Source: Candidatus Tayloriibacteriota bacterium (GTDB lineage Bacteria; Patescibacteriota; Minisyncoccia; Phycocordibacterales; PALSA-1337). From it: a stretch of 62,830 nucleotides of DNA. The position numbers were made by a program, and so were the translations under genes. Location of the stretch: NCBI GenBank assembly GCA_903839695.1, contig CAIMDI010000026.1, positions 1-62,830 on the forward strand, written 5' to 3'. Below, piece by piece: positions 1-62,830 of this stretch; the first letter of the stretch is position 1; the number at the start of each line of letters is the position of its first letter. Under the pieces are notes generated by a model that was given only the letters and a program-made list of their open reading frames with translations, had not been told where the DNA came from and ran no database searches.

Positions 1-150
1 CGCTTTAATACTGAACTTGTAGATTGGTTGCTATGGTACAACACAAAGAGACCACATGAGTCACTTGGCATGGTTTCTCCTTTGAGATATATTGTAATGA
101 CATTACCAGCCAAAAAGTCTCATATGTGGTGGACGCGTACACTCTATTGA
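1..150 (+). mobile_element. 3' end of an IS transposase gene (rve/DDE integrase-core C-terminus); 5' part lies outside the window
   Basis: Frame 1 is open from base 1: RFNTELVDWLLWYNTKRPHESLGMVSPLRYIV...TLY*, stop TGA 148-150. The W-YN-x-RPH-x-SLG-xx-SP string is the conserved C-terminal signature of rve-type transposases. Confidence 0.6.
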
Positions 151-200
151 CATTATATAGGTACTAGTGTTAATATCTAATTATTAATCAATTAAAAAGT

Positions 201-1250
201 ATGCCAACAATCCAATTTAAGCCAAAACAAGCAACAAAAAGACTTTTATCGGTATTGCCTGAGAGGGCAAAAGAGGTTCTAATTAATAGATACGGTTTGG
301 GTAAGAAAGTAGAGAAAATGACTTTGGATTCTATTGGTAAACTTTATGGCATAACTCGTGAAAGAGTTCGCCAAATTGAAAACTACGCTTTAGCAAACAT
401 CAGAAAGTCTGATGCATACAAAACAGAAAAAAATACTTTTGCAGAAATTGAAGACTTATTGCATTCTTTGGGTGGTATTGTTGTTGAAGATGATTTTCTT
501 GGCCATTTAGCTAAGGACAAATCTTTACAAAATCATATACATTTTATATTAGTTATTGGTGATATATTTAAGAAAAGAAAGGAAGATAATGAATTCAAAC
601 ATCGTTGGCATGTAAATGAAGATTTGGCAAAAAATGTAGAATCTTCATTGAGAAAACTTTATACTGGACTTTCAGATCAAGATTTACTTTTGGAATCAGA
701 AATTGTAAATAAATTCTTAGAACATCTAGAAGACGTATCTGAGAAATACAAAAATCAAGAGATAGTAAAGAGATGGTTGTCTATTTCAAAAATGGTAGGT
801 AAAAATGCTATGGGAGAATGGGGTGTAGCCAGTTCATCAAATGTTAAGACTAAAGGTATGAGAGATTACGCTTTTCTTGTAATAAGAAAACATGGTTCAC
901 CTATACACTTCAAGGAAGTGGCTCAACAAATAACTCAAATTTTCAAGAAAAAGGCTCATGTTGCGACAACACACAATGAATTGATAAAGGATAAAAGATT
1001 TGTTTTGGTAGGAAGAGGACTTTATGCTTTACGTGAATGGGGATATATGGCCGGTGTAGTAAAGGACGTAATAAAAAGCATTATTGAAAAATATGGTCCA
1101 CTTACAAAGGATGAGATTATAGAAAAGGTATTGAAAGAAAGATATGTAAAAGACAATACCATTATGGTAAATTTACAAAATCAAAAGTATTTTAAGAAAG
1201 ATAAAGACAATAAATACCATCTATTAGATTCAAAAGTAGAAATGGTTTAA
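201..1250 (+). CDS. DNA-binding protein: sigma-70 region-4 HTH (N-term) plus HARE-HTH-like winged helix (C-term)
   Basis: 349-aa ORF. LPERAKEVLINRYGL..MTLDSIGKLYGITRERVRQIENYAL matches sigma-70 region 4. DYAFLVIRKHGSPIHFKEV...DKRFVLVGRGLYALREWGY resembles the RNAP-delta type HARE-HTH. No sigma region 2. Confidence 0.5.
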   Translation: MPTIQFKPKQATKRLLSVLPERAKEVLINRYGLGKKVEKMTLDSIGKLYGITRERVRQIENYALANIRKSDAYKTEKNTFAEIEDLLHSLGGIVVEDDFLGHLAKDKSLQNHIHFILVIGDIFKKRKEDNEFKHRWHVNEDLAKNVESSLRKLYTGLSDQDLLLESEIVNKFLEHLEDVSEKYKNQEIVKRWLSISKMVGKNAMGEWGVASSSNVKTKGMRDYAFLVIRKHGSPIHFKEVAQQITQIFKKKAHVATTHNELIKDKRFVLVGRGLYALREWGYMAGVVKDVIKSIIEKYGPLTKDEIIEKVLKERYVKDNTIMVNLQNQKYFKKDKDNKYHLLDSKVEMV

Positions 1251-1257
1251 AAGAAAA

Positions 1258-1297
1258 AAGCCCAGCCAAATTTTATCAAGTGTTGGGCTTTTTTCTT
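1258..1297 (+). terminator. hairpin terminator after 201-1250
   Basis: AAGCCCA (1258-1264) pairs with TGGGCTT (1284-1290), followed by TTTTCTTTT. Confidence 0.45.
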
Positions 1298-1326
1298 TTG
1301 CATAATCTCTGATATAATAATAGAGC

Positions 1327-2604
1327 ATGACAAATCTCGTTGATATTTTTAAATTAGTATATGATCAACTAAATCAAGAAGTGCTGGTTACTGTTTTGCA
1401 ATTACTGATTTCGGCATCACCATTGATTCTAGTTGTAATATTGTGGATAATATTTTGGCCATTGTGGGTAAATTACGTGAGGTCTGAAGCTATATATAAA
1501 GAAAAAACTGTTTTACTTGAAATTAAGCTACCAAAGGAAACAGTAAAATCTCCTATGGCAATGGAACTTTTTCTTACAGCATTAAATCAATGGGGCGGTG
1601 AAGGAAATGCCTTTGATAAATATTGGAAAGGTGGAATTAGAGCATGGTTTTCTTTGGAAATGGTTTCTGTTGAGGGACAAGTACATTTTTATATATGGAC
1701 TCGAGCTGCACAAAAAAACTTTACTCAATCTAGTCTTTACGCTCAGTTTCCAGGAATAGAAATTCATGAAGCACCTGATTATGCAAAATCTGTTCATTTT
1801 GATCCAAAGGAGACAAAAATATGGTTATCAACAATGAAATTATTAAAACCTGATCCATATCCTATTAAAACTTATGTTGATTATGGATTGGACAAGGACC
1901 CAAAGGAGGAATACAAGGTTGATCCACTCGCACCACTTATTGAATATCTTGGTAGTGTTGGATATAATCAACAAGTTTGGATTCAAATATTAATACGTGC
2001 CCATAAAAAGGAGCAGAGGAAGGCTGGTACACTTTGGAAATTAACTGATACCTGGAAAGATGAGGCAGTGGCGGAAGTAAATAAAATATTAATGCGCGAT
2101 AAGGATACAAAGGTAGCTGGAGCTAAAGATGAAGCAACTGGATTTACGAAACTTCCTAGTATTTCTAAGGGAGAGCATGATATTGCTGAGGCTATTGAAA
2201 GAAGTGTTACAAAATTACCTTTTGATGTTGGGATAAGAGTAATGTATATTGCGAAAAAAGATTCCTTTGATTCATCAAATAAAGGTGGAATATTGGGTAG
2301 TTTTAAACAATTTGGATCTGAGAATCTCAATGCCATTATTCCAGATAAGGATAAGCATCATCAAAAATTCAATTACCCATGGCAAGATTATCAAAATATA
2401 AGATATAATAGAGTTGCAAAATTGGGATTAGAGGCATACAAGAGAAGAGCATACTTCCATGAGCCTTTTGTTGAAAAATCATTCGTATTAAATTCCGAAG
2501 AGTTAGCCACCATATTCCATTTTCCAGGCCAAGTTGCTGCTGCACCAACTCTTTATCGTGTCCCTTCAAAAAAAGGTCAAGCACCTTCAAATCTTCCTAT
2601 ATAA
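1327..2604 (+). CDS. conserved hypothetical membrane protein
   Basis: 425-aa ORF with host-like AT-rich composition. N-terminal hydrophobic helix (LVTVLQLLISASPLILVVILWIIFWPLW). No recognisable catalytic motif. Confidence 0.55.
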   Translation: MTNLVDIFKLVYDQLNQEVLVTVLQLLISASPLILVVILWIIFWPLWVNYVRSEAIYKEKTVLLEIKLPKETVKSPMAMELFLTALNQWGGEGNAFDKYWKGGIRAWFSLEMVSVEGQVHFYIWTRAAQKNFTQSSLYAQFPGIEIHEAPDYAKSVHFDPKETKIWLSTMKLLKPDPYPIKTYVDYGLDKDPKEEYKVDPLAPLIEYLGSVGYNQQVWIQILIRAHKKEQRKAGTLWKLTDTWKDEAVAEVNKILMRDKDTKVAGAKDEATGFTKLPSISKGEHDIAEAIERSVTKLPFDVGIRVMYIAKKDSFDSSNKGGILGSFKQFGSENLNAIIPDKDKHHQKFNYPWQDYQNIRYNRVAKLGLEAYKRRAYFHEPFVEKSFVLNSEELATIFHFPGQVAAAPTLYRVPSKKGQAPSNLPI

Positions 2605-2607
2605 TCC

Positions 2608-3564
2608 ATGTCATTTACTTCAAAGAAATACATAATTAAACTCTGTGTTTTCTTTGCATCGTGCTTAGTTATTTTATCTGTTATCGCCATTAAACCTCCC
2701 AAATCATTTCCAAATGATCAATTTGATATAAATATTCCACAAAATAGTTCATTAACTTTTGTTAGTAATTATTTAAATGAAAAGCATGTTATTTCATCAC
2801 CTTTTTTGTTTAAAGTAATTACGGTTATTTTAGGTGGTAGAAAAGGTGTACACGCCGGTGATTATCGTTTCAATGATGCACAAAATTTAATTGTCGTTGC
2901 ATCTAGAATAGTTAATGGTGATCAGCAATTACCAAAAATAAAAATTACAATTCCTGAGGGTACAAATGTTGCTGATATGGCTTTTATATTTTTATCTAAG
3001 CTATCAAATTTCAATGCTCCAAAATTTGTTCTATTGGCTAGAAGTGATGAAGGATATTTATTTCCAGATACATATTATTTCCTTTCAAACACCAAACCCG
3101 AAGAAGTTATAAAAGAAATGAAAGCAAATTTTAATAAAAAAATTGCTGGAATTGACCAGGATATTAAAAAAAGTACAAAATCATTAAAGGATATTATAAC
3201 AATGGCTTCTATTATTGAGGAAGAGGCGAGAGGTTTTGAGGATAAGAAAATGGTGTCAGGAATATTGTGGCATAGAATAAATGAGGGAATGTTATTGCAA
3301 GTTGATCCACCTTTTTATTTTATTACTGGAAAAACCGGAACAGTTACATATGATGACTTAAAAGTTGAGTCACCATACAATACATACAAATATAAAGGTT
3401 TACCTAAGGGTCCTATAAGTAATCCTGGAATTGAATCTATAAAAGCCGCTCTAAGTCCTGCAACAACTGACTATTTGTTCTATTTAACAGGCAAGGACGG
3501 TGTTATGAGGTATTCTAAAACATATGATGGACATATTAGAAATAAAAATATATATTTGGACTAA
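2608..3564 (+). CDS. mltG: endolytic murein transglycosylase MltG (YceG family)
   Basis: N-terminal TM anchor. YceG motifs ASIIEEEA, LLQVDPPFYF, SPYNTYKYKGLPKGPISNPG. Confidence 0.8.
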   Translation: MSFTSKKYIIKLCVFFASCLVILSVIAIKPPKSFPNDQFDINIPQNSSLTFVSNYLNEKHVISSPFLFKVITVILGGRKGVHAGDYRFNDAQNLIVVASRIVNGDQQLPKIKITIPEGTNVADMAFIFLSKLSNFNAPKFVLLARSDEGYLFPDTYYFLSNTKPEEVIKEMKANFNKKIAGIDQDIKKSTKSLKDIITMASIIEEEARGFEDKKMVSGILWHRINEGMLLQVDPPFYFITGKTGTVTYDDLKVESPYNTYKYKGLPKGPISNPGIESIKAALSPATTDYLFYLTGKDGVMRYSKTYDGHIRNKNIYLD

Positions 3565-4616
3565 TGAATAAGTTAAGACAAAAAGTATATGTTGGAATGT
3601 CTGGAGGAGTTGATAGCTCTGTTTCTGCTGCGTTGCTCAAAAAAGATGGATTTGATGTTATAGGTGTATTTATAAAAGTATGGCAACCTGACTGGATAAA
3701 ATGCACATGGAAAGAAGATAGAATAGATGCAATGAGAGTAGCTGCAAAACTGGATATTCCTTTTGTGACTTTAGATTTGGAAAAAGAATACAAAGAGGAA
3801 GTAGTTGATTATATGATTAGAGAGTATAAAGCTGGAAATACACCAAATCCAGATGTAATGTGCAATAGACATGTAAAGTTTGGTGGATTCTATAAATGGG
3901 CAATGGATCAAGGTGCAGATTTTGTGGCTACCGGTCATTATGCAAGAATAAAAAATGGAAAACTTTTTGCAGGAGCTGATTCAAATAAGGATCAATCATA
4001 TTTTCTTTGGACACTTACACCAGAACAAATTTCTAGAACACTTTTTCCTGTTGGAAATATAAATAAAACAGAAGTTAGAAAAATAGCCACTAAATTAGGT
4101 TTATCTACAGCAGAGAAAAAAGATAGTCAAGGTCTGTGTTTTATAGGTAAAATTGATGTAAAAGATTTTCTATCTCATTATATTGAATATAAAAAAGGAA
4201 ATGTATTAAATGAAAATAATAATATTATCGGTGAACATTGTGGATCATATTTTTTTACAATAGGGGAAAGGCATGGTTTTACAATTACAAAAAAAACACC
4301 AAATGATCAGCCATATTATGTTATCTCAAAAGACATAAACAATAACACCATAACAGTTGCAAATAAGGCTGTTGAGGGCTCTTTACCCAATGCTAAACAA
4401 GAAATTGTTCTTAAAGATACAAATTGGAATCAAGGTCAAATATTTACCGGTAAGGCATTGAAGGCTAGATCACGATTTAGAGAAACATTGCAAGACATTA
4501 TCGTATTAAATGATAATATTATTTCTTTTCTTAAACCACAATATTCACTATCATCTGGACAATCATTAGTGATTTATGATGGTGACGAATGCCTGGGTGG
4601 AGGAATTATTATATAA
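3564..4616 (+). CDS. mnmA: tRNA-specific 2-thiouridylase MnmA
   Basis: PP-loop VGMSGGVDSSVSAALL, NPDVMCN, DSQGLCFIG. Start overlaps the mltG stop (TAATG). Confidence 0.9.
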   Translation: MNKLRQKVYVGMSGGVDSSVSAALLKKDGFDVIGVFIKVWQPDWIKCTWKEDRIDAMRVAAKLDIPFVTLDLEKEYKEEVVDYMIREYKAGNTPNPDVMCNRHVKFGGFYKWAMDQGADFVATGHYARIKNGKLFAGADSNKDQSYFLWTLTPEQISRTLFPVGNINKTEVRKIATKLGLSTAEKKDSQGLCFIGKIDVKDFLSHYIEYKKGNVLNENNNIIGEHCGSYFFTIGERHGFTITKKTPNDQPYYVISKDINNNTITVANKAVEGSLPNAKQEIVLKDTNWNQGQIFTGKALKARSRFRETLQDIIVLNDNIISFLKPQYSLSSGQSLVIYDGDECLGGGIII

Positions 4617-4633
4617 ATGTTAGAATCTATTTT

Positions 4634-5473
4634 ATGAATCATCTAATAACAATAACTAAAGCGGATGGAACAAGAGAATTATTTGAAGAAAGTAAACTAA
4701 TTGATTCCTTAAAAAATGCAGGTGGAAATGAGGAAATTATAGAAAAAATTTTAGAAAAGATTGAGGCTGAGATGAAAGATGGAATGCGTACAAGTGAAAT
4801 TTATAGTCATGCCTTTGCATTACTTAGAAAACACTCAATGCCAATGGCGATAAAATACTCTTTACGCAGGGCGCTTTCTGAATTGGGACCTGATGGTTTT
4901 CCTTTTGAAAAATATGTCGCAAGAATATTCCAATCATGGGGATACGAAACTCTTACCGATCAAACTGTATTGGGAGTTTGCGTGCCACATGAAATAGACG
5001 TTGTGGTTTGGAATAAAGAAAAGCTTATGATGGTAGAAGCAAAATTCCACAATGAATTAGGAATTAAATCTGATGTAAAAATCGCATTGTACATGAAGGC
5101 TAGATTTGATGATTTAAGAGGAAATATGTTTAATTTTGGTGGGTTTACCAGAAGACTCGATGAAGGTTGGATTATTACCAATACAAAATTTACTGAACAA
5201 GCTATTAGATATGGAGAATGCCAAGGTATAAAAATGATTGGATGGAATTATCCAGCAAAGGGAAATCTGCAAGATATTATTGAAGAACATAGACTACATC
5301 CTTTTACTTGTTTGTTAACATTGTCAGATTCACATAAAAAAGCCTTGCTTAAAAAAGGCGTGGTTTTGTGTACTGATATATACAACAATCCTCAATATCT
5401 AAAAGAAATTGGTATGGGATTAGTAGAGGAAAAAGCTGTTACCGATGAAATAAAAGACGTTTGCGGAATTTAA
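4634..5473 (+). CDS. ATP-cone domain fused to a PD-(D/E)xK (Mrr-like) nuclease domain
   Basis: Start taken at ATG 4634 (MNHLITITKADGTRELFEESKL), because the longer ORF overlaps mnmA. N-terminal ATP-cone pattern. Middle region FEKYVARIFQSWGYE...HEIDVVVW...MVEAKF gives a D..ExK nuclease core. Confidence 0.6.
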   Translation: MNHLITITKADGTRELFEESKLIDSLKNAGGNEEIIEKILEKIEAEMKDGMRTSEIYSHAFALLRKHSMPMAIKYSLRRALSELGPDGFPFEKYVARIFQSWGYETLTDQTVLGVCVPHEIDVVVWNKEKLMMVEAKFHNELGIKSDVKIALYMKARFDDLRGNMFNFGGFTRRLDEGWIITNTKFTEQAIRYGECQGIKMIGWNYPAKGNLQDIIEEHRLHPFTCLLTLSDSHKKALLKKGVVLCTDIYNNPQYLKEIGMGLVEEKAVTDEIKDVCGI

Positions 5474-5494
5474 TATAATTTAATTATTGAAAAT

Positions 5495-7261
5495 ATGAAA
5501 AATAATTTTAAAAATGAATGGGATTTTTCTTTGCTATATTCTTCTATAGACGATGAAAGAATTGATAAAGATATTCAAGAAATTGAGCGTCTCTGTACTA
5601 TGTTTAATAGTAAATATTCTGTTCTAGATAAAAATAATTTTATAAAACATGAAAATTTAATTATTTCTTTAAAAGACTATTTTCATATTAGATCAAAATT
5701 AACCCCTAAACCTATTGTATATTTATCATTGCTACTTCATAAAAATAGTTCAAATATTAAAGCACAAGCATTATTAAATAAGATAATAAGTAGAATTACT
5801 AATGCTACAAATAATTTAAATTTTTACATTATAAATCTTGGAAACATTTCTGATTCTGAAAAAGAGAATATCTTAAATAGTGAAATATTATCAAAATATC
5901 GTTTTTTCCTTAGAAATGTTTTTTTGGATGCAAAGCACAATCTTTCTGAAGCAGAAGAGAGAATAATGAGTTTGAAAAATCTTCCTGCCTCTGAAATGTG
6001 GGATAGTGGACATGATAAAATCCTTAGTTCAGTTATGATTAAATGGAAGGGTAAAGAAATACCATTAGCTCAAGCAAATAGCCTTATAGCAGATTCAAGT
6101 AAAAATGATAGGTACAAATTGGCAAAACTTATTACTATTGAACTTAAGAAATTATCTGTATTTTCTGAAGCTGAAATGAATGCGCTTGTCACAAATGCAA
6201 AGATTAATGATGAATTGAGAAAATATACTAAACCATACGAAGCTACTGTTGATGGTTATAATAATGATTTGGCTACAGTGGAGAAACTTGTAGAAATAGT
6301 TTCAAATAATTTTTCAATTGCACATAGATTTCATAAAATCAAAGCTAAATTATTAAAGCTAAAGGTATTAAAATATTCGGATAGAAATGCTAAATATGCA
6401 AATATTGATGGTAATTATTCTTTTAATAATTCAATAAAATCATTAATTAAAGTATTTGGTAATTTTGATAAAAAATATTCTGATATTTTAAAGAAATATT
6501 TAGAAAACGGTCAAATAGATGTATATCCAAAGAAAGGAAAAACTGGAGGTGCGTATTGTTGGGGAACTTTTGAGAATCCTACTTTCGTATTATTAAATCA
6601 TGTAAATAGTTTACATGATTATTCTACAATTGCTCATGAAATGGGACATGCATTTCACACAGAGCTGTCCAAAGATCAAGGTCCTGTATATTCATCATAT
6701 TCAACATCACTTGCGGAAACAGCTAGTACATTTTTTGAATCATTAGCGTTTGAAAGTATTATAGAAACCTTGCCTGATAAACAAAAAATTATTGCATTAC
6801 ACAATCAGATTAATGATGATATATCTACAATATTCAGACAAATAGCTTGTTTCAATCTTGAAAAAGATATTCACAATCATGTTAGAGAAAATGGATATGT
6901 TTCTAAAGAAGAGCTTGCAGATTTGCATAATAAAAATATGAAAGCATATCTTGGTTCTGCATTTAAACTAGAACATGATGACGGATATTTTTTTGTTCAA
7001 TGGGGACATTTGAGAAGATTTTTTTACGTATACACTTATGCTTATGGTCAACTTGTCAGCAGTGCATTATTGAGAAGATATAAACAAGATAAAAGTTTTA
7101 TTGTTTCTATAGAAAAGTTCTTGATGGCAGGAGGAAAAGATACACCAGAAAATATTTTAAAGAATATTGGAATAGATGTGACAACGGGTGAACTTTTCCA
7201 AGAGGGAATTGAGGAAATTCTGCAAAAAATCATTAAATTGGAGAAACTCGTTGGTATGTAG
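5495..7261 (+). CDS. pepF: oligoendopeptidase F-like M3B metallopeptidase
   Basis: 588 aa with zinc motif HEMGHAFH and length/layout typical of PepF. Confidence 0.75.
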   Translation: MKNNFKNEWDFSLLYSSIDDERIDKDIQEIERLCTMFNSKYSVLDKNNFIKHENLIISLKDYFHIRSKLTPKPIVYLSLLLHKNSSNIKAQALLNKIISRITNATNNLNFYIINLGNISDSEKENILNSEILSKYRFFLRNVFLDAKHNLSEAEERIMSLKNLPASEMWDSGHDKILSSVMIKWKGKEIPLAQANSLIADSSKNDRYKLAKLITIELKKLSVFSEAEMNALVTNAKINDELRKYTKPYEATVDGYNNDLATVEKLVEIVSNNFSIAHRFHKIKAKLLKLKVLKYSDRNAKYANIDGNYSFNNSIKSLIKVFGNFDKKYSDILKKYLENGQIDVYPKKGKTGGAYCWGTFENPTFVLLNHVNSLHDYSTIAHEMGHAFHTELSKDQGPVYSSYSTSLAETASTFFESLAFESIIETLPDKQKIIALHNQINDDISTIFRQIACFNLEKDIHNHVRENGYVSKEELADLHNKNMKAYLGSAFKLEHDDGYFFVQWGHLRRFFYVYTYAYGQLVSSALLRRYKQDKSFIVSIEKFLMAGGKDTPENILKNIGIDVTTGELFQEGIEEILQKIIKLEKLVGM

Positions 7262-7278
7262 CAACGTGATATAGGGTA

Positions 7279-7308
7279 TTGACAAATATATACTTAATGT
7301 GCTATGGT
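7279..7308 (+). promoter_or_regulatory. sigma-70 type promoter for 7403-8107
   Basis: TTGACA 7279-7284, 18-nt spacer, TATGGT 7303-7308. A roughly 95-nt leader follows, containing a 9-bp stem (ATATTTCGA/TCGAGATAT). Confidence 0.4.
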
Positions 7309-7402
7309 ATCAACTGAGGATATTTCGAGTGGCTAAGTGGTCATCGAGATATGTAGTAAACAAAGGCTATAATTAGCCAAAATTGGAAAGTACATTAAGA
7401 AG

Positions 7403-8107
7403 ATGAAAAGTATTATCAATGTTAGTTTGTTGGTGGTCGCGGTACTGTTTGTGACTATGTCAGTCTTCGCGCAAAACACTAATGTGGTCCCGAGCCCGAG
7501 GCCGCATCTGAGCATCAAGCTAGAGGCAAGGGTTCAGTTCCTTACTGTACCTGGAAAGTTCCAGATGGTATACGGAACCACGTCAGCAACACCACCACTT
7601 ATTTGGCGGAAAGTTGGTGTAGCAATGGAAGGCCCGGCAGGTTTGTCTGGGATATCTGTACCACTTCTGCCAAAGGAAAACTTCCGGACAGAAGATTTTC
7701 TACCGGTGATCATTACGGATGCGGTCCTGAAAAAGGGCGGCACCAGTACAAACCCACTTGGTACGTGGACGCAGTACATCCTAACATTCAATATTAGGGT
7801 GGCAAGTGGAGCAGAAGCTGTTTACATTGAAAAAAATAGTCTTTCCTCCCTATCGCAATCAAGTGGATTGCGGTGGGTCGGTTTCAGTAGAATTTTCCCT
7901 ATGGAGGCCGTTGTAACGGACTACATCAAGGTCCATGCGGGAGAGTGCGCAACATTCGAGTACGTATTTAACCAAAAACACTCGACTGCCACTGAGCCAG
8001 ACAGAGTCTTTGCAGTAAATTATGGGACACGGGATAACCCATGTTCTGGGCAGTATTCAATAACATACGGACTGGAAAACGTCATTATCTATCCTCAGCG
8101 CGATTAG
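7403..8107 (+). CDS. secreted hypothetical protein (GC-rich cassette)
   Basis: 234 aa. Signal peptide MKSIINVSLLVVAVLFVTMSVFA/QN. 53/100 G+C counted in 7441-7540 against 27/100 in pepF. Spurious antisense ORFs overlap it. Confidence 0.6.
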   Translation: MKSIINVSLLVVAVLFVTMSVFAQNTNVVPSPRPHLSIKLEARVQFLTVPGKFQMVYGTTSATPPLIWRKVGVAMEGPAGLSGISVPLLPKENFRTEDFLPVIITDAVLKKGGTSTNPLGTWTQYILTFNIRVASGAEAVYIEKNSLSSLSQSSGLRWVGFSRIFPMEAVVTDYIKVHAGECATFEYVFNQKHSTATEPDRVFAVNYGTRDNPCSGQYSITYGLENVIIYPQRD

Positions 8108-8130
8108 CGCTCAGGAAAAAATTTCAAAAT

Positions 8131-8166
8131 AGCCGGTAACTTAACTGTTACCGGCTGTCCTTTTTA
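8131..8166 (+). terminator. rho-independent terminator
   Basis: AGCCGGTAAC (8131-8140) pairs with GTTACCGGCT (8147-8156), then GTCCTTTTT. Confidence 0.75.
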
Positions 8167-8216
8167 TATAATCATACATAGATGAAAATATGTCGACGTT
8201 ATGTTAAACTCTTTTT

Positions 8217-10013
8217 ATGAAATCATCAGAAATTAGATCAAAGTTTTTAAATTTTTTTAAGAAAAGGGAACACGCTATTATTCCTTCTGCATCACTAATT
8301 ACTCCTGACAATAAAGGTGTTACAAATTCTACACTTTTCAACACAGCAGGTATGCAACCACTAATCCCATTTCTTTTGGGAGAAGAGCATCCTCAAGGAA
8401 AACGTCTTGCTGATGTACAAAAATGCCTCAGAACAGTGGATTTCGATGATATAGGTGATAATACTCATGCAACATTTTTTGAAATGCTTGGCAATTGGTC
8501 TCTTGGAGATTATTTTAAAAAAGAAGCAATAAACTGGAGTTACGAATTTTTAACAGATAAAAATGAAGGGCTTGGCCTTGATCCTTCAAGACTTTATGTA
8601 ACTGTTTTTGAGGGAGATGATATCGCTCCTAGAGATGAAGAGGCATCAGGTATTTGGAAAGAAATATTTGATAAAAATAATATTGTAGGAAATAGAATAT
8701 TCTATCTTCCAGCAGACAAAAACTGGTGGCAAGCTGGTGATAATGGTCCATGTGGTCCAGATTCAGAAATGTATTATGATATTTTAAATAAATTTGGCGG
8801 AAAAGGACTTTCACATGAAGAGTTTGTAAATGCTGATGATAGTCGCATTGTTGTGGAGGTATGGAATGACGTGTTTATGCAATATGTCAAAGAGAATGGG
8901 AAAATAATCGGCAATTTACCTAAACCATCTGTTGATACTGGTGCTGGCTTGGAACGTTTAACAATGACGCTTCAGAATGTTGATAATATTTATGATACAG
9001 ACATATTTGCTCCTGTCATGAATAAAATAAAGGATTTATCTAAGAATTGGAATTTAAAATCAGCAAGAATAGTGGCTGATCACATTAGATCTTCAACATT
9101 TTTAATTGGAGATGGTGTAACACCAAGCAATACAGATAGAGGATATATTTTGCGTAGATTATTGAGAAAAGCTATTGTAAATGCAAATCATCTTCAACTT
9201 ACGGAATTTTCTTTAAAAGATTTGGTTGATATATATGCAAATACATACAAAGATTCATATCCAAATCTCACAGAAAAAATTGAAATAATAAAAAATGAAA
9301 TATATTTAGAGGAAGAAAGATTTAGAAAGACATTGGAAAAGGGTTTAAAAGAATTTGAAAAAGGAACAGATGCCTTTGTGTTGTTTTCTAGTTACGGATT
9401 TCCTATTGAACTTACTTTGGAATTGGCTAAAGAGAAAGGAATTAAAATAGATATAGAAAAGTTTAATGAAGAGTATAAAAAACATCAAGAATTATCACGT
9501 ACAGGCGCAGAACAGAAGTTTAAAGGTGGTTTAGCTGATGCAAATGATCCTATGGTTATAAAATACCATACAGCTACACATTTATTGCATCAAGCATTGC
9601 ACATAGTATTGGGTGAAGGTGTAGGACAAAAAGGTTCAAATATTACACCTGAACGCCTTCGTTTTGATTTCTCTTATGATTCAAAAATGACAGATGAACA
9701 AAAAAAGAAAGTTGAAGAAATAGTTAATGAGCAAATAAAAAATTCTTTGCCGGTAAAACAAATACTAATGCCAAGAGCAGATGCAGAAAAAACAGGAGCG
9801 AGACATTTTTTTGGTGAAAAATATGGAGATGAAATATCAATATATTATGTTGGGGATAATTTAGAAATAGCATTCTCAAAAGAGTTTTGTGGAGGTCCAC
9901 ATGTCAAAAATACTTCAGAATTAGCTGGTCCAGAAGGGAAGGCTGTGTTTAAAATCCAAAAGGAAGAAGCTTCGTCTCAAGGTGTAAGAAGAATAAAAGC
10001 TGTTCTTGTATAA
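8217..10013 (+). CDS. alaS: alanine--tRNA ligase, compact form
   Basis: FNTAGMQP, WNDVFMQY, LPKPSVDTGAGLERL, editing-core HTATHLLHQALH..QKGS..LRFDF and CGGPHV. The ORF ends right after the GVRRIKAV motif at 598 aa. Confidence 0.9.
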   Translation: MKSSEIRSKFLNFFKKREHAIIPSASLITPDNKGVTNSTLFNTAGMQPLIPFLLGEEHPQGKRLADVQKCLRTVDFDDIGDNTHATFFEMLGNWSLGDYFKKEAINWSYEFLTDKNEGLGLDPSRLYVTVFEGDDIAPRDEEASGIWKEIFDKNNIVGNRIFYLPADKNWWQAGDNGPCGPDSEMYYDILNKFGGKGLSHEEFVNADDSRIVVEVWNDVFMQYVKENGKIIGNLPKPSVDTGAGLERLTMTLQNVDNIYDTDIFAPVMNKIKDLSKNWNLKSARIVADHIRSSTFLIGDGVTPSNTDRGYILRRLLRKAIVNANHLQLTEFSLKDLVDIYANTYKDSYPNLTEKIEIIKNEIYLEEERFRKTLEKGLKEFEKGTDAFVLFSSYGFPIELTLELAKEKGIKIDIEKFNEEYKKHQELSRTGAEQKFKGGLADANDPMVIKYHTATHLLHQALHIVLGEGVGQKGSNITPERLRFDFSYDSKMTDEQKKKVEEIVNEQIKNSLPVKQILMPRADAEKTGARHFFGEKYGDEISIYYVGDNLEIAFSKEFCGGPHVKNTSELAGPEGKAVFKIQKEEASSQGVRRIKAVLV

Positions 10014-10038
10014 AATAAACATGTTATAATAGTCAACA

Positions 10039-11190
10039 ATGTTTTCATTTTTATCTAAAAAGGAAAAAGAAAAATATTCGCTTATTATCGACATACAGAG
10101 TGGACTTGTTCGTGGTGCATTAGTTTCTAAAACTGGTAATGGTTTTCCAATCATAAAACATGTTAAAGAAAAAATAATTCCTAGGAGGATACACACTAAC
10201 GGTAATTATATTAACAAAATGATGCTACATGCATTATCAATCGTTACTTCAGATATTATTGAAAATTATCAAATAAGCAAAATTGATATTATTCTTTCTT
10301 CACCTTGGGTACTTTCTCATTCAAAATCAATAAAAATTAATTTTGAGAATGATACTATAATAACAGATAAAATCATTACACAAATAGTAGATGAAGAAAG
10401 GAAAAAACTTGAAAATATTTTTATTACAGGTCACAAAGAAATCCCAAATATAAATAATGATTTAAATTATATTGAACAAAAGGTATTTGATATAAAGTTA
10501 AATGGATACGTAGTAAATAATTATATTGGTAAATCAGTTAGATCAATGGAGATTTCTGTGGCTATGACATTGAGTTCTAAAATAATCATTAAAAGAATTA
10601 GTGATGTATTACGAAAGATTTCTCATTCCAAAAACTATAAATATCATTCAGGATTGCTATTAAACTATACTGCATTGTTAAAAATGATGCCGGATAAGAC
10701 AGATTATATATATGTACATTCACATAGTGAATTAACCGATGTTATTCTTGTTAAGAAAGGAATGTGTGCAAATATATCATCTTTTCCTATTGGAACATCA
10801 AATCTTACACATAGAATTGCTCATGCTTTTAAGCATAATGATGAAGTTGCAGATTCAATGATAAAGTTATACACAGAAGGAAAACTTGAGGAATCTGAAA
10901 TGAAGAAAATTACGAAAATTGTTGGGGAATATTCGAATGGTTGGCTAGCCTTATACAAAAAAGTACTTGAATCGTCAATTGAGGTAAACAGTATTCCTAG
11001 ACTTATATTTTTATCTGCGCATGCAAATGTAAATATACTAAATAATATTATAAAAATGTCTACTACAGAGGATACACATATTATTGATTTTAATTTAGAG
11101 AATTTTGATTCAAAAATTACTTTTGAAAAACCAATTGAGATGAATCAGTTGATAAAGATGTATGCACTTGCATTGGATGATATGCTATAA
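10039..11190 (+). CDS. actin-fold ATPase-like protein (FtsA/PilM-like), tentative
   Basis: YSLIIDIQSGLVRGALV near the N-terminus and VHSHSELTDVILVKKG...FPIGTSNLTHRIA resemble the phosphate-1 and phosphate-2 regions of FtsA/PilM. Weak. Confidence 0.35.
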   Translation: MFSFLSKKEKEKYSLIIDIQSGLVRGALVSKTGNGFPIIKHVKEKIIPRRIHTNGNYINKMMLHALSIVTSDIIENYQISKIDIILSSPWVLSHSKSIKINFENDTIITDKIITQIVDEERKKLENIFITGHKEIPNINNDLNYIEQKVFDIKLNGYVVNNYIGKSVRSMEISVAMTLSSKIIIKRISDVLRKISHSKNYKYHSGLLLNYTALLKMMPDKTDYIYVHSHSELTDVILVKKGMCANISSFPIGTSNLTHRIAHAFKHNDEVADSMIKLYTEGKLEESEMKKITKIVGEYSNGWLALYKKVLESSIEVNSIPRLIFLSAHANVNILNNIIKMSTTEDTHIIDFNLENFDSKITFEKPIEMNQLIKMYALALDDML

Positions 11191-11200
11191 TAAAAAAAGT

Positions 11201-12589
11201 ATGGTAACAAAAAAAGTTGTACAAGATATTATCCCTTCATCTAGACGATCTATTAGATTGGTTCCTTTAGCTCGTACAGAAAAAAAAGAAAAAGAAATTG
11301 AAAAAAATATCGAATTAGAAAAAGACGAAGATATTCAGAATGAAGAGGAAATAATAGAAAATAAAGTTAAAGAAAAAAAGGTAATAAAAGAAAAAGAGAG
11401 AGTAAAAGTTTCTGAAAAAGATAAAAAACCTAGTTCAAAAGGGCGCTTTTCTAAAATTGTAATTTTTGGAATTATTTTAATATCAGTCGCTCTTATCGGC
11501 CTGGCTTTGTCTTTATTGTATTCAAAAGCAATAGTTACTGTCACACCAGAAAGGCTTGATTTGAATATTAACGGAAACTTTATTGCTAAAAAAGACTCAA
11601 ATACCTTTGACTCACTAGGTTATCAGGTCATAACCATATCTGAACAAGCAAATAAAAGTATTCCAGCCACAGACGGTCCATTAGTTCAGACAAAGGCCAA
11701 AGGTACAGTTACATTGTTCAACTCATTTAGCTCTACTACACAAAAAATCGTTGCAGGCACTCGTCTTACAAACACTTCTGGTTTGGTTTACAAAACGTTA
11801 TCAACAGTAACAATACCTGGTAAAAAGATATTGCAAGGGAAAGTTGTTTTTGGAAGTGTGGTGGTGGGTATCATAGCTGAACAAGCTGGTGCCAATTACA
11901 ATATCAAACCCCTTGATCTTACTGGTGATTTTAAATTCCTTGGATACAAAGGAACAACAAAATACGATGGATTCTTCGGTAGAATAAAAGCTGATATTGT
12001 TGGAGGCTTTTCTGGTAATAAAAAAACTATTTCAACTACAGCTCAAACAGATGCAGCCAATGAATTAAAAAAGACTATAGAATCAAAACTTTTGGCAAGA
12101 GTTGCAGCAACGATTCCAACTGGATATATGATGTTTGAGAAATCATACACAATTGAATACCAAGACATTGCATCAAGTACTGATCAAAAGAATTTAGCTG
12201 ATGTAAGCATCAAGGGTATACTGTATGGCGTGATATTTAATTCCAAAACAATGATAGATTTTATTGCTAAAAAACAAATACAAGACAGTCGTTTATTAGA
12301 CTACAAAATTGACGGTTTAAAGAGTCTTACTTTAAAAATAGTAAACGATAAAGATTTCTCTCCTAAGAAAGGCAATACACTAAGCTTCAACCTTCTCGGT
12401 CAAATCAGAATTACAGGTATTATTAATGAAACTGAGCTAAAAACTAAGCTTATTGGCCTTAGAGTTAAGGAAATTGATAATGTAATAAAGACAAATCCTT
12501 CAGTAAAATACGCTACTGTGTTACTAACCCCATTCTGGATGAGAAGCTTCCCAAATTCTCCTGAAAAGATTACAATTGACTATAAATAG
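11201..12589 (+). CDS. hypothetical bitopic membrane protein
   Basis: Start taken at ATG 11201 (MVTKKVVQDIIP). Lys/Glu-rich cytoplasmic segment, one TM (IVIFGIILISVALIGLALSLL), then a large beta-rich ectodomain. Confidence 0.5.
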   Translation: MVTKKVVQDIIPSSRRSIRLVPLARTEKKEKEIEKNIELEKDEDIQNEEEIIENKVKEKKVIKEKERVKVSEKDKKPSSKGRFSKIVIFGIILISVALIGLALSLLYSKAIVTVTPERLDLNINGNFIAKKDSNTFDSLGYQVITISEQANKSIPATDGPLVQTKAKGTVTLFNSFSSTTQKIVAGTRLTNTSGLVYKTLSTVTIPGKKILQGKVVFGSVVVGIIAEQAGANYNIKPLDLTGDFKFLGYKGTTKYDGFFGRIKADIVGGFSGNKKTISTTAQTDAANELKKTIESKLLARVAATIPTGYMMFEKSYTIEYQDIASSTDQKNLADVSIKGILYGVIFNSKTMIDFIAKKQIQDSRLLDYKIDGLKSLTLKIVNDKDFSPKKGNTLSFNLLGQIRITGIINETELKTKLIGLRVKEIDNVIKTNPSVKYATVLLTPFWMRSFPNSPEKITIDYK

Positions 12590-12669
12590 AACAATATACA
12601 GCTGAACACGATAGGGGGTATTGACTTTATTATCGTATATCTGCTAATATGTTACGACGAGCAAATTTG

Positions 12670-12909
12670 ATGGATACAAAAATAATTAACACCGAAAAGC
12701 GTAACACTATTAACAATTCATTTGGTATAGTTACTGAAGCATTGCCAAATACGTTGTTTAGAGTAAAGCTTGATGGTAAAGATGATATTGTGCTTGCATA
12801 TTTGGCCGGAAAAATGAGAATGCATAGAATAAGGGTTCTCATAGGTGATAAAGTTGAGCTCGCTCTAGACTCTTATGGAGGCAGGGCTCGCATTATAAAA
12901 AGGTTTTAA
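12670..12909 (+). CDS. infA: translation initiation factor IF-1
   Basis: [55 protein letters not shown] promoter at 12621-12626 argues for the ATG at 12670. Confidence 0.9.
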
Positions 12910-12934
12910 TTTTTTATATTTAAAATATTTAAGC

Positions 12935-13051
12935 ATGAAAGTAAAAGCTTCAGTAAAGAAAATTTGTGCAAAATGCAGTGTAGTCCGAAGAAAGGGCTAT
13001 GTTTTCGTAATATGCAAATCTAACCCACGTCATAAACAAAGACAAGGATAA
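12935..13051 (+). CDS. rpmJ: 50S ribosomal protein L36
   Basis: Not in the ORF track (38 aa): [38 protein letters not shown]. Confidence 0.9.
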
Positions 13052-13063
13052 TTAATTAAATAT

Positions 13064-13444
13064 ATGAGAATACTAGGTATTACAATTCCAGATGCTAAGC
13101 GACTTGAGATTTCACTAACAACACTTTATGGTATTGGTAGATCTCGAGCTCTTTTTATTTTAAAAGAAGCAAAAATCGATCCAGCCACAAAAGCTAAAGA
13201 TTTAAGTGTTGAACAAGAGAACAGTATAAGAAAGATTATTGAAACATTAAAGATTGAAGGAGATTTAAAAAGAGAAGTTGCTTCAAACATAAAGAGATTA
13301 AAGGACATAAAGACATACAGAGGATCAAGACATGCAAAAAGACTTCCAGCTAGAGGTCAAAGAACAAAGACAAATTCAAGAACAATTAGAGGAAATACTA
13401 GAAAGACAATGGGTTCTGGAAGAAAGAAAGAAGAAAAGAAATAA
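13064..13444 (+). CDS. rpsM: 30S ribosomal protein S13
   Basis: MRILGITIP...LTTLYGIGRSRA...YRGSRHAKRLPARGQRTKTN. Confidence 0.95.
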   Translation: MRILGITIPDAKRLEISLTTLYGIGRSRALFILKEAKIDPATKAKDLSVEQENSIRKIIETLKIEGDLKREVASNIKRLKDIKTYRGSRHAKRLPARGQRTKTNSRTIRGNTRKTMGSGRKKEEKK

Positions 13445-13473
13445 TCAGTAAATGAATAAATAATTACAAAAAC

Positions 13474-13899
13474 ATGGGAAAAAAAAGAATAGTAACAACT
13501 GAAGATAAGAAAACAGATGCAACTCCAAAACAGGCTGCTTCTTCTCGCAAGCATATTGATACTGGAATTCTTTTTGTTCAATCTACCTACAATAACACCA
13601 AAGTTCAGCTAGGAGATAAGAATGGAAACATACTTATGTGGTCATCAAGTGGTTCTCTAGGATTTAAGGGAGCAAAAAAGGGAACACCATTTGCAGCTGC
13701 AAAGGTAGGCGAAACATTAGCTTTAAAAGCACAGTTACTAGGTCTAAAGGAAATTGATGTTGTTGTTAAGGGTGTTGGATCTGGTCGTGAATCAGCTATA
13801 AGAGGTTTTATATCAAAAGGAGTCACCATTTCTTCAATAAAGGATGAGACTCCTGTTCCGTTTAATGGACCTCAGCCTAAAAAGCCACGAAGAGTCTAA
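13474..13899 (+). CDS. rpsK: 30S ribosomal protein S11
   Basis: FVQSTYNNTKVQL...GSLGFKGAKKGTPFAA...VKGVGSGRESAIR. Confidence 0.95.
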   Translation: MGKKRIVTTEDKKTDATPKQAASSRKHIDTGILFVQSTYNNTKVQLGDKNGNILMWSSSGSLGFKGAKKGTPFAAAKVGETLALKAQLLGLKEIDVVVKGVGSGRESAIRGFISKGVTISSIKDETPVPFNGPQPKKPRRV

Positions 13900-13914
13900 T
13901 ACATATTATTATTT

Positions 13915-14520
13915 ATGAAAATAGAAAAACGATACAAAATAGCAAGAAGATTAGGAGCAAATGTATTTGAGAAAACTCAAACACAGAAATTTGCTTTGCG
14001 TGCAAATCAAAAATCTCAATTCAGTAAAAAGCCTCGTGCCAAGAGTGATTACGGATTAGGTTTATTGGAAAAGCAAAAGGCAAGATACAGTTACGGAATA
14101 ACTAGTAAGCAATTTTCAAATTACGTAACAAAGGCTACAGAGAAAAAGGGTAATGCAAGTGATTTACTTGTAACTTTGCTCGAAAGTAGATTTGATAATG
14201 TTGCATTACGATCTGGATTTGCTACTACAAGACAAGCTGCTAGACAAATGACATCTCATGGTCATCTTACAATAAACGGCGGTATCGTTACTATTCCATC
14301 ATATCAAGTTAAGGTCGGAGATGTTATAGGTATCAGAGAAGGAAGTAAGAAGAAAGGTTTGTTTACGAATCTCGACGAGAGACTTAAAACGATTAAGCTT
14401 CCAGCATGGTTAAAAATGGATTTTGATAAGAAAGAAATTACTGTTGATGGTATTCCACATATTTTGCATTCAGAGTTACTGTTTAGCCCGGGTGCAGTAT
14501 TGGAATTTTATAGCCGTTAA
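13915..14520 (+). CDS. rpsD: 30S ribosomal protein S4
   Basis: YGLGLLEKQKARYSYG...RFDNVALRSGFATTRQAARQMTSHGH (S4 domain). Confidence 0.95.
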   Translation: MKIEKRYKIARRLGANVFEKTQTQKFALRANQKSQFSKKPRAKSDYGLGLLEKQKARYSYGITSKQFSNYVTKATEKKGNASDLLVTLLESRFDNVALRSGFATTRQAARQMTSHGHLTINGGIVTIPSYQVKVGDVIGIREGSKKKGLFTNLDERLKTIKLPAWLKMDFDKKEITVDGIPHILHSELLFSPGAVLEFYSR

Positions 14521-14549
14521 AATAATTAGTTAATTTTAATAAAAAATAT

Positions 14550-15524
14550 ATGTCAAATCATGCTATTGTAGTTCCGTCAAAACCAAAGGTCATTAGAGAA
14601 GATGGCTTTACTGGTACATATGAAATTGATGGTCTTTATCCTGGTTACGGTCATACTTTAGGTAATTCTCTAAGAAGAATTATTCTTTCTTCTCTACCTG
14701 GTGCAGCAGTAACACAAGTTAAAATAAAAGGCATAGAGCATGAGTTTTCTTCTATTGATGGTGTAAAAGAAGATGTTATTACAATTCTTTTAAATCTAAA
14801 GAAGTTAAGAATTAAGTTAATTACAGATGAGCCTCAAACTATCGTAATAAAGTCAAAAGGCATAAAGAAAATTACTGCTGGAGATGCAGAAATACCTGGA
14901 CAAGTAGAAATTCTTAATCCTGAATTACATATTGTAGAATTAACTGATAAAAACGCTGAAGTTGATATGGAAATTACTCTTGAAAAAGGTCTTGGATATG
15001 TTTCAAAGGACGTATTGAGAAAAGATAGAGTTGATATTGGTATTATATCTCTTGATGCAACTTTCACACCTATTAAAAAGGCAAATTACGAAGTTGAAAA
15101 TATGCGTGTGGGTGACAGAACAGATTTCAATCGTCTTCGTATTACTATAGAAACAGACGGAACCATAACTCCTAAGCAAGCTCTTGAAGAATCTATTACT
15201 CTTATGATTCATCAATTAAAGGCAATTGTTGGTTTCAAGGAAGAGGAAGTTTCTATTATTGAGAAATTTGAAAAGAGTAAAGAATCTTCTTCTGAAGATG
15301 ATGAAGTAAAGCCTGAACTAGACGTAGAGTTCTTGAAAACAAGAATTGACGCTATTGGACTTTCTCCTAGAACTGTTAAGGCACTTTCAAATGCAAATAT
15401 TCGTACGGTTGGAGGATTAGCCCGAAAGAAAGAAGTAGATATCCTAGATGTCGAGGGATTGGGAGGAAAAGGTATTCAAGAAATAAAGAAAATTCTTTCA
15501 AATTACGGCATTACGCTAAAATAA
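14550..15524 (+). CDS. rpoA: DNA-directed RNA polymerase alpha subunit
   Basis: [23 protein letters not shown], and C-terminal domain [20 protein letters not shown]. Confidence 0.95.
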   Translation: [324 protein letters not shown]

Positions 15525-15534
15525 TTAAAATAAC

Positions 15535-15885
15535 ATGCGACACCATTCAGTAACAAGAAAATTTGGATTAAAGAAAGATCAAAGAAACGCTTTGATGCGT
15601 TCTCTTGCTAGAAATTTAATTAATGAAAATAAAATTTCAACTACCCTAGCAAAGGCTAAGGAATTAAGACCATATATTGAAAAGTTGGTTACAAAGGCAA
15701 AAACTGGTACTCTTGCATCAAGAAGATTGGTTATATCTAAAGTTGGAGGAGTAAAAGAGACCAAAACTCTCTTTGATACTATCGCTCCAAAGTACAAGGA
15801 AAGAAATGGAGGATATACTAGAATTATAAAAACTACACGCCGAGCGCTTGACGCAGCACCTATGGCCGTGATTGAATTCGTATAA
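15535..15885 (+). CDS. rplQ: 50S ribosomal protein L17
   Basis: MRHHSVTRKFG...RNALMRSLARNLI...GGYTRI. Confidence 0.95.
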   Translation: MRHHSVTRKFGLKKDQRNALMRSLARNLINENKISTTLAKAKELRPYIEKLVTKAKTGTLASRRLVISKVGGVKETKTLFDTIAPKYKERNGGYTRIIKTTRRALDAAPMAVIEFV

Positions 15886-15895
15886 AATAATTAAC

Positions 15896-16240
15896 ATGAT
15901 TCATACTATAGACGCACAAGATAAAAAGATAGGAAGGGTTGCTAGCGAAGCGGCTACTTTCCTTATGGGTAAAAGAACTACAGCATTTGTTAGAAATAAA
16001 GTTTCTGATGTAAAAGTAAATATCATAAACACATCGAAGGCTAATATTGATATAAAGAAGAAGGATGATAAGGAATACGTTACCTTCACAGGCTTTAGAG
16101 GTGGTATTTATACTGAAAAGCTTTCTAGCCTTATCGCTAGAAAAGGTTTCAAGGAAGTATTTGAAAGAGCTGTATACAGAATGTTGCCTTCAAACAGTCT
16201 CAGAAAACAAATAATGAAAAATTTAACAATTACTGAATAA
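15896..16240 (+). CDS. rplM: 50S ribosomal protein L13
   Basis: Start at ATG 15896 (MIHTIDAQDKKIGRVASEAA), just after the rplQ stop. FTGFRGG...AVYRMLP. Confidence 0.9.
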   Translation: MIHTIDAQDKKIGRVASEAATFLMGKRTTAFVRNKVSDVKVNIINTSKANIDIKKKDDKEYVTFTGFRGGIYTEKLSSLIARKGFKEVFERAVYRMLPSNSLRKQIMKNLTITE

Positions 16241-16241
16241 T

Positions 16242-16652
16242 ATGATTAAAAATAACGAAGAAAAATACATAGAGACTGTTGGACGAAGAAAGACCGCTAT
16301 TGCTCGTGTTCGTATAACACCTGCAGAAAAAATGTCTTATGATATAAATGGTAAGTCCATAAAAGAGTATTTCCCAACAAAGGAATTACAAATGACTGCA
16401 GAAGAAGCATTTACAACATCAAAACTTTCTACAATCAAATTTAAAATAACAGCTTTAATTAAAGGAGGAGGTATTAGTGGACAAGCTGAGGCATTTAGAC
16501 ACGGAGTATCAAGAGCAATAATCGAATACGATAAGGAATTAAGAGGAATAATGAAAAAGGCTGGATTGCTAAAGCGTGATCCTAGAGCAAAGGAAAGACG
16601 AAAATTCGGTTTAAAGAAAGCAAGAAAGTCACCTCAGTGGTCAAAGAGATAA
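16242..16652 (+). CDS. rpsI: 30S ribosomal protein S9
   Basis: GRRKTAIARV...GGGISGQAEAFRHGVSRA...DPRAKERRKFGLKKARKSPQWSKR. Confidence 0.95.
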   Translation: MIKNNEEKYIETVGRRKTAIARVRITPAEKMSYDINGKSIKEYFPTKELQMTAEEAFTTSKLSTIKFKITALIKGGGISGQAEAFRHGVSRAIIEYDKELRGIMKKAGLLKRDPRAKERRKFGLKKARKSPQWSKR

Positions 16653-16669
16653 TTACAAAAAGAAAGATA

Positions 16670-16689
16670 CCGGCACTTGCCGGATTTTT
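16670..16689 (+). terminator. terminator of the ribosomal protein block
   Basis: CCGGC/GCCGG 5-bp stem with ACTT loop, followed by ATTTTT. Confidence 0.6.
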
Positions 16690-16718
16690 CTTATATAGTT
16701 ATACTATAAAATAAATAT

Positions 16719-17300
16719 ATGAGTAATGATAATAACAATATAAATAATGACGATGTAACTATCGAAACTGAAATCGACAAAGAAGTTGATGAAATTGTCG
16801 AAGAAGAAACAGAACACGATATTATAAAAAACCTCAGAGAAAAGCTAAAAAAAGCTGTAGAGGAAAAGCAAGAGTATTTAAATAGTTGGCAAAAAGATAA
16901 GGCTGAGTTTGTAAATGCACGCCGTAGAGATCAAGAATCTCAAAAAGATTTTGCACGCTTTTCAAATGAAAGTTTAATTTCTGAACTTATTCCTGTTCTT
17001 GATAGTTTCAATATGGCAATGGGCAATAAAGAGGTATGGGAGAAAGCAGATAAGAATTGGAGAATTGGTGTTGAATATATCGCTAATCAATTAAAAAAAG
17101 TTCTTGCAGATTTTGGATTAAAAGAAATAGATCCTATTGGTGAAAAATTTGACCCCATGAGAGATGAGGCAATAGAGCATGAAATAGTTACAGATGAAAG
17201 TAAAAATCATGTTGTTACATTTGTAATACAAAAAGGTTATGAATTAAACGGTAAAGTATTAAAGGCCCCTAAGGTTAAGGTTGGTGATTTTAAGAAATAA
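16719..17300 (+). CDS. grpE: nucleotide exchange factor GrpE
   Basis: Acidic N-terminus, coiled coil, ...FVNARRR...VLDSFNMA...FDPMRDEAI.... Confidence 0.9.
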   Translation: MSNDNNNINNDDVTIETEIDKEVDEIVEEETEHDIIKNLREKLKKAVEEKQEYLNSWQKDKAEFVNARRRDQESQKDFARFSNESLISELIPVLDSFNMAMGNKEVWEKADKNWRIGVEYIANQLKKVLADFGLKEIDPIGEKFDPMRDEAIEHEIVTDESKNHVVTFVIQKGYELNGKVLKAPKVKVGDFKK

Positions 17301-17303
17301 AGG

Positions 17304-17329
17304 GACTGTAGTTATTTCTAACTACAGTC
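17304..17329. terminator. bidirectional hairpin between grpE and the minus-strand Zn-ribbon gene
   Basis: GACTGTAGTT (17304-17313) pairs with AACTACAGTC (17320-17329). Confidence 0.6.
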
Positions 17330-17364
17330 TTGATCTGTGGAATGCATCGAGAGAATTTTCCATT

Positions 17365-17577
17365 TTAATACTCGAAGTTTCCTGATTCTAACAGTTGCTC
17401 GCAACCACATTTTTGGCAGCGAATGAACTTGATTGTTTCCATCCGATTAGGACGATTAATACTTTCTCGATGCACAAAGTTGAAAATGCTTCGGCACTCG
17501 ACACATTTCCCTCCCCAGTACCTCTTTAACAAGGCGACAATGAGGATTACCGTAACTGCTACGATTGCAATCTTCAT
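17365..17577 (-). CDS. membrane-anchored zinc-ribbon protein (GC-richer cassette)
   Basis: 70 aa. N-terminal TM MKIAIVAVTVILIVALL, then CVEC...CQKCGC (two CxxC pairs). Composition is distinct from the flanks. Confidence 0.5.
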   Translation of the reverse strand: MKIAIVAVTVILIVALLKRYWGGKCVECRSIFNFVHRESINRPNRMETIKFIRCQKCGCEQLLESGNFEY

Positions 17578-17622
17578 GCTTATAAATTACCTTAATATAT
17601 AAAAACAGTCAATTAAAATAAC

Positions 17623-17650
17623 TTGAAATTACTTAAAAAACAGATATAAT
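17623..17650 (+). promoter_or_regulatory. near-consensus promoter upstream of dnaK
   Basis: TTGAAA 17623-17628, 16-nt spacer, TATAAT 17645-17650. This implies a roughly 340-nt leader before the dnaK ATG. Confidence 0.5.
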
Positions 17651-17656
17651 AGATTT

Positions 17657-17956
17657 GTGTTAAAAAGTGGAAATAAACAATTAAACAGTGTATTTGAAAG
17701 AATCATTCAGGATAAGAATGGACTTTTATTGCGTGTGCGTTTTACAGTTGTTGAAGTAAATGGCAAATTTCAAGCCCAGATCATTTCCGCTATTCCATTC
17801 GTAAATCCTACAGAAAATGTTGTTTGTTTACCATGCATCAAAGAAAGTAAAATTGTAATCGAAAATATTTCTGTAGTTTTTGAATCAATACTTTCACCTT
17901 ACTTTTCTCTTGAATTTTTTATGAGTCAACCAACTAGGGCTCCTGCTTTTAGATAA
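17657..17956 (+). CDS. doubtful GTG-start ORF inside the dnaK leader
   Basis: 99 codons beginning at a GTG located at the predicted transcription start. No in-frame ATG until near the end and no recognisable motif. It may be non-coding leader. Confidence 0.2.
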   Translation: MLKSGNKQLNSVFERIIQDKNGLLLRVRFTVVEVNGKFQAQIISAIPFVNPTENVVCLPCIKESKIVIENISVVFESILSPYFSLEFFMSQPTRAPAFR

Positions 17957-17995
17957 TATTTTGTTTATTAACATTAATATTTAATCTAAAAAACT

Positions 17996-19909
17996 ATGTC
18001 CAAAATTATAGGAATTGACCTAGGTACTACCAACTCAGCCGTCGCAGTGATGGAAGCTGGTACACCTAAAATATTAGAAAACGCAGAAGGTGCTAGAACT
18101 ACACCGTCCATTATTGCCTTATCAAAAACAGGCGACAGAATGGTAGGTTTACTAGCCAAGAGACAAGGAGTTACAAATCCAAAAAATACTATTTATCAGA
18201 TAAAAAGATTTATTGGTCACAACTTCGATGATCCAGCAGTACAAAAGGATAGAGCTTCTGTTCCTTTTGAAATGCAAAAATCTGCTTCTGGTGGTATAGA
18301 AGTTAAAATGGGTGATAAGTGGTATAGACCTGAAGAAATTTCTGCGATGATAATTGGAAAACTAAAGGCTGATGCGGAATCACGACTTGGTGAACCAGTT
18401 ACAGAGGCAGTTATTACTGTGCCCGCATACTTTAACGATGCACAAAGACAAGCTACAAAGGATGCAGGAAAGATAGCTGGATTAGATGTAAAGAGAATTA
18501 TAAATGAACCTACTGCAGCTGCTCTTGCTTACGGATTTGATAAAAAGAAAGATGAGAAAATAGTAGTATTCGACTTTGGTGGAGGTACATTTGATATTTC
18601 AGTGTTGGAAGTCGGAGATGATGTTGTAGAGGTAAAATCAACAGATGGAGATGCTCACTTAGGTGGTAAGGATATTGATCAAAAAATTATCAATTGGCTT
18701 GCAGATGAATTTAAGAAGCAAGAGGGAATAGATGTAAGAAAAGATGCATTAGCACTACAAAGATTGGATGAAGCTGCAGAAAAAGCAAAAATTGAGCTTT
18801 CAACAGCAGTGCAAACTGAAATAAATATTCCATTCTTAACATCAGGAGCTGATGGTCCAAAACATTTACTTATTACTATGACACGTTCAAAATTGGAGGA
18901 ACTCACAAAGGAGTTTATTGATCGTGCAATGGAAATAACAAAAAGGGCTATGGACGCTTCTCCATTCAAAATTGCAGATATAAATGAAATAGTTTTGGTT
19001 GGAGGACAGACTCGCATGCCAGCTATGCAAAAAGCTGTTAAGGATTTCTTCGGAAAGGAATTGCACTTGGGTGTAAATCCTGACGAGGTGGTTGCGGTAG
19101 GTGCTGCTATTCAAGGAGGAATTTTGGCAGGAGATGTAAAAGGTGTACTTTTACTAGACGTTACACCACTTTCACTTGGAATTGAGACAATGGGAGGAGT
19201 AGCTACAAAACTCATTGAGAAGAACACCACTATACCTACTCAGAAGTCCCAAATCTTCTCTACAGCAGCTGATAATCAAACATCTGTGGAAATTCACATT
19301 ACTCAAGGAGAAAGACCGCTATCAGCAGATAACAAGTCTTTGGGAAGATTTATACTAGATGGTATTGCCCCAGCACCTAGAGGTATGCCACAAGTAGAAG
19401 TTACTTTTGACTTAGATGCAAACGGTATACTTTCTGTTACTGCAAAGGATAAAACAACGGGAAAAACTAACAGTATAAAAATTACTGCAAGTTCAGGACT
19501 TTCAAAAGAAGAGGTAGAGAAAATGAAAAAAGAAGCAGAGTTGCATTCAGTTGAAGATGCAAAGAAAAAAGAAATGATTGAAGCCAAGAACATGGCTGAA
19601 CAATTAATTTACACTTCTGAAAAATCATTAAAAGATGCAGGAGATAAAGTTCCAGCAGATCTTAGAAAGTCTATAGAAGATAAAATTGCTGATGTTAAAA
19701 CTTCAAAAGAAGGATCAGATCCAGCTTTGCTAAAGAAGTCTACAGAAACGCTTTCGTCTGAGCTTTCAAAGATAGGGGAAATGCTATCTAAAGCACAAGC
19801 AGAAGCTGCACAACAAACACCTCCAGCAGGTGGAGCAACAGGACCTTCTGATGAGCAAAAAGGAGCAGAAGGTGAGGTAAAGGATGCGGAGTTTAAGGAG
19901 AAGAAATAG
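17996..19909 (+). CDS. dnaK: molecular chaperone DnaK (Hsp70)
   Basis: [28 protein letters not shown]. 637 aa. Confidence 0.97.
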
Positions 19910-19925
19910 ATATATATATTCCGCG

Positions 19926-19958
19926 AGAAACCCCGCCAATAGGCGGGGTTTCTTTTTG
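19926..19958 (+). terminator. rho-independent terminator of dnaK
   Basis: AGAAACCCCGCC-AATA-GGCGGGGTTTCT followed by TTTTG. Confidence 0.85.
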
Positions 19959-20061
19959 TATTAAAATACTTATATTATCTTATTATTGCTATCAATATAT
20001 ATTTTCTTATCATTCCATAATAAAGATGGCTTTGGATTGAATCAAAAAATTTTGTGTTGTA

Positions 20062-20102
20062 AATATAAAAGAAGAAGCCGGCATCCCGAAATGGGTACCG
20101 GC
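20062..20102 (-). terminator. terminator of the ClpP-like gene
   Basis: GCCGGCATCC..GAAA..GGGTACCGGC hairpin (20077-20102, one mismatch). A T-run follows on the minus strand (plus-strand AAATATAAAAGAAGAA). Confidence 0.6.
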
Positions 20103-20122
20103 CTCAATGTTTAGATTCGATA

Positions 20123-20647
20123 CTAGATAATTTCGTGTGCCAGACCCAGTTCCAACACTTGCTTCGGGTAAATGTATGATTCACTAGCCATTAGTTCTTT
20201 AACACGCTCCACATTAAGTTTTCCACATGTTTTTTCCGCAATGAACTCAGCATACCATTCTTGGTCAACCCCGATGCTCTCTTGCTTCGTGGAAAAGCCT
20301 GTGAATGATAAACGTTGATCAACGCATGGATTAAAACTTGGATCATGTAAAAAAATACCAGTGTGTTCGGTAATCATTCTTTTCTTGCCCGATGCAAAAA
20401 GCAAAACAGCCATTGAACCGACACCACCGGATGCAATTGTCGTAAGATTGACCCTGTACAATTTAATCATATCTATGAACATAAACGTCGGATCGCACAT
20501 GCCGCCGTTGGAGCAAATGACCAGTTTAATTTCTTTGCTCGGGTCATTTTTGTGATGATGTAAAACTAGTGACATTAGTTTAGATATCTTATCGTAATTG
20601 ATTGCCCCAAAAAATGGTACAATTATACTTTCCTTTCTTTCTTCCAT
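20123..20647 (-). CDS. short ClpP-fold serine peptidase-like protein (GC-richer cassette)
   Basis: 174 aa. IKLVICSNGG, GGVGSMAVLL (Ser), GIFLHDP (His) and C-terminal YPKQVLELGLAHEII parallel ClpP motifs. 41/100 G+C counted in 20401-20500. Confidence 0.6.
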   Translation of the reverse strand: MEERKESIIVPFFGAINYDKISKLMSLVLHHHKNDPSKEIKLVICSNGGMCDPTFMFIDMIKLYRVNLTTIASGGVGSMAVLLFASGKKRMITEHTGIFLHDPSFNPCVDQRLSFTGFSTKQESIGVDQEWYAEFIAEKTCGKLNVERVKELMASESYIYPKQVLELGLAHEII

Positions 20648-20797
20648 TTTTACTATTGGTTTTTACTCAGGTAACCCAGCTCTTTCTTAGCCGACCTGTG
20701 TTGTTTGTTTGAAGAACATTAGAGGAATTATACTAAATTTCCTCATCCTCGTTTGTTCTACTTAAACATATTTAACAGCTATAGTCAACATTTAGTA

Positions 20798-20825
20798 TTG
20801 CATTTAACTATATTTTTGCTATAAT
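20798..20825 (+). promoter_or_regulatory. dnaJ promoter with extended -10, leaderless geometry
   Basis: TTGCAT 20798-20803, TGC-TATAAT 20817-20825. Only 7 nt (CACAGCC) before the ATG at 20833 and no SD. Confidence 0.55.
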
Positions 20826-20832
20826 CACAGCC

Positions 20833-21717
20833 ATGTCAAAAGACTATTACAAAATACTAGGTATTGAAAAAAACGCCTCAAAAGATGACATAAAAAAAGC
20901 TTTCCGCAAGCTTGCTCATGAGCATCATCCTGACAAAAATCAAGGAAATGATACTAAATTTAAGGAAATAAACGAGGCATACACAACATTGTCAGATGAT
21001 CAAAAAAGGCAACAATACGATACATTTGGTTCAGCTGGACCAGGTGGTTTTGGTGGCGGTCAAGGAGGTTTCAATGGATTTAATGGAGGTCAAGGATTTG
21101 GTGGTTTTGATTTCTCAGGATTCGCTAGGCAACAAGCACAGGGCGGTAATGGTCAATCATTTGAATTTGATTTGGGAGATTTGTTCGGAGATTTCTTTGG
21201 TGGAGGAAGACGACCTAGAAGAGGTGCAAATATTACTGTTGATGTTCAGCTTTCATTTAAGGAATCAGTATTTGGACTTGAGAAAGAATTAAATATTAAT
21301 AAAGAAAAAATTGTTGTTACTATTCCATCTGGTATTGAAAATGGTCAAGGATTAAGAGTTCAAGGTAAGGGTGAAGATGGTCCAGGAGGAAAAGGTGATC
21401 TAATAGTCCGTATCTGGGTAGAGGATCATTCTGTATTTAGAAAAGAGGGTATGAATTTAGTCATGGAATTAAAATTAAAACTTACCACAGCTTTACTTGG
21501 TGCTACAGTAGATTTGGAAACATTAGATGGAAAAATAGAATTAAAAATTCCAGCAGGAACTACTCATAACGAAATACTAAGAGTAAAACAAAAAGGTGTT
21601 CCTGATGAAAGAGGTAGACGTGGAGATCTTCTAATAGTCACAAAAGTAGAAATGCCAAGAAAAGTTTCCAAAACCGCACAGAAACTTATTGAAGAATTAA
21701 AGAAAGAGGGGCTATAG
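20833..21717 (+). CDS. dnaJ: J-domain co-chaperone (DnaJ/CbpA-like, no zinc-finger domain)
   Basis: J domain YYKILGI...HHPDKN, G/F-rich region, C-terminal substrate-binding domains. No CxxCxGxG repeats. Confidence 0.85.
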   Translation: MSKDYYKILGIEKNASKDDIKKAFRKLAHEHHPDKNQGNDTKFKEINEAYTTLSDDQKRQQYDTFGSAGPGGFGGGQGGFNGFNGGQGFGGFDFSGFARQQAQGGNGQSFEFDLGDLFGDFFGGGRRPRRGANITVDVQLSFKESVFGLEKELNINKEKIVVTIPSGIENGQGLRVQGKGEDGPGGKGDLIVRIWVEDHSVFRKEGMNLVMELKLKLTTALLGATVDLETLDGKIELKIPAGTTHNEILRVKQKGVPDERGRRGDLLIVTKVEMPRKVSKTAQKLIEELKKEGL

Positions 21718-21732
21718 CCCCCTTTTTCTTTT
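21708..21732 (+). terminator. dnaJ terminator
   Basis: GGGGC-TATA-GCCCC overlapping the stop codon, followed by CTTTTTCTTTTT. Confidence 0.7.
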
Positions 21733-21734
21733 TC

Positions 21735-21743
21735 TGATATATT
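21735..21743 (+). promoter_or_regulatory. extended -10 box, 6 nt before the trpS ATG
   Basis: TGA-TATATT then TAATGC then ATG 21750. Confidence 0.45.
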
Positions 21744-21749
21744 TAATGC

Positions 21750-22700
21750 ATGTCAAAAAAAATATTACTATCAGGTGTCAAACCAACTGGTGCTCCACAT
21801 ATTGGAAATTATTTTGGAGCAATGAAACAAATGGTTGATTTACAAAATAGCGGTAATTATGATTGCTATTTTATGATAGCCGATTATCATGCCCTAAATC
21901 TAATTCAAAATGCTGAAACTTTGCGTGATTACAATATAAATTTGGCACTTGATTATATGGCTATTGGCCTTGATCCCAAAAATTCTACTATTTTTAAACA
22001 AAGTGATGTTTCAGCTCATACTGAATTGGCTTGGATTTTCGATTCTATAACAACTATGCCTTATCTTATGAGGGCTCATGCTTTTAAAGATGCTGAAGCT
22101 AAAGACAAAGAAATTAGTGTAGGTACTTTTAATTACCCAATGCTTATGGCTGCAGATATTCTTCTTTATGATGTAGATACAGTTCCAGTAGGTCAAGATC
22201 AGAAACAACACATAGAGTACACTCGTGATACTGCACAAAAATTCAATAATATTTTTGGAGAAACATTTAAACTTCCTGAACCTTTTATTATGAAAGAAGT
22301 TTCTGTCGTTTCAGGAACAGATGGACAAAAAATGAGCAAGAGTTACAAAAACACTATTCCACTTTTTGCTAGTCGAGAAGAAATAATAAAGTCTGTGATG
22401 AGTATAGTTACAGATTCTGGAGGTGATATACCTGCAAATGTGTATAATATTCACAAATTACTGCGTTCAGAGGATGAATTAAAGTCTATTTATGATCAAA
22501 ATAAGGGCAAGTACAAAATATTAAAGGAATCTTTGATAGAGGATCTTGACTTGTTTATAAAACCATTGAGAGAAAAAAGGGAAGAATTAAGTAAAAATGT
22601 TGATGAAATCAAAGCTATTCTTGCTGACGGTGCTTCTCGTGCAAAAGTACGTGCTGATGCTAAACTTTTGACAGTCAAGAAAAACATTGGTGTAAACTAA
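21750..22700 (+). CDS. trpS: tryptophan--tRNA ligase
   Basis: GVKPTGAPHIGNYFGA (HIGH), KMSKS (GQKMSKS). Confidence 0.92.
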   Translation: MSKKILLSGVKPTGAPHIGNYFGAMKQMVDLQNSGNYDCYFMIADYHALNLIQNAETLRDYNINLALDYMAIGLDPKNSTIFKQSDVSAHTELAWIFDSITTMPYLMRAHAFKDAEAKDKEISVGTFNYPMLMAADILLYDVDTVPVGQDQKQHIEYTRDTAQKFNNIFGETFKLPEPFIMKEVSVVSGTDGQKMSKSYKNTIPLFASREEIIKSVMSIVTDSGGDIPANVYNIHKLLRSEDELKSIYDQNKGKYKILKESLIEDLDLFIKPLREKREELSKNVDEIKAILADGASRAKVRADAKLLTVKKNIGVN

Positions 22701-22798
22701 ATCTTTATCGTTTCTTAATAACTTCTTTAGAACTTCTTAAGAACTTTTTTGTATTGTTGATTATATTATAAAGTGAGTATAAATAATTAATAATTATT

Positions 22799-23026
22799 AT
22801 GGAAAATGAACAATATATTTTTGTATTAGGAGCACTTGCGCGCATAGATAAAAAAGTGGACATGATGAATGAAAGTTTTCAAGAGGTAAAAATTGAACTT
22901 ATTCATATGAAAGAAGATATAGATGAAACCAGAGCAGATATATCTGAATTAAAACAATACAATAGTCATCTTATAGACAAACAAGTTGAAAAAATGGACG
23001 AATTTGAAGCTGAGTTCGATATGTAG
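22799..23026 (+). CDS. small coiled-coil hypothetical protein
   Basis: 75-aa acidic heptad-like ORF with host-like composition. No motif. Confidence 0.35.
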   Translation: MENEQYIFVLGALARIDKKVDMMNESFQEVKIELIHMKEDIDETRADISELKQYNSHLIDKQVEKMDEFEAEFDM

Positions 23027-23032
23027 TATGAT
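23027..23032 (+). promoter_or_regulatory. -10 box, 6 nt before the aspS ATG
   Basis: TATGAT then GTTGGC then ATG 23039. Confidence 0.35.
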
Positions 23033-23038
23033 GTTGGC

Positions 23039-24439
23039 ATGGAAAGAACATATATTAAAGACCTAAATTTAAAAGTTGGTCAAGAGGTAAGTATTAATGG
23101 TTGGGTTGATATTCGTAGAGATCAGGGAAAGCTTATATTTCTTGATTTTCGTGATGTTACTGGGAAAGTTCAGGGTGTTATTTTACCAAATGCAACAGCC
23201 GCTCATGAAGTTGGTTTTACTCTAAGACCAGAATGGGTTGTTTGTGTAAAAGGGAAAGTAAATCCTAGACCACCAAAAAATGTTCAAAAGGACAAACAAA
23301 ACGGTGAAATCGAGCTTGAGATTCTAGAAATCAAAGTTTTAAATGAGGCTACTACTCCTCCTATTGATATTCGTGGTGATGGAAAAGAAATAAATGAAGA
23401 AGTACGTTTAAAATACAGATATCAAGACCTTAGACGACCTAGATTACAAAAAAATATAATTAATCGTCACAAGGTAATGTTGCATGTAAGAAATGCATTG
23501 GCGAAAGAAGGTTTTACAGAAATTGAAACCCCGCTTCTTTCTGCTACAACTCCTGAAGGCTCTCGTGATTACATAGTTCCTTCTAGATTGGAGAGAGGTT
23601 CATTTTATTCTCTTCCACAAAGTCCTCAGCAATACAAACAACTCCTTATGTCATCAGGATTTGAAAAGTATTTCCAATTTGCTAGATGTATGCGAGATGA
23701 AGATAGTCGAGGTGATCGTCAGCCAGAATTTACACAAATGGATATGGAAATGAGCTTCGTTGAAAGAAAAGATGTAATGGCTATAAATGAAAAAATATTA
23801 ATTGATCTTGTTACTACACTTTATCCAAATAAAAAAATTCAGCAAATTCCTTTTCCGGTAATGTCTTATAAAGAGGCGATGGAAAAATATGGTGTTGATA
23901 AGCCTGATATTCGTACAGACAAAAATGATCCAGATTTATTAGCATTTCTTTGGGTTATAGATTGGCCATTTTTTGAAAAAGATCCTGATACAAAAGGATG
24001 GACATTTACGCATAATCCATTTTCTTCACCAACACCAGAATTCATGGATGATTTGTTAAATCAAAAAAATATTGAAAATATATTTACAACTCAATACGAT
24101 ATTGTTCTAAATGGATCTGAAATTGGAGGAGGAAGTATAAGAAATCATAATCCAGAAGCTTTAAAAGCAGTATTTAAGGTTATGGGATATAGTGAAGAAA
24201 GAATTGAGAAAAATTTTGGTCATATGTTAAATGCTTTAGGATCAGGAACACCACCACATGGAGGTATTGCATGGGGCTTTGACAGACTGATGACTTTCTT
24301 AGAGGTAGAACCAAATATTCGAGAGGTAATAGCATTTCCAAAAAATGGTGAGGGAAGAGATCCGATGATGGGCGCACCAGGAAAGGTAATGGATAAACAG
24401 TTAAAAGAATTGGGAATAGAAATAGTGGAGGAGAAGTAA
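23039..24439 (+). CDS. aspS: aspartate--tRNA ligase, bacterial type without GAD insertion
   Basis: LPQSPQQYKQLLM, RDEDSRGDRQPEFTQMDMEMSF, GGGSIR. VDKPDIRTDKNDPDLLAFLWVIDWP joins the two halves where the ~130-aa GAD domain normally sits. 466 aa. Confidence 0.9.
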   Translation: MERTYIKDLNLKVGQEVSINGWVDIRRDQGKLIFLDFRDVTGKVQGVILPNATAAHEVGFTLRPEWVVCVKGKVNPRPPKNVQKDKQNGEIELEILEIKVLNEATTPPIDIRGDGKEINEEVRLKYRYQDLRRPRLQKNIINRHKVMLHVRNALAKEGFTEIETPLLSATTPEGSRDYIVPSRLERGSFYSLPQSPQQYKQLLMSSGFEKYFQFARCMRDEDSRGDRQPEFTQMDMEMSFVERKDVMAINEKILIDLVTTLYPNKKIQQIPFPVMSYKEAMEKYGVDKPDIRTDKNDPDLLAFLWVIDWPFFEKDPDTKGWTFTHNPFSSPTPEFMDDLLNQKNIENIFTTQYDIVLNGSEIGGGSIRNHNPEALKAVFKVMGYSEERIEKNFGHMLNALGSGTPPHGGIAWGFDRLMTFLEVEPNIREVIAFPKNGEGRDPMMGAPGKVMDKQLKELGIEIVEEK

Positions 24440-24446
24440 TAGAGAA

Positions 24447-24475
24447 AACCGAGTACCAAAATACTCGGTTTTTGG
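24447..24475. terminator. bidirectional terminator between convergent aspS and 24488-25045
   Basis: AACCGAGTA-CCAAAA-TACTCGGTT with A-run and T-run flanks. Confidence 0.75.
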
Positions 24476-24487
24476 TAATAACAATCT

Positions 24488-25045
24488 TTAAATTCCTGCC
24501 AATTTTTTCGCCTCATCTAACAATCCAAATGTCTTTAAGTTACTAACAACTTCTTCAGGTGTTGTTGAGCAATGAAAGCCATTTCTTGAATATTCAATTG
24601 TCTCGCCACCATGTGGATTTGGATAAAATACAGACGAGTAATTTAAATCTTTTCTTAATGTGCCAGATATATTTTCTTCAGCATTGCGTTTTAAGCCTCT
24701 TAAATTTAATACCTCCTCTCTTACATCGCTTTCTAGCTCATTATCTGCAGTCACCAAGAATACCTCAACTTCTGTATTGAGTAAGTGTTGTTTTGTAGCT
24801 ATTTGAATTGTATCTGTCCAACCTTTCATATCAGGATAAAGATTATTCAACCTGTTTTCATCAAGAATAAATCTATATGTTTGGGCATTCAGTCCTTTAT
24901 TTTTTAAAAATAGCAGCAAAGGCGCTTCGGTGTCAGTATTCTCAGGCTTTGTCATGAGCACAGTAACTTTCTTTGATAAAGCTATTACTTCTTCTGGTGT
25001 CATTTCTGATTCAACTATATTTGGAACTAATTCTTTTTCATTCAT
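24488..25045 (-). CDS. divergent nucleoside-diphosphate-kinase-like protein (tentative)
   Basis: KVTVLMTKPEN.., ..GTLRKDL.. and NGFHCSTTPEEVVSNLKTF parallel the NDK motifs (IKPD, TIRGDF, N.xHGSDS). Divergent. Confidence 0.35.
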   Translation of the reverse strand: MNEKELVPNIVESEMTPEEVIALSKKVTVLMTKPENTDTEAPLLLFLKNKGLNAQTYRFILDENRLNNLYPDMKGWTDTIQIATKQHLLNTEVEVFLVTADNELESDVREEVLNLRGLKRNAEENISGTLRKDLNYSSVFYPNPHGGETIEYSRNGFHCSTTPEEVVSNLKTFGLLDEAKKLAGI

Positions 25046-25091
25046 ATTATTTTATATTTAATCTGATATAATTGAAGTAATACTATCACAT

Positions 25092-25823
25092 ATGCCTGAA
25101 CAATTTATAATCAAAACTACAGCATTCGAAGGTCCGCTAGATCTTTTGCTTTCTCTTGTTGAAAAGAAAAAATTATTTATAAATGATATTGCTCTTTCAA
25201 AAGTTACTGATGACTTTATCGCACACATTCAGAATTTCGGAGTTATGCCTATAGGTGAGTCTGCTCAATTTATCCTTATCGCCTCGACATTACTTCTGAT
25301 CAAGTCTCGATCACTTCTACCAACTCTTACTCTCACTGAAGAAGAGGAAGAGGGTATACAGGATTTGGAAACTCGGCTCAAAATATACAAAAGAATAAAA
25401 GATGCAAGCATTAAAATACAAAATATGTTTGGAAAGCAAATAATTTTTGAACAATCTCAAGCTCGTCCTATGACACCTGTTTTTTCGCCTCATGAGAGCA
25501 TGAATCTTCTTTCTTTAACTCAATCAATAAAAGATGTTATAAAAGCATTACCTAAAAAAGAAAATATTCCAAAAGCTGTTGTTAGAAAAGTTATAAGTTT
25601 GGAGGAGACAATTGATAATTTGACTAAAAGGATTACACAAGGTTTACGCATGAAATTTAGTGACTTTTCTAGTTTTCACAAAGAAGAAAAGGTAAATGTT
25701 ATAGTTAGTTTTCTAGCAATGTTAGAGCTTGTTAAACAAGGAATAATAAATGTAACCCAAGAAAATGATAAAGCAGATATTCATATGGAAAGTAAAGAAA
25801 TAGGGATTCCAAGATACGGCTAG
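25092..25823 (+). CDS. scpA: segregation and condensation protein A
   Basis: FEGPLDLLLSLVEKKKLFINDIALSKVTDDF..., a typical ScpA N-terminus. Confidence 0.85.
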   Translation: MPEQFIIKTTAFEGPLDLLLSLVEKKKLFINDIALSKVTDDFIAHIQNFGVMPIGESAQFILIASTLLLIKSRSLLPTLTLTEEEEEGIQDLETRLKIYKRIKDASIKIQNMFGKQIIFEQSQARPMTPVFSPHESMNLLSLTQSIKDVIKALPKKENIPKAVVRKVISLEETIDNLTKRITQGLRMKFSDFSSFHKEEKVNVIVSFLAMLELVKQGIINVTQENDKADIHMESKEIGIPRYG

Positions 25824-25835
25824 AATTAATACTTG

Positions 25836-25844
25836 TGTTATAAT
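25836..25844 (+). promoter_or_regulatory. extended -10 box, 6 nt before the scpB ATG
   Basis: TGT-TATAAT then CTTTTT then ATG 25851. Confidence 0.4.
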
Positions 25845-25850
25845 CTTTTT

Positions 25851-26402
25851 ATGAAATTAGAGTCTCAAATTGAAGCATTATTATTTTGGAAAGCAGAACC
25901 AGTTTCTATAAAGAAATTGGCGTCTTTACTCAATAAAACAGAAGAAGAAATAAAAGCTGCAATAATTTTTCTTCGTGGTTCATTAAATGAAAGAGGAATT
26001 ACATTAATTCAATTAGAAGATGAGGTTACATTGGGTACTTCAAAAGAGGCTTCTGAACTAATTGAATCATTAACAAAAGAAGAATTGACAAAGGATATTG
26101 GGAAAGCAGGTTTAGAAACTCTGTCTATTATACTGTATCAGGGTCCTATTTCTCGGGCTGAATTAGATTATATTCGTGGTGTTAATTCACAATTCATTTT
26201 AAGAAATTTATTGGTTAGGGGATTAATAGAGAAAATTGATAATCCAAAGGATCAAAGAAGTTTTCTTTACAAACCCACACTCCAATTACTATCATTTATC
26301 GGTATTTCTAAAATTGAAGATATACCTGATTTTCAAAGTGTAAAGAGCGATATAGAAAATTTTAAACAAAACACCATAAATGAACAAAAAGCTCAAAATT
26401 GA
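25851..26402 (+). CDS. scpB: segregation and condensation protein B
   Basis: Start at ATG 25851. IEALLFWKAEPVSIKKLA...GLETLSIILYQGPISRAELDYIRGV. Confidence 0.85.
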   Translation: MKLESQIEALLFWKAEPVSIKKLASLLNKTEEEIKAAIIFLRGSLNERGITLIQLEDEVTLGTSKEASELIESLTKEELTKDIGKAGLETLSIILYQGPISRAELDYIRGVNSQFILRNLLVRGLIEKIDNPKDQRSFLYKPTLQLLSFIGISKIEDIPDFQSVKSDIENFKQNTINEQKAQN

Positions 26403-27480
26403 TAAAGTATTTTTATTTTCAGTAATCTTATTGTCAGCATTCGGTTTTTTAATATTTTCCTCTGCTTCGCTAGGCTTACTTGCGAAAGAGGTTTCAAATT
26501 ATAATTTTGTTGCAGCAAAACAATTCATAGGATTAATGATAGGACTAGTCGCTTTTTTATTAATGTCTAAATTGCCTTATAAGACTTTAAGAAAGTATTC
26601 TTTTTATATTTTTATTTCTGCAATTATTATAAATTTGCTTTTGTTTATACCGTTTATATCCGTAAGTCATGGTGGTGCCTCAAGATGGATTGACCTTGGT
26701 CCTATAACTTTTCAACCATCGGAATTACTTAAAATTGCATTCATAATATATTTTGCAGCTTGGCTTTCAGGCGTAAAGGATAAGGTTTCTTCAATTAAGT
26801 ACAGTATATTGCCGTATTTAGGAATAGTTAGCATATTAAGTATGATACTTCTTGCACAATCTGATACAGATACTTTAGTCGTAATATCAGGTACTGGAAT
26901 ACTAATGCTGTATGCTGCCGGTAGCAAAACAAAACATGTAGCAACTCTTATTCTAGCTTTATTGATTTTAGTTTCTATAGTTATTGCTGTAAGACCGTAT
27001 GCAAGACAAAGAGTAATGACTTTTTTCAATTCCTCCGTTAATTCTCAAAGTTCTGGATATCAAATACAACAATCACTCATAGCTATAGGTTCAGGTGGTT
27101 TTACTGGTAGAGGGTTTGGACAAAGTATTCAGAAATTTAATTATTTACCTGAGCCTATCGGTGATTCAATTTTTGCTGTTCAAGCAGAGGAATTTGGTTT
27201 CATTGGAAGTATTGCTTTAGTTTTGCTATTTGTATTTTTCTTAATCAAGACAATTAAAATCTCAATACGTACTGAGGATAGTTTCGGTGGACTTCTAGCA
27301 CTTGGAATTGGTATACTTATTATTACAGAATCATTTATGAATATTTCATCAATGCTTGGTATTATTCCACTTTCTGGTATGCCATTATTATTTGTTAGTC
27401 ACGGAGGTACTGCATTGATAATAACACTAGCAGCAGTTGGAATAATCGCTAATATTTCTAAATTTCAAAAAAACATATGA
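26380..27480 (+). CDS. ftsW: SEDS-family peptidoglycan polymerase FtsW/RodA
   Basis: Polytopic. QPSELLKI, GYQIQQSLIAIGSGGFTGRGFGQS, LPEPIGDSIFAV. Sits next to murG. Confidence 0.85.
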   Translation: MNKKLKIDKVFLFSVILLSAFGFLIFSSASLGLLAKEVSNYNFVAAKQFIGLMIGLVAFLLMSKLPYKTLRKYSFYIFISAIIINLLLFIPFISVSHGGASRWIDLGPITFQPSELLKIAFIIYFAAWLSGVKDKVSSIKYSILPYLGIVSILSMILLAQSDTDTLVVISGTGILMLYAAGSKTKHVATLILALLILVSIVIAVRPYARQRVMTFFNSSVNSQSSGYQIQQSLIAIGSGGFTGRGFGQSIQKFNYLPEPIGDSIFAVQAEEFGFIGSIALVLLFVFFLIKTIKISIRTEDSFGGLLALGIGILIITESFMNISSMLGIIPLSGMPLLFVSHGGTALIITLAAVGIIANISKFQKNI

Positions 27481-28601
27481 AAATACTATTTACAGGTGGC
27501 GCGACTGGGGGACATTTTTATCCAATTATCGCTGTTGCACAAGCTCTTTATGATAGAGCTAAAGAGAGAAAAGTTCTTCCTCCAAAATTATATTTTATGG
27601 CGCCTAGTCAATACAATCCAAGAGCGTTATTTGATAATGATATTGAATTTATTAAAATCCCTGCCGGAAAAGTAAGAAGATATTTTTCTTTACTAAATTT
27701 CACTGATTTATTTAAAACAGCATATGGAATATTGATTGCCATTGTAAACATGTACAGAATTTATCCGGATATAGTATTTGGAAAGGGTGGCTTCGGTAGT
27801 TTTCCAGCTTTAGTCGCTGCTAGAATACTTAGAATCCCAGTTATAATTCATGAATCAGATAGTTCTCCTGGAAGAGTAAATGCATGGGCTGCAAAATTTG
27901 CTCAAAAAATTGCTATATCATACCCTGAAGCCTCGAAATATTTTGATATCAATAAAGTTGCATATACAGGTAACCCTATTAGAAAGGAAATTATACTCCC
28001 TTTATCAAATGGGGCATTGGAATTTCTAAATTTAGAGGAAAAAACTCCTGTTATTGCTGTATTTGGAGGATCACAAGGTTCACAAAATATCAATGATGCG
28101 ATTATAGATGGTATAGGTGAAATAGTAAAAAAATATCAAGTCATTCATCAAACTGGTAGAAAAAATTTTGATTCAGTTAATGATACAGTAAAGGTGGTTT
28201 TAAAAGATAATCCTTTTTCGTATAGATATCACCCATTTGATTATTTAAATGATTTGGCAATAAGAATGACAGCGGGCACAGCGAGTGTTGTTATTTCTCG
28301 AGCAGGTTCAGCTATTTTTGAAATTGCTGCATGGGGTATACCTTCAATAATCATCCCTTTACCAAAAGAAATAAGTCATGATCAAGAAAAAAATGCTTTT
28401 GCATATGCACATTCAGGAGCGTGTTCAGTAATAGAAGAGCAAAATTTAAATCCGCATATTCTTTTGTCAGAGATTGACAGAATCGTAAATAGTAGTTCTA
28501 TTAGAAATAAGATGATTCAAGGAGCCAAGCAATTTAGCCATACAAATGCGGCTCAGAAAATATCAGAGGTTATACTTGAAATTGGGCTATCTCATGAGTA
28601 A
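27477..28601 (+). CDS. murG: UDP-N-acetylglucosamine--LipidI transferase MurG
   Basis: GGATGGHFYP, ...GGSQGSQ..., SRAGSAIFEIAAWGIPSIIIP. ATGA overlap with ftsW. Confidence 0.9.
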   Translation: MKILFTGGATGGHFYPIIAVAQALYDRAKERKVLPPKLYFMAPSQYNPRALFDNDIEFIKIPAGKVRRYFSLLNFTDLFKTAYGILIAIVNMYRIYPDIVFGKGGFGSFPALVAARILRIPVIIHESDSSPGRVNAWAAKFAQKIAISYPEASKYFDINKVAYTGNPIRKEIILPLSNGALEFLNLEEKTPVIAVFGGSQGSQNINDAIIDGIGEIVKKYQVIHQTGRKNFDSVNDTVKVVLKDNPFSYRYHPFDYLNDLAIRMTAGTASVVISRAGSAIFEIAAWGIPSIIIPLPKEISHDQEKNAFAYAHSGACSVIEEQNLNPHILLSEIDRIVNSSSIRNKMIQGAKQFSHTNAAQKISEVILEIGLSHE

Positions 28602-28669
28602 AAAAGGTGATATAATCACATTATTGAGTAAATGTGGGTTTTATAATTAATTTTCAATTATTTAAATAT

Positions 28670-29182
28670 ATGGAACAAACAAATGGTATTAAAACTTGGC
28701 AGTGGATTGTGACAGTTGTAGTTATTATTTTATTAATTGTACTTGGATACAAAATGTTCAGTGGTTCTTCATCAGCAGTTGTAAGTAAAACTGAGAATGT
28801 AGATACTGCAACATCAACTGCAACAAAAGTAGAAAATGCAAATCTAAATCGCATTATGGTTTCAGATCAGGCTCCTGGAAATAAGGTATATATTTCTTCT
28901 GTTCAGCTTTCAGCAGGTGGTTTCGTAGTAGTACAGAAAGACAATAAAGGTACACCGGGGGATATTATGGGTGACAAATACTTTGAAAGAGGTATATATC
29001 CTGGACAAGTTTCATTGACATCACCAACAGCTGAAAATGGCACATACTATGCTGTTATATATTCTGATGATGGAGATAAGAAATTTGATTCAAAGAAAGA
29101 TTTACCTCTAAAGGATTCAGCTGGAAATGTTATTTTAAAAGTATTTAAAGTTACATCTTCACCAACTGATTTAAAGGGTTAA
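28670..29182 (+). CDS. membrane-anchored hypothetical protein with beta-sandwich-like ectodomain
   Basis: Start at ATG 28670. TM WQWIVTVVVIILLIVLGY, then VYISSVQLSAGGFVVVQKDNKGTPGDIMG...YYAVIYSDDGDKKFD. Confidence 0.5.
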   Translation: MEQTNGIKTWQWIVTVVVIILLIVLGYKMFSGSSSAVVSKTENVDTATSTATKVENANLNRIMVSDQAPGNKVYISSVQLSAGGFVVVQKDNKGTPGDIMGDKYFERGIYPGQVSLTSPTAENGTYYAVIYSDDGDKKFDSKKDLPLKDSAGNVILKVFKVTSSPTDLKG

Positions 29183-29206
29183 TCAAAATCATTTTAGAGT
29201 AAAAAG

Positions 29207-29238
29207 AAAACCGCTTCGAATTCTCGATGCGGTTTTTT
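29207..29238 (+). terminator. rho-independent terminator
   Basis: AAAACCGC...GCGGTTTTTT. Confidence 0.7.
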
Positions 29239-29281
29239 GATTTTATGTGTGAGGAATTACTTTCGTCACCTCCTCACTAAC

Positions 29282-29563
29282 TTACTTCATTACTGGCATT
29301 TTTCCGGGCTCAATAATGTCCCAATGCCCGTGTGGTTCACCATTTTCAGGCATTGTGTATGACGCAACTTGCCAGCCGACTTCAGACGGGTAGTCTTGGC
29401 CCGGAATAACATTGACCCATCTTTGTTTTATACCAAGACAAGTATGCACTGTGCCACCAATTGCATTCACAAGCCTACTTGTTGAATCACACCTTACAAT
29501 CCTCACTATCATCAAGTTCGTGTCTTGCGCAGTAAACTCATGCGGTTGTTTGTAGCTTAGCAT
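29282..29563 (-). CDS. hypothetical 93-aa protein (GC-richer cassette)
   Basis: No TM and no motif. 40/100 G+C counted in 29401-29500. Own promoter. A GTGAGGA/TCCTCAC hairpin lies at 29248-29276 downstream. Confidence 0.45.
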   Translation of the reverse strand: MLSYKQPHEFTAQDTNLMIVRIVRCDSTSRLVNAIGGTVHTCLGIKQRWVNVIPGQDYPSEVGWQVASYTMPENGEPHGHWDIIEPGKMPVMK

Positions 29564-29639
29564 AACTTTTACAATTTGTACTTACTCCAACCTCACCCTT
29601 ATGGATTAAAAGAGTATAATTACTTAGGTTGCTGCGTAT

Positions 29640-29668
29640 ATATTGCATCAGTAAGGTAACTGTGTCAA
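29640..29668 (-). promoter_or_regulatory. promoter of 29282-29563
   Basis: Minus strand reads TTGACA (29663-29668), 17-nt spacer, CAATAT (29640-29645). A roughly 70-nt leader carries GGTGAGGTTGGAG. Confidence 0.4.
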
Positions 29669-29721
29669 ATATACATATTGCATAATCATCAGTAAATACC
29701 ATTTATTTTATGTTACTTTTC

Positions 29722-29730
29722 TGCTATTAT
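29722..29730 (+). promoter_or_regulatory. extended -10 box, 6 nt before the gltX ATG
   Basis: TGC-TATTAT then TAGCTT then ATG 29737. Confidence 0.45.
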
Positions 29731-29736
29731 TAGCTT

Positions 29737-31041
29737 ATGTTAAATACAAAAGTAGTAACGCGTTTTGCACCTTCACCAACCGGATTATTACATGCTGGTA
29801 ATTATAGAACTGCACTTTTTTCATATATTTTTTCTTTACAAAATAAAGGCAAATTTATCCTGCGAATCGAAGACACAGATAAAGCTAGATCAAAAAAAGA
29901 ATATGAGGATAATATTGTAGAAAGTCTAAAGTGGCTCGGTATTAAGTATGATGAATTTTATCGTCAATCTGATAGATCAGACTTATACGCTAGTAATCTT
30001 AAAAAACTTATAGACTCCGGACATGCATACGTTTCAAAAGAAATTCCAAAAGAAGTTGGTGATAGGGAAGAGGTAATTCGTTTCAAAAACCCAAACAAAA
30101 AAATTAGTTTCGTAGATTTAATTAGAGGAAAAATAGAATTTGATACTACTGATTTAGGTGATTTTATTATTGCAAGAAGTATGAATGAACCAGTATTTCA
30201 TCTTGTTGTTGTTATAGATGATTTTGAAATGGGTATAACACATATTATTAGAGGTGAAGATCATATATCAAATACTCCTAGGCATATTCTAATACAAGAG
30301 GCATTGGGTATTCCTACGCCTTTATACGCTCATATACCATTACTTCTAGCGCCTGATAGGTCAAAGATGTCAAAAAGAAAAGGAGCACTTCCTATCACAG
30401 ATTATCGTGATAGAGGCTATTTACCGAATGCATTGATAAATTATATGTCATTTTTAGGCTGGAATCCTGGTACTGAACAAGAAGTAATGAGTTTTGATGA
30501 AATTATCAATCAATTTAGTCTTGAGAAAGTTCAAAAGGCCGGTGCTATTTTTAATGAAGAAAAATTGTCTTGGTTCAACAAACAATACATAGACAAAATG
30601 TCCATTGATGATTTTGTTATAGCTGCCAAAAACTTTATTCCAGAAAATATTTCCCCAAAATTATTGCCATTGATAAAAGAAAAAATTTCTAAATTTTCAG
30701 AGATTAAACCTCTTTTTGAAACTGAACTTTCTTTCATTAACCCACTTCCAGTTTACTCATTCGAATTATTAAAATGGAAACAAGAAAAGGATTTAGTAAA
30801 CACAAAGGTTTATCTCGGACATATTGTTGAGGTGTTAGAAGTCATGACTGAGTTTACAAAAGAGTCTGTAAAACAAGCTTTATGGCCATATGCTGAAGAA
30901 AAAGGTAAAGGAAATATTCTATGGCCAATGCGTTTTGCCTTGTCTGGCAAAGATAAGTCTCCTGATCCATTTGTTATCGCTGAAATTCTTGGCAAAGAAG
31001 AAACGGTAAAAAGACTAAAATATGCCATTCAAAACATCTAG
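29737..31041 (+). CDS. gltX: glutamate--tRNA ligase
   Basis: RFAPSPTGLLHAGNYRTA (HIGH-like), KMSKRKG (KMSKS). Confidence 0.92.
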   Translation: MLNTKVVTRFAPSPTGLLHAGNYRTALFSYIFSLQNKGKFILRIEDTDKARSKKEYEDNIVESLKWLGIKYDEFYRQSDRSDLYASNLKKLIDSGHAYVSKEIPKEVGDREEVIRFKNPNKKISFVDLIRGKIEFDTTDLGDFIIARSMNEPVFHLVVVIDDFEMGITHIIRGEDHISNTPRHILIQEALGIPTPLYAHIPLLLAPDRSKMSKRKGALPITDYRDRGYLPNALINYMSFLGWNPGTEQEVMSFDEIINQFSLEKVQKAGAIFNEEKLSWFNKQYIDKMSIDDFVIAAKNFIPENISPKLLPLIKEKISKFSEIKPLFETELSFINPLPVYSFELLKWKQEKDLVNTKVYLGHIVEVLEVMTEFTKESVKQALWPYAEEKGKGNILWPMRFALSGKDKSPDPFVIAEILGKEETVKRLKYAIQNI

Positions 31042-32338
31042 CCTTATAAAATCCTTAATTATTCTTTTTGTATTTTTATACGCACTTATTTATATTACAC
31101 ATGCGGAGACTGCAGATGAATTAAAAATTAAAATTAATTCTACTAATGATTCAATACTAAAATTAGAGCAAGAAATTAAACAATATCAAAGTGAAATAGA
31201 CTCCATATCTAAAGAGAAAGATTCACTAAGCAGTGCTATAAAAGTTTTAGATGTTTCCAAAAAAAAACTTCAAGCAGATACTAAAATTACTGAAAGTAAA
31301 ATTTCAAATAAAAATCTTGAATTAAAAGAGTTGAATGCTCAAATAGGTGACAAGAGCGAGAGAATCCTTAATAGTAAAAGAGTAATAACACAGTCTTTAT
31401 ATAATATATCTCAATTAAATTCAGCTTCAACTATAGAGACCGTGCTTGGGAAAAAATCATTTTCTGAAATATGGAATAGCGCAGAAGAATTAAATACTTT
31501 GCAAACAGGAATGCAAGGTGAGATAAAAGATTTGTCTTCTTTGAAAGTAAATCTTGAGGGCAACAAAAAACAAATTGAAAAAATGAAGGCAGAACTTGTT
31601 GCATTGACTGCTGATTTGAAAAATCAAACAAAAGTAATTGCAGATAATATTGCTGAAAAGAATTCAATACTTTCTGACACAAAAAATACAGAAACAGGAT
31701 ATATTCAATTAATGAACACTCGTAAAGCACAAAAAGAACAATTTGAAAGTGAAGTTTTAAACTTTGAGTCAGCATTAAAAGCTATAGTTGATCCAAACAG
31801 TTTGCCCCCAAGTGCTTCTGGTGTCTTGAAATGGCCATTAAGTACTATTCGAATTACGCAATATTTTGGTAACACAGCATTCTCAACAAAAAACCCACAA
31901 ATTTATGCTGGTAGAGGTCATAATGGTATAGACTTTGCTGCTTCAGTTGGTACACCTGTTAAAGCTTCTTTGAGTGGTATTGTTGTTGATACTGGAAATA
32001 TGGACTTAGTAAATAATGGAAAATGTAAGAACTCTGGATCATATGGAAAATGGGTGCTTATACGTCATTATAACGGTTTATCAACACTATACGCACATTT
32101 ATCACAAATAAATGTAAGCGCTAAACAAAAAGTATCTGTGGGTGAGACTATTGCATTGAGCGGATATTCTGGAACAGTTGTACCTCAAGGCCCAAGAGGT
32201 GCGCACTTACATTTTGTATTATACGCCTCTGATGGAGTGAGCGTTGAAAAATTAACAACAGGAACAAATTGTCGAGGAGCAGTATTTCCAATGGCAGTAA
32301 AATCTGCGTATCTAAATCCTCTATCATATTTACCATAA
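31022..32338 (+). CDS. M23 peptidoglycan metalloendopeptidase with coiled-coil N-domain (EnvC-like)
   Basis: Signal/TM, long coiled coil, then GHNGIDFAASVGTPV...YAHLS...GAHLHF. Confidence 0.8.
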   Translation: MPFKTSSLIKSLIILFVFLYALIYITHAETADELKIKINSTNDSILKLEQEIKQYQSEIDSISKEKDSLSSAIKVLDVSKKKLQADTKITESKISNKNLELKELNAQIGDKSERILNSKRVITQSLYNISQLNSASTIETVLGKKSFSEIWNSAEELNTLQTGMQGEIKDLSSLKVNLEGNKKQIEKMKAELVALTADLKNQTKVIADNIAEKNSILSDTKNTETGYIQLMNTRKAQKEQFESEVLNFESALKAIVDPNSLPPSASGVLKWPLSTIRITQYFGNTAFSTKNPQIYAGRGHNGIDFAASVGTPVKASLSGIVVDTGNMDLVNNGKCKNSGSYGKWVLIRHYNGLSTLYAHLSQINVSAKQKVSVGETIALSGYSGTVVPQGPRGAHLHFVLYASDGVSVEKLTTGTNCRGAVFPMAVKSAYLNPLSYLP

Positions 32339-32367
32339 TTTTAAAAATAATAAATAATCAAAATAGT

Positions 32368-33531
32368 ATGTATAGAAAAACTTATATTGAAGTAAATGAA
32401 AGTAATTTAGAAAGTAATGTTAAAATTCTTTTAAATAACTATCCAGATTACAAATATTATTTTGGTGTTGTAAAGGGTAATGTCTATGGATATGGATATT
32501 CCTCTGTAAAATGTTTAATAAAATCAGGTATAAATTATATTGCAGTGTCTACTTTAGAGGAAGCTTTGTGTGTTAGAAATGAAGACAAAGACATACCTAT
32601 ATTATGTTTACAACCAATTCACTTGGAAGATATACCAGATGCTATCAAAAATAATATTACAATTACGATTTCAAATTTCGAATATTTTAAACAATTTTTA
32701 ACATTAAATTTTAATCAAAAAATTAAAGTACATATAAAAATCAATTCTGGTTTCAATAGACTAGGTATTGCTGATAAGAATGAAGTATTAAGTATATATA
32801 ATTCACTGAAAGAAAATACTTTCGTAGAAGTGGAAGGTATATTTTCGCATTTTGCTACTACTGGTATTTATGATAAATATTGGGATAATCAACTTTCAAG
32901 GTTTATTGAATTAACATCATTAATAAATATTAAAGAAATTTCTATTATACATTTTGGTAGAAGCTTAACATTGCTAAATCACGGAAAAATTGATTTTTGT
33001 AATGGAGTACGTATAGGTGTTGTTATGTATGGTTACAATCACACGCCTAAGAAACAAAAAGGACTTAAAGGTTTTGTAAAAAACTTAGTCAAAAAATACA
33101 ACTTTAAAATGCAAAATATCAGCCCTACTTTTACTGTATCTGAAAGCCTATTTAAACCATCTCTAAGTTTTTATAGTGAGATAACTGAGATAAGACATGT
33201 AAAAAAAGGACAATTTGTTGGATATGGAGCAGTATTTAAAGCCCACAATGACTCAATTATTGGTTTTCTATCAGCTGGTTATGCAGACGGATTTTTAAAA
33301 AGTAATGTAAATGGAGATGTTGCTATACACAATAAAAGATATAAAATTATTGCTGTAGATATGGGAATAATTACAGTACTGATAGATGAATCAGTTAAAG
33401 TTTATGATAAGGTAGAATTGATTGGAGAAAATATTAAAGCAATAGAAGTAGCAAGAAGAAATAATACAACGGTTTATGAAATCTTATCATTAATAAAAGA
33501 GAGTATTCCTAGAGTAAATAATAGATTATAG
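32368..33531 (+). CDS. alr: alanine racemase
   Basis: Start at ATG 32368 (MYRKTYIEVNESNL). VVKGNVYGYG (PLP lysine). ...GYADGF.... Confidence 0.85.
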   Translation: MYRKTYIEVNESNLESNVKILLNNYPDYKYYFGVVKGNVYGYGYSSVKCLIKSGINYIAVSTLEEALCVRNEDKDIPILCLQPIHLEDIPDAIKNNITITISNFEYFKQFLTLNFNQKIKVHIKINSGFNRLGIADKNEVLSIYNSLKENTFVEVEGIFSHFATTGIYDKYWDNQLSRFIELTSLINIKEISIIHFGRSLTLLNHGKIDFCNGVRIGVVMYGYNHTPKKQKGLKGFVKNLVKKYNFKMQNISPTFTVSESLFKPSLSFYSEITEIRHVKKGQFVGYGAVFKAHNDSIIGFLSAGYADGFLKSNVNGDVAIHNKRYKIIAVDMGIITVLIDESVKVYDKVELIGENIKAIEVARRNNTTVYEILSLIKESIPRVNNRL

Positions 33532-33634
33532 GGATACAAAAAGTTAGTAGGGAAGGCATTAGGTGTTAATTAAATGCCCTTTTAAGAAATAAAAAGTAGT
33601 GTTATAATTTAGATAATAATTAATAAAATATTTT

Positions 33635-33922
33635 ATGATTAAATGGATCGTTATCGTTATAATAGGATTAGTTGTACTAGGCTATTTAGGTTTTGATGTT
33701 AGAAAAGCAGTTGAATCTCCAACTTCACAAAGTAATATAGAGTATGTAAAAAACGCAATAGTATATTTGTGGAATAAATACTTAGCTAAGCCTGCAATAT
33801 ATTTATGGACTAACTTTAAAAATCTTATTTGGGATACAGCAGTAGATAATTTAACAAAGATTAAAAATGGTCAACCAACTAATGTTCAAACACTACCGTC
33901 TCCACTACCCAATAATCCATAG
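33635..33922 (+). CDS. small membrane protein, hypothetical
   Basis: 95 aa with N-terminal TM MIKWIVIVIIGLVVLGYLGF. A TGTTATAAT box lies about 30 nt upstream. Confidence 0.45.
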   Translation: MIKWIVIVIIGLVVLGYLGFDVRKAVESPTSQSNIEYVKNAIVYLWNKYLAKPAIYLWTNFKNLIWDTAVDNLTKIKNGQPTNVQTLPSPLPNNP

Positions 33923-33956
33923 ATTGATATTTACTCTTAAGTATAAAGAATGACCG

Positions 33957-33974
33957 ATGTCGCTTGTGCGACAT
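33957..33974 (+). terminator. hairpin ATGTCGC-TTGT-GCGACAT (shares its arm sequence with 34653-34693)
   Basis: 7-bp stem followed by TTGTTATTTT. Contains the 11-mer TTGTGCGACAT, which recurs at 34684-34694. Confidence 0.5.
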
Positions 33975-33998
33975 TTGTTATTTTAGTATGATATAGTC

Positions 33999-34616
33999 AT
34001 GGCTTACAATACAAAATGGACAATAGAAAAAATTAAAATTGGTTTCAAATCTTTTTATAATGAATTCGGACATTATCCTACTGCATATGAAATAGATAGA
34101 TATGCAAAACTTCCAAGTTCAAGACAAATTCAGAGAGTATTTGGCGGACTTATTGAAATTAGGAAAATGCTAAGCTTAAAAGAAACTGACTTTACTAAAG
34201 GCGAATTTAGCTCAAAACGAGCTCTTAAAATCACTCAGAAGGCTTCGACAGCAAACCTAGATGTGTATACATACCTTGTAAAAACCTTTGGAGTTGATTA
34301 TGTTCAGAAGGATTACAATTTAGGAGATGATAAAAGAAATAGAATTGATTTTCATGTAATTAATAAGAAAGGTGACTTTTTAATAGATATATTTGCACCA
34401 AGTAATACAAGAACATTAATTGGTTGTCTTAATAGCAAATTAAAAACTTATGGAGAGTTAAATATTGATTTGCCGATAATATTTTTAATGATGAATGATT
34501 CAATAACAAGTCAGAAGCTAGGGGATATAGTAAGAAATAAAAAAAGTAAGTTAAGACAGAGACAACAAGTGATGACATTCGAGGATCTTAAGTCATATTG
34601 TAACTCTAGAAAATAG
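33999..34616 (+). CDS. protein with homing-endonuclease-associated (HNH-repeat-like) HTH module, possible nuclease
   Basis: WTIEKIKIGFKSFYNEFGHYPTAYEIDRYAKLPSSRQIQRVFGGLIEIRKMLSL fits the W-x-E-x-I...G-x-x-PT...PS....FG.. repeat seen next to homing/restriction nucleases. The C-terminal part (RIDFHVINKKGDFLIDIF) is unassigned. Confidence 0.4.
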   Translation: MAYNTKWTIEKIKIGFKSFYNEFGHYPTAYEIDRYAKLPSSRQIQRVFGGLIEIRKMLSLKETDFTKGEFSSKRALKITQKASTANLDVYTYLVKTFGVDYVQKDYNLGDDKRNRIDFHVINKKGDFLIDIFAPSNTRTLIGCLNSKLKTYGELNIDLPIIFLMMNDSITSQKLGDIVRNKKSKLRQRQQVMTFEDLKSYCNSRK

Positions 34617-34652
34617 TGAATAAATAGGGAACAGCTTTATATAATATGTACT

Positions 34653-34693
34653 TGTCGCACAAGCTATCGTCTTAAAAGATATATTGTGCGACA
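34653..34693. repeat. inverted repeat TGTCGCACAA / TTGTGCGACA (10-bp arms, 21-nt spacer)
   Basis: Arms at 34653-34662 and 34684-34693, the same arm sequence as the hairpin at 33957-33974. Together the two bracket ORF 33999-34616. Confidence 0.6.
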
Positions 34694-34928
34694 TAGTATC
34701 TCAATCTATATATAGCTTCAAAATAGACAAAAATGACTACCCCCTCTTTATAGAACAGTAATAACTAAATATCTTAAAATTACTTACAGGATTAATCAGT
34801 GATAAGTTTTGATTCATATTCTTTAAGATATATATTATCTTTTCAAATAGTAGATTAGTTAACAAGATAAATTGAAATTAGTACTTTATTTATAAAACCG
34901 CACTAGTAACACGGTAAAGATCAATTCC

Positions 34929-35198
34929 CTATTTGATATAGTTCTTAGTCCACCACTTTTTTATAAATGGTAATGATTGTGTTGAAAGAAAGTAACCTAA
35001 GGTCGGTATAATAGCTCCAAGTAAAAAATTATTTGCTCCGATAACGTAGAGTGCAATAGATGCAAACACATATGTTATAACCAGTATAGAGAATGCTCGT
35101 ATACGGCTTATTTCCCAAGCTTTATTGATTTCAACTTTCTTATTACGATCTTTGACGAGAATTATTTCTTCCTCAATTTTTTTTATTCTATCTTCCAT
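34929..35198 (-). CDS. small two-TM membrane protein, hypothetical
   Basis: 89 aa. Charged N-terminus then two hydrophobic helices. Host-like AT-rich composition. Confidence 0.5.
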   Translation of the reverse strand: MEDRIKKIEEEIILVKDRNKKVEINKAWEISRIRAFSILVITYVFASIALYVIGANNFLLGAIIPTLGYFLSTQSLPFIKKWWTKNYIK

Positions 35199-35276
35199 GA
35201 TTTTTTAATTATATCAAATAAAAAGGAGCCCACCAATACTTGGCAGACCCCTTTTACGTTTTGAAGAGTGATCGAA

Positions 35277-35471
35277 TCAGGCATCCTTTTTTCCGGTTGT
35301 ATGATTGCCTTCGCCACCGAAGAACTTTAGGACAACAAAGGCAAGGGCAAACATCGTTGCACCACCCTCCGTCAATTGTTGAACGGTTGGTATACCACGA
35401 ACCACAGTCAGAAGAATGCAAGAAACGATTGTAACTCCCAACGCACATAGCAAAGATTTTTTTGTACTCAT
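35277..35471 (-). CDS. small two-TM membrane protein (GC-richer)
   Basis: Of three overlapping ORFs here, only this one gives a coherent membrane protein: LLCALGVTIVSCILLTVV ... MFALAFVVLKFF. Confidence 0.4.
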   Translation of the reverse strand: MSTKKSLLCALGVTIVSCILLTVVRGIPTVQQLTEGGATMFALAFVVLKFFGGEGNHTTGKKDA

Positions 35472-35606
35472 AAAATTACCGCCATTGAGTATCTAAACTT
35501 ACCCACTCCATCTTTATATATATTGACAAACTCCCCTTTTATAAAGTAATATATTCGCAGTCAGTTTAGTTGAGTAGTTAAACAAAACGTGAGGAAAAAC
35601 ATTATT

Positions 35607-35918
35607 ATGAATGGAGTGATAAAATGCGGTGCACCGAACATAAGCAATACAAAAGTGCTCGTGAAGATTAATGGTGAAGAAAATGAAATATGCGTTGAGA
35701 CCGGAAATTTCCTTTTCGTAAACATCATGGATAATCACAGCATAATCCCCGGCTCGCTGACAAGATATCAAAATCTGGTTCAAGATTTTAAAGATGATAA
35801 GAGAAGACACCCACCCATTAGGGTTGGTGACAGAGTGGTAGTTGAAGATATTCTTGAAACACCCACTATCATCTATGTTGTCATCAATCCTGGTGATCAG
35901 AGGAAATTGTCAGATTGA
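35607..35918 (+). CDS. hypothetical protein (GC-richer)
   Basis: ATG 35607 (a GTG alternative lies at 35589). TTGACA at 35525-35530 upstream. Followed by two hairpins. No motif recognised. Confidence 0.4.
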   Translation: MNGVIKCGAPNISNTKVLVKINGEENEICVETGNFLFVNIMDNHSIIPGSLTRYQNLVQDFKDDKRRHPPIRVGDRVVVEDILETPTIIYVVINPGDQRKLSD

Positions 35919-35960
35919 GACAGTTCGCATGGGCTTCTAAGCCCACACTGACTAAACAAA

Positions 35961-35991
35961 ACTGCGTTCTTTATGAACGCAGTTATTTTTT
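35961..35991 (+). terminator. rho-independent terminator
   Basis: ACTGCGTTC-TTTAT-GAACGCAGT followed by TATTTTTT. Preceded by a second hairpin, TGGGCT-TCTA-AGCCCA, at 35930-35945. Confidence 0.8.
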
Positions 35992-36003
35992 ATCTACATT
36001 GTT

Positions 36004-36084
36004 TTATACTAGCTTTCCAGCTTCTATGACGTGACGGACCAGAGTATTTGTATACTCTACTTCATTGTTCTACCAAGCTGTCTC
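36004..36084 (-). pseudogene. fossil copy 1 of the gap 3' end
   Basis: Minus-strand translation ..ETAW*NNEVEYTNTLVRHVIEAGKLV*. 65/79 nt identical to 37064-37144 at a constant offset of 1,060 nt. In-frame stop. Confidence 0.8.
36024..36055. repeat. 32-nt perfect direct repeat, copy A
   Basis: CTATGACGTGACGGACCAGAGTATTTGTATAC, identical to 37084-37115. Confidence 0.95.
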
Positions 36085-36313
36085 CGACTCATGATTTTGG
36101 CGTAAATCCAGCCGAACATTATTGGCAGTGCCACTAAAAAAAAGTCTGCTAGTGGAAACCAGCCTATACCAAGTTCATTCATACAGTAAGGAGGATTTGT
36201 AACATCGGCTCTAAAACAAAAAGTCTCCGTTATGTAGCCTCCTAGGTATGGGGATGCGATTGCTAAGCATAAACCTATTACGACTCCTATTAACCAATAT
36301 TTTTTGTGTTCAT
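36057..36313 (-). pseudogene. small two-TM membrane ORF interrupted by a frameshift in an A6 homopolymer
   Basis: ATG at 36313 reads MNTKNIG*. One extra A in the run at 36300-36305 would give MNTKKYWLIGVVIGLCLAIASPYLGGY...FFLVALPIMFGWIYAKIM...*. That 86-codon frame is open (36060-36317) but has no upstream start. Confidence 0.3.
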
Positions 36314-36317
36314 GTTT

Positions 36318-36407
36318 TTATATTAATCGCCCCGCCTTCACCACATGTTGTACCAACGTATTTGTATAACTTACTTCATTATCGTACCACGTCAGCTCCA
36401 TAAGCAT
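36318..36407 (-). pseudogene. fossil copy 2 of the gap 3' end (diverged, frame intact)
   Basis: Minus strand encodes MLMELTWYDNEVSYTNTLVQHVVKAGRLI*. It is colinear with the live C-terminus WYDNEMGYTNTLVRHVIAAGRLI* and 18/23 identical to it. Confidence 0.75.
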
Positions 36408-36576
36408 ATCTATCACAATTTTAAGAAAATCCCCCCGCTCGCTCACCTTTCCAATACTCAACGAATTAAGTGCTGAAAAGGTGGGCGGTCTGGTGTGATT
36501 ATTTTAGTTTCAAAGGACAGCTAAATCATATGCAAACTCCTGACGAATAGCAAGCAATAGAGCCGTATTTAGATAC

Positions 36577-36606
36577 TTGACAATACTACCTTATTAATGC
36601 TATAGT
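36577..36606 (+). promoter_or_regulatory. promoter of the orphan receiver gene
   Basis: TTGACA 36577-36582, 18-nt spacer, TATAGT 36601-36606. AGGA SD at 36614-36617. Confidence 0.45.
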
Positions 36607-36619
36607 ACGTATTAGGAAC

Positions 36620-36982
36620 ATGAAAAAAATACTCATTGTAGAAGACGGCCAAAAGTGGAGTGTCCAGTATCAACAGGATTTAGGTGGTTATGAGGTTAGC
36701 CTGATTATTGCCGAACGCGCTGATGAAGCACGGCGACAATTTGAAGTAAATCCTGATGTTGCTGCCATCGTCATGGACGGCTGTTTGTTTTCCGAAGCAC
36801 CAAACACACTCGAGCTTGTAAAAGAGTTTCGAGTCAAAGGTTATACAGGACCGATAATCGCTAACTCAAGCGATTATAATAAGGAGCTTCAAGAAGCTGG
36901 TTGTGATCATACTTGCAAGTATGATTCGAAGGGATTTATCCCAGACCAACTTATTCAGCTTCTTGACCTGAAACATAAATAG
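36620..36982 (+). CDS. stand-alone response-regulator receiver (CheY-like) domain
   Basis: 120 aa. KILIVEDG, AAIVMDGCL (phospho-acceptor Asp position), GPIIANSS. No output domain. Confidence 0.55.
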   Translation: MKKILIVEDGQKWSVQYQQDLGGYEVSLIIAERADEARRQFEVNPDVAAIVMDGCLFSEAPNTLELVKEFRVKGYTGPIIANSSDYNKELQEAGCDHTCKYDSKGFIPDQLIQLLDLKHK

Positions 36983-37031
36983 TGGTTCACCCACTCGTTG
37001 AGAAGGCATCGTTAAGACCCTAGAGATTTAC

Positions 37032-37066
37032 CACCGCAGGCCCCAAGCTTGCGGTGAATTCTTTTA
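37032..37066 (+). terminator. hairpin after the receiver gene
   Basis: CACCGCA (37032-37038) pairs with TGCGGTG (37050-37056), then AATTCTTTT. Abuts the gap stop codon. Confidence 0.5.
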
Positions 37067-38056
37067 TATGAGTCTGCCAGCAGCTATGACGTGACGGACC
37101 AGAGTATTTGTATACCCCATTTCATTGTCATACCACGCTAATACCTTTACAAGATTTCCTCCTACCACTCTTGTGAATGCTAAATCTGCTATTGATGCAT
37201 GTAGATTTCCTTTTATGTCTGAAGACACCAAATCTTCTTCTGTTACTGTAAATATTCCCTTCCATCTTTCTTCTCCTGATGCCTTTTTTAATATTTCATT
37301 TACTTCTTCTACTGTTGTATTCTTTTTTGAAATAAAAGTAATATCAACTATTGAACCTGTTACTACCGGCACTCTAATAGATATACCATCAAATAGTCCT
37401 TTTAGATTGGTCATTATTTTTGTAACTGCTATTGCCGCACCTGTTGATGAGGGTACTAGATTTTGCGCCGCAGCTCTTCCCTCTCTCATGTCTTTTTTGC
37501 TTGGACCGTCAACTATTGCTTGGCTAGCTGTGTATGCATGCACTGTATTTAATAATGCTTTTTCAACACCAATACTTTCATCTAAAATAGCCAATAAAGG
37601 ACTTCCGGCGTTTGTTGTGCAAGATGCATTTGAAGAAATCTGACATGTTCTGAGCTTATCTTCATTCATTGACATCAATATAGTTTCTCCTTTGATAATA
37701 GACATAGGATCATCTTTTAATGGCGCAGTGACCACGACTCTCTTTGCACCAGCAACTATATGTGCTTGAGCTTTGTCGCTAGATGTAAATAATCCTGTAG
37801 ATTCTACAACTACGTCAATGTCCAAATCTCCCCAAGGTAATTTTGTAGGGTCCTTTTCACTTAAATATTTTACACCATCGAGTGTAAGATCACTTTTACC
37901 GTAAACTGAATCGTATTTTAATAAATAATTTACATTATCAATAGAAGTTAAATCATTAACAGCTACTATTTCTATATTTTCATTTTGCTTTGCAAGTTTA
38001 TAAAAAGCACGACCTATTCTTCCAAAACCATTTATTGCTACTTTTATTTTTTTCAT
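37064..38056 (-). CDS. gap: glyceraldehyde-3-phosphate dehydrogenase
   Basis: KVAINGFGRIGR, SNASCTTN, WYDNEMGY. Confidence 0.95.
   Translation of the reverse strand: MKKIKVAINGFGRIGRAFYKLAKQNENIEIVAVNDLTSIDNVNYLLKYDSVYGKSDLTLDGVKYLSEKDPTKLPWGDLDIDVVVESTGLFTSSDKAQAHIVAGAKRVVVTAPLKDDPMSIIKGETILMSMNEDKLRTCQISSNASCTTNAGSPLLAILDESIGVEKALLNTVHAYTASQAIVDGPSKKDMREGRAAAQNLVPSSTGAAIAVTKIMTNLKGLFDGISIRVPVVTGSIVDITFISKKNTTVEEVNEILKKASGEERWKGIFTVTEEDLVSSDIKGNLHASIADLAFTRVVGGNLVKVLAWYDNEMGYTNTLVRHVIAAGRLI
37084..37115. repeat. 32-nt perfect direct repeat, copy B (inside the live gap 3' end)
   Basis: Identical to 36024-36055. Confidence 0.95.
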
Positions 38057-38058
38057 AA

Positions 38059-39093
38059 TTAAATTTTAACATTATTACATATTTTTTTCACTATGCCTGG
38101 ACCTTTATAAATAAGACCTGTAATCATTTGAATCAAATCAGCTCCTGCATCAAATTTTTCTTGAGCACTTTCAACTGACATAACACCACCACAACCAATA
38201 ATTGTAAAACGCTTACCATACAAATCTCTAGTCTTTTTAATTAATTCTGTAGACAGTTTTCTACAAGGCTTTCCGCTTAAACCACCACAATATTCAGCTG
38301 GCACCTCCTTTCTATAGTCTAAATCATCATAATTCTTGTTTAAATTACCGATAACAACGCCATTTATTCCATTTTTATCTATAATATCCAATAACACATT
38401 AAATTTTTCCCATGGCAAATTGATAGGCATTTTTACATATATAGGTTTATTGCAAGGGATTTGTTTTATAGCCGATAACAAGCGACCCAATAATTCTGAA
38501 TCAGCAAAAGATTCACCACCGTAAATATTTGGGCATGAAATATTTATAGTGTAATAGTCTCCAATATTTTCTTCATTGAGACGTTTAAAAGAATATACAT
38601 AATCACTTATTCCTTCTTCAACACTGACTGATTTGTTATCATTTGTCCTTGCAATACTAATACCAAGAACAAAGTCTGTCTTTTTATATTTTTTAATCCG
38701 ATCAATAACAGCATCTACGCCTTCATTTTTAAGGCCTTTATTTACAATAATACTTTGAGATTTTGGTAATCTGGTCAATCTAGGCTTTTCATTGCCTTCA
38801 CAAGGACGCGCAGTAACTGAACCTATTTCTTCCCCACCTAAACCTATACTAGGTAATATATTTGCAAGGCGCCCATTATAATCAAAACCTGCAGATAAAA
38901 GTATCGGTGTTCTGTATTTTATACCGTCAACAACTTTGGAAATGTCTTTACCCTTATAATTATAAATAAAACTGATTTTCCATCTTCCAATACTGAACTT
39001 TCCAACGATTTCTCCATAATAAACCATAAAATTATGTACGATTTCTGGATTAAACAAGAAGAATATTGGTTTTAATATTTTTTCATATATCAT
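38059..39093 (-). CDS. pyrD: dihydroorotate dehydrogenase (class 2-like)
   Basis: N-terminal extension, GLGGEEIGSVTARP, NISCPN, GCGGV. Confidence 0.85.
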   Translation of the reverse strand: MIYEKILKPIFFLFNPEIVHNFMVYYGEIVGKFSIGRWKISFIYNYKGKDISKVVDGIKYRTPILLSAGFDYNGRLANILPSIGLGGEEIGSVTARPCEGNEKPRLTRLPKSQSIIVNKGLKNEGVDAVIDRIKKYKKTDFVLGISIARTNDNKSVSVEEGISDYVYSFKRLNEENIGDYYTINISCPNIYGGESFADSELLGRLLSAIKQIPCNKPIYVKMPINLPWEKFNVLLDIIDKNGINGVVIGNLNKNYDDLDYRKEVPAEYCGGLSGKPCRKLSTELIKKTRDLYGKRFTIIGCGGVMSVESAQEKFDAGADLIQMITGLIYKGPGIVKKICNNVKI

Positions 39094-39099
39094 GATATT

Positions 39100-39108
39100 A
39101 GTATAACA
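39100..39108 (-). promoter_or_regulatory. extended -10 box, 6 nt before the pyrD ATG
   Basis: Minus strand reads TGT-TATACT then AATATC then ATG (39093). Confidence 0.45.
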
Positions 39109-39121
39109 CTTTTTTTTAGCA

Positions 39122-39127
39122 TATAAT
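39122..39127 (+). promoter_or_regulatory. -10 box, 6 nt before the ECF sigma ATG
   Basis: TATAAT then TAGTCC then ATG 39134. Confidence 0.45.
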
Positions 39128-39133
39128 TAGTCC

Positions 39134-39712
39134 ATGGATAATCTAACTGATATACAACTTATCAAAATATTCAATGGAGGAAATGCAAAAGCCTTTGAAG
39201 GAATTGTAAATAAGTATGCACAATCAGTTAATAATTTTGTATCCTACTTAATCAATAATACTGAAGAAGCAAAAGATATTACTCAGGACACTTTTGTTAA
39301 GGTTTGGAGGAATCTTGAAAAATTTGATACAAATAGAAATTTTAAAACATGGGTTTTTACAATTGCAAAAAGATCTGCCATAGATTATTTGAGAAAAAGA
39401 AAAAATGTAAATTTCTCTTCGCTAGACAATGAAGATACTGATCTAGATTTCAGTCAAAATATCCCTGATGAAGAATTATTGGCACATGAAATATTTGAAA
39501 TTAATGAAAATATTGATTTGGTAAATAAAGCATTAGAAACTATATCTGTAGAAAGTAAAATGATAGTACTACTATATAATGGTGAAGAAATGACTTTTGA
39601 TGAAATTGCTGAAATATTGGAAAAACCAATGAATACAGTAAAAAGCCAGTACAGAAGGGCTTTAATCTCTTTAAAAAAGGCAATAACTTTGATACAAGCA
39701 CCAAAACCTTAG
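39134..39712 (+). CDS. ECF-type sigma-70 family sigma factor
   Basis: Region 2 DITQDTFVKVWRNLEKFD..FKTWVFTIAKRSAIDYLRKRK. Region 4 MTFDEIAEILEKPMNTVKSQYRRAL. Confidence 0.85.
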   Translation: MDNLTDIQLIKIFNGGNAKAFEGIVNKYAQSVNNFVSYLINNTEEAKDITQDTFVKVWRNLEKFDTNRNFKTWVFTIAKRSAIDYLRKRKNVNFSSLDNEDTDLDFSQNIPDEELLAHEIFEINENIDLVNKALETISVESKMIVLLYNGEEMTFDEIAEILEKPMNTVKSQYRRALISLKKAITLIQAPKP

Positions 39713-39731
39713 TCAGCTACGTATTGTAAGC

Positions 39732-40103
39732 ATGATTAATGGTTATAATAAAAAGTTAGAAGGACTTGAGTTAAGTATTATAAATAATATTAATGCTATT
39801 AAAATTAGGAAATTGCAGATAAAGCAATCCATTTATGAAATTGTTTCTGTACTTTCTTTGATAGCCATAGTGCCAGTGATTTATTATATTATAAATTCTT
39901 TTTCCTCATCGGCTGTTTACGATTATATTACATTAATCTTTTACGATATAAATGCTTTAGCATATTGGAAAGAATTGTCATTATCTATTCTTGAATCAAT
40001 GCCGTTTATGGGATTGGCTGTTGGATTAGGTTTTGTAGCAATATTTCTTTTATCAATATTAAAAACATTAAAGATACAGGTATTAAAAAATTCATTAGCA
40101 TAA
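39732..40103 (+). CDS. putative anti-sigma / membrane protein
   Basis: 123 aa with 2-3 TM helices, immediately downstream of the ECF sigma gene. Assigned by position only. Confidence 0.35.
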   Translation: MINGYNKKLEGLELSIINNINAIKIRKLQIKQSIYEIVSVLSLIAIVPVIYYIINSFSSSAVYDYITLIFYDINALAYWKELSLSILESMPFMGLAVGLGFVAIFLLSILKTLKIQVLKNSLA

Positions 40104-40128
40104 ATTAAATTAACTTAATAATATAAAT

Positions 40129-40614
40129 ATGATTATAGATTCAAAAAAAATAATAGAGTCAAAGAAATTTCTAGCTGCAATACTAACAGTTGTTACATTG
40201 GCTGTAGTTTTTGGTGTCTTTCAAGCAGGAGTTTTTGTGGGATTTCATAAAGCATCTTTCCTATTCAAATCTGGAGACAATTTCTACAGAGCATTTGGGG
40301 GTAATAATGATAGGCTAATCGGAAGTATGGGAATGGGAATGTTTAGAGATGAAAATACAGGCGGACACGGTGCTGTTGGAAAAGTTATAAAAGTAAATTT
40401 ACCAAATGTAGTAGTAGTTGGTTCAGATAGTATCGAAAAAAATGTAATTGTAAATGAAAACACAGTAGTAAGACAATTAAGGAATACGTCCGGAGTAGAA
40501 AGTATAGCTGTTGATCAATATATTTCTGTTTTAGGAACACCAAATGATCAAGGACAAATAGTAGCAAAATTTATTAGAATTGTACCAGCACCATCAATTG
40601 TAAATACAAAATAA
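40129..40614 (+). CDS. membrane-anchored hypothetical protein
   Basis: 161 aa. One N-terminal TM (FLAAILTVVTLAVVFGVF). Same operon. Confidence 0.45.
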   Translation: MIIDSKKIIESKKFLAAILTVVTLAVVFGVFQAGVFVGFHKASFLFKSGDNFYRAFGGNNDRLIGSMGMGMFRDENTGGHGAVGKVIKVNLPNVVVVGSDSIEKNVIVNENTVVRQLRNTSGVESIAVDQYISVLGTPNDQGQIVAKFIRIVPAPSIVNTK

Positions 40615-40616
40615 TT

Positions 40617-42305
40617 ATGAAAAAAATCAAGAATTTTATTAAAACAAAGAAAATTATAAGTTTTATCATTATTATTGTTATTGCTTTACTTGGATATTAT
40701 GGATACACAAAATATTCTGCAACAAAAACACAAACAAGTTATGTATTTGGAAAAGCTAGAATTGGAAATGTCACAAAGACGATTTCAGGAACAGGACAAG
40801 TGTCTGCCTTTAGTCAATTGGATGTAAAAAGTAAAGCATCTGGAAATTTGGTATATCTAAACCTTGCTGCTAATGGACAAAAGGTTAAAAAAGATGATCT
40901 TATAGCCAAAGTAGACACAAGAGACGCTGCTATTTCTCTCGAAAGTGCAAAAATTTCTTATGCGAAACTTGTACAGCCTGCTGATGCTCCTACCCTACTT
41001 CAATCAAAAAATAATTTATCTGATGCCATTCAAAGTAACTCTAGAAGTTATACAGATGCATTTAGTGTAATAGTAAGTACATATATTGATTTACCAAAAA
41101 TAATGAGTGGATTGGAAGATATGATTTATGGTAGAACAGGATATTTGCAATCAGAAAATGTAAGATCAATAGGACAAAGTGCATTGGACTTACAAACAAA
41201 AGCAGGAATAAGTTACGATAAAGCAAAAAATAATTATGATTCGCTTATTATTCAATACAAAAATATTTCAAATACTAGTCCGAGTTCAACGATAGAGTCA
41301 TTTGTTAATAGCACTTACCTACTCTCAAAAGAAATATCAGAAGTTGTAAAGAATTCACAAAGTGCAGTTGATTATGTTGAAAGTCAAAGAAAAGATAGTG
41401 CCGGAACTACTGCTCAAGCAAATATTGCATCATGGAGTAGTACAATAAATTCTGATATGGCAAGTCTATTTTCTGCAAAAAATACAATTAATACATCGGT
41501 GCAAAATGTTAAACAACAAGAATTAAATTTAAGTAAAGTTATGACTGGCGCTACAGAATTAGACATTGCTTCACAACAACTTCAATTAAGACAAGCAGAA
41601 AATAGTTATGAGGATTACTTTATTCGTGCACCATTTGATGGAGTACTTGCAAGACTATCAGTTAAACCTACTGACATTGTTAGTAATAGCACTACTATAG
41701 GAACTGTCGTTTCTTCTCAAAAAATTATCACTATTACTTTAAATGAAATTGATGTTTCAAAAGTTCAAGTAGGACAAAAAACCAAAATTACTTTTGATGC
41801 TATAAGTAATTTAATTGCAGATGGAACCGTTTCAACTGTCGATTTAGTCGGTACAGTGTCACAAGGTGTTGTAAATTATAATGTTGAAATTTCGCTTGAT
41901 ACACAAGATGAAAGAGTAAAATCTGGAATGAGTGCGAGTGTATCTATTATCACTGAATCAAAAACTAATGTAGTAATTGTTCCAAATAACTCAATTAAAA
42001 CATTGAAAGGTATGAAGGGTGAGTCAACATACTATGTTGAATCTTTCAATCCCCCATTAACAGTAGTCAAAGGTACAAGCCCTGCAACGACCGGAACAGT
42101 TTCATTAATACCTCCACAAAAAATTACAGTAAGTATAGGTTTAGCAGATGATTCAAATACCGAAATAATTTCAGGAATTACTGAAGGAGAACAAATAGTA
42201 ACAAAGACAATACTTGGAGCATCGGCTTCTGCAACTACAGCTGTCAAAACCACAGCAAGCACACGTAGTGCAGGTGGCATGTTCGGAGGTAGACCAGGAA
42301 ATTAA
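40617..42305 (+). CDS. efflux periplasmic adaptor (HlyD/MacA family)
   Basis: TM anchor, GTGQVSAFSQLDVKSKASGNLVYLNL..GQKVKKDDLIAKVD (lipoyl-like hairpin), long coiled coil, beta-barrel part. Confidence 0.75.
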   Translation: MKKIKNFIKTKKIISFIIIIVIALLGYYGYTKYSATKTQTSYVFGKARIGNVTKTISGTGQVSAFSQLDVKSKASGNLVYLNLAANGQKVKKDDLIAKVDTRDAAISLESAKISYAKLVQPADAPTLLQSKNNLSDAIQSNSRSYTDAFSVIVSTYIDLPKIMSGLEDMIYGRTGYLQSENVRSIGQSALDLQTKAGISYDKAKNNYDSLIIQYKNISNTSPSSTIESFVNSTYLLSKEISEVVKNSQSAVDYVESQRKDSAGTTAQANIASWSSTINSDMASLFSAKNTINTSVQNVKQQELNLSKVMTGATELDIASQQLQLRQAENSYEDYFIRAPFDGVLARLSVKPTDIVSNSTTIGTVVSSQKIITITLNEIDVSKVQVGQKTKITFDAISNLIADGTVSTVDLVGTVSQGVVNYNVEISLDTQDERVKSGMSASVSIITESKTNVVIVPNNSIKTLKGMKGESTYYVESFNPPLTVVKGTSPATTGTVSLIPPQKITVSIGLADDSNTEIISGITEGEQIVTKTILGASASATTAVKTTASTRSAGGMFGGRPGN

Positions 42306-42316
42306 TAATAAAAACC

Positions 42317-43018
42317 ATGATTGAAGTAAAAAATATTACAAAAACATATCAGTCTGGAGAAAGTAGCTTTCAGGCATTAAAAGGTTTGGATTTTAAAATT
42401 GAAACTGGCGAGTTTGTGGCTATTATGGGGCCTTCTGGATCTGGTAAATCAACATTAATGCATATTCTAGGGGCTCTAGACACACCGACAAGTGGTAAAT
42501 ATATACTAGATGGCAAAGATGTATCAAAATTATCTGACGATGAATTAGCAGAAATTAGAAATGAAAAAATTGGATTCGTTTTTCAGTCATTTAACTTACT
42601 TCCGAGAGCCACTGTATTAAGAAATACCATGTTGCCAATGATTTATGATGGTACTGATAAAGACAAACGAGAAGAAAGAGCAAAAAGTGCCCTCATTTCA
42701 GCTGGTTTTGATGAAAGTCACTTCTATCACCTTTCAAATCAATTATCTGGAGGTCAAATACAAAGAGTAGCTATTGCTAGAGCATTGGTGAATAATCCAA
42801 AGCTAATACTTGCAGATGAACCAACTGGAAATCTAGATTCAAAAACAGGTGAAATAGTACTTGCTACTTTTCAAAGATTAAACAAAGAACAAGGAAGTAC
42901 AATAATTCTAATTACTCATGAAGCAGATGTTGCTGAACATGCGGAAAGAATAATTCATATAAAAGATGGAATGATATTATCTGATTCAAAAGGACATACT
43001 AAAAGAACAATTAAATAA
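42317..43018 (+). CDS. ABC transporter ATP-binding protein (MacB/LolD type)
   Basis: Walker A GPSGSGKST, signature LSGGQIQRVAIARAL, Walker B ILADEPTGNLD. Confidence 0.9.
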   Translation: MIEVKNITKTYQSGESSFQALKGLDFKIETGEFVAIMGPSGSGKSTLMHILGALDTPTSGKYILDGKDVSKLSDDELAEIRNEKIGFVFQSFNLLPRATVLRNTMLPMIYDGTDKDKREERAKSALISAGFDESHFYHLSNQLSGGQIQRVAIARALVNNPKLILADEPTGNLDSKTGEIVLATFQRLNKEQGSTIILITHEADVAEHAERIIHIKDGMILSDSKGHTKRTIK

Positions 43019-43027
43019 TAAATAAAT

Positions 43028-44251
43028 ATGAAAATATTTGACATAATACAAGAAACATATTTAGCGCTATCTGCAAATAAGGTTAGAACAGGATTAACAA
43101 TGCTTGGAATAATTATTGGAATAAGCTCTGTTATTGCCATGGTATCCATAGGACAAGGCGCACAAAGCTCTATAACCTCAAATATTGAGTCAATAGGCTC
43201 AAATCTTATACTCATAAGCCCAGGTGCACCAAGAGGTATTGGTCAGCAAGTAAGTATGGGTCGTGGATCTGCAAAAAGTCTTACACGTGAAGATGCTGAT
43301 GCTATTTCAGCAGAAATATCTTATGCCAAGTCTGTTTCTCCTGAAGTCAGCGGTAGATATCAAATAGCTGGTAAAGGTACAAATACAAATACCTCCGTAA
43401 TGGGAGTTTCTGGATTTTATGCAGATGTTAGAAATATTCAAATAAGTGAAGGAGATTTTATTTCAGATCAAAATTTAAAAAGTCTTTCAAAAGTTGCAGT
43501 ACTTGGTCCTACTGTTCGTGATGATATTTTTGGTGAAAATGCACAAGATGTAATAGGACAAACTATAAAAATAAAAGGTTTAGAGTTTAAAGTAATTGGT
43601 ATCACAAAAACAAAAGGTGGTAGTGGATTCAGCAATCAAGATGATATGATTTTTGTACCATTAACCAGTGCACAAAAATATCTTACTGGAGATAAATATT
43701 TAACAAGTATAAGTGTTCAAGCAATTGATTCTAGTACAATGACACAAGCTCAGCAAGAAATAACAGATTTACTTTTAGCTAGACATAAGAAAACAACAGA
43801 AACTGCAGATTTTAATATATTAAATCAAGCAGATATTTTGGCTACAGCGTCTAGTATAACAAGTACATTTACAATATTACTTGGAGCAGTCGCAGGTATT
43901 TCACTTTTGGTTGGAGGAATAGGTATTATGAATATGATGTTAACAACAGTTACAGAAAGAACTAGAGAAATAGGTTTAAGAAAGGCGATCGGAGCAAAAA
44001 GAAGAGATATTAGTACTCAATTCTTAATCGAAGCCGTAATGCTTACATTGGTTGGAGGAATAATTGGAGTGATATTGGGATGGTCAATTTCCTATTTAAT
44101 TTCGCAATTTACTCCGCTCTCAACCAGTATTTCTCTAGGATCAGTTGTAATGGCTTTCGGAGTTTCAGCATCAATAGGAATAATATTTGGATATTATCCA
44201 GCAAGAAGAGCCTCAAGATTGAATCCTATAGAAGCTTTGAGATACGAATAA
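43028..44251 (+). CDS. ABC transporter permease (MacB periplasmic domain + FtsX domain)
   Basis: 407 aa. N-terminal TM, large ectodomain, C-terminal three TM, with EIGLRKAIGAKRRDI and YYPARRASRLNPIEALR. Confidence 0.85.
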   Translation: MKIFDIIQETYLALSANKVRTGLTMLGIIIGISSVIAMVSIGQGAQSSITSNIESIGSNLILISPGAPRGIGQQVSMGRGSAKSLTREDADAISAEISYAKSVSPEVSGRYQIAGKGTNTNTSVMGVSGFYADVRNIQISEGDFISDQNLKSLSKVAVLGPTVRDDIFGENAQDVIGQTIKIKGLEFKVIGITKTKGGSGFSNQDDMIFVPLTSAQKYLTGDKYLTSISVQAIDSSTMTQAQQEITDLLLARHKKTTETADFNILNQADILATASSITSTFTILLGAVAGISLLVGGIGIMNMMLTTVTERTREIGLRKAIGAKRRDISTQFLIEAVMLTLVGGIIGVILGWSISYLISQFTPLSTSISLGSVVMAFGVSASIGIIFGYYPARRASRLNPIEALRYE

Positions 44252-44419
44252 TTACATTCTACTGATTTTGAAACCAATATAAATACCAGCAAAACCACCA
44301 ATCATACTTAATATAATAGAAGAAGCAGAGAAATACCCAGCACCCCAAAGTGTGGGTATAAAACCTCCTACATATCCACCAATAATCATACCTATATAAA
44401 TTAGTGCTTTGGGAGACAT
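44252..44419 (-). CDS. 55-aa Gly-rich two-TM membrane peptide
   Basis: Below the ORF-track threshold: MSPKALIYIGMIIGGYVGGFIPTLWGAGYFSASSIILSMIGGFAGIYIGFKISRM*. Confidence 0.45.
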   Translation of the reverse strand: MSPKALIYIGMIIGGYVGGFIPTLWGAGYFSASSIILSMIGGFAGIYIGFKISRM

Positions 44420-44428
44420 AAGAATATA

Positions 44429-44824
44429 TTATTCAGTAGTCTTACCATCAAAGTGTTCTTCGACAGCCTCTGCTTTTGTTTTATGTATTGTACCGTCAAT
44501 ATGATTTGCTGGAGAATACAAAGTATAAAGCTGGAGATTAATAGAAGCAGAAGTATTAATTACATTATGCTCTGATCCTGCTGGTACAATAATTATATCT
44601 CCATTTGATACAGGATATTCAAAACCATTAATTATTACTTGACCAGTTCCCAATTCAAAGCGAAAAAATTGATCTACAGTATCATGCACTTCCATACCTA
44701 TTTCTTCCCCAGGTTTTAGTGACATTAAAACCAATTGACTATGCTCACCAGTGTAAAGTACTCGACGAAAATCAGTATTTTGCATTGTTAACTCCTCAAT
44801 ATTTACATGATATCCTTTTTTCAT
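44429..44824 (-). CDS. cupin-domain protein
   Basis: SLKPGEEIGMEVHDTVDQFF...GDIIIVPAGSEHNVIN (cupin motifs 1 and 2). Confidence 0.75.
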   Translation of the reverse strand: MKKGYHVNIEELTMQNTDFRRVLYTGEHSQLVLMSLKPGEEIGMEVHDTVDQFFRFELGTGQVIINGFEYPVSNGDIIIVPAGSEHNVINTSASINLQLYTLYSPANHIDGTIHKTKAEAVEEHFDGKTTE

Positions 44825-44829
44825 ATTAT

Positions 44830-45537
44830 TTATTTATTATTATTCTTATAAAATATTCTACTTTTATCATCAAAATGTTCAATAGCGTATGATAACATAA
44901 TTCTTGGCATTTCTTTAGCATGTTTATCTAGGAATTTCATTTCTATGGCCATAGAAATACGTTTCCCTACCTCACGTAGCATCCAACCAGTAGCCTTGTG
45001 TATCAAATCATGTTTGTCTTTCAATAATATCTCACAAATATTAAACGTATCATCATATTGCCCTTCTTTTATAAATGCGTGAGTTGAAATAATTGAAATT
45101 CTTCTTTCCCATAAGTTCTTTGACTCTGCCAATTTGTATAGAATTTTTCTATCATTTTTCAATAAATAATCACCAACTATATAACTTGCGGAAAGATCAA
45201 CTAAATCCCAATTATTTATTGATTTTGTATTCTTCAAGTAAAATTTATATATTTTGTCTTTTAATTTTTGATCTTTTGTATTTTCATATTTTGCGACAAG
45301 AATTTCTAATGCCACGAGACGATATTCATGTATTTTGCTATTTAATAACCTTTCTATTGAATCAAAATCAATGTCGATAAATTGATATGCTACTTTTCTT
45401 ATTTTAGGTACAACAATACCAATAAAAATATCACCTTCGCCATATTCACCTTTTCCAGTTTTAAAATATCCAGAAAGAATTTTTGCTTTTATAGGGTCAG
45501 CTAATTTTTGTAGCTCTTTTGATATGTTTGTGAACAT
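44830..45537 (-). CDS. DNA alkylation repair protein (AlkD/AlkC-like HEAT repeats)
   Basis: 235 aa helical repeat protein. ..NNWDLVDLSA.., LWERRISIIST.., a pattern typical of the DNA_alkylation family. Confidence 0.65.
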   Translation of the reverse strand: MFTNISKELQKLADPIKAKILSGYFKTGKGEYGEGDIFIGIVVPKIRKVAYQFIDIDFDSIERLLNSKIHEYRLVALEILVAKYENTKDQKLKDKIYKFYLKNTKSINNWDLVDLSASYIVGDYLLKNDRKILYKLAESKNLWERRISIISTHAFIKEGQYDDTFNICEILLKDKHDLIHKATGWMLREVGKRISMAIEMKFLDKHAKEMPRIMLSYAIEHFDDKSRIFYKNNNK

Positions 45538-45542
45538 ATAAA

Positions 45543-46190
45543 TTACATTATATTTTTGTGTATATAGTAATCCCTTACTGCATTAAAAATTAATTTATGT
45601 CCATCACTATTGGGATGTACTCCATCATCATAATATAATTTTCTATAGTCTCCTTGCTCTAAAAATAATTTATATATATCAACCAGCTCTATATTTAAAT
45701 CTGAGCAAATTGAAATTAAAATATTATTATATTTTATAATATCTGAATTTAATCTACTTTTGCCAATGCTACTTACTTTTTTTGTTATTTCATCGATTAC
45801 TGGTGGTGATGTAAGAAATAATATATTTTTTGAATATTCTTTTGCCTCAGCAATAACTTGTCTGATATTTTTTGCGTATTGATCGATATTAATGGCATGT
45901 TCACCTGTATTTGCATATATTGCTGAATCATTTGTACCGAAAGAAAATAGAAAATATATTTCACTGTCTCTTACAAGCCTTTGTTCAGTTTCAAACTTGA
46001 ATCTTTTTAGTAAATCATTTGTATTATTGCCACCAATTCCCATATTGTAAACTGTTATTAATGGTTCAAGTTCATTATTTACAGTCTTAATATTTGCTTC
46101 AGCTTTTATTCTATCAGCCCAACCGCTTGATTCAGTATCAAATGAACCACGAGTAATACTATCACCAAATAAATATATTGTTATTTTCAT
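45543..46190 (-). CDS. SGNH/GDSL hydrolase
   Basis: Block I LFGDSITRG, block III GTND, block V DGVHPN. Confidence 0.8.
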   Translation of the reverse strand: MKITIYLFGDSITRGSFDTESSGWADRIKAEANIKTVNNELEPLITVYNMGIGGNNTNDLLKRFKFETEQRLVRDSEIYFLFSFGTNDSAIYANTGEHAINIDQYAKNIRQVIAEAKEYSKNILFLTSPPVIDEITKKVSSIGKSRLNSDIIKYNNILISICSDLNIELVDIYKLFLEQGDYRKLYYDDGVHPNSDGHKLIFNAVRDYYIHKNIM

Positions 46191-46300
46191 GCTTTATAAA
46201 CTTTAAATATTGCAAATTCAGGAACTTTATTTAACATATTATATGTTTTGGATTATATCACGCCTGCAATGCTAACGTAAAATAGAAATGTTATACTTAT

Positions 46301-47515
46301 ATGCCTATGAAAAACAAACTGACAATTTCGCCAAAAGTTATAATCCTTTTAACAGTATTCCTAGATGTTCTTGGATTGGGAGTTATTATCCCAATTCTTC
46401 CCTTTTACGTGGAATCTTTTCATGTTTCTGGAATCGTAGTCACTTCACTATTTGCTGTATTTGCACTATTTTCATTTTTTAGTGCACCTATTTTAGGAGC
46501 AATTTCCGACAGAAAAGGAAGAAGACCAGTGCTTCTCATAAGTCTTGCATCTAGTGCTGTTGGTTGGCTTATCTTTGCTTTTTCAAATACAATTTTTGGA
46601 CTATTTTTAGGAAGAATAATAGACGGATCAGCTGCAGGAAATATTTCAACTGCTCAAAATTACTTAATTGATATTGCAAAAGATCAAAAAGAAAGAGCAA
46701 AAAATTTAGGATTGATCGGCGCAGTTTTTGGAATCAGTTTCATTATTGGTCCTTTGGTTGGAGGAGTTTTATCAACAATAAGTATGAAGCTACCATTTAT
46801 AGTTGTAGGAATAATGTCATTATTAAATACAATACTTGCATACTTCTTTTTACCTGAAACTCATCATGAAAGAAGTACAAAAAAACTTTCTATCAATCCC
46901 TTTGCACCGATTATGAAAGCCTTAAAAAACAAAAACATATTGCCTTTGTATATCGCTTGGCTATTATTCGGTGTCGCTATTTCATTAAATCAATCAATAT
47001 TTGCATTATATATTGCAGAAGAATTTTCTTGGACAGTGATAGCGTCTGGATTCATAATGGCATTAATTGGAGTAATAATATCTATAAACCAAGCATTTGC
47101 AATTAGAAGTATTTGGCTCAAATATTTTAAGGAATCATTCTTAATGGTTTGGGTTTTTATTCCCTTTTCAATTGGATATTTAATAATGGCTTTGCCTTTT
47201 AAAATCGCATTTTTGTCAGGACTAGTGATAACAGCATTTGGACAATCATTAATGAGAGTAATAATGACAAGTCAAATAATAGGATTCTCCAATAAAGAAG
47301 AACAAGGAGAAAATATGGGAATACTTGTTTCCATTATGTCGCTATCAATGATACTAGGTCCTTTATTAGGAGGATTTGTTTATGAAGCATATCCAAGTTT
47401 GCCATTTATTCTTGCAGGAATAATACTATTGATTACATTCGTCTTCATATTTAAAACATATAAGAAAATCAAACCACATGAACATATAGAAGTGGAGCCA
47501 GTGGAGGTGGTTTAA
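46301..47515 (+). CDS. MFS transporter (TetA-like)
   Basis: Twelve-TM profile with motif A GAISDRKGRRPVLL. TGT-TATACT at 46289-46297 suggests the second ATG (46307, MKNKL) may be the real, near-leaderless start. Confidence 0.85.
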   Translation: MPMKNKLTISPKVIILLTVFLDVLGLGVIIPILPFYVESFHVSGIVVTSLFAVFALFSFFSAPILGAISDRKGRRPVLLISLASSAVGWLIFAFSNTIFGLFLGRIIDGSAAGNISTAQNYLIDIAKDQKERAKNLGLIGAVFGISFIIGPLVGGVLSTISMKLPFIVVGIMSLLNTILAYFFLPETHHERSTKKLSINPFAPIMKALKNKNILPLYIAWLLFGVAISLNQSIFALYIAEEFSWTVIASGFIMALIGVIISINQAFAIRSIWLKYFKESFLMVWVFIPFSIGYLIMALPFKIAFLSGLVITAFGQSLMRVIMTSQIIGFSNKEEQGENMGILVSIMSLSMILGPLLGGFVYEAYPSLPFILAGIILLITFVFIFKTYKKIKPHEHIEVEPVEVV

Positions 47516-47517
47516 TA

Positions 47518-47811
47518 TTAATTAGATTTGGTGGGCACAATATCAAATGTATGAATTGGTTTATTTGCAAAAATATCCTGCGCCTCTTTAAAATCAAAGC
47601 TGTAATCAAAATCCCATCGTGGCGGAAGAGCAAATACGTACTTATTATTACGTGCTAATTCACTTGCTTTAATTGGTGCTGCTGAAATAGAAAAATCCTC
47701 TGCTAAATATTTATTCCATTGAGAAATGGTAAAAACAAGTATTGGTAAATCTTCATATGGATTGGAATCTGTCCATTTTGGGTTACGTATTAAAAGTTTT
47801 GGTCCATTGGT
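47518..47811 (-). pseudogene. 5'-truncated gene remnant (C-terminal 97 codons, no start codon)
   Basis: Minus-strand frame open from 47811 to stop 47518-47520: TNGPKLLIRNPKWTDSNPYEDLPILVFTISQWNKYLAEDF...FDIVPTKSN*. No in-frame ATG or GTG near its 5' end. Confidence 0.45.
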
Positions 47812-47884
47812 TCAGGATAGTAAAGACGTGGTAAGTATAACCCGTCTTGCTATTTTATAAAATAAGCATAATATTATTTCCAAT

Positions 47885-48478
47885 ATGAGCGCCAATAACT
47901 ACATAAAAATAAAAGAAATTTCTCCTGATAAATTCAGGGTTGCAGAGAAAGACTTTGAGAGTGATATGGACATAAGTCACTTGGGCGATTTCGACCTCCT
48001 CAAATCAGCTATTGAAAAGGCTGAGGGTTACATTTCGGACATAGAGTATGAAGTTGAGTATGGGATACGGTTTGCTTTATTCGATACAAAAGTTGATTCT
48101 AAGGATTTTGATACCTGGAATGTTAAGAAAAAACACACAGAGTTAGAAGAAAGTCGTCTATATACCACACGAGAAATTTGGTGGTGCAGACTCGGTCTTA
48201 ACATCGGTTTTGAACAAGATGGGAGTGGTGAAGAGTTTTTGCGCCCTTGTGTAATTGTACGAGGATTTGGTCCACGAGTATGTATGGTAATTCCCCTTAC
48301 AACATCTGGAAGCAAACACCCTCTTCGCGTACCTCTCGGAGAAGTTGATGGAAAAACAGCAACGGCTCTTCTTTCTCAGATACGTTCGATAGACACTCGC
48401 CGACTTGTTGAGAAGATAGGCTTTCTTGATAAAGAAAAATTTGAGGAGCTAAGAAAAAATGCCAGAAGTTTATTCTGA
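47885..48478 (+). CDS. MazF/PemK-family toxin domain with ~90-aa N-terminal extension (GC-richer cassette)
   Basis: Residues ~95-197: EIWWCRLGLNIGFEQDG..EFLRPCVIV....VCMVIPLTTSGSKHPLRVPLG...ALLSQIRSIDTRRLVEKIGFLD fit the PemK/MazF pattern. The N-terminal acidic 90 aa are unassigned. Confidence 0.7.
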   Translation: MSANNYIKIKEISPDKFRVAEKDFESDMDISHLGDFDLLKSAIEKAEGYISDIEYEVEYGIRFALFDTKVDSKDFDTWNVKKKHTELEESRLYTTREIWWCRLGLNIGFEQDGSGEEFLRPCVIVRGFGPRVCMVIPLTTSGSKHPLRVPLGEVDGKTATALLSQIRSIDTRRLVEKIGFLDKEKFEELRKNARSLF

Positions 48479-48551
48479 CATTTCTTCTACTTGTTCTCCT
48501 CCTTACGGAGGTGAGGCCGAAGCCACTTGTACTCATACTATAGCAAATTAG

Positions 48552-48707
48552 TTAATAAAATGCAAGTTTATGTTTACCCCTACCAGTGGCAGAACCTGTG
48601 ACTAATCCATTACCAGATTCAAATATTTTTCGTGTTGCTTGACGAACATCATTCTCAACCTCTTTGTTAGTCAGACGCCATGTACCTGTAATTAATACCC
48701 ATTTCAT
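48552..48707 (-). pseudogene. 3'-truncated remnant of a SLOG/DUF2493-like Rossmann gene
   Basis: 51-aa ORF MKWVLITGTWRLTNKEVENDVRQATRKIFESGNGLVTGSATG|RGKHKLAFY*. The V-L-I-T-G...L-V-T-G-x-A-x-G pattern is the N-terminal half of such proteins, and the ORF then ends abruptly. Confidence 0.35.
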
Positions 48708-48747
48708 GTGTACTTCAGAATATCATGATTATTCAATATGTCAATTG

Positions 48748-48818
48748 CTGCCGGACTTGGAATCGAACCAAAATTTTCGCTTTCAGAGAGCGACGTCCTA
48801 CCTTTAGACGATCCGGCA
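48748..48818 (-). tRNA. tRNA-Gln (anticodon CTG)
   Basis: Cloverleaf: acceptor TGCCGGA/TCCGGCA (U1-A72), anticodon arm TCGCT-CTCTGAA-AGCGA, T arm TTTGG-TTCGATT-CCAAG. No encoded CCA; the trailer is CAA. Confidence 0.85.
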
Positions 48819-48875
48819 ATTTTACATTCTACTCATACAAATTACCTTAAAAATACATATTATTCAAGTAAAATA

Positions 48876-49427
48876 CTATTCAAACCTATCAAACGTCACC
48901 CATCTTAATTTATCAAAGTTAAAACCGTAATGTTTGTATACAAATCTTGGATCTGAATCGAAACGTTCTTCCCATTTTAGTCCTAACTTTTTAACAATAT
49001 TTTTCAATTCTTCAACAGAATTTCCTTCAAATTCTGCATACACAGGAATACGTGGCCATTCATCAATATCTATTGTTACTCCATCAAGCCTTAGTGTGTG
49101 CCTTCGCTTTTCAACTACTCTATAGGCAATTAACCCTATAGATTCCAAGAGAATTTTTGCCTCATCAAAATCTGAAACTTCAAATTCTACTTCTTCAACA
49201 CTGTCAATTTTTTGTTCTTTATTATGTTTATAAGTTAATTTTATTTTACTATTAACTTTTCTCAATCTAATTAATTTGCCTTCATTAATCCAAACTAAAT
49301 CTTTATCATAAAATATTATCTCATCGAGCTTGACCTCACCCTCGTCAATAGCATCAAATTTCTTTAACTTTTCAATCAAATCTTTCTTATCAATATCAAG
49401 AAACCTAGTTTCGATTTCAATTTTCAT
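48876..49427 (-). CDS. CYTH-domain (triphosphate tunnel metalloenzyme) protein
   Basis: MKIEIETRFL (the ExExK-type signature) and a beta-barrel length of 183 aa. Confidence 0.7.
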   Translation of the reverse strand: MKIEIETRFLDIDKKDLIEKLKKFDAIDEGEVKLDEIIFYDKDLVWINEGKLIRLRKVNSKIKLTYKHNKEQKIDSVEEVEFEVSDFDEAKILLESIGLIAYRVVEKRRHTLRLDGVTIDIDEWPRIPVYAEFEGNSVEELKNIVKKLGLKWEERFDSDPRFVYKHYGFNFDKLRWVTFDRFE

Positions 49428-49433
49428 CGATTA

Positions 49434-49442
49434 ATTATAACA
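49434..49442 (-). promoter_or_regulatory. extended -10 box, 6 nt before the CYTH gene ATG
   Basis: Minus strand reads TGT-TATAAT then TAATCG then ATG (49427). Confidence 0.45.
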
Positions 49443-49450
49443 CATATAAA

Positions 49451-50326
49451 TTACGAGCTTGTAATCATTGCCAAAACGATTGCTGTAATTATTGAGGATA
49501 TTAAACCGATTTTTTGATGCCTCTGAAGTTTTTCTTTATTAACTGCGATTCCAAGAATAACTGCAACAATAATATAACTTTCAGATAGTGCAGTTGCTAC
49601 AGCTATCGGAGCCAGACTCATTGAAAATACATATGCCAACCATGCCACTTTATCAGCAATAGACATAGGTAAAATTATTTTGTATTTATCTTTTAAATCA
49701 ATAAAAGATTTAATTAATTTCCCTTGAACAATTAAATATATTCCTGTTAATATTAAAATAAAAGTGTCAGTAAAGAAATTAATCATTAAAGGATTTGAGA
49801 CTCTACCACCCCAGCCCATAAAAAAGTTTGCTGATCCCATAGCAAATGCACCAAAAAATGCCAACCAAACACCCTTCTCTAAAAAGAATTTTTTGTTAAA
49901 AGTTTTTTCCTTAAATGAAACTAAAAATAATGAAATAATCAAAAAAATAATCAAAATGATTTGTGTAATTGAAATACTTTCACCAAGAATAAAGAAAGCA
50001 AGAAAAGCAGCGGCAGGTACTTCAAATGACCAAATAGGCTCGATAATAGCAAGTTTACCCTTTCTTAAAGCCTCAAAATCGATCAATGCGGCAACAAATA
50101 GTACAACTCCAGCAATTATCATTATAAAAATTTTAGTATTCCATACGAAAAGATCTGGAATATCCTTCCAAATGAAGGGAAAAATAACAATAGCTCCAAA
50201 AAGTGAAATAAAAAATAAAGTTTCCCAATCCCCTATTTTTCTTGCTGACTTTTGAATTAGAAAATCACCAAAGCCCCAACAGAGCATTGCAACAAAAGCT
50301 AATCCAATTCCAATTGTTATGTTCAT
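49451..50326 (-). CDS. EamA/DMT-family transporter
   Basis: 291 aa, ten-TM profile, duplicated EamA halves. Confidence 0.75.
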   Translation of the reverse strand: MNITIGIGLAFVAMLCWGFGDFLIQKSARKIGDWETLFFISLFGAIVIFPFIWKDIPDLFVWNTKIFIMIIAGVVLFVAALIDFEALRKGKLAIIEPIWSFEVPAAAFLAFFILGESISITQIILIIFLIISLFLVSFKEKTFNKKFFLEKGVWLAFFGAFAMGSANFFMGWGGRVSNPLMINFFTDTFILILTGIYLIVQGKLIKSFIDLKDKYKIILPMSIADKVAWLAYVFSMSLAPIAVATALSESYIIVAVILGIAVNKEKLQRHQKIGLISSIITAIVLAMITSS

Positions 50327-50329
50327 ATA

Positions 50330-52021
50330 TTATTTCCTAGTTCTTTTCACCGCCACCTTTATAAATTCACTAAATAATGGATGTGGTCTAAGTGGCCTTG
50401 CTAGGAATTCTGGATGAAACTGCGTGCCAAGGAAAAAAGGATGTTGACCAATACCTTCTCCGCGCGGAAGTTCAGCAATTTCCATCAATGTACCATCTGG
50501 AGATGCACCAGAAAAGATCAAGCCACCGGCGATTACCTTTTCTATGTATTCAGGATTTACTTCATATCTATGACGATGACGTTCGTATATAATGTCTTCG
50601 CCATAAGCTTGTCTAGCTATACTTCCCTTTTTTAATCTTGCTTCATATCTACCGAGTCGCATACTACCACCATAATTTCCTTCTGCAATTTTCTTTTTTT
50701 GATCTGGCATTATGTCGATTATCACATGTTCAGCTTTAGGATTGATCTCTGCTGTATTTGCATCTTTTAAATTTAAAACATTTCTTGCAAACTCAATTGT
50801 CATAAGTTGCATACCGTAACAAAGTCCAAAATATGGTATTTTATTTTCTCTAGCATATCTAATTACATTGAGCTTTCCTTCTATTCCACTTTCACCAAAA
50901 CCTCCTGGCACTATAATTCCATCAAATTTATCTAATGAAGAATAATCAGGATTTGGAATTTCAAAGTCACGAGCATTGACTGTATGAATTTTAGGATTTA
51001 CTTTTTGTGAGTATGCAGAGTATTTTATAGCCTCAAGAACAGAAACATAGGCATCAGTCAGAACGAAGTCGCCAGTATTAAAATATTTGCCAACAATTGC
51101 GATATTAACTTCTTTCTCACCCTTTTTTACAGACTTCACATTGTCTGCAAACTTTTTCCATTCACCTAAACCCCTTGCACTTGGTCTTTTTTTCAATTTC
51201 AAAGACTTCATCAATATCTCACTCATATTATCCTTCTCAAAATTTAATGGTACATCAAAAACACTTTCAATATCTGGAGCTGATATCACACAATCAGTAT
51301 GCACACCGCAAGACACTGCAATTTTTTCTTTTCTTTTATGATCCATTGGTACTTCACTTCTAGCGATAATAATATCCGCATTAACTCCATATGAATTTAA
51401 TTGTCTAATAGCATTTTGTGTCGGCTTTGATTTCATTTCACCAAGTTTAGAAGGTACTGGCATATAACTTACCATTACAAAAATAACATCTTCAGGATGT
51501 CTAACTTTAATAACTCTAGCAGCTTCTATAAACATAATATTTTGATAATCACCAACAGTTCCACCAATTTCAACTACAGTGATATCACTTTTATTTATTT
51601 TTGCAGAATATTGAAATCTATGAATTATTTCATCACGAATATGAGGAATAGCTTCAACACATTTACCACCATATTTTAAAGCTCTTTCACCCTCAATAAC
51701 ATGCTTATAAACCATTCCAGAAGTAATATAATCATCGCCAGTTAAATCTCTATTCAAAAATCTTTCATAATTTCCCATATCTTGATCTGTTTCTAAACCA
51801 GAATTTAAAACAAAAACTTCACCATGTTCAGTAGGATTCATAGTACCAGCGTCTACATTTAAATATGGATCAACTTTAAGTAAATTTACAGAAAAACCCT
51901 TCGCTTGTAGAAGAGTTCCTATAGAAGACGTCGCGATTCCTTTACCAACTCCAGACATTACTCCGCCGATAACAAAAATATATTTATGATGCTTTGACTT
52001 TTTTTCCTTTATATTTTTCAT
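50330..52021 (-). CDS. pyrG: CTP synthase
   Basis: GGVMSGVGKGI, GLCYGMQ, FHPEF. Confidence 0.95.
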   Translation of the reverse strand: MKNIKEKKSKHHKYIFVIGGVMSGVGKGIATSSIGTLLQAKGFSVNLLKVDPYLNVDAGTMNPTEHGEVFVLNSGLETDQDMGNYERFLNRDLTGDDYITSGMVYKHVIEGERALKYGGKCVEAIPHIRDEIIHRFQYSAKINKSDITVVEIGGTVGDYQNIMFIEAARVIKVRHPEDVIFVMVSYMPVPSKLGEMKSKPTQNAIRQLNSYGVNADIIIARSEVPMDHKRKEKIAVSCGVHTDCVISAPDIESVFDVPLNFEKDNMSEILMKSLKLKKRPSARGLGEWKKFADNVKSVKKGEKEVNIAIVGKYFNTGDFVLTDAYVSVLEAIKYSAYSQKVNPKIHTVNARDFEIPNPDYSSLDKFDGIIVPGGFGESGIEGKLNVIRYARENKIPYFGLCYGMQLMTIEFARNVLNLKDANTAEINPKAEHVIIDIMPDQKKKIAEGNYGGSMRLGRYEARLKKGSIARQAYGEDIIYERHRHRYEVNPEYIEKVIAGGLIFSGASPDGTLMEIAELPRGEGIGQHPFFLGTQFHPEFLARPLRPHPLFSEFIKVAVKRTRK

Positions 52022-52027
52022 ATAGGT

Positions 52028-52033
52028 ATTCTA
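52028..52033 (-). promoter_or_regulatory. -10 box, 6 nt before the pyrG ATG
   Basis: Minus strand reads TAGAAT then ACCTAT then ATG (52021). Confidence 0.35.
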
Positions 52034-52044
52034 GTTAACTTATT

Positions 52045-53001
52045 CTAAAATCGCAAATATCTTTTAACAGCCAAATAACTAGAAACTGCACCCAACACTA
52101 TTCCTGACCCCATTATTATAGCAAAGATTTGAGGGAAATTTGAAATAAAATACACAGAAAAGACATTAACTAAAAGCGAAAAGTCCTGTACTCCTTGCAC
52201 ACCAGCAAATTTTAATAAAATTACATCACTATAATAGGAGAATGCTCCAAGTAATATAAGCGTAAGAACTCCAGAAAATACGCCATACATAATACCAGAA
52301 ATAACAAACGGCCCTCTAATATAGAGATTTGAAGCACCAACCAATTTCATAACAGAAATTTCATCTTTTGCTGTAAAAATAATCAAACGAATGGTATTGA
52401 AAGTAATTATTATCGCGACAATGATAAATATTATAGCTAATATAGATCCAGTTTTCTCTACTGCAGGAATTATTCTTCCCAATCTGTCTATTATAATTTT
52501 ATTTTGATTGTAATTGACCTTTTCAACTATACTTACACCTTCTTTGGATAATGAGCTTTTGCTATCCAGAAAACTAGCTATTCCGGCATATTGCGATGGC
52601 TCTTTTGCTTTAATATTTATTACAGCAGGAAAAGGATTTGTACCAATTTCATCTAATCCCTGTAGAATCAATGTATTGTCTTTCCATTTATCTCTAAAAT
52701 CAGCTAATGCCTTTTCTCTAGAAATATATTCAATTTTCTCAACTTCAGGCAAATTTTCTATTACTTTTTTTAATGAAAGAATGTCTGTTTCTTGAGAATC
52801 AAGTACAAAATATACATTTATATCAACTTTATTTTTAACTTCTTTTAATAATGCTCTACCGAAAGCACTGCCGAAAATTAAGGAGCCAAAAATAGTTAAT
52901 GATAAAGTTATAACAACAATTGCTGAAAATGATAAGAATCCACTTCTCCAAAAATTTACAAATCCTGATCTAATTACTCTTTTAAAATGTGTAAGTATCA
53001 T
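52045..53001 (-). CDS. ftsX: cell-division permease-like protein FtsX
   Basis: N-terminal TM, ectodomain, three C-terminal TM. Downstream of ftsE. Confidence 0.85.
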   Translation of the reverse strand: MILTHFKRVIRSGFVNFWRSGFLSFSAIVVITLSLTIFGSLIFGSAFGRALLKEVKNKVDINVYFVLDSQETDILSLKKVIENLPEVEKIEYISREKALADFRDKWKDNTLILQGLDEIGTNPFPAVINIKAKEPSQYAGIASFLDSKSSLSKEGVSIVEKVNYNQNKIIIDRLGRIIPAVEKTGSILAIIFIIVAIIITFNTIRLIIFTAKDEISVMKLVGASNLYIRGPFVISGIMYGVFSGVLTLILLGAFSYYSDVILLKFAGVQGVQDFSLLVNVFSVYFISNFPQIFAIIMGSGIVLGAVSSYLAVKRYLRF

Positions 53002-53016
53002 ATTTAATTAAATTAT

Positions 53017-53697
53017 CTATAAAATATATTTTCCGGCTTTATCATCTCTAATTATTTTGCCTTTTTCCATAGTTATAACTCTTCCACCAACTTCATCAAC
53101 TACGCCCTTATTGTGAGTTGTAAGTAAAACAGTTGTGCCCATTTTATGAATTTTCTGAAGAATTTTTATAATTTCAAAAGTATTAATAGGATCGAGATTA
53201 CCAGTTGGCTCATCGGCAATGATAATGTCAGGTTGAGTGACAATAGCTCGAGCTATTGCTACTCTTTGCTTTTCCCCTCCAGATAATTCACCAGGAAAAC
53301 TCCAAATTTTATTGCCCAAATCAACCAAATCAAGAACATGAGGAACATCAGAATGAATTTCAGCATCAGTACGACCAGCAGCTTCCATAGCAAAAGCTAT
53401 ATTTTCGTATGCGGTTTTATTTGGAATTAGTCTATAGTCTTGGAATACTGTGCCTATTCTGCGACGAAGTTTATTCATTTCACTTTTCTTAAGCTTGTTT
53501 ATATTTGCGGATTCGAAGAATACAGCACCTTCTGTAGGTTTGTCTTCTGCGATAAGCATTTTGATTAGAGTGGTTTTTCCAGCGCCAGAATGACCCACTA
53601 TAGTGATAAATTCGTTTGGTTCTACACCAAAACTAACTTGATCAAGTGCAATAGACTCATCTGGATATATTTTTGACACTTTATCGAAATAAATCAT
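53017..53697 (-). CDS. ftsE: cell-division ATP-binding protein FtsE
   Basis: GHSGAGKTT, LSGGEKQRVAIARAI, IIADEPTGNLD. Confidence 0.9.
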   Translation of the reverse strand: MIYFDKVSKIYPDESIALDQVSFGVEPNEFITIVGHSGAGKTTLIKMLIAEDKPTEGAVFFESANINKLKKSEMNKLRRRIGTVFQDYRLIPNKTAYENIAFAMEAAGRTDAEIHSDVPHVLDLVDLGNKIWSFPGELSGGEKQRVAIARAIVTQPDIIIADEPTGNLDPINTFEIIKILQKIHKMGTTVLLTTHNKGVVDEVGGRVITMEKGKIIRDDKAGKYIL

Positions 53698-53705
53698 ATA
53701 GGATA

Positions 53706-53714
53706 ATTATAACA
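53706..53714 (-). promoter_or_regulatory. extended -10 box, 8 nt before the ftsE ATG
   Basis: Minus strand reads TGT-TATAAT then TATCCTAT then ATG (53697). Confidence 0.45.
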
Positions 53715-53733
53715 CACAATATAATAATATAAA

Positions 53734-54615
53734 TTATAAATTCTTCTCTGCCTCAATAAACTCATCCAAATCCCCTTCCAAGACTTTTTCTATTTGTGAT
53801 GTCTCAATATTTGTTCTATGATCTTTTACCATTTTGTATGGATGTAGAACATAAGAACGAATTTGATTTCCCCATTCAATAGACGTAGTTTTACTAATAT
53901 ACATTCCCTTTTCTTTAGCAATTCTCTCATCTTCTCTTTGTTTAAATAATTTTCCACGCAAAATATCCATAGCCTTCTCTTTGTTTTGCGCTTGAGAACG
54001 CTCTGAAGTCACATGAACTGAAAGTCCTGTGGGTTTGTGAACTATTCTAACAGCTGTTTCTCTTTTATTAACATTTTGACCACCTGGTCCGCCAGATTTG
54101 GCAATAGAAATCTCTATGTCTTTATCAGGCAATTCCATATCTATACTATTTACTTTTTCAAATTTGGGAATAATTTCAACCATAGAAAATGAAGTATGTC
54201 TAAGTTGTTTAGCATTGAATGGTGATATACGAACAAGTCTATGAACTCCAGATTCATTTTTTAAATCACCATATACATTTTTCCCACTAACCTCAATAGT
54301 AATATTTCTAAAACCTCCATGATCATTTTCATTTGAATGTATTAATTCCATTCCCCATCCTCTTTTTTCTGAGTATTTTCTGTACATTCTATAAAGAATA
54401 GATGAAAAATCTTCTGCATCATCACCACCAGCACCAGAAAATATGGTCATAATAGCATTTCCTTTATCAAATTTTCCTACACCTTCAAGTGAGTTTTTTA
54501 AATCTGCAATTTCCTTTATTATTGACTGTGCTTTGTTTTTATCAGACCAAAAATCTGCATTTTGCATAGAAGCCTCCAAATCATCAATTTTTCTTTGAAT
54601 ATCTTCCTTGTTCAT
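53734..54615 (-). CDS. prfB: peptide chain release factor 2, N-terminally short, single frame
   Basis: Start at ATG 54615 ([14 protein letters not shown]), because the longer ORF would overlap tRNA-Thr. SPF tripeptide (RISPFNA) and GGQ (GPGGQNVNK). 293 aa. Confidence 0.88.
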
Positions 54616-54681
54616 ATTATCTAGTCTATAAGAAAATAGAGCAAAAAGAAAGGCTAATATAAATGTATTATAGTAAATTTG

Positions 54682-54752
54682 AGCCAAATGTGAGAATCGG
54701 ACTCACATTCCTGCTTTACGAAAGCAGTGTTCTACCATTGAACTAATTTGGC
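54682..54752 (-). tRNA. tRNA-Thr (anticodon CGT)
   Basis: Acceptor GCCAAAT/ATTTGGC, anticodon arm CTGCT-TTCGTAA-AGCAG, T arm GTGAG-TCCGATT-CTCAC. The trailer is CAA. Confidence 0.85.
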
Positions 54753-54859
54753 AACTATTCAATTATATTTGTAAATTACATTTACATACTATCATTTTTT
54801 ATAGTCTCATTCATCTATCTAGCCAAATGACGATTTTTCTGATACAGTAATAATCTAAA

Positions 54860-54865
54860 TATATT
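54860..54865 (+). promoter_or_regulatory. -10 box, 6 nt before the infB ATG
   Basis: TATATT then ATTGCT then ATG 54872. Confidence 0.4.
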
Positions 54866-54871
54866 ATTGCT

Positions 54872-56395
54872 ATGGCCTTAAATAATGACAATATCAAAAC
54901 AATAAATAGACCACCCGTTGTTGTAATTATGGGTCATATTGATCATGGCAAATCTACACTACTCGATTATATTAGAAAAACAAATATAGTTGCTGGTGAA
55001 GCTGGGGGTATTACTCAACATTTAGGAGCTTATGAAGTTAAACACAAAACAAGCGAGGGTAAAGATGGAAAAATTACATTTTTAGACACACCAGGTCATG
55101 AAGCATTCTGCAGTATACGCGAAAGAGGTGCGCAAGTAGCAGATGTTGCTATTTTGGTTGTTTCTGCTGAAGACGGTGTAAAACCACAAACTTTAGAAGC
55201 ATTAAAATGCATTTTACTTGAAAAAATTCCTTATGTTGTTGCCATAAATAAAATAGACAAACCTGGAGCTGATATAGACAAAACTAAACAAAGCTTGGCG
55301 GAAAATGAAGTTTATGTTGAAGGATTCGGTGGTGATATTCCTGTAGTCCCTATTTCTGCATTAACTGGTAAAGGTATTCCTGAATTATTGGATATGGTTT
55401 TATTGGTTACAGATATGCTTGATTTAAAAGCAAATCCTGAAGCTAGAGCAGAAGGCGCTATTATAGAAGCCAAACTTGATAATAAAAAAGGTATTTCAGC
55501 TACTTTACTCATAAAAAATGGCACATTGGAATCTGGACAGTACATTGTTGCTAGTGATTCTATATCTCCTGTTCGAATATTTGAGGATTATCAAGGACAA
55601 AATATAAAGAAAGCTAGTTTTTCAAGTCCAGTCAAGGTAATTGGCTTCAATAAAATGCCAATTGTCGGTGACAAATTCATTACTTGTCTAAATAAAAAAG
55701 AAGCAGAAAATATGGCAAAAGAATTCGCTGATACTCATAAATCTAAACAAAATAATCCTTTTACCATAAAGAGTGAAAACGACAACACAGTAATTATCCC
55801 TATTATCATAAAAGCTGATGTAGTCGGAAGTTTGGAGGGTATAAAACATGAACTTGCTAAAATTAAAAATGATAAAGTTAAAATAAAAATCGTTTCAGAA
55901 AGTATAGGAAATGTGAATGAGAATGATGTAAAAATAGTGCAAGGTGATCCTAATATTATTATTGTAAATTTCAATTCTAAAATTGATACGAAGGCGCAAG
56001 GAGTTATAGAGAGATCAAACATTCAAATCAAATCTTTTGATATTATTTACAATTTAGTTCAATTCCTTAAAGATACAGTCATTTCTAAAGTTCCCAAAGA
56101 ATACATTGATGAAATATCAGGAACAGCTAAAATTCTTGCGATATTTAGCAAAAATAAGGATAAACAAATTCTAGGGGGTAAGGTTCAGGTTGGTACATTA
56201 GCAGTAGGATCAGAGGTGAAAATATTAAGACGAGATATAGAAATAGGTAGAGGTAAAATCAAGGAACTTCAATTACAAAAAGTTAAAGCTAGTGAAGTAA
56301 ATGAGGGTTATGAATTTGGCTGTATGATAGAGTCTAAAATTGAAATAGCATTGGGAGATAAAGTTCAAGGTTTCGTAACAATTGAAAAGAAATAA
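54872..56395 (+). CDS. infB: translation initiation factor IF-2 (G domain onward; no N-terminal region)
   Basis: RPPVVVIMGHIDHGKSTLLD begins at residue 12. DTPGHEAF, NKIDK. 507 aa. Confidence 0.92.
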   Translation: MALNNDNIKTINRPPVVVIMGHIDHGKSTLLDYIRKTNIVAGEAGGITQHLGAYEVKHKTSEGKDGKITFLDTPGHEAFCSIRERGAQVADVAILVVSAEDGVKPQTLEALKCILLEKIPYVVAINKIDKPGADIDKTKQSLAENEVYVEGFGGDIPVVPISALTGKGIPELLDMVLLVTDMLDLKANPEARAEGAIIEAKLDNKKGISATLLIKNGTLESGQYIVASDSISPVRIFEDYQGQNIKKASFSSPVKVIGFNKMPIVGDKFITCLNKKEAENMAKEFADTHKSKQNNPFTIKSENDNTVIIPIIIKADVVGSLEGIKHELAKIKNDKVKIKIVSESIGNVNENDVKIVQGDPNIIIVNFNSKIDTKAQGVIERSNIQIKSFDIIYNLVQFLKDTVISKVPKEYIDEISGTAKILAIFSKNKDKQILGGKVQVGTLAVGSEVKILRRDIEIGRGKIKELQLQKVKASEVNEGYEFGCMIESKIEIALGDKVQGFVTIEKK

Positions 56396-56396
56396 T

Positions 56397-56729
56397 ATGT
56401 CATCGTCAAGAGAACAAAAACTAAAAGATGTAATAAAGGAGGCTGCGGCTGAATTTCTTCAACGTGAATCCAATTACACTTCCCTTTTAACAGTTACTGA
56501 TGTTTCCCTTTCTGATAGAGGAAATCAATCAACAATATTCTTTACTGTTCTACCACAGGATAAAGAAAAAGGTGCTTTGGACTTTGTGAAAAGAAAAAGA
56601 GCAGAATTTAGAGAGTTTTTCAAAAGTAAGGCACGAATGAGAGCTCTTCCATTTTTTGATTTTGAAATTGATAATGGTGAGAAAAATCGTCAAAAAATAG
56701 ACGAAATAGCCAGAAGTGTTATAGAATAG
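56397..56729 (+). CDS. rbfA: ribosome-binding factor A
   Basis: Start at ATG 56397. Position after infB, and a KH-like pattern ...LTVTDVSLSDRGNQSTIFFTV.... Confidence 0.75.
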   Translation: MSSSREQKLKDVIKEAAAEFLQRESNYTSLLTVTDVSLSDRGNQSTIFFTVLPQDKEKGALDFVKRKRAEFREFFKSKARMRALPFFDFEIDNGEKNRQKIDEIARSVIE

Positions 56730-56781
56730 ATAAAGTACTGAAATATTAGACAAATATTTACAGGAAGTACATTTATCTTAT

Positions 56782-56858
56782 GGCGTAGTGGCGAAGTTGG
56801 TTAACGCAGCAGTTTGCAAAACTGCCATTCACCGGTTCGAGCCCGGTCTACGCCTCCA
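56782..56858 (+). tRNA. tRNA-Cys (anticodon GCA), CCA encoded
   Basis: Acceptor GGCGTAG/CTACGCC, anticodon arm GCAGT-TTGCAAA-ACTGC, T arm ACCGG-TTCGAGC-CCGGT. Discriminator T then CCA at 56856-56858, then CAA. Confidence 0.88.
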
Positions 56859-56911
56859 CAATCTTTGCAAAATGAAGTAAAAATGATAAAGTATTATCAG
56901 ATAAATAATAT

Positions 56912-56993
56912 GCCCGGGTGGTGGAACTGGTATACACGCACGACTTAAAATCGTGTCTCTTACGGGATGCGGGTTCGATTCCCGCCCCGGGCA
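56912..56993 (+). tRNA. tRNA-Leu (anticodon TAA)
   Basis: Acceptor GCCCGGG/CCCGGGC, anticodon arm CACGA-CTTAAAA-TCGTG, 13-nt variable arm, T arm GCGGG-TTCGATT-CCCGC. The trailer is CAA. Confidence 0.88.
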
Positions 56994-57098
56994 CAATGAA
57001 ATGTACCCCAAAAAGTAAACACGAAATTCTGTGTTAATTCTTTTCTTTTGTTATTGCTAATTCTTCATATTTCTGTTATATTTTTTGTGTATTGTAAT

Positions 57099-57171
57099 GC
57101 GCCCATAGCTCAGCTGGTAGAGCAGATCCCTCTTAAGGATAAGGTCGTAGGTTCGATCCCTACTGGGCGCA
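57099..57171 (+). tRNA. tRNA-Lys (anticodon CTT)
   Basis: Acceptor GCGCCCA/TGGGCGC, D arm GCTC-AGCTGGTA-GAGC, anticodon loop CTCTTAA, T arm GTAGG-TTCGATC-CCTAC. The trailer is CAA. Confidence 0.88.
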
Positions 57172-57245
57172 CAAGCAAGGAAGTGTATTTTGTTTTTGCT
57201 TCCAGGCTTAATAAATGCAATAATTGTATAGTAAAAATTAAATAT

Positions 57246-57327
57246 GCGCGGGTGGCGAAATTGGCAGACGCACTTGCCTTAGGAGCAAGCGGGGTAACCC
57301 TTGGAGGTTCAAGTCCTCTCCCGCGCA
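57246..57327 (+). tRNA. tRNA-Leu (anticodon TAG)
   Basis: Acceptor GCGCGGG/CCCGCGC, anticodon arm CTTGC-CTTAGGA-GCAAG, long variable arm, T arm GGAGG-TTCAAGT-CCTCT. The trailer is CAA. Confidence 0.88.
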
Positions 57328-57336
57328 CAATGTAAA

Positions 57337-57373
57337 ATAAGCATAATTTTGATTATGCTTATTTTATTTTTTT
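57337..57373 (+). terminator. terminator of the tRNA cluster
   Basis: ATAAGCATAAT-TTTG-ATTATGCTTAT followed by a T-run. Confidence 0.8.
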
Positions 57374-57409
57374 GTTAATGTAGTTGCCATTTGGCTGTTT
57401 ATATGTTTT

Positions 57410-57437
57410 TTGACAATTCAACTTTTTAGTGCATAAT
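57410..57437 (+). promoter_or_regulatory. promoter of paralog 1
   Basis: TTGACA 57410-57415, 16-nt spacer, CATAAT 57432-57437. Confidence 0.4.
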
Positions 57438-57496
57438 ATCTGAGGATAAATTAGAATTTTGACAGTCAAACAATCAAAACAAAAATAGTTGAGAAT

Positions 57497-58600
57497 ATGA
57501 GTAATCCTGAAAATGAAGGTTATGTACAGGTTAAGGACAAGGCTCTTGAAGAGAGCATTATTAAAATCATCAAGAGTCGATTTGTAGAATTAGAAGAATT
57601 GTTGAAACGTGATGATGTTGCTATCACCAATGCTGGCAATGTTTGTAGTTTATTTTGGGAGATTGATAATCTCATCAAAAAAAAATTGGAACGTAGGGAA
57701 ATATCGCTAGAAAATAAGGGGGTGAAAGAACTCCTAGAGCGATTGGCTGGGATAGAGAAAATTATTAATGAAGAAAATATAATCCTGAATAAAAGTACGA
57801 GTTCAGCAGTTCAAACAAACAACACGACGCTGACGCCCAAAAAGCAGGTAGAAGTGAAACCACCAGCTACGAAAGTGTCTGCATCGACCACAGCTCCCAA
57901 AAAGCCGGTTGCGCCGACAGTTCCTGCAGAAGTAAGGGTACAGACTCAAACACCAGTGGTGCATGCCACTTCGACGCCACAGCCCACGCAAGTTGTGGTA
58001 CCGCCCACAGTGCAAGCAATACCGAGTCCAAAGTCGGCTCAACAGACATCTGTTTGGATCATGACTGCTGTTTTTCTTTTGATAATATTAATTGTACTGG
58101 AAGCAGGACGTTTTCTTTACAATGGAGGTTCAGTGCCCACAACAACCTCTCAAACACTGGAGAAACAAACCGTTAGCACGACTGAGAAATCAGAAGGTGT
58201 GCTTGCACCTGCAGTTTGTGTTTTAACGCCGGATAGTTCCACAAAATCAGACCCCACAAGGTCATGGCCCAAGGATGTAAATCCAAAGACCCTGATACAA
58301 GCGGAGGTTCCGAGTAAAAGACCAATGCAGGTTGAGTATAAAATTCAACCTTTTGGGGATACACTTTTTGTGTTCCCTGTTCATGTGGAATGCAATATCT
58401 CAGTGCACCCAGATCCGAGGGATGAAAATGGTATTTACAGAAAGGATTTGGTTAAAGTGTTCGTGGATGGGATAAAAACAGGTACGGCTGATGACAATTC
58501 AGGTACAGCAAATAATAATTATGGTGAAATCAAATCTGTACGTATCTGGAACCTATCTCCACGAGCTACGAAGATTTACATCCATTTTGGTGATAGTTAG
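57497..58600 (+). CDS. bitopic membrane protein, paralog 1 (helical N-domain, P/T/V-rich linker, TM, HPDPRDEN C-domain)
   Basis: 367 aa. TM VWIMTAVFLLIILIVLEAG. The C-domain shares SWP..V.PK, GDTLF.FP and HPDPRDENGIY with 58801-59937. No family recognised. Confidence 0.7.
   Translation: MSNPENEGYVQVKDKALEESIIKIIKSRFVELEELLKRDDVAITNAGNVCSLFWEIDNLIKKKLERREISLENKGVKELLERLAGIEKIINEENIILNKSTSSAVQTNNTTLTPKKQVEVKPPATKVSASTTAPKKPVAPTVPAEVRVQTQTPVVHATSTPQPTQVVVPPTVQAIPSPKSAQQTSVWIMTAVFLLIILIVLEAGRFLYNGGSVPTTTSQTLEKQTVSTTEKSEGVLAPAVCVLTPDSSTKSDPTRSWPKDVNPKTLIQAEVPSKRPMQVEYKIQPFGDTLFVFPVHVECNISVHPDPRDENGIYRKDLVKVFVDGIKTGTADDNSGTANNNYGEIKSVRIWNLSPRATKIYIHFGDS
58492..58507. repeat. 16-mer TGACAATTCAGGTACA, copy 1 (coding, 3' end of paralog 1)
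   Basis: An identical 16-mer recurs 250 nt downstream at 58742-58757, in the leader of paralog 2. Confidence 0.9.
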
Positions 58601-58616
58601 GGCATAGCCCAAACAA

Positions 58617-58649
58617 GGCGGCGAACACATACGTGTTCGCCGCCCTTTT
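58617..58649 (+). terminator. strong terminator (12-bp GC-rich stem)
   Basis: GGCGGCGAACAC-ATAC-GTGTTCGCCGCC then CTTTT. 32 nt are identical to 59957-59988. Confidence 0.9.
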
Positions 58650-58686
58650 CGTATTCATAATCATTTTTATGTACTATTTGTAGGTA

Positions 58687-58714
58687 TTGACAAAACTACA
58701 ATTTAGTGTATAAT
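58687..58714 (+). promoter_or_regulatory. promoter of paralog 2
   Basis: GGTATTGACA with TTGACA at 58687-58692, 16-nt spacer, TATAAT at 58709-58714. An ~85-nt leader ends in AAAGGAAG. Confidence 0.5.
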
Positions 58715-58741
58715 GGTATGGTAGTGATAGTTATGGTTCAT

Positions 58742-58757
58742 TGACAATTCAGGTACA
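58742..58757. repeat. 16-mer TGACAATTCAGGTACA, copy 2 (non-coding leader)
   Basis: Identical to 58492-58507. Confidence 0.9.
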
Positions 58758-58800
58758 ACAAAATCCATGTAATACATGGTGACAGAAAAGGAAGAAAATT

Positions 58801-59937
58801 ATGCCAAATTCAGAAACACCACAAACACCGTCTGCGACACCAGCGGTAGCAGCTCCAGCGCCAGTAGCAACACCTGCAGTAGTTCAGACACAAACAGTGC
58901 CTTCTACTCCAGCGCCAGTAGCAACACCTGCAGCGACGGAGGCATCAGCAACAAAGCAAGTCAAGACATCACCTGAAGCAGAGGTTGCTAAAGAGCTGAT
59001 GAATTTCTCAAGACGGTTACTGCAATTGAATACAGATGTACTCAGCCCGCTGGGACCACAGAACACATCGGCCAAGATCAACCGGTCTATCACTAATATC
59101 GATATACTCTTGAAGACTCTAGACACAGAATACCCGAATACAAGGGAAGTTTCCAATCTGAGGAATTCCCTTGATAAAATCGTGGAATTATGGGCCGCAC
59201 TGAATCAGCCGAAAGCTGCTCCAGCAATAGCACCTGCTCCGGAGGCAACACCTGCACCTGCAGCGACTGCACAACCCGTGCAGACACCTGCACCGGCGAC
59301 ACCGCCTGCGACACCAGTCGCACCAGCGGTAGCAGCAACACCTGCTCCGGAGGCAACACCGGCACCTACAGAGCCTCAAACAGTAGTGACGGGGGCTTCA
59401 AAAACATACACCAGAATCAAAGCTGTAGCAGCAGCAGTGATTATCTATATAGTCAGCTTTTGCTTGATAAGCGTTGTGAGTGAGCAAAAGAACATAGTCA
59501 CTGAACGGGAAAGACAAACAGCAGAGATAGAAAGGCCTGCTGAACCCAAATTGTCGCCGGCACCAGTTGGCGTATTCATACCTGATGACACAAGAAGCAC
59601 AACTAATGCTATTGTTGGTAAGACATGGCCCAGTGGTGTGTCACCGAAAGAGATTGTTGAAATTGAGATTCCAGTAATCACACCAGGACAGACAAACGTG
59701 ATAATATACAAGGTTCCACCCAATGGGGACACATTGTTCAAATACCCAAGGAATCTACCGTGTCACGTCGAGACTCACCCTGATCCAAGAGATGAAAATA
59801 ACACCTATAGTAGGAGGTTGCTGATAGATCATTTTGATGGTGAAAAAGCGGACGGAATCAATTTCCGGTATATCCGCTCATATCGAGCGTTGAATACTTC
59901 AAATTTGCCACAAATTATCTATTTTTGTTTTTACTAA
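58801..59937 (+). CDS. bitopic membrane protein, paralog 2
   Basis: 378 aa. Two P/A/T-rich tracts, a helical domain, TM AVAAAVIIYIVSFCLISVV, and a C-domain with TWP..VSPK, GDTLFKYP, HPDPRDENNTY. Confidence 0.7.
   Translation: MPNSETPQTPSATPAVAAPAPVATPAVVQTQTVPSTPAPVATPAATEASATKQVKTSPEAEVAKELMNFSRRLLQLNTDVLSPLGPQNTSAKINRSITNIDILLKTLDTEYPNTREVSNLRNSLDKIVELWAALNQPKAAPAIAPAPEATPAPAATAQPVQTPAPATPPATPVAPAVAATPAPEATPAPTEPQTVVTGASKTYTRIKAVAAAVIIYIVSFCLISVVSEQKNIVTERERQTAEIERPAEPKLSPAPVGVFIPDDTRSTTNAIVGKTWPSGVSPKEIVEIEIPVITPGQTNVIIYKVPPNGDTLFKYPRNLPCHVETHPDPRDENNTYSRRLLIDHFDGEKADGINFRYIRSYRALNTSNLPQIIYFCFY
58853..58933 (+). repeat. in-frame 27-nt perfect direct repeat (two copies, 54 nt apart)
   Basis: CTCCAGCGCCAGTAGCAACACCTGCAG at 58853-58879 and 58907-58933, encoding APAPVATPA. 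Confidence 0.95.
59231..59367 (+). repeat. in-frame 29-nt direct repeat (one mismatch, 108 nt apart)
   Basis: CACCTGCTCCGGAGGCAACACC(T/G)GCACCT at 59231-59259 and 59339-59367, encoding APAPEATPAP. Confidence 0.9.
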
Positions 59938-59956
59938 TAAGGGCAAATTAATCAAA

Positions 59957-59988
59957 GCGGCGAACACATACGTGTTCGCCGCCCTTTT
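59957..59988 (+). terminator. strong terminator, duplicate of 58618-58649
   Basis: GCGGCGAACACATACGTGTTCGCCGCCCTTTT, identical over 32 nt. Confidence 0.9.
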
Positions 59989-60110
59989 TTATACAAATTT
60001 GACTTTATATAATAATTATGTTATCCTAATATTGGACTATAGATTTCATCATTAGTTCATTAACAAATAATAATCACCAAAATGGTGAAAAATTCAGAAA
60101 GTGAGGACTC

Positions 60111-61049
60111 ATGTTTAAAACAGATAGTGCAGAAGAGGAGGAAATGATAAACTTAATACTCTTTGTTCTGTTGTTCTTGATGGTGACGTTCATATCGTCG
60201 TTACTCTTACATTACCTGTTCAACCTGAGCTCAAGCGTCTCAGGATTTACGGGCTTATCAATAACATTCTTTGCAACAACCTTTTGGTTGTGGAAATGGT
60301 TCTTCGTGGTAATAGAGCCAAATTGTGTAATTGTACTTCAAAACACATTAATGGATTCAGGATCATCAATGAAGCCTAACGGCGAGATTGATCTATTGTA
60401 TATTCCCCACAACCAAAGGGCATGCAAGAAGCCATTGACTGTCAGGTGGCCGTGGGAGAAATTGGTCGGTAAAATCAATCTGAAAGATGATAAAATTCAG
60501 ATACCCAGAAAAGTTGCTGTTCGGGACAAAGATGGACAACTCTGGGATGCTGAATTCACAATTATACTCACGCCCTTGCCGTTTGGAAAGTCTATCATCA
60601 GATACTTCTTGGTTAGCAATGAAGTAGCCGATGCATTTTTTTCAAACTATTATATGGAGCAATTTGCAATTCTCTTTTCTAAGATGTCTGGAGAGGATGC
60701 TCAGAGCGAAACCAATGAAAATAGTTTTAGAAGCAGGTTCAGTTGCTTACTTGGTGGTGAAACTTCAGTATCTGAAAAAGAAAGACAGTTTGCAAGATTC
60801 GCCTCAGTTATCATTACATCTATAAGACCAGAAAAATATCGTCAAGAAATAGGTCAATTGGATAAAATGATCGATGCTAAATTTAATGCAATCGATAAAT
60901 TAAGAAAAATTGTTGATCCCAATACTGCTGCAGTGATTGTTAGTCAGGCGTCCGGAGAATCCACTGGGTCGATTATTATTGCAGGCTTACCTGCAGGTAT
61001 GCAACACTTTAGTGGTCTACTGGATAATCCAAAGAAAGGAGGCAAATGA
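60111..61049 (+). CDS. two-TM membrane protein with SPFH/band-7-like core (tentative)
   Basis: GAGGA SD. TMs LILFVLLFLMVTFISSLLL and LSITFFATTFWLWKWFFVV. Then VIEPNCVIV...WPWEKLVGKINLKDDKIQIPRKVAVRDKDGQLWDAEFTIILTP, reminiscent of the SPFH beta-alpha core. Confidence 0.4.
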   Translation: MFKTDSAEEEEMINLILFVLLFLMVTFISSLLLHYLFNLSSSVSGFTGLSITFFATTFWLWKWFFVVIEPNCVIVLQNTLMDSGSSMKPNGEIDLLYIPHNQRACKKPLTVRWPWEKLVGKINLKDDKIQIPRKVAVRDKDGQLWDAEFTIILTPLPFGKSIIRYFLVSNEVADAFFSNYYMEQFAILFSKMSGEDAQSETNENSFRSRFSCLLGGETSVSEKERQFARFASVIITSIRPEKYRQEIGQLDKMIDAKFNAIDKLRKIVDPNTAAVIVSQASGESTGSIIIAGLPAGMQHFSGLLDNPKKGGK

Positions 61050-61480
61050 TAACTACTGAACAGGAGTGTACAAATAAAGGTAAAAAAATTGGATACATTG
61101 GTTTGGTGTGCATAGTCATATTCGTACTACTCTGGATTAGGGCCACCTCAGGTGTACCGTTTCTAACAACCACCACACCAACATCCATGATTCATCAAGA
61201 AAGGAATGAAGTATTCATTTGTGACATTCGAACTGATGGATGGACCAAGTTCGAAACCTTGGGGAAAACATACTCCACAGCTTCCGTCAAAAGTAACGGT
61301 GTCACTCTGAAATACCAAGTTGGTATAAACAATCATGTTAAATCTATTGTGCTTCCAAGTGAAATTGGGAATATAGTAGATTTCGGTGACCCAAAAGAAA
61401 TCAAGGTGTTATACATCAAGCTTATGGAGGGTCAAGGCGTTGAGAAGTCAACGGTAATTCTGCAACGTAGAATGGAATAA
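61046..61480 (+). CDS. single-TM beta-rich protein, NfeD-like position (tentative)
   Basis: ATGA overlap with the 60111-61049 stop. AGGAGG SD. TM IGYIGLVCIVIFVLLWI. No motif recognised. Confidence 0.4.
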   Translation: MITTEQECTNKGKKIGYIGLVCIVIFVLLWIRATSGVPFLTTTTPTSMIHQERNEVFICDIRTDGWTKFETLGKTYSTASVKSNGVTLKYQVGINNHVKSIVLPSEIGNIVDFGDPKEIKVLYIKLMEGQGVEKSTVILQRRME

Positions 61481-61494
61481 TCCGTAACAAGTGA

Positions 61495-61526
61495 AGGGCT
61501 GGTCGCACGTAAGTGCGACCAGCCCT
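61495..61526. terminator. 14-bp-stem bidirectional terminator
   Basis: AGGGCTGGTCGCAC-GTAA-GTGCGACCAGCCCT, between convergent genes. Confidence 0.85.
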
Positions 61527-61548
61527 AAACCTTTTAATAAAACAAATT

Positions 61549-61851
61549 TTAGAATGGTGAGCTTATATTTAATGTATCATAAACAAAATTTATAATACCA
61601 TACACAGAAATCATTATTCCTATTCCAATAACACCATATAATATGTGATTTCTACCAGTTTTTCTAGCCTCAGTGTCCTCAGACCCTTTAAAAAATCCGA
61701 TAAGACCCCATATAAATAAGAGTATAGCTAAACCAAACACAAACTCTACTATAGGTGCAACAATATTAGCAACTATTTTATCTACAATAGAATTTATCAT
61801 GGAATCAGTATTCGTACTGGCAGCATGAACAGTTTTAAGTAAAAAATTCAT
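61549..61851 (-). CDS. TrbC/VirB2-like T4SS pilin-family protein, copy 1
   Basis: 100 aa. Signal-like N-terminus, two TM helices separated by GSEDTEARKTG. YGVIGIGIMISVYGII. Confidence 0.55.
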   Translation of the reverse strand: MNFLLKTVHAASTNTDSMINSIVDKIVANIVAPIVEFVFGLAILLFIWGLIGFFKGSEDTEARKTGRNHILYGVIGIGIMISVYGIINFVYDTLNISSPF

Positions 61852-61874
61852 TATATTTTACAAAACAGTTTAGA

Positions 61875-62249
61875 TTATTGATTTAATGGAATTGCTTTAG
61901 GAATGTCTGTGTTTTGAACAGTTTTATCATTTGTAATAAAAGTTCTTTTTAAAATATAAACTAGACCCCAAATAGATATGATCACAAATAATGCTATAAC
62001 TCCGTACATAATAGAATATCCTCCTTTCTTTCTATCATCTTCAGAACCAGCAATTAAATACCTGATTGTATTAAAAATAATATATACAACTGCAGCTGAG
62101 ATGAGAATAACTATAAATGAATTACTTAATGATGTGAATCTTGTAAAAATATCATCTACAGTATTAACAGCACCTGTTACAGTGCCTGAACTTTGAGCAA
62201 AAGCTGATAATGGGGACAATGCAACTAAAAAAGCAAATATTTTTTTCAT
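61875..62249 (-). CDS. TrbC/VirB2-like T4SS pilin-family protein, copy 2
   Basis: Signal peptide MKKIFAFLVALSPLSAFA/Q. YLIAGSEDDRKKGGYSIMYGVIALFVIISIWGLVYIL. Confidence 0.55.
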   Translation of the reverse strand: MKKIFAFLVALSPLSAFAQSSGTVTGAVNTVDDIFTRFTSLSNSFIVILISAAVVYIIFNTIRYLIAGSEDDRKKGGYSIMYGVIALFVIISIWGLVYILKRTFITNDKTVQNTDIPKAIPLNQ

Positions 62250-62343
62250 GTTTAATTATTTAATAATAATACTTATGTGTCTATATTTTAACAATATAAT
62301 ATGATTAATACAAATATAACTGGGGAAAGAATAAATCAGTAAA

Positions 62344-62826
62344 CTAACGAACCATTGGGATCTGCTGATCACTAGGTGTAGCTTGAGGAATATAGGATGA
62401 AGAGTTACCACTACTAGGACCGACCGAAGAATTTGCTGGCGGCAAAACGCTGTTTGAAGTATTGTTAGATGACTTATAGCTACCAAAAGGAAATGTAGGT
62501 TGTGTATTGGTTAGATTAAAAGTGTTTGTTAAAATGTAAACTAATCCCCACAGAGAAAGAATAACAAAAAATCCGATAACACTATACATCACATACAAAC
62601 CTGCCTCCTTCTTTTGTGCAACATCATCACCACCCGCAATAAAGTATTTGAATATGTTATATACAAACATTAGTATGGCTAGAGAAATCAAAAATGTTAT
62701 AGCATAATCAAAATACGTAGTAGCCAATGTTATTAATGATTTTAATGTTTGTTTTTCTGCTGCGAAAGAGAAAACTGGTAATAAAGTTGTAAAAACTATA
62801 CCTATTTTTATTATTATTTTTTTCAT
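62344..62826 (-). CDS. TrbC/VirB2-like T4SS pilin-family protein, copy 3, with S/N/P-rich tail
   Basis: Signal peptide ...LLPVFSFAA/E. YFIAGGDDVAQKKEAGLYVMYSVIGFFVILSLWGLVYIL. 60-aa low-complexity C-terminal tail. Confidence 0.55.
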   Translation of the reverse strand: MKKIIIKIGIVFTTLLPVFSFAAEKQTLKSLITLATTYFDYAITFLISLAILMFVYNIFKYFIAGGDDVAQKKEAGLYVMYSVIGFFVILSLWGLVYILTNTFNLTNTQPTFPFGSYKSSNNTSNSVLPPANSSVGPSSGNSSSYIPQATPSDQQIPMVR

Positions 62827-62830
62827 ATTA

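What the first reader, a model, noticed from the sequence alone, without database searches (positions are those of the whole stretch)
35200..37145. Stacked insertions at the 3' end of gap: two fossil GAPDH C-termini and a 1,060-bp unit bounded by 32-bp perfect direct repeats
The last ~80 nt of the live gap gene (37064-37144, minus strand) recur at 36004-36084, exactly 1,060 nt away and in the same orientation. 65 of 79 aligned bases match, with a 32-nt perfect core CTATGACGTGACGGACCAGAGTATTTGTATAC (36024-36055 = 37084-37115). The distal copy translates to ..AW*NNEVEYTNTLVRHVIEAGKLV* and is dead. A second, far more diverged copy at 36318-36407 still encodes an intact colinear C-terminus, WYDNEVSYTNTLVQHVVKAGRLI*, which is 18/23 identical to the live WYDNEMGYTNTLVRHVIAAGRLI*. 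Between the copies sit GC-richer cargo genes: an orphan receiver domain and a frameshifted two-TM ORF. More GC-rich ORFs (35277-35471 and 35607-35918) lie beyond the distal copy. This is the footprint expected when integrative elements target the 3' end of a gene and supply a replacement 3' end, as with tRNA- or tmRNA-targeting islands, here at least twice. However, no integrase or transposase is present, and I do not know gap as a usual attachment site.
Basis: partly seen in the sequence, partly recalled or inferred. Interest (0 to 1): 0.7.

Follow-up and report, generated by a model that had tools for sequence, protein, structure and literature searches.

The report
Stacked phage scars behind gap gene
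The repeated copies of the end of the glycolysis gene gap are scars left by viruses and related mobile elements that insert one behind another into the last ~50 bases of that gene in tiny uncultured Paceibacteria, each bringing its own replacement gene end; the mechanism is classical, but I found no earlier description of this target or host group.

Summary
Three direct copies of the gap 3' end lie at 37064-37141 (live), 36318-36395 and 36004-36081, inside a GC-richer block. The 32-nt core is exact, with 0 matches expected by chance. Contigs identical to this strain switch sequence exactly at the E-M-G|Y-T codon boundary of copy 3. One continues into a tyrosine integrase gene about 350 bp away. 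The other continues into a new gap tail followed by a phage-type early gene. Homologous integrases in 23 of 80 metagenome loci, and in every close relative examined, carry a gap-tail mimic 350-690 nt downstream. One IMG/VR contig holds a complete 38.4-kb prophage between gap and a roughly 62-nt repeat of its 3' end. Another holds two tandem prophages stacked at gap. Most unoccupied Paceibacteria genomes have gap followed directly by rpiB. Each copy is therefore an att site made of an element arm (WYDNE-like codons) plus a tail (16 codons plus stop). The live GAPDH C-terminus is element-supplied. The 746-bp and 314-bp units are integrase-less remnants or mini-cassettes, comparable to CIMEs. This is a new member of a known kind (e14/icd, ICESt3/fda). 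Four literature searches found no prior report.

The parts
37064..38056 (-). Live gap (GAPDH, 330 aa). The body is host-encoded; the last 16 codons plus stop are element-supplied.
   Evidence: Pfam Gp_dh_N/Gp_dh_C. Sigma-DHODH-gap synteny is shared with relatives L098 and L100-L105.
37064..37115 (-). Tail T1 (G|YTNTLVRHVIAAGRLI*): the replacement 3' end belonging to unit E1. It contains the 32-nt core 37084-37115.
   Evidence: The switch point is mapped by analogy with the L003, L006, L214 and L101/L179 junctions. AAGRLI*/AAGRLV* tails travel with phage early genes (L101, L179) and occur as a fossil in L105.
37116..37141 (-). Host arm of the live site (codons LAWYDNEMG), at the attB-side of the crossover.
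   Evidence: Alignment A1 and the sense-strand listing.
37032..37056 (.). GC-rich hairpin between the gap stop and the rec120 stop. It is flagged as a terminator on the + strand.
36620..36982 (+). Cargo ORF of unit E1: a 120-aa divergent CheY-like receiver protein with its own strong promoter-like site at 36577-36606 (TTGACA-18-TATAGT, 11/12).
   Evidence: Homologues sit in ordinary chromosomal contexts.
36440..36544 (-). Remnant of an integrase-to-att spacer inside E1.
   Evidence: 73% identity over 105 nt to the spacer just upstream of the arm in L049, plus shorter matches to L046.
36370..36395 (-). Arm of E1 (LTWYDNEVS codons); the first half of copy 2.
   Evidence: It resembles the 'CTGACATGGTA' arms of the L049/L179 integrase clade.
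36318..36369 (-). Tail T2 (YTNTLVQHVVKAGRLI*), belonging to unit E2; the second half of copy 2.
36057..36313 (-). Small two-TM ORF of unit E2, in gap sense, starting 5 nt after the T2 stop. It is frameshifted in the homopolymer run at 36300-36305, and its 3' end overlaps the next arm.
   Evidence: It belongs to the MK.K.YWL..GW.Y.KI family that follows tails in L015, L049, L057, L105, L127 and L130. There is a 42-nt match to L057/L059.
36056..36081 (-). Arm of E2 (AW*NNEVE); the first half of copy 3. Its in-frame stop is harmless because arms are non-coding after integration.
   Evidence: L003 keeps this arm but carries a different tail.
36004..36055 (-). Tail T3 (YTNTLVRHVIEAGKLV*), the oldest displaced tail; it contains the 32-nt core 36024-36055. 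L006 keeps this tail but joins it to the arm of an integrase-bearing element.
   Evidence: The nearest relative L098 has the live tail ...EAGKLI*.
35960..35984 (.). Bidirectional intrinsic terminator following tail T3.
   Evidence: (I14).
35210..35959 (.). Distal GC-richer block (GC 0.39) holding a 103-aa ORF (35607-35918, +) and a 64-aa membrane ORF (35277-35471, -). It is either an older element remnant or variable host DNA. The left edge at 35209/35210 is a breakpoint in one population variant (L008).
   Evidence: No arm or tail remnant was detected at its left end.

Best explanation
The region is a decayed, stacked array of attachment sites. It was left by temperate phages and phage-derived integrative elements of Paceibacteria (Patescibacteria/CPR) that integrate by tyrosine-recombinase site-specific recombination into the 3' end of gap.

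Each element carries an attP 350-690 bp downstream of its integrase gene. The attP has two parts. The first is an arm of about 26 nt that imitates the codons (L)(A/T)WY.NE.G. The second is a 52-nt tail encoding YT.TLV.HV...AG(R/K)L(I/V)* plus stop, usually followed by a terminator or by a small sense ORF. Strand exchange occurs at the E-M-G|Y-T codon boundary (sense GGG|GTAYAC). This boundary lies within an imperfect dyad, GTAT-N4-ATAC or GGGTA-N6-TACCC.

Integration joins the host gap body to the element's tail, so GAPDH stays full length with 16 element-encoded residues. The previous tail is moved to the far end, next to the integrase, behind the element's arm. Repeated integration at the live site stacks elements. 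Loss of their interiors leaves small units bounded by att sites.

Reading away from gap, the window contains: the live site (host arm + T1); unit E1 (746 bp, 36370-37115, with a receiver-like cargo gene); copy 2 (E1 arm + T2); unit E2 (314 bp, 36056-36369, with a frameshifted small membrane ORF); copy 3 (E2 arm + T3); and then older GC-rich DNA. In sister contigs of the same strain, an integrase-bearing element (E_int) sits between the E2 arm and T3. The window is therefore its empty state, either pre-integration or excised.

Shown: the repeats, the hybrid junctions, the linkage of integrase and att across many loci, a complete prophage, a tandem prophage pair, and the unoccupied gap-rpiB sites. 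Inferred: catalysis by the integrase, the exact cleavage positions, the order of events, and whether E1 and E2 arose by deletion or are mobilisable mini-elements.
For: (1) Three copies share one register and one boundary.

(2) Arms and tails reassort at a single point in strain variants. L006 is 100% identical to window 28929-36055 and then switches to a new arm, followed about 350 bp later by a 330-aa PF00589 integrase. L003 matches window 40615-36056 and then carries a new tail (YTYTLVEHVIKAGRLV*); 16 of its 18 mismatches fall within 36007-36052, and a phage-type first gene follows. A second sample shows the same geometry.

(3) L214 has the identical integrase protein and arm joined to a third, different tail.

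(4) The integrase family has 412 homologues. The invariant residues R150, H258, R261, H284 and Y293 fit a tyrosine recombinase.

(5) Gap-tail mimics lie downstream of the integrase, on the same strand, in L009-L017 and in 23 of 80 metagenome loci. Arrays reach five tails.

(6) IMGVR_UViG_3300014208_001117 is a complete example. It reads: gap, a repeat of about 62 nt, Sak4/exonuclease/DnaD/DnaC/TerS genes, integrase, and the repeat again 38,371 bp later.

(7) IMGVR_UViG_3300025323_000513 holds two tandem prophages at gap.

(8) In the GTDB MAG L101, gap carries the same tail peptide as L179 and is followed by early genes up to about 90% identical in amino acids. Nucleotide identity between the two begins at GGGTAC.

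(9) In 28 gap-centred Paceibacteria genomes the live gap is followed directly by rpiB. Arrays elsewhere end with rpiB or another native neighbour of gap.

(10) The element-side DNA of L006 has GC 0.435, which matches the GC-rich insert.

(11) E1 retains a piece of an integrase-to-att spacer.
Against: No integrase, excisionase or phage structural gene lies in the window. The two ends of E_int come from different samples, and its interior was not recovered. No circular attP junction and no read-level evidence of excision was available. E_int sits at the internal copy 3 rather than at the live site, although its arm matches the live site better (17/26 against 15/26). The identical stretch shared by the recombining partners at that junction is only about 3 nt, which is short for a canonical 6-8-bp overlap. 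The distal block 35210-36003 has no recognisable arm or tail at its left end. The sources of tails T1 and T2 were not found in IMG/VR.
Confidence: 0.85

Rival explanations
1. The small units (E2, and similar 280-420-bp units elsewhere) are not prophage debris. They are dedicated single-ORF mini-cassettes of the form tail + small membrane ORF + arm. Phage integrases capture and shuffle them at the gap 3' end, and they are expressed by read-through from gap, in an integron-like logic.
For: Compact units recur in independent genomes: window 314 bp, L098 283, L130 332, L167 334, L015 347, L057 414/364/322. Most begin with a sense ORF 8-31 nt after the preceding tail's stop and end at the next arm. 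A shared MK.K.YWL family of small TM proteins occupies many of them. L130 holds a single such unit with no integrase within about 6 kb.
Against: No identical cassette was seen in two different arrays. There is no attC-like hairpin: fold z-scores are -1.1, +1.3 and -2.4, and no inverted repeats lie at the sites. E1 carries an antisense gene with its own promoter and a spacer remnant, which fits deletion better. Decayed CIMEs and microCIMEs of similar sizes are known to arise from ICEs and IMEs (PMC7563491). The search for homologues of the TM ORF found nothing.
Confidence: 0.2
2. The insertions arose through homologous (Campbell-type or transformation-driven) recombination of foreign circular DNA via the conserved WYDNE...YTNTLV codons, without a dedicated integrase.
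For: The gap 3' end is highly conserved, so 30-60-nt identities are available (32 nt here, about 62 nt in L208/L206). No integrase lies in the window.
Against: The switch point falls in the same position, within about 3 nt, in L003, L006, L214 and L101/L179, even where flanking identity is poor. A conserved integrase gene is physically linked to the site in dozens of loci, at a fixed distance and orientation.
Confidence: 0.07
3. Local tandem duplication of the gap 3' end followed by decay, or an assembly artefact.
For: Direct repeats lie in the same orientation next to the parent gene.
Against: The spacers are unrelated to gap and are GC-richer. Copy 2 is more diverged than the distal copy 3. 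The arms carry element-type sequences shared with integrase-adjacent sites elsewhere. The assemblies retrieved from several samples carry the same arrangement at >=99.99% identity.
Confidence: 0.02

Closest known systems
e14 (and, from my own knowledge, phage 21) integrated in the 3' end of icd in Escherichia coli
   Same: A prophage uses the 3' end of a central-metabolism gene as attB and supplies a substitute 3' end, so the enzyme stays intact. It leaves the displaced C-terminal fragment (icdC) as a pseudogene at the far end. Excision regenerates a chimeric gene (PMC13626634, which cites Hill et al. 1989).
   Different: The target is gap rather than icd, and the host is Patescibacteria. Only 16 codons are replaced. 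Several elements are stacked, with mini-units between them. The integrase forms a conserved module with a TrpR-like and a PRTase-like gene.
ICESt1/ICESt3-family elements at the 3' end of fda, rpsI and rpmG, with CIMEs and microCIMEs formed by tandem accretion (streptococci)
   Same: The recombinase is a tyrosine integrase and the target is the 3' end of a housekeeping (including glycolytic) gene. Composite islands contain three or more att sites. Integrase-less units of 0.13-13 kb retain their att sites, and a functional element can integrate into a flanking att site of a resident one (PMC7563491).
   Different: Those elements are conjugative or mobilisable elements of Firmicutes. Here the intact members are phages (TerL/TerS, Sak4, RepO) and no conjugation genes were seen. 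Cis-mobilisation is untested here.
tRNA- and tmRNA-targeting prophages and genomic islands (general knowledge)
   Same: The attP contains a copy of the target gene's 3' end, integration restores the gene, and tandem arrays and fossil att sites accumulate.
   Different: The target here is protein-coding, so the mimic must keep an open reading frame and a functional C-terminal helix. Only the tail half is under that constraint; the arm half is free to accumulate stops.
Integrons
   Same: Arrays of small, mostly sense-oriented ORF units are bounded by recombination sites and lie downstream of an expressed position next to a tyrosine recombinase.
   Different: No attC-type folded sites are present and the sites are mimics of a coding sequence. 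The integrase belongs to phage genomes. IntI-specific features were not examined.

Membership tests
Site-specific integrative element or prophage targeting a gene's 3' end (e14/icd type) | The element is flanked by direct repeats of the target gene's 3' end, and the target is restored by element-borne sequence. | tested here: met
   The window has three in-register copies. A complete example has repeats of about 62 nt spaced 38,371 bp apart.
Site-specific integrative element or prophage targeting a gene's 3' end (e14/icd type) | A recombinase gene lies adjacent to one att site. | tested here: not met
   This is not met in the window itself, where tblastn finds no integrase. It is met in the sister contig L006 of the same strain and in more than 30 related loci. 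The window therefore holds remnants and an empty site, not an intact element.
Site-specific integrative element or prophage targeting a gene's 3' end (e14/icd type) | The recombinase has the tyrosine-recombinase fold and catalytic residues. | tested here: met
   PF00589 was precomputed for P0001 and its relatives. R150, H258, R261, H284 and Y293 are invariant in alignment A2.
Site-specific integrative element or prophage targeting a gene's 3' end (e14/icd type) | Occupied and empty sites coexist in one population, with reciprocal hybrid junctions. | tested here: met
   The window is the empty state, L003 is attL-like and L006 is attR-like, and all switch at 36053-36056.
Site-specific integrative element or prophage targeting a gene's 3' end (e14/icd type) | Excision or circularisation (an attP junction) is demonstrated. 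| not testable with these tools
   No read data were available. L013 may be an attP or a tandem junction.
CIME / microCIME (decayed cis-mobilisable elements in tandem accretion) | The unit is bounded by att sites and lacks recombination and transfer genes. | tested here: met
   E1 (36370-37115) and E2 (36056-36369) each lie between an arm and a tail and encode no recombinase.
CIME / microCIME (decayed cis-mobilisable elements in tandem accretion) | The unit derives from a larger element by internal deletion. | tested here: inconclusive
   E1 keeps about 105 nt homologous to an integrase-att spacer. E2 is a compact ORF unit that could instead be a dedicated cassette.
CIME / microCIME (decayed cis-mobilisable elements in tandem accretion) | The parent is an ICE or IME, and mobilisation is by conjugation. 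| tested here: not met
   The intact relatives are phages (TerL, TerS, Sak4, RepO). No conjugation genes were seen in the loci annotated.
Integron | Cassettes end in attC sites that fold as imperfect hairpins. | tested here: not met
   No inverted repeats lie at the sites. Single-strand fold z-scores are -1.08, +1.33 and -2.36.
Integron | An IntI-type integrase with attI and a Pc promoter is present. | not tested
   IntI-specific features were not examined. The integrase sits in phage genomes with TrpR-like and PRTase-like neighbours.

The most novel reading that the evidence does not exclude
The gap 3' end of Paceibacteria works as an integron-like capture platform. Phage-type tyrosine integrases insert and shuffle about 300-bp single-gene mini-cassettes (gap-tail + small membrane protein ORF + arm). 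These are transcribed from the strong gap promoter, perhaps as superinfection-exclusion or surface-modifying genes. Under this reading the arrays are functional, exchangeable gene banks and not only prophage debris.
Probability: 0.2. Interest if true: 0.75.

Novelty: new member of a known kind. Interest (0 to 1): 0.5.

Why it matters
Patescibacteria (CPR) are abundant and mostly uncultured, and their phages are mainly inferred indirectly. This result gives a defined integrase/attP/attB system.

1. It is a sequence-based way to assign phage contigs to Paceibacteria hosts: the gap-tail mimic beside the integrase.
2. The array is a readable record of successive infections at one locus.
3. The C-terminal 16 residues of an essential glycolytic enzyme are of viral origin in many of these genomes.
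4. The integrase and its att pair are candidates for a site-specific integration tool in a group for which I know of few genetic tools.

The strain-level occupied/empty polymorphism also suggests that the system is currently active in the sampled population.

Tried and rejected
- Looked for an empty site in close relatives (gap followed by the homologue of the 89-aa ORF). Downstream synteny is not conserved; only the upstream sigma-DHODH-gap order is. The usual native neighbour of gap turned out to be rpiB, which is absent from the window.
- Searched for a gap gene within 10 kb upstream of the integrases. None was found. The elements are about 38 kb long, and this was resolved with IMG/VR contigs.
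- I first read L179 as a free attP. I corrected this to a junction between two tandem prophages after finding a gap 3' end at the edge of the same UViG.
- Searched IMG/VR for the distal parts of tails T1 and T2: no hits.
- Searched for homologues of the small TM ORF: none.
- Checked contexts of the homologues of the receiver-like cargo gene. They are ordinary chromosomal contexts with no gap tails, so this is captured cargo.
- Tried to find the target of the integrase clade that lacks gap tails. There is no tRNA or tmRNA within 1 kb and no Rfam family at the site. The target remains unknown.
- Tested for attC-like folding of the sites: not supported.
- Searched the literature for gap as an att site or for CPR elements targeting gap: nothing found.
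- Tried to extend the 33 nt of alternative sequence in L008. It has no informative match.


Full report
**1. The observation**

The window contains one direct-repeat family with three members: 35998-36079, 36312-36393 (65% identity to the first) and 37058-37139 (83%). The 32-nt core is found exactly twice, while 100 dinucleotide-preserving shuffles gave none even with three mismatches allowed.

The live copy is the end of a 330-aa GAPDH gene at 37064-38056 on the minus strand. The stated translations are correct. The block 35210-37115 has GC 0.39-0.42, against 0.30-0.31 in the flanks.

The two-TM ORF is interrupted by a one-base shift in a 6-base homopolymer run at 36300-36305. The 120-aa ORF is only a weak receiver-domain match.

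The arrangement recurs at >=99.99% identity in the contigs retrieved from independent samples and assemblers. It is therefore not an assembly artefact.

**2. Anatomy of a copy**

Aligning the copies in the sense of gap shows that each one has two halves.
- The arm is about 26 nt and corresponds to the codons L-A/T-W-Y-D-N-E-x-G.
- The tail is 52 nt: the last base of the Gly codon, then 16 codons (YTNTLV.HV...AG[RK]L[IV]) and the stop.

The halves reassort independently. The live site is host arm + T1 (AAGRLI*). Copy 2 is another arm + T2 (VQHVVKAGRLI*). Copy 3 is a third arm (AW*NNEVE) + T3 (EAGKLV*). The in-frame stop in copy 3 lies in the arm, and arms do not need to code.

**3. Strain variants supply the missing recombinase**

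I looked up exact copies of the flanking proteins in public assemblies.

L006 (ERZ27313358) is 100% identical to window 28929-36055. That covers the host flank, the distal ORFs and tail T3 up to ...GTATAC. It then continues with a different arm (CCCATTTCACATCGGTACCATGCT on the window + strand). About 350 bp further on lies a 330-aa tyrosine recombinase, followed by a PRTase-like gene, a Trp-repressor-like gene and secreted-protein genes.

L003 (ERZ27313200) matches window 40615-36056, which spans gap, E1, copy 2, E2 and the arm of copy 3. It then carries a new tail (YTYTLVEHVIKAGRLV*), a terminator and the start of a new gene. Sixteen of its 18 mismatches to the window lie in 36007-36052. A contig from a third sample has the same geometry.

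The two junctions are reciprocal. Together they describe one element, E_int, sitting exactly between the arm and tail of copy 3. The window is its empty state. The attP reconstructed from the L006 arm and the L003 tail is 21/26 and 43/52 identical to the site next to a related integrase in L013. The DNA after the L003 tail is 73.6% identical to the DNA after the L013 tail.

A fourth contig, L214, encodes the identical integrase protein and arm joined to yet another tail plus a small membrane ORF. The same element therefore occurs in a second context, and the switch is again at GGG|GTATAC.

**4. The element family**

The integrase has 412 homologues at E<=1e-10, mostly from Patescibacteria. Box residues R150, H258, R261, H284 and Y293 are invariant.

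All contexts of the three closest homologues carry GAPDH C-terminal mimics downstream of the integrase on the same strand. These contexts come from JGI, NCBI and Logan data. In 80 integrase-centred metagenome loci, 23 carry such a tail 350-690 nt after the integrase. These include all eleven loci with >=60% identity that have enough downstream sequence, plus a subclade at about 52% identity. Arrays reach five tails.

The remaining integrases, at about 55% identity, share the TrpR-like/PRTase-like/integrase module but have no gap tail. Their target is unknown.

**5. Intact examples**

*A complete prophage.* IMGVR_UViG_3300014208_001117 (40.5 kb) starts with a full gap gene. A repeat of about 62 nt then begins at the WYDNE codons. 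It is followed by Sak4-like, exonuclease, DnaD/RepO-like, DnaC-like, methyltransferase and small-terminase genes. At the far end come the integrase and the same repeat, 38,371 bp from the first. The two repeats differ only in their last codons. The gap-proximal one ends MVSFIK* and is followed by a terminator; the distal one ends MASFITHN*.

*Two tandem prophages.* IMGVR_UViG_3300025323_000513 (59.9 kb) has a gap 3' end at its edge, followed by phage early genes. About 37 kb further on lies an integrase with an arm|tail site. That site is followed by a second set of early genes, methyltransferases and a large terminase. I had first read this junction as a free attP and corrected that.

*An attL in a genome bin.* In the GTDB MAG contig L101, gap carries the tail peptide of that second phage and is followed by early genes up to about 90% identical in amino acids. 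Nucleotide identity between the two begins at GGGTAC.

**6. Unoccupied sites**

There are 75 gap-centred Patescibacteria loci. In 28 of them rpiB starts within 5-141 nt of the live gap stop (10-72 nt in most), and another group has a MESYNKL... gene there. Arrays elsewhere end with these same native neighbours: rpiB in L009, L016, L026, L044 and L167, and MESYNKL in L105.

Extra fossil tails occur in L098 (the closest relative, 89% identity), L105 (three tails), L130 and L167, with fragments in L102 and L129. None of the 80 representative genomes has the integrase within 8 kb downstream of gap. Several contigs break 60-230 nt after gap.

**7. Mechanism**

The best reading is classical. A tyrosine integrase recombines attP (arm|tail) with the gap 3' end at the E-M-G|Y-T boundary. 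The Y-T-x-T codons form an imperfect dyad, GTAT-N4-ATAC here and GGGTA-N6-TACCC in several phage sites. This dyad is a plausible core, but that is inference.

Integration gives gap a new 16-residue tail together with either a terminator or a co-transcribed ORF. The old tail is moved behind the element's arm. Repetition stacks the elements, and internal loss leaves units bounded by att sites.

E1 (746 bp) keeps about 105 nt of an integrase-att spacer. It also carries an antisense receiver-like gene with a strong promoter-like site. E2 (314 bp) is essentially one small membrane ORF.

The order of events for E_int cannot be decided. It may have integrated into the internal copy 3, or it may have excised from an older stack. 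Its arm matches the live site slightly better than copy 3.

**8. The mini-units**

Across eight arrays, most units begin with a sense ORF 8-31 nt after the preceding stop and end at the next arm. Many are 283-414 bp and encode small membrane proteins of one family. Two arrays carry a DUF6922/AbiEii pair.

This regularity fits either decayed elements that keep a selected 'moron' gene or dedicated mini-cassettes mobilised in trans. I give the second reading about 0.2. No identical cassette was seen in two arrays, and the sites lack attC-like structure.

**9. Comparison with known systems and novelty**

The closest precedents are e14 in icd, with its displaced icdC fragment (PMC13626634), and the ICESt3-family elements at the 3' ends of fda, rpsI and rpmG, which form accretion arrays of CIMEs and microCIMEs (PMC7563491). 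Islands that target tRNA and tmRNA genes follow the same logic (general knowledge).

Literature searches for gap as an attachment site, or for Patescibacteria elements or phages with defined integration sites, found nothing. I therefore rate this as a new member of a known kind. The mechanism is ordinary, but the target, the host group, the frequency of stacking and the compact cassettes are new details.

**10. Caveats**

- The two ends of E_int come from different samples, and its interior is unknown.
- No read-level data were available.
- The distal block 35210-36003 has no recognisable distal att site. One variant contig (L008) diverges at 35209/35210 into 33 nt of unmatched AT-rich sequence. 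This remains unexplained.

Noticed in passing
window 35209/35210 (L008 1-33): One contig from sample ERZ18632576 is 100% identical to window 32527-35209. It then continues with 33 nt of different, AT-rich sequence, 11 nt upstream of the start of the 89-aa ORF. A companion contig from the same sample ends at window 35293. This suggests a second structural variant at the left edge of the GC-rich block. The 33 nt resemble the start of the 89-aa ORF (14 of the first 18 nt).
   Followed up: partly
L006 1583-4767; L009, L013, L015, L026, L179 and many of L030-L097: A conserved three-gene module, made of a Trp-repressor-like protein (~105 aa), a PRTase-like protein (~335 aa) and the tyrosine integrase, often has a 100-aa ORF upstream on the opposite strand. 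It is shared by the gap-targeting elements and by a larger clade at about 55% identity that has no gap tail. No tRNA or tmRNA lies within 1 kb downstream in that clade, and its target is unknown.
   Followed up: partly
L051 3752-3872 and L080 9364-9486: Rfam LOOT RNA (RF03000) matches well above the gathering score (87.5 and 71.3 bits). They lie upstream of integrases of the non-gap clade.
   Followed up: no
window 36577-36606 and 36620-36982: A near-consensus sigma-70-type promoter (TTGACA-18-TATAGT with an extended TG) lies directly upstream of the receiver-like cargo ORF. Its homologues at about 40% identity sit next to bipA/typA and a DPBB_1 gene in other organisms (L209), so this gene looks like captured cellular cargo.
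   Followed up: partly
L009 14233-15300 and L105 9583-10847: The same DUF6922 + AbiEii (toxin-antitoxin / abortive-infection type) gene pair occupies one unit in two independent gap-tail arrays. Other units and element cargo include Fic, HicAB, Mrr and ResIII-type restriction genes, so defence-type cargo is common.
   Followed up: no
window 36300-36305: The frameshift in the small membrane ORF lies in a homopolymer run (6 bases where 7 would be in frame). It is present in every assembly that matches the window. It could be a fixed inactivation or a slippage-prone site.
   Followed up: no
L098-L172 (gap-centred genomes): Live GAPDH tails fall into two styles. One is ...AG(R/K)L(I/V)* (the element type, often with fossil tails or small TM ORFs downstream). 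The other is longer and reads ...KTG(N/Q/G)xI... (apparently native, followed by rpiB). Many Paceibacteria may therefore already carry a virus-derived GAPDH C-terminus.
   Followed up: partly
window, whole: The window has no rpiB and no MESYNKL-type gene downstream of gap, unlike most relatives. The upstream order sigma factor-DHODH-gap is conserved in L098 and L100-L105. The downstream side of gap in this organism therefore appears rearranged or replaced.
   Followed up: partly

Follow-up and report, generated by a model that had tools for sequence, protein, structure and literature searches.

The window (the whole 62,830-nt stretch of DNA analysed) contains four ORFs, g1 to g4, in three promoter- and terminator-bounded units directly 3' of tRNA-Leu(tag), as identified by the ORF list and ARAGORN (Table 1). 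Hydropathy and structural modelling assigned a two-helix hairpin to g3 and a single TM helix to each of the other three proteins. Of a T4SS cluster, the pilins are present and the window ends inside their array. An earlier, sequence-only reading of this DNA had proposed four real genes in three units immediately after the tRNA-Leu, next to a T4SS pilin array. The ORF list, promoters and terminators bore out the former and Pfam the latter, although that reading had missed that the array belongs to a conserved block.

Table 1 Features of the g1-g4 locus and their positions in the window.
Feature	Position	Strand	Description and evidence
tRNA-Leu(tag)	57246-57328	+	ARAGORN, Rfam; conserved upstream boundary of the slot
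g1 promoter	57410-57437	+	TTGACA-16-CATAAT; consensus scan, 11/12; leader ~60 nt
g1	57497-58600	+	367 aa, bitopic
g1 intrinsic terminator	58617-58644	+	-24.9 kcal/mol; recurs after g2
g2 promoter	58687-58714	+	Perfect TTGACA-16-TATAAT, 12/12; leader ~85 nt, SD AAGGAAG
g2	58801-59937	+	378 aa, g1 paralog
g2 intrinsic terminator	59957-59982	+	-21.6 kcal/mol; sequence as g1 terminator
g3-g4 promoter	59999-60027	+	TTGACT-17-(TG)TATCCT; consensus scan; extended -10
g3	60111-61049	+	312 aa, divergent SPFH/Band-7 (modelled)
g4	61046-61480	+	144 aa, small single-TM partner; ATGA overlap with g3
Hairpin	61485-61536	undefined	-32.5 kcal/mol; between convergent g4 and first pilin gene
Pilin array	61549-62826	-	Three VirB2-like T4SS_pilin genes; Pfam PF18895; cut by window end
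Pilin gene	61549-61851	-	Pfam PF18895
Pilin gene	61875-62249	-	Pfam PF18895
Pilin gene	62344-62826	-	Pfam PF18895

Each unit has its own promoter and the terminators are very stable, both as previously claimed (Table 1). The g1 and g2 terminators are one identical 39-nt sequence, and the hairpin 3' of g4 is probably a bidirectional terminator. The regulatory cores (terminator, promoter and SD) were conserved across five species. This included the g3-g4 promoter, kept in all five with an invariant -35 element (TTGACTTT) and an extended -10, whilst the related locus L085 retained the g1 terminator and the g2 promoter core. The g3-g4 leader is ~80 nt long and carries the terminal element GAAAGTGAGGA. 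SD-like sites were found in 5/48 window genes, three of which are g2, g3 and g4, and the -10 box abuts the start codon in many of the housekeeping genes, in agreement with the earlier description of these as SD-less and mostly leaderless. For g1, merely a weak GAGAA was found as an SD-like site, so the three purine-rich SDs reported earlier are those of g2, g3 and g4 and not one per unit.

All four genes have a GC3 of 0.36-0.39, non-linker parts included, against a background of ~0.20. Nearly all housekeeping ORFs in the window fell between 0.14 and 0.24, and the 41 long window ORFs, a set that contains g1-g3 themselves, averaged 0.216 (standard deviation 0.069), so G+C is indeed above that of the flanks. 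This had been taken to mark the module as foreign. A recently acquired genomic island inserted at the tRNA cluster would be consistent with the GC3 offset, with the position right behind tRNA-Leu(tag) and with a promoter, SD and terminator style of its own; the window's other ORFs of high GC3 are accessory, e.g. a MazF fusion. However, recent import is largely refuted and now highly improbable. In the close relative L088 (IF-2 87% identical) and across the class, this slot contains positional orthologs, and where an empty tRNA-Leu-to-pilin junction had been envisaged, the slot was occupied in relatives. The module is also 100% conserved in at least 17 contigs of the species. Both the offset and the SD signals recur at orthologous loci, the small partner gene exceeding the pilin genes in GC3 in 19/22 loci (p = 0.0008). 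The G+C offset is a property of the slot in every genome and not a sign of recent import. Neither an integrase or recombinase ORF or domain in the module, nor an att-like or tRNA-derived repeat at it, nor a phage or plasmid match for it was found, and in this, as in the occupied slot of its relatives, the locus differs from tRNA-integrated islands and prophage remnants.

A g3-family gene with a small partner next downstream was identified in L085/86/87, L088/89/90, L091, L092-94, L096, L097 and L098, in the last with a different upstream flank, and a g4-family gene adjoined the g3-family gene in every locus examined. In L085, L088, L091 and L096, proteins with a g1/g2-type C-domain are encoded immediately upstream, such that the four gene types first grouped from a single sequence do co-occur in other genomes. 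Upstream of the module, L088 and L091 carry the same tRNAs as the window. Convergent T4SS_pilin genes come next in 7/7 distinct blocks with downstream sequence (window counted). At greater distance, pilin arrays were located downstream of IF-2 in 32/80 GTDB loci, and an SPFH gene occupied the slot in 22/32 distant Paceibacteria loci with pilin arrays; Paceibacteria are CPR bacteria of ultra-small size.

This conservation did not extend to the proteins. Between the window and L088, identity was 87% for IF-2, 94% for RbfA and 56-66% for the pilins, compared to 32% for g3, 31% for g4 and 25% for the bitopic C-domain; overall, the coding regions were 25-36% identical where IF-2 was 87% identical. 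Within the species, the module was 99.9-100% identical. These comparisons show coding sequences that either diverge extremely fast or are swapped between lineages, whilst the regulatory cores are conserved. L085 is a mosaic in which g1 has 97.8% DNA identity and a 98%-identical block stops exactly at the shared terminator.

Hyper-divergent proteins with an atypical composition, an accessory look and no visible enzymatic domain could also constitute a membrane-based, fast-evolving anti-phage or exclusion module. Profile searches, like the sequence-only reading, revealed no enzymatic domain. We consider a defence function very unlikely, as no effector-like domain was seen and PADLOC returned matches at noise level only (E ≥ 0.02). 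Furthermore, the module keeps its place in the chromosome at class-level distances and is tightly linked to the pilin array, which is unlike the presence/absence patterns of defence islands.

The g3 protein begins with a two-helix membrane hairpin, continues with an SPFH alpha/beta core and C-terminal helices, and ends in a basic tail. The top 50 Foldseek PDB matches of its AF2 model (pLDDT 89.2, pTM 0.74) were all SPFH proteins (probability 1.00, E down to 4e-8), with TM-scores of 0.68-0.75 against isolated SPFH domains, and the QmcA-YbbJ complex 8z5g was among the matches. Pfam Band_7 (PF01145) gave no match to g3 even at E ≤ 10. It did match 6/35 g3-family members (best E = 1.9e-7) and 9/10 positional orthologs, six of the ten above the gathering cutoff (23.6 bits), and an iterated profile seeded from those six orthologs reached g3 and all 35 family members. 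Based on this model and the transitive Band_7 matches, g3 is a divergent SPFH/Band-7 protein with two TM helices, as had been suspected. In the model, helices 7-37 and 41-59 make up the anchor N-terminal to the SPFH domain, a feature shared throughout the family. The N-tails carry a mean of 2.6 K+R compared to 0.4 in the hairpin loop, a charge distribution across 35 family members that favours a cytoplasmic SPFH domain.

An N-terminal anchor, an SPFH core, following helices and an operon with a small membrane partner are shared between g3 and the SPFH/Band-7 proteins QmcA/SPFH1, HflK/C and YqiK/FloT. However, g3 differs from these in falling below Pfam Band_7 detection, in its two-helix hairpin anchor, short C-terminal helices and conserved basic KKGGK-type tail, in its extremely fast evolution, and in being fixed beside a VirB2-like pilin array and bitopic surface proteins, an arrangement for which we found no description in the literature. 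Judging by its fold, g3 would insert by the N-terminal helical hairpin and may oligomerise to form a ring or cage attached to the membrane, as do HflK/C, QmcA, stomatin, flotillin and prohibitin; this ring or cage would fence off a membrane patch. The modelled C-terminal helices (242-265 and 270-280, followed by a disordered tail) are shorter than the cage-building coiled coils of HflK/C or stomatin, so a cage is not assured.

In the product of the downstream gene g4, a Thr-rich linker connects one TM helix (~15-34) to an all-beta domain (~52-144). The ORF list, hydropathy and model agreed with its initial description as a single-TM, beta-rich protein coupled to g3 by the ATGA overlap. Its further description as NfeD-like held for its position beside an SPFH gene but not for homology. 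NfeD proteins possess three N-terminal hydrophobic stretches (PMC2636767) and a C-terminal five-stranded OB-fold beta-barrel (PMC2636767, PMC4208085). Both NfeD (YbbJ, YuaF, the PH0471/PH1510 C-domain) and g4 are ~145 aa in length, are co-transcribed and coupled with an SPFH gene, and place an all-beta domain C-terminal to a membrane segment at the N-terminus. The locus might accordingly be read as a canonical SPFH-NfeD pair, with g3 stomatin/QmcA-like, g4 a divergent NfeD whose OB domain docks in the cage, membrane-quality-control housekeeping (e.g. FtsH modulation) as the function, and g1/g2 unrelated. The SPFH fold of g3 and its match to 8z5g point this way, as do the general NfeD layout of the coupled, 144-aa g4 (PMC2636767) and the example of YuaF, which shows that NfeD homologs may share only 21% identity with one another. 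We nonetheless regard a canonical pair as unlikely. PF01957 (NfeD) matched neither g4 nor any of 20 positional counterparts, and hhalign gave a probability of 0.3% for the g4 family against E. coli YbbJ. A single hydrophobic stretch (residues 15-33) is present in g4 where three are expected, and its modelled all-beta domain is larger than that of NfeD, with ~9 strands (pLDDT ~70-94). With the two-domain concatenated model as query, no NfeD/OB entry was retrieved among the top 50 Foldseek PDB matches; the model of g4 and the C-domain is of moderate confidence (pLDDT 73, shallow alignments). In addition, 31% identity between congeners is unlike housekeeping proteins, and g1/g2-type genes consistently accompany the pair.

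NfeD homology is therefore unsupported; g4 is a small conserved partner whose translation is coupled to that of g3. It would be made in a fixed ratio through this coupling and, as a single-pass partner, would hold the operon role that NfeD has for SPFH proteins. The charges flanking its TM helix are ambiguous as to orientation; the beta domain, in a further difference from NfeD, is probably extracytoplasmic. With the SPFH domain in the cytoplasm and the beta-domains of g4 and g1/g2 outside, contact would be limited to the TM and cytoplasmic parts.

The paralogy proposed for g1 and g2 was confirmed by their C-domains (37% identity over 150 aa, E = 2e-23) and a common architecture across the whole proteins, which in g1 comprises a helical N-domain (~1-100), a Pro/Thr/Val/Ala linker, a TM helix (~186-204) and a C-terminal beta-sandwich (~255-367). 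Copy-number variation was apparent in the Pro/Ala/Thr tethers; in g2, strains differ in how many copies of a 54-nt (18-aa) repeat they have, so that the protein occurs in a 378-aa and a 396-aa form. The C-domain motifs recorded earlier are present in both proteins, but HPDPRDEN is not conserved in the family, its L088 counterpart being YPDCRYSD, and the positions invariant in the wider C-domain family are limited to W-P..P, D, P, G, R and N. Foldseek comparison of the modelled beta-sandwich yielded weak jelly-roll, CUB and PliG-like matches. Profile and structure searches gave no placement in any described family, as the sequence-only reading had also concluded, and the C-domain is, as modelled, a lineage-restricted beta-sandwich of an unplaced family. 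In one protein, P0048, this domain is preceded by nothing but an N-terminal signal-anchor.

Pro-rich tethers also occur in bitopic envelope proteins such as RodZ, DamX/FtsN-type and anti-sigma-factor layouts, in which, as in g1/g2, a cytoplasmic helical domain, one TM helix and an extracytoplasmic C-domain are combined with low-complexity Pro-rich spacers. No sequence or profile similarity links g1/g2 to these proteins. In comparison to these layouts, g1/g2 have their long tether on the N-terminal, presumed cytoplasmic side and an unclassified beta-sandwich as C-domain. The predicted arrangement is a cytoplasmic helical domain with a long Pro/Ala/Thr tether, one TM helix and an extracellular beta-sandwich, which would make g1/g2 surface-exposed binding modules and likely clients or outputs of the SPFH scaffold.

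VirB2-like pilin arrays have been described in Patescibacteria and were reported essential in a cultured Patescibacterium (PMC12102498). The window pilins form a tandem PF18895 array, as described for the phylum, but the array lies near IF-2/RbfA and GyrA and, at least within 10 kb in L088, not near virB4; an adjacent SPFH module is not mentioned in that study (PMC12102498). In L088 and L097, the array was followed by SBP, methyltransferase and GyrA, and no VirB4 was found after it within the stretches examined (10 kb in L088). Given that SPFH gene, partner and pilins adjoin in 7/7 blocks, one with another upstream flank, and in 22/32 GTDB loci, and that the arrays were reported essential, the module could be a dedicated assembly or quality-control factor for these pilins, whereby the SPFH cage and g4 would corral or chaperone the small two-TM pilins within the membrane before polymerisation and g1/g2 would be accessory. 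Several observations make this doubtful. Transcription is convergent, hence module and pilins do not share one operon. The pilins, at 56-76% identity, also evolve at a much lower rate than g3 and g4 at 31-36%, which argues against tight co-evolution. Moreover, in Agrobacterium the T4SS worked independently of SPFH proteins (PMC8656257), which counts against our preferred explanation too. Part of the adjacency to the convergent array could be inherited synteny.

We favour, at a probability of roughly 60%, a lineage-conserved, rapidly diversifying Paceibacteria envelope module organised around an SPFH scaffold. Fold and gene neighbourhood suggest that it is probably a cell-surface system, and its conserved adjacency to the pilin array suggests that the block would act together with the pilins in contact between the cell surface and a host or partner cell. 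It seems undescribed so far; no account of it was found in the literature, in line with the initial suggestion of an undescribed system.

More tentatively, the jelly-roll bitopics, SPFH cage, g4 and pilin array may form one conserved host-contact apparatus in Paceibacteria, in which lineages would exchange coding cassettes through recombination at conserved terminator/promoter 'anchors', for host or partner specificity. Such exchange is rather speculative. It would explain 25-36% protein identity between congeners alongside 100% identity within species, a G+C content that, in either direction, is uncoupled from that of the host genome, and the L085 mosaic ending at the shared terminator.

A life attached to host cells is assumed for CPR/Patescibacteria but, to our knowledge, Saccharibacteria aside, little is known of the surface machinery behind contact and host specificity. 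The class-wide block of SPFH scaffold, non-NfeD partner and hypervariable bitopic proteins beside pilins therefore provides concrete candidates for a contact apparatus. It contributes an SPFH subfamily whose operon partner is of a new kind, and is a natural case in which to study why a single locus retains a distinct base composition and SD-dependent translation signals within a genome that is leaderless and AT-rich. What appeared to be a four-gene 'ORFan island' is in fact an ancient, very fast-evolving locus.

The genes, signals, base composition and paralogy described in the sequence-only reading were real. ORF analysis recovered all four genes of the module (g1-g4), including the g3/g4 overlap, and the C-terminal domains (C-domains) of the bitopic proteins g1 and g2 were 37% identical over 150 aa (E = 2e-23), confirming their paralogy. 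The three minus-strand genes located 3' of the module all matched the Pfam family T4SS_pilin.

Genes of the module, the adjoining tRNA gene and promoters in the window
Feature	Position	Strand	Description
tRNA-Leu(tag)	57246-57328		Last of four-tRNA cluster, upstream of g1
Promoter	57410		11/12 consensus site
g1	57497-58600	+	ORF, 367 aa
Promoter	58687		Perfect TTGACA-16-TATAAT
g2	58801-59937	+	ORF, 378 aa
Promoter	59999		TTGACT-17-TATCCT, extended -10
g3	60111-61049	+	ORF, 312 aa
g4	61046-61480	+	ORF, 144 aa, ATGA overlap with g3

Direct scans of Pfam, NCBIfam, PADLOC and PHROGs gave no family match for g1/g2, g3 or g4. A defence module is one rival reading of these genes. Neither the sequences of g3 and g4 nor their family profiles matched PDB sequences, and a word-indexed protein search with g3 returned no protein but g3, present on 22 contigs. 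An exhaustive phmmer search of 1.8 billion representatives, for which g3, g4 and the C-domain of g1 were concatenated into one query, returned 47 proteins. These included ~33 relatives of g3 (21-36% identity), seven relatives of g4 and one further protein, P0008, with the g1/g2 architecture. The AlphaFold2 model of g3 (35-sequence alignment) was confident (pLDDT 89.2, pTM 0.74) and contained a membrane hairpin of two helices, a core rich in beta structure and helices at the C-terminus. Its best 50 PDB structure matches were all SPFH proteins (50/50, probability 1.00), with TM of 0.68-0.75 against isolated SPFH domains; matches included prohibitin, HflK/C, stomatin, QmcA-YbbJ, flotillin, erlin and major vault protein. 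Pfam Band_7 was matched by 6/35 g3-family members, and by 9/10 genes occupying the same slot (the chromosomal place between tRNA-Leu(tag) and the pilin array) in distant Paceibacteria. Six of these slot genes exceeded the gathering score, and a profile seeded with them retrieved g3 and all of its relatives. Alignment of the g3 family to the single QmcA sequence (hhalign) covered the correct region, with low probability. The three agreeing Band_7 and profile lines, together with the SPFH-like model, indicate that g3 is a highly diverged SPFH protein, bearing out the resemblance suspected from the sequence.

Proteins of the g4 family have 144 aa, one TM segment, a Ser/Thr-rich linker and an all-beta domain. 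In every locus examined the g4-family gene was located directly 3' of a g3-family gene, usually overlapping it, and in locus L061 the g4-family partner was paired with an SPFH protein above the Band_7 cutoff. This position and coupling beside an SPFH gene upheld one half of the proposed NfeD likeness, and is the feature shared with the rival reading of a canonical SPFH-NfeD housekeeping pair. Homology, however, did not follow: PF01957 (NfeD) matched neither g4 nor any of 20 positional counterparts, the g4-family profile aligned to Escherichia coli YbbJ with a probability of 0.3%, and g4 has one hydrophobic segment whereas NfeD has three N-terminal hydrophobic stretches (PMC2636767). The g4 model had approximately nine strands, with no NfeD or OB structure among its top Foldseek matches, a weak test in which g4 and the g1 C-domain were folded as one chain. 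We therefore filed g4 as a positional NfeD analogue and not as an NfeD member. In the GTDB loci L016, L017, L020, L024, L028, L035, L038, L047 and L048, the partner following the SPFH gene was larger (230-400 aa, several TM segments). These larger partners grouped as a separate family without a Pfam match, hence partner type differs among Paceibacteria lineages.

In both g1 and g2, a helical N-domain and a long linker rich in Pro/Ala/Thr/Val precede a single TM segment and a ~110-aa C-domain, a layout that makes an N-in/C-out orientation most likely. In the related protein P0048 nothing but an N-terminal anchor precedes the C-domain, which supports placing this domain on the outside. The C-domain was modelled as a beta-sandwich (pLDDT about 72-92) whose structural matches were weak and generic (CUB, PliG, cupin, viral jelly-roll; all TM < 0.5); with the scans also empty, it fits no described family, as the sequence-only reading had held. 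Its relatives were few, each encoded directly 5' of a g3/g4 pair: P0008 (L085/86), a 577-aa protein (L088), a 340-aa protein (L091) and P0048 (L096). A similar bitopic protein at L098 carries GWPAKPV...GDGVAFVTP, and the C-domain profile gave no match to it. The HPDPRDEN motif was kept among the nearest relatives but was not conserved further out. A word-indexed search with the C-domain found only a fragment, a wider alignment added one relative (P0048), and a C-domain motif scan of GTDB genomes found nothing. As full-length g1 and g2 of the window and P0008 were unlisted, the word-indexed search was evidently insensitive for these proteins. A 54-nt repeat in g2 varied in copy number between strains. 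In L088, a close relative's metagenomic contig, the 577-aa protein (8046-9779) carries six perfect ASAPVTPVAV repeats, and a 262-aa lipoprotein-like ORF (7239-8027, minus strand) with a G+C at third codon positions (GC3) of 0.50 lies between the tRNAs and the module.

We further investigated the distribution of the module. IF-2 placed the window within the Paceibacteria (Parcubacteria, CPR), the best GTDB species representative being only 60% identical. The closer relative L088 (729 kb) was 87% identical in IF-2 and 94% in RbfA, in comparison to 56-66% for the pilins, 32% for g3, 31% for g4 and 25% for the bitopic C-domain. The block order, bitopic protein(s), SPFH, small partner and convergent VirB2-like pilin array, was kept in the window, L085-87, L088-90, L096, L097 and L098, and also in the remote P0026 subclade (L092, 23% identical). 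The location of the block in L088 matched that in the window exactly, behind RF1, IF-2, RbfA and tRNAs, and in L098 the block was intact despite a differing upstream flank. Across 80 GTDB loci around IF-2, a pilin array (three or more pilin genes) occurred 3-7 kb downstream of IF-2 in 32, and in 22/32 the pre-array slot contained an SPFH gene with a membrane partner behind it. Single-sequence phmmer with the four proteins gave no match in these 80 syntenic loci; the distant relationship was exposed only by profile iteration and by Pfam on the positional counterparts. A pilin-assembly factor is a rival reading of this neighbourhood. No description of a link between SPFH genes and pilin arrays was found in the literature searched, and a paper on Patescibacteria pilin arrays (PMC12102498) does not mention SPFH genes.

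The module was also distinct in its expression signals. Each of its three transcription units ended in a strong hairpin (-24.9, -21.6 and -32.5 kcal/mol), one identical 39-nt sequence forming those behind g1 and g2. The region 5' of g3 was alignable in five species, with an invariant -35, and consisted of the terminator, TTGACTTT, an extended -10 and GAAAGTGAGG. Within each long leader, 3' of the promoter, there was a second TTGACA(A/G)T element (57459-57467 and 58741-58749 in the window; also in L085, L088 and L096), and the TTGACARTY leader motif was not enriched across the window. A Shine-Dalgarno-like (SD) site preceded only 5/48 window genes, three of which were g2, g3 and g4. TATAAT-like boxes occurred 6-12 nt 5' of the start codons of most genes (e.g. 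1327, 10039, 20833, 48876-49427, 53017-53697). With the -10 box directly adjoining the start codon in many housekeeping genes, implying leaderless mRNAs, and 43/48 genes without SD, the genome appears largely dependent on leaderless or SD-independent initiation.

GC3 was 0.36-0.39 in g1-g4, also outside the Pro/Ala/Thr linkers, compared to ~0.20 in almost all other ORFs. High expression was ruled out as the cause, ribosomal-protein genes having a GC3 of 0.16-0.28. The module does differ in composition from its flanks, as first proposed, but is not a recent import. A recently imported genomic island was essentially refuted: the module had no integrase, att-like repeat or phage/plasmid match, it was 99.9-100% identical across the species' own contigs, the slot was occupied in relatives, and SD-like sites were kept in orthologous modules, with none in the flanking genes. 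Furthermore, the G+C offset recurred at the slot in other genomes (0.49-0.57 versus 0.28-0.34 in L088, with the same behaviour in L085, L092, L096 and L097). At 19 of 22 distant loci the small partner was above the pilins (p = 0.0008), as was the SPFH gene at 16 (p = 0.02), with a reversed sign in the two GC-rich genomes. Across the genomes compared, the offset goes with the slot.

Variants at locus L001 (a '312-aa g2' and different upstream genes) were rejected as evidence of mobility, the locus being a scaffold with a 100-N gap. This gap (5554-5653) falls inside the g2 repeat, making the '312-aa g2' an artefact; at 1-3690 unrelated genes (L32, NusB-NUDIX, RNase III) adjoin the module, the junction being at tRNA-Lys. 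L085 (1-593) was 97.8% identical to the g1 DNA of the window (58057-58649) through the terminator, past which similarity dropped to a background of ~75-79% and was undetectable in coding parts. The genes neighbouring g1 in L085 were only 35-79% identical to the window, with the break exactly at the shared terminator. Recombination at that terminator and a chimeric assembly are the two readings of this mosaic. Elsewhere in the window, small ORFs with a GC3 of 0.32-0.49 occurred among AT-rich housekeeping genes (7403-8107 (+), 17365-17577 (-), 20123-20647 (-), 29282-29563 (-), 35589-35918 (+), 36620-36982 (+) and 47885-48478 (+)), including a 234-aa secreted ORFan, a 174-aa protein resembling Clp protease and one with a PemK/MazF toxin C-terminal half, which suggests a patchwork of accessory genes that differ in composition from the rest. 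Few long ORFs were found in 32338-33635 and 34616-36620, G+C being raised in part of the latter (0.37-0.41 over 35001-37000). Rfam at gathering threshold identified only six tRNAs in the whole window.

The fold of g3, its coupling to g4, the conservation of the block and its pattern of divergence are shown by these comparisons; the function that we infer is as follows. By analogy with known SPFH proteins, g3 may oligomerise into a membrane-attached ring or cage. Its SPFH domain is probably cytoplasmic, since the N-tails are richer in K+R than the hairpin loop (mean 2.6 versus 0.4). The g4 protein and the bitopic proteins would be partners or clients of g3, and the presumably outward-facing beta-sandwich domains and neighbouring pilins may be used in cell-surface contact, a role that would account for the fast evolution. 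Finally, its genomic context makes the module more interesting than an 'island' would be. Across a CPR class, an SPFH operon carrying a non-NfeD partner, along with hypervariable and probably surface-exposed bitopic proteins, occupies a fixed position next to pilin arrays.
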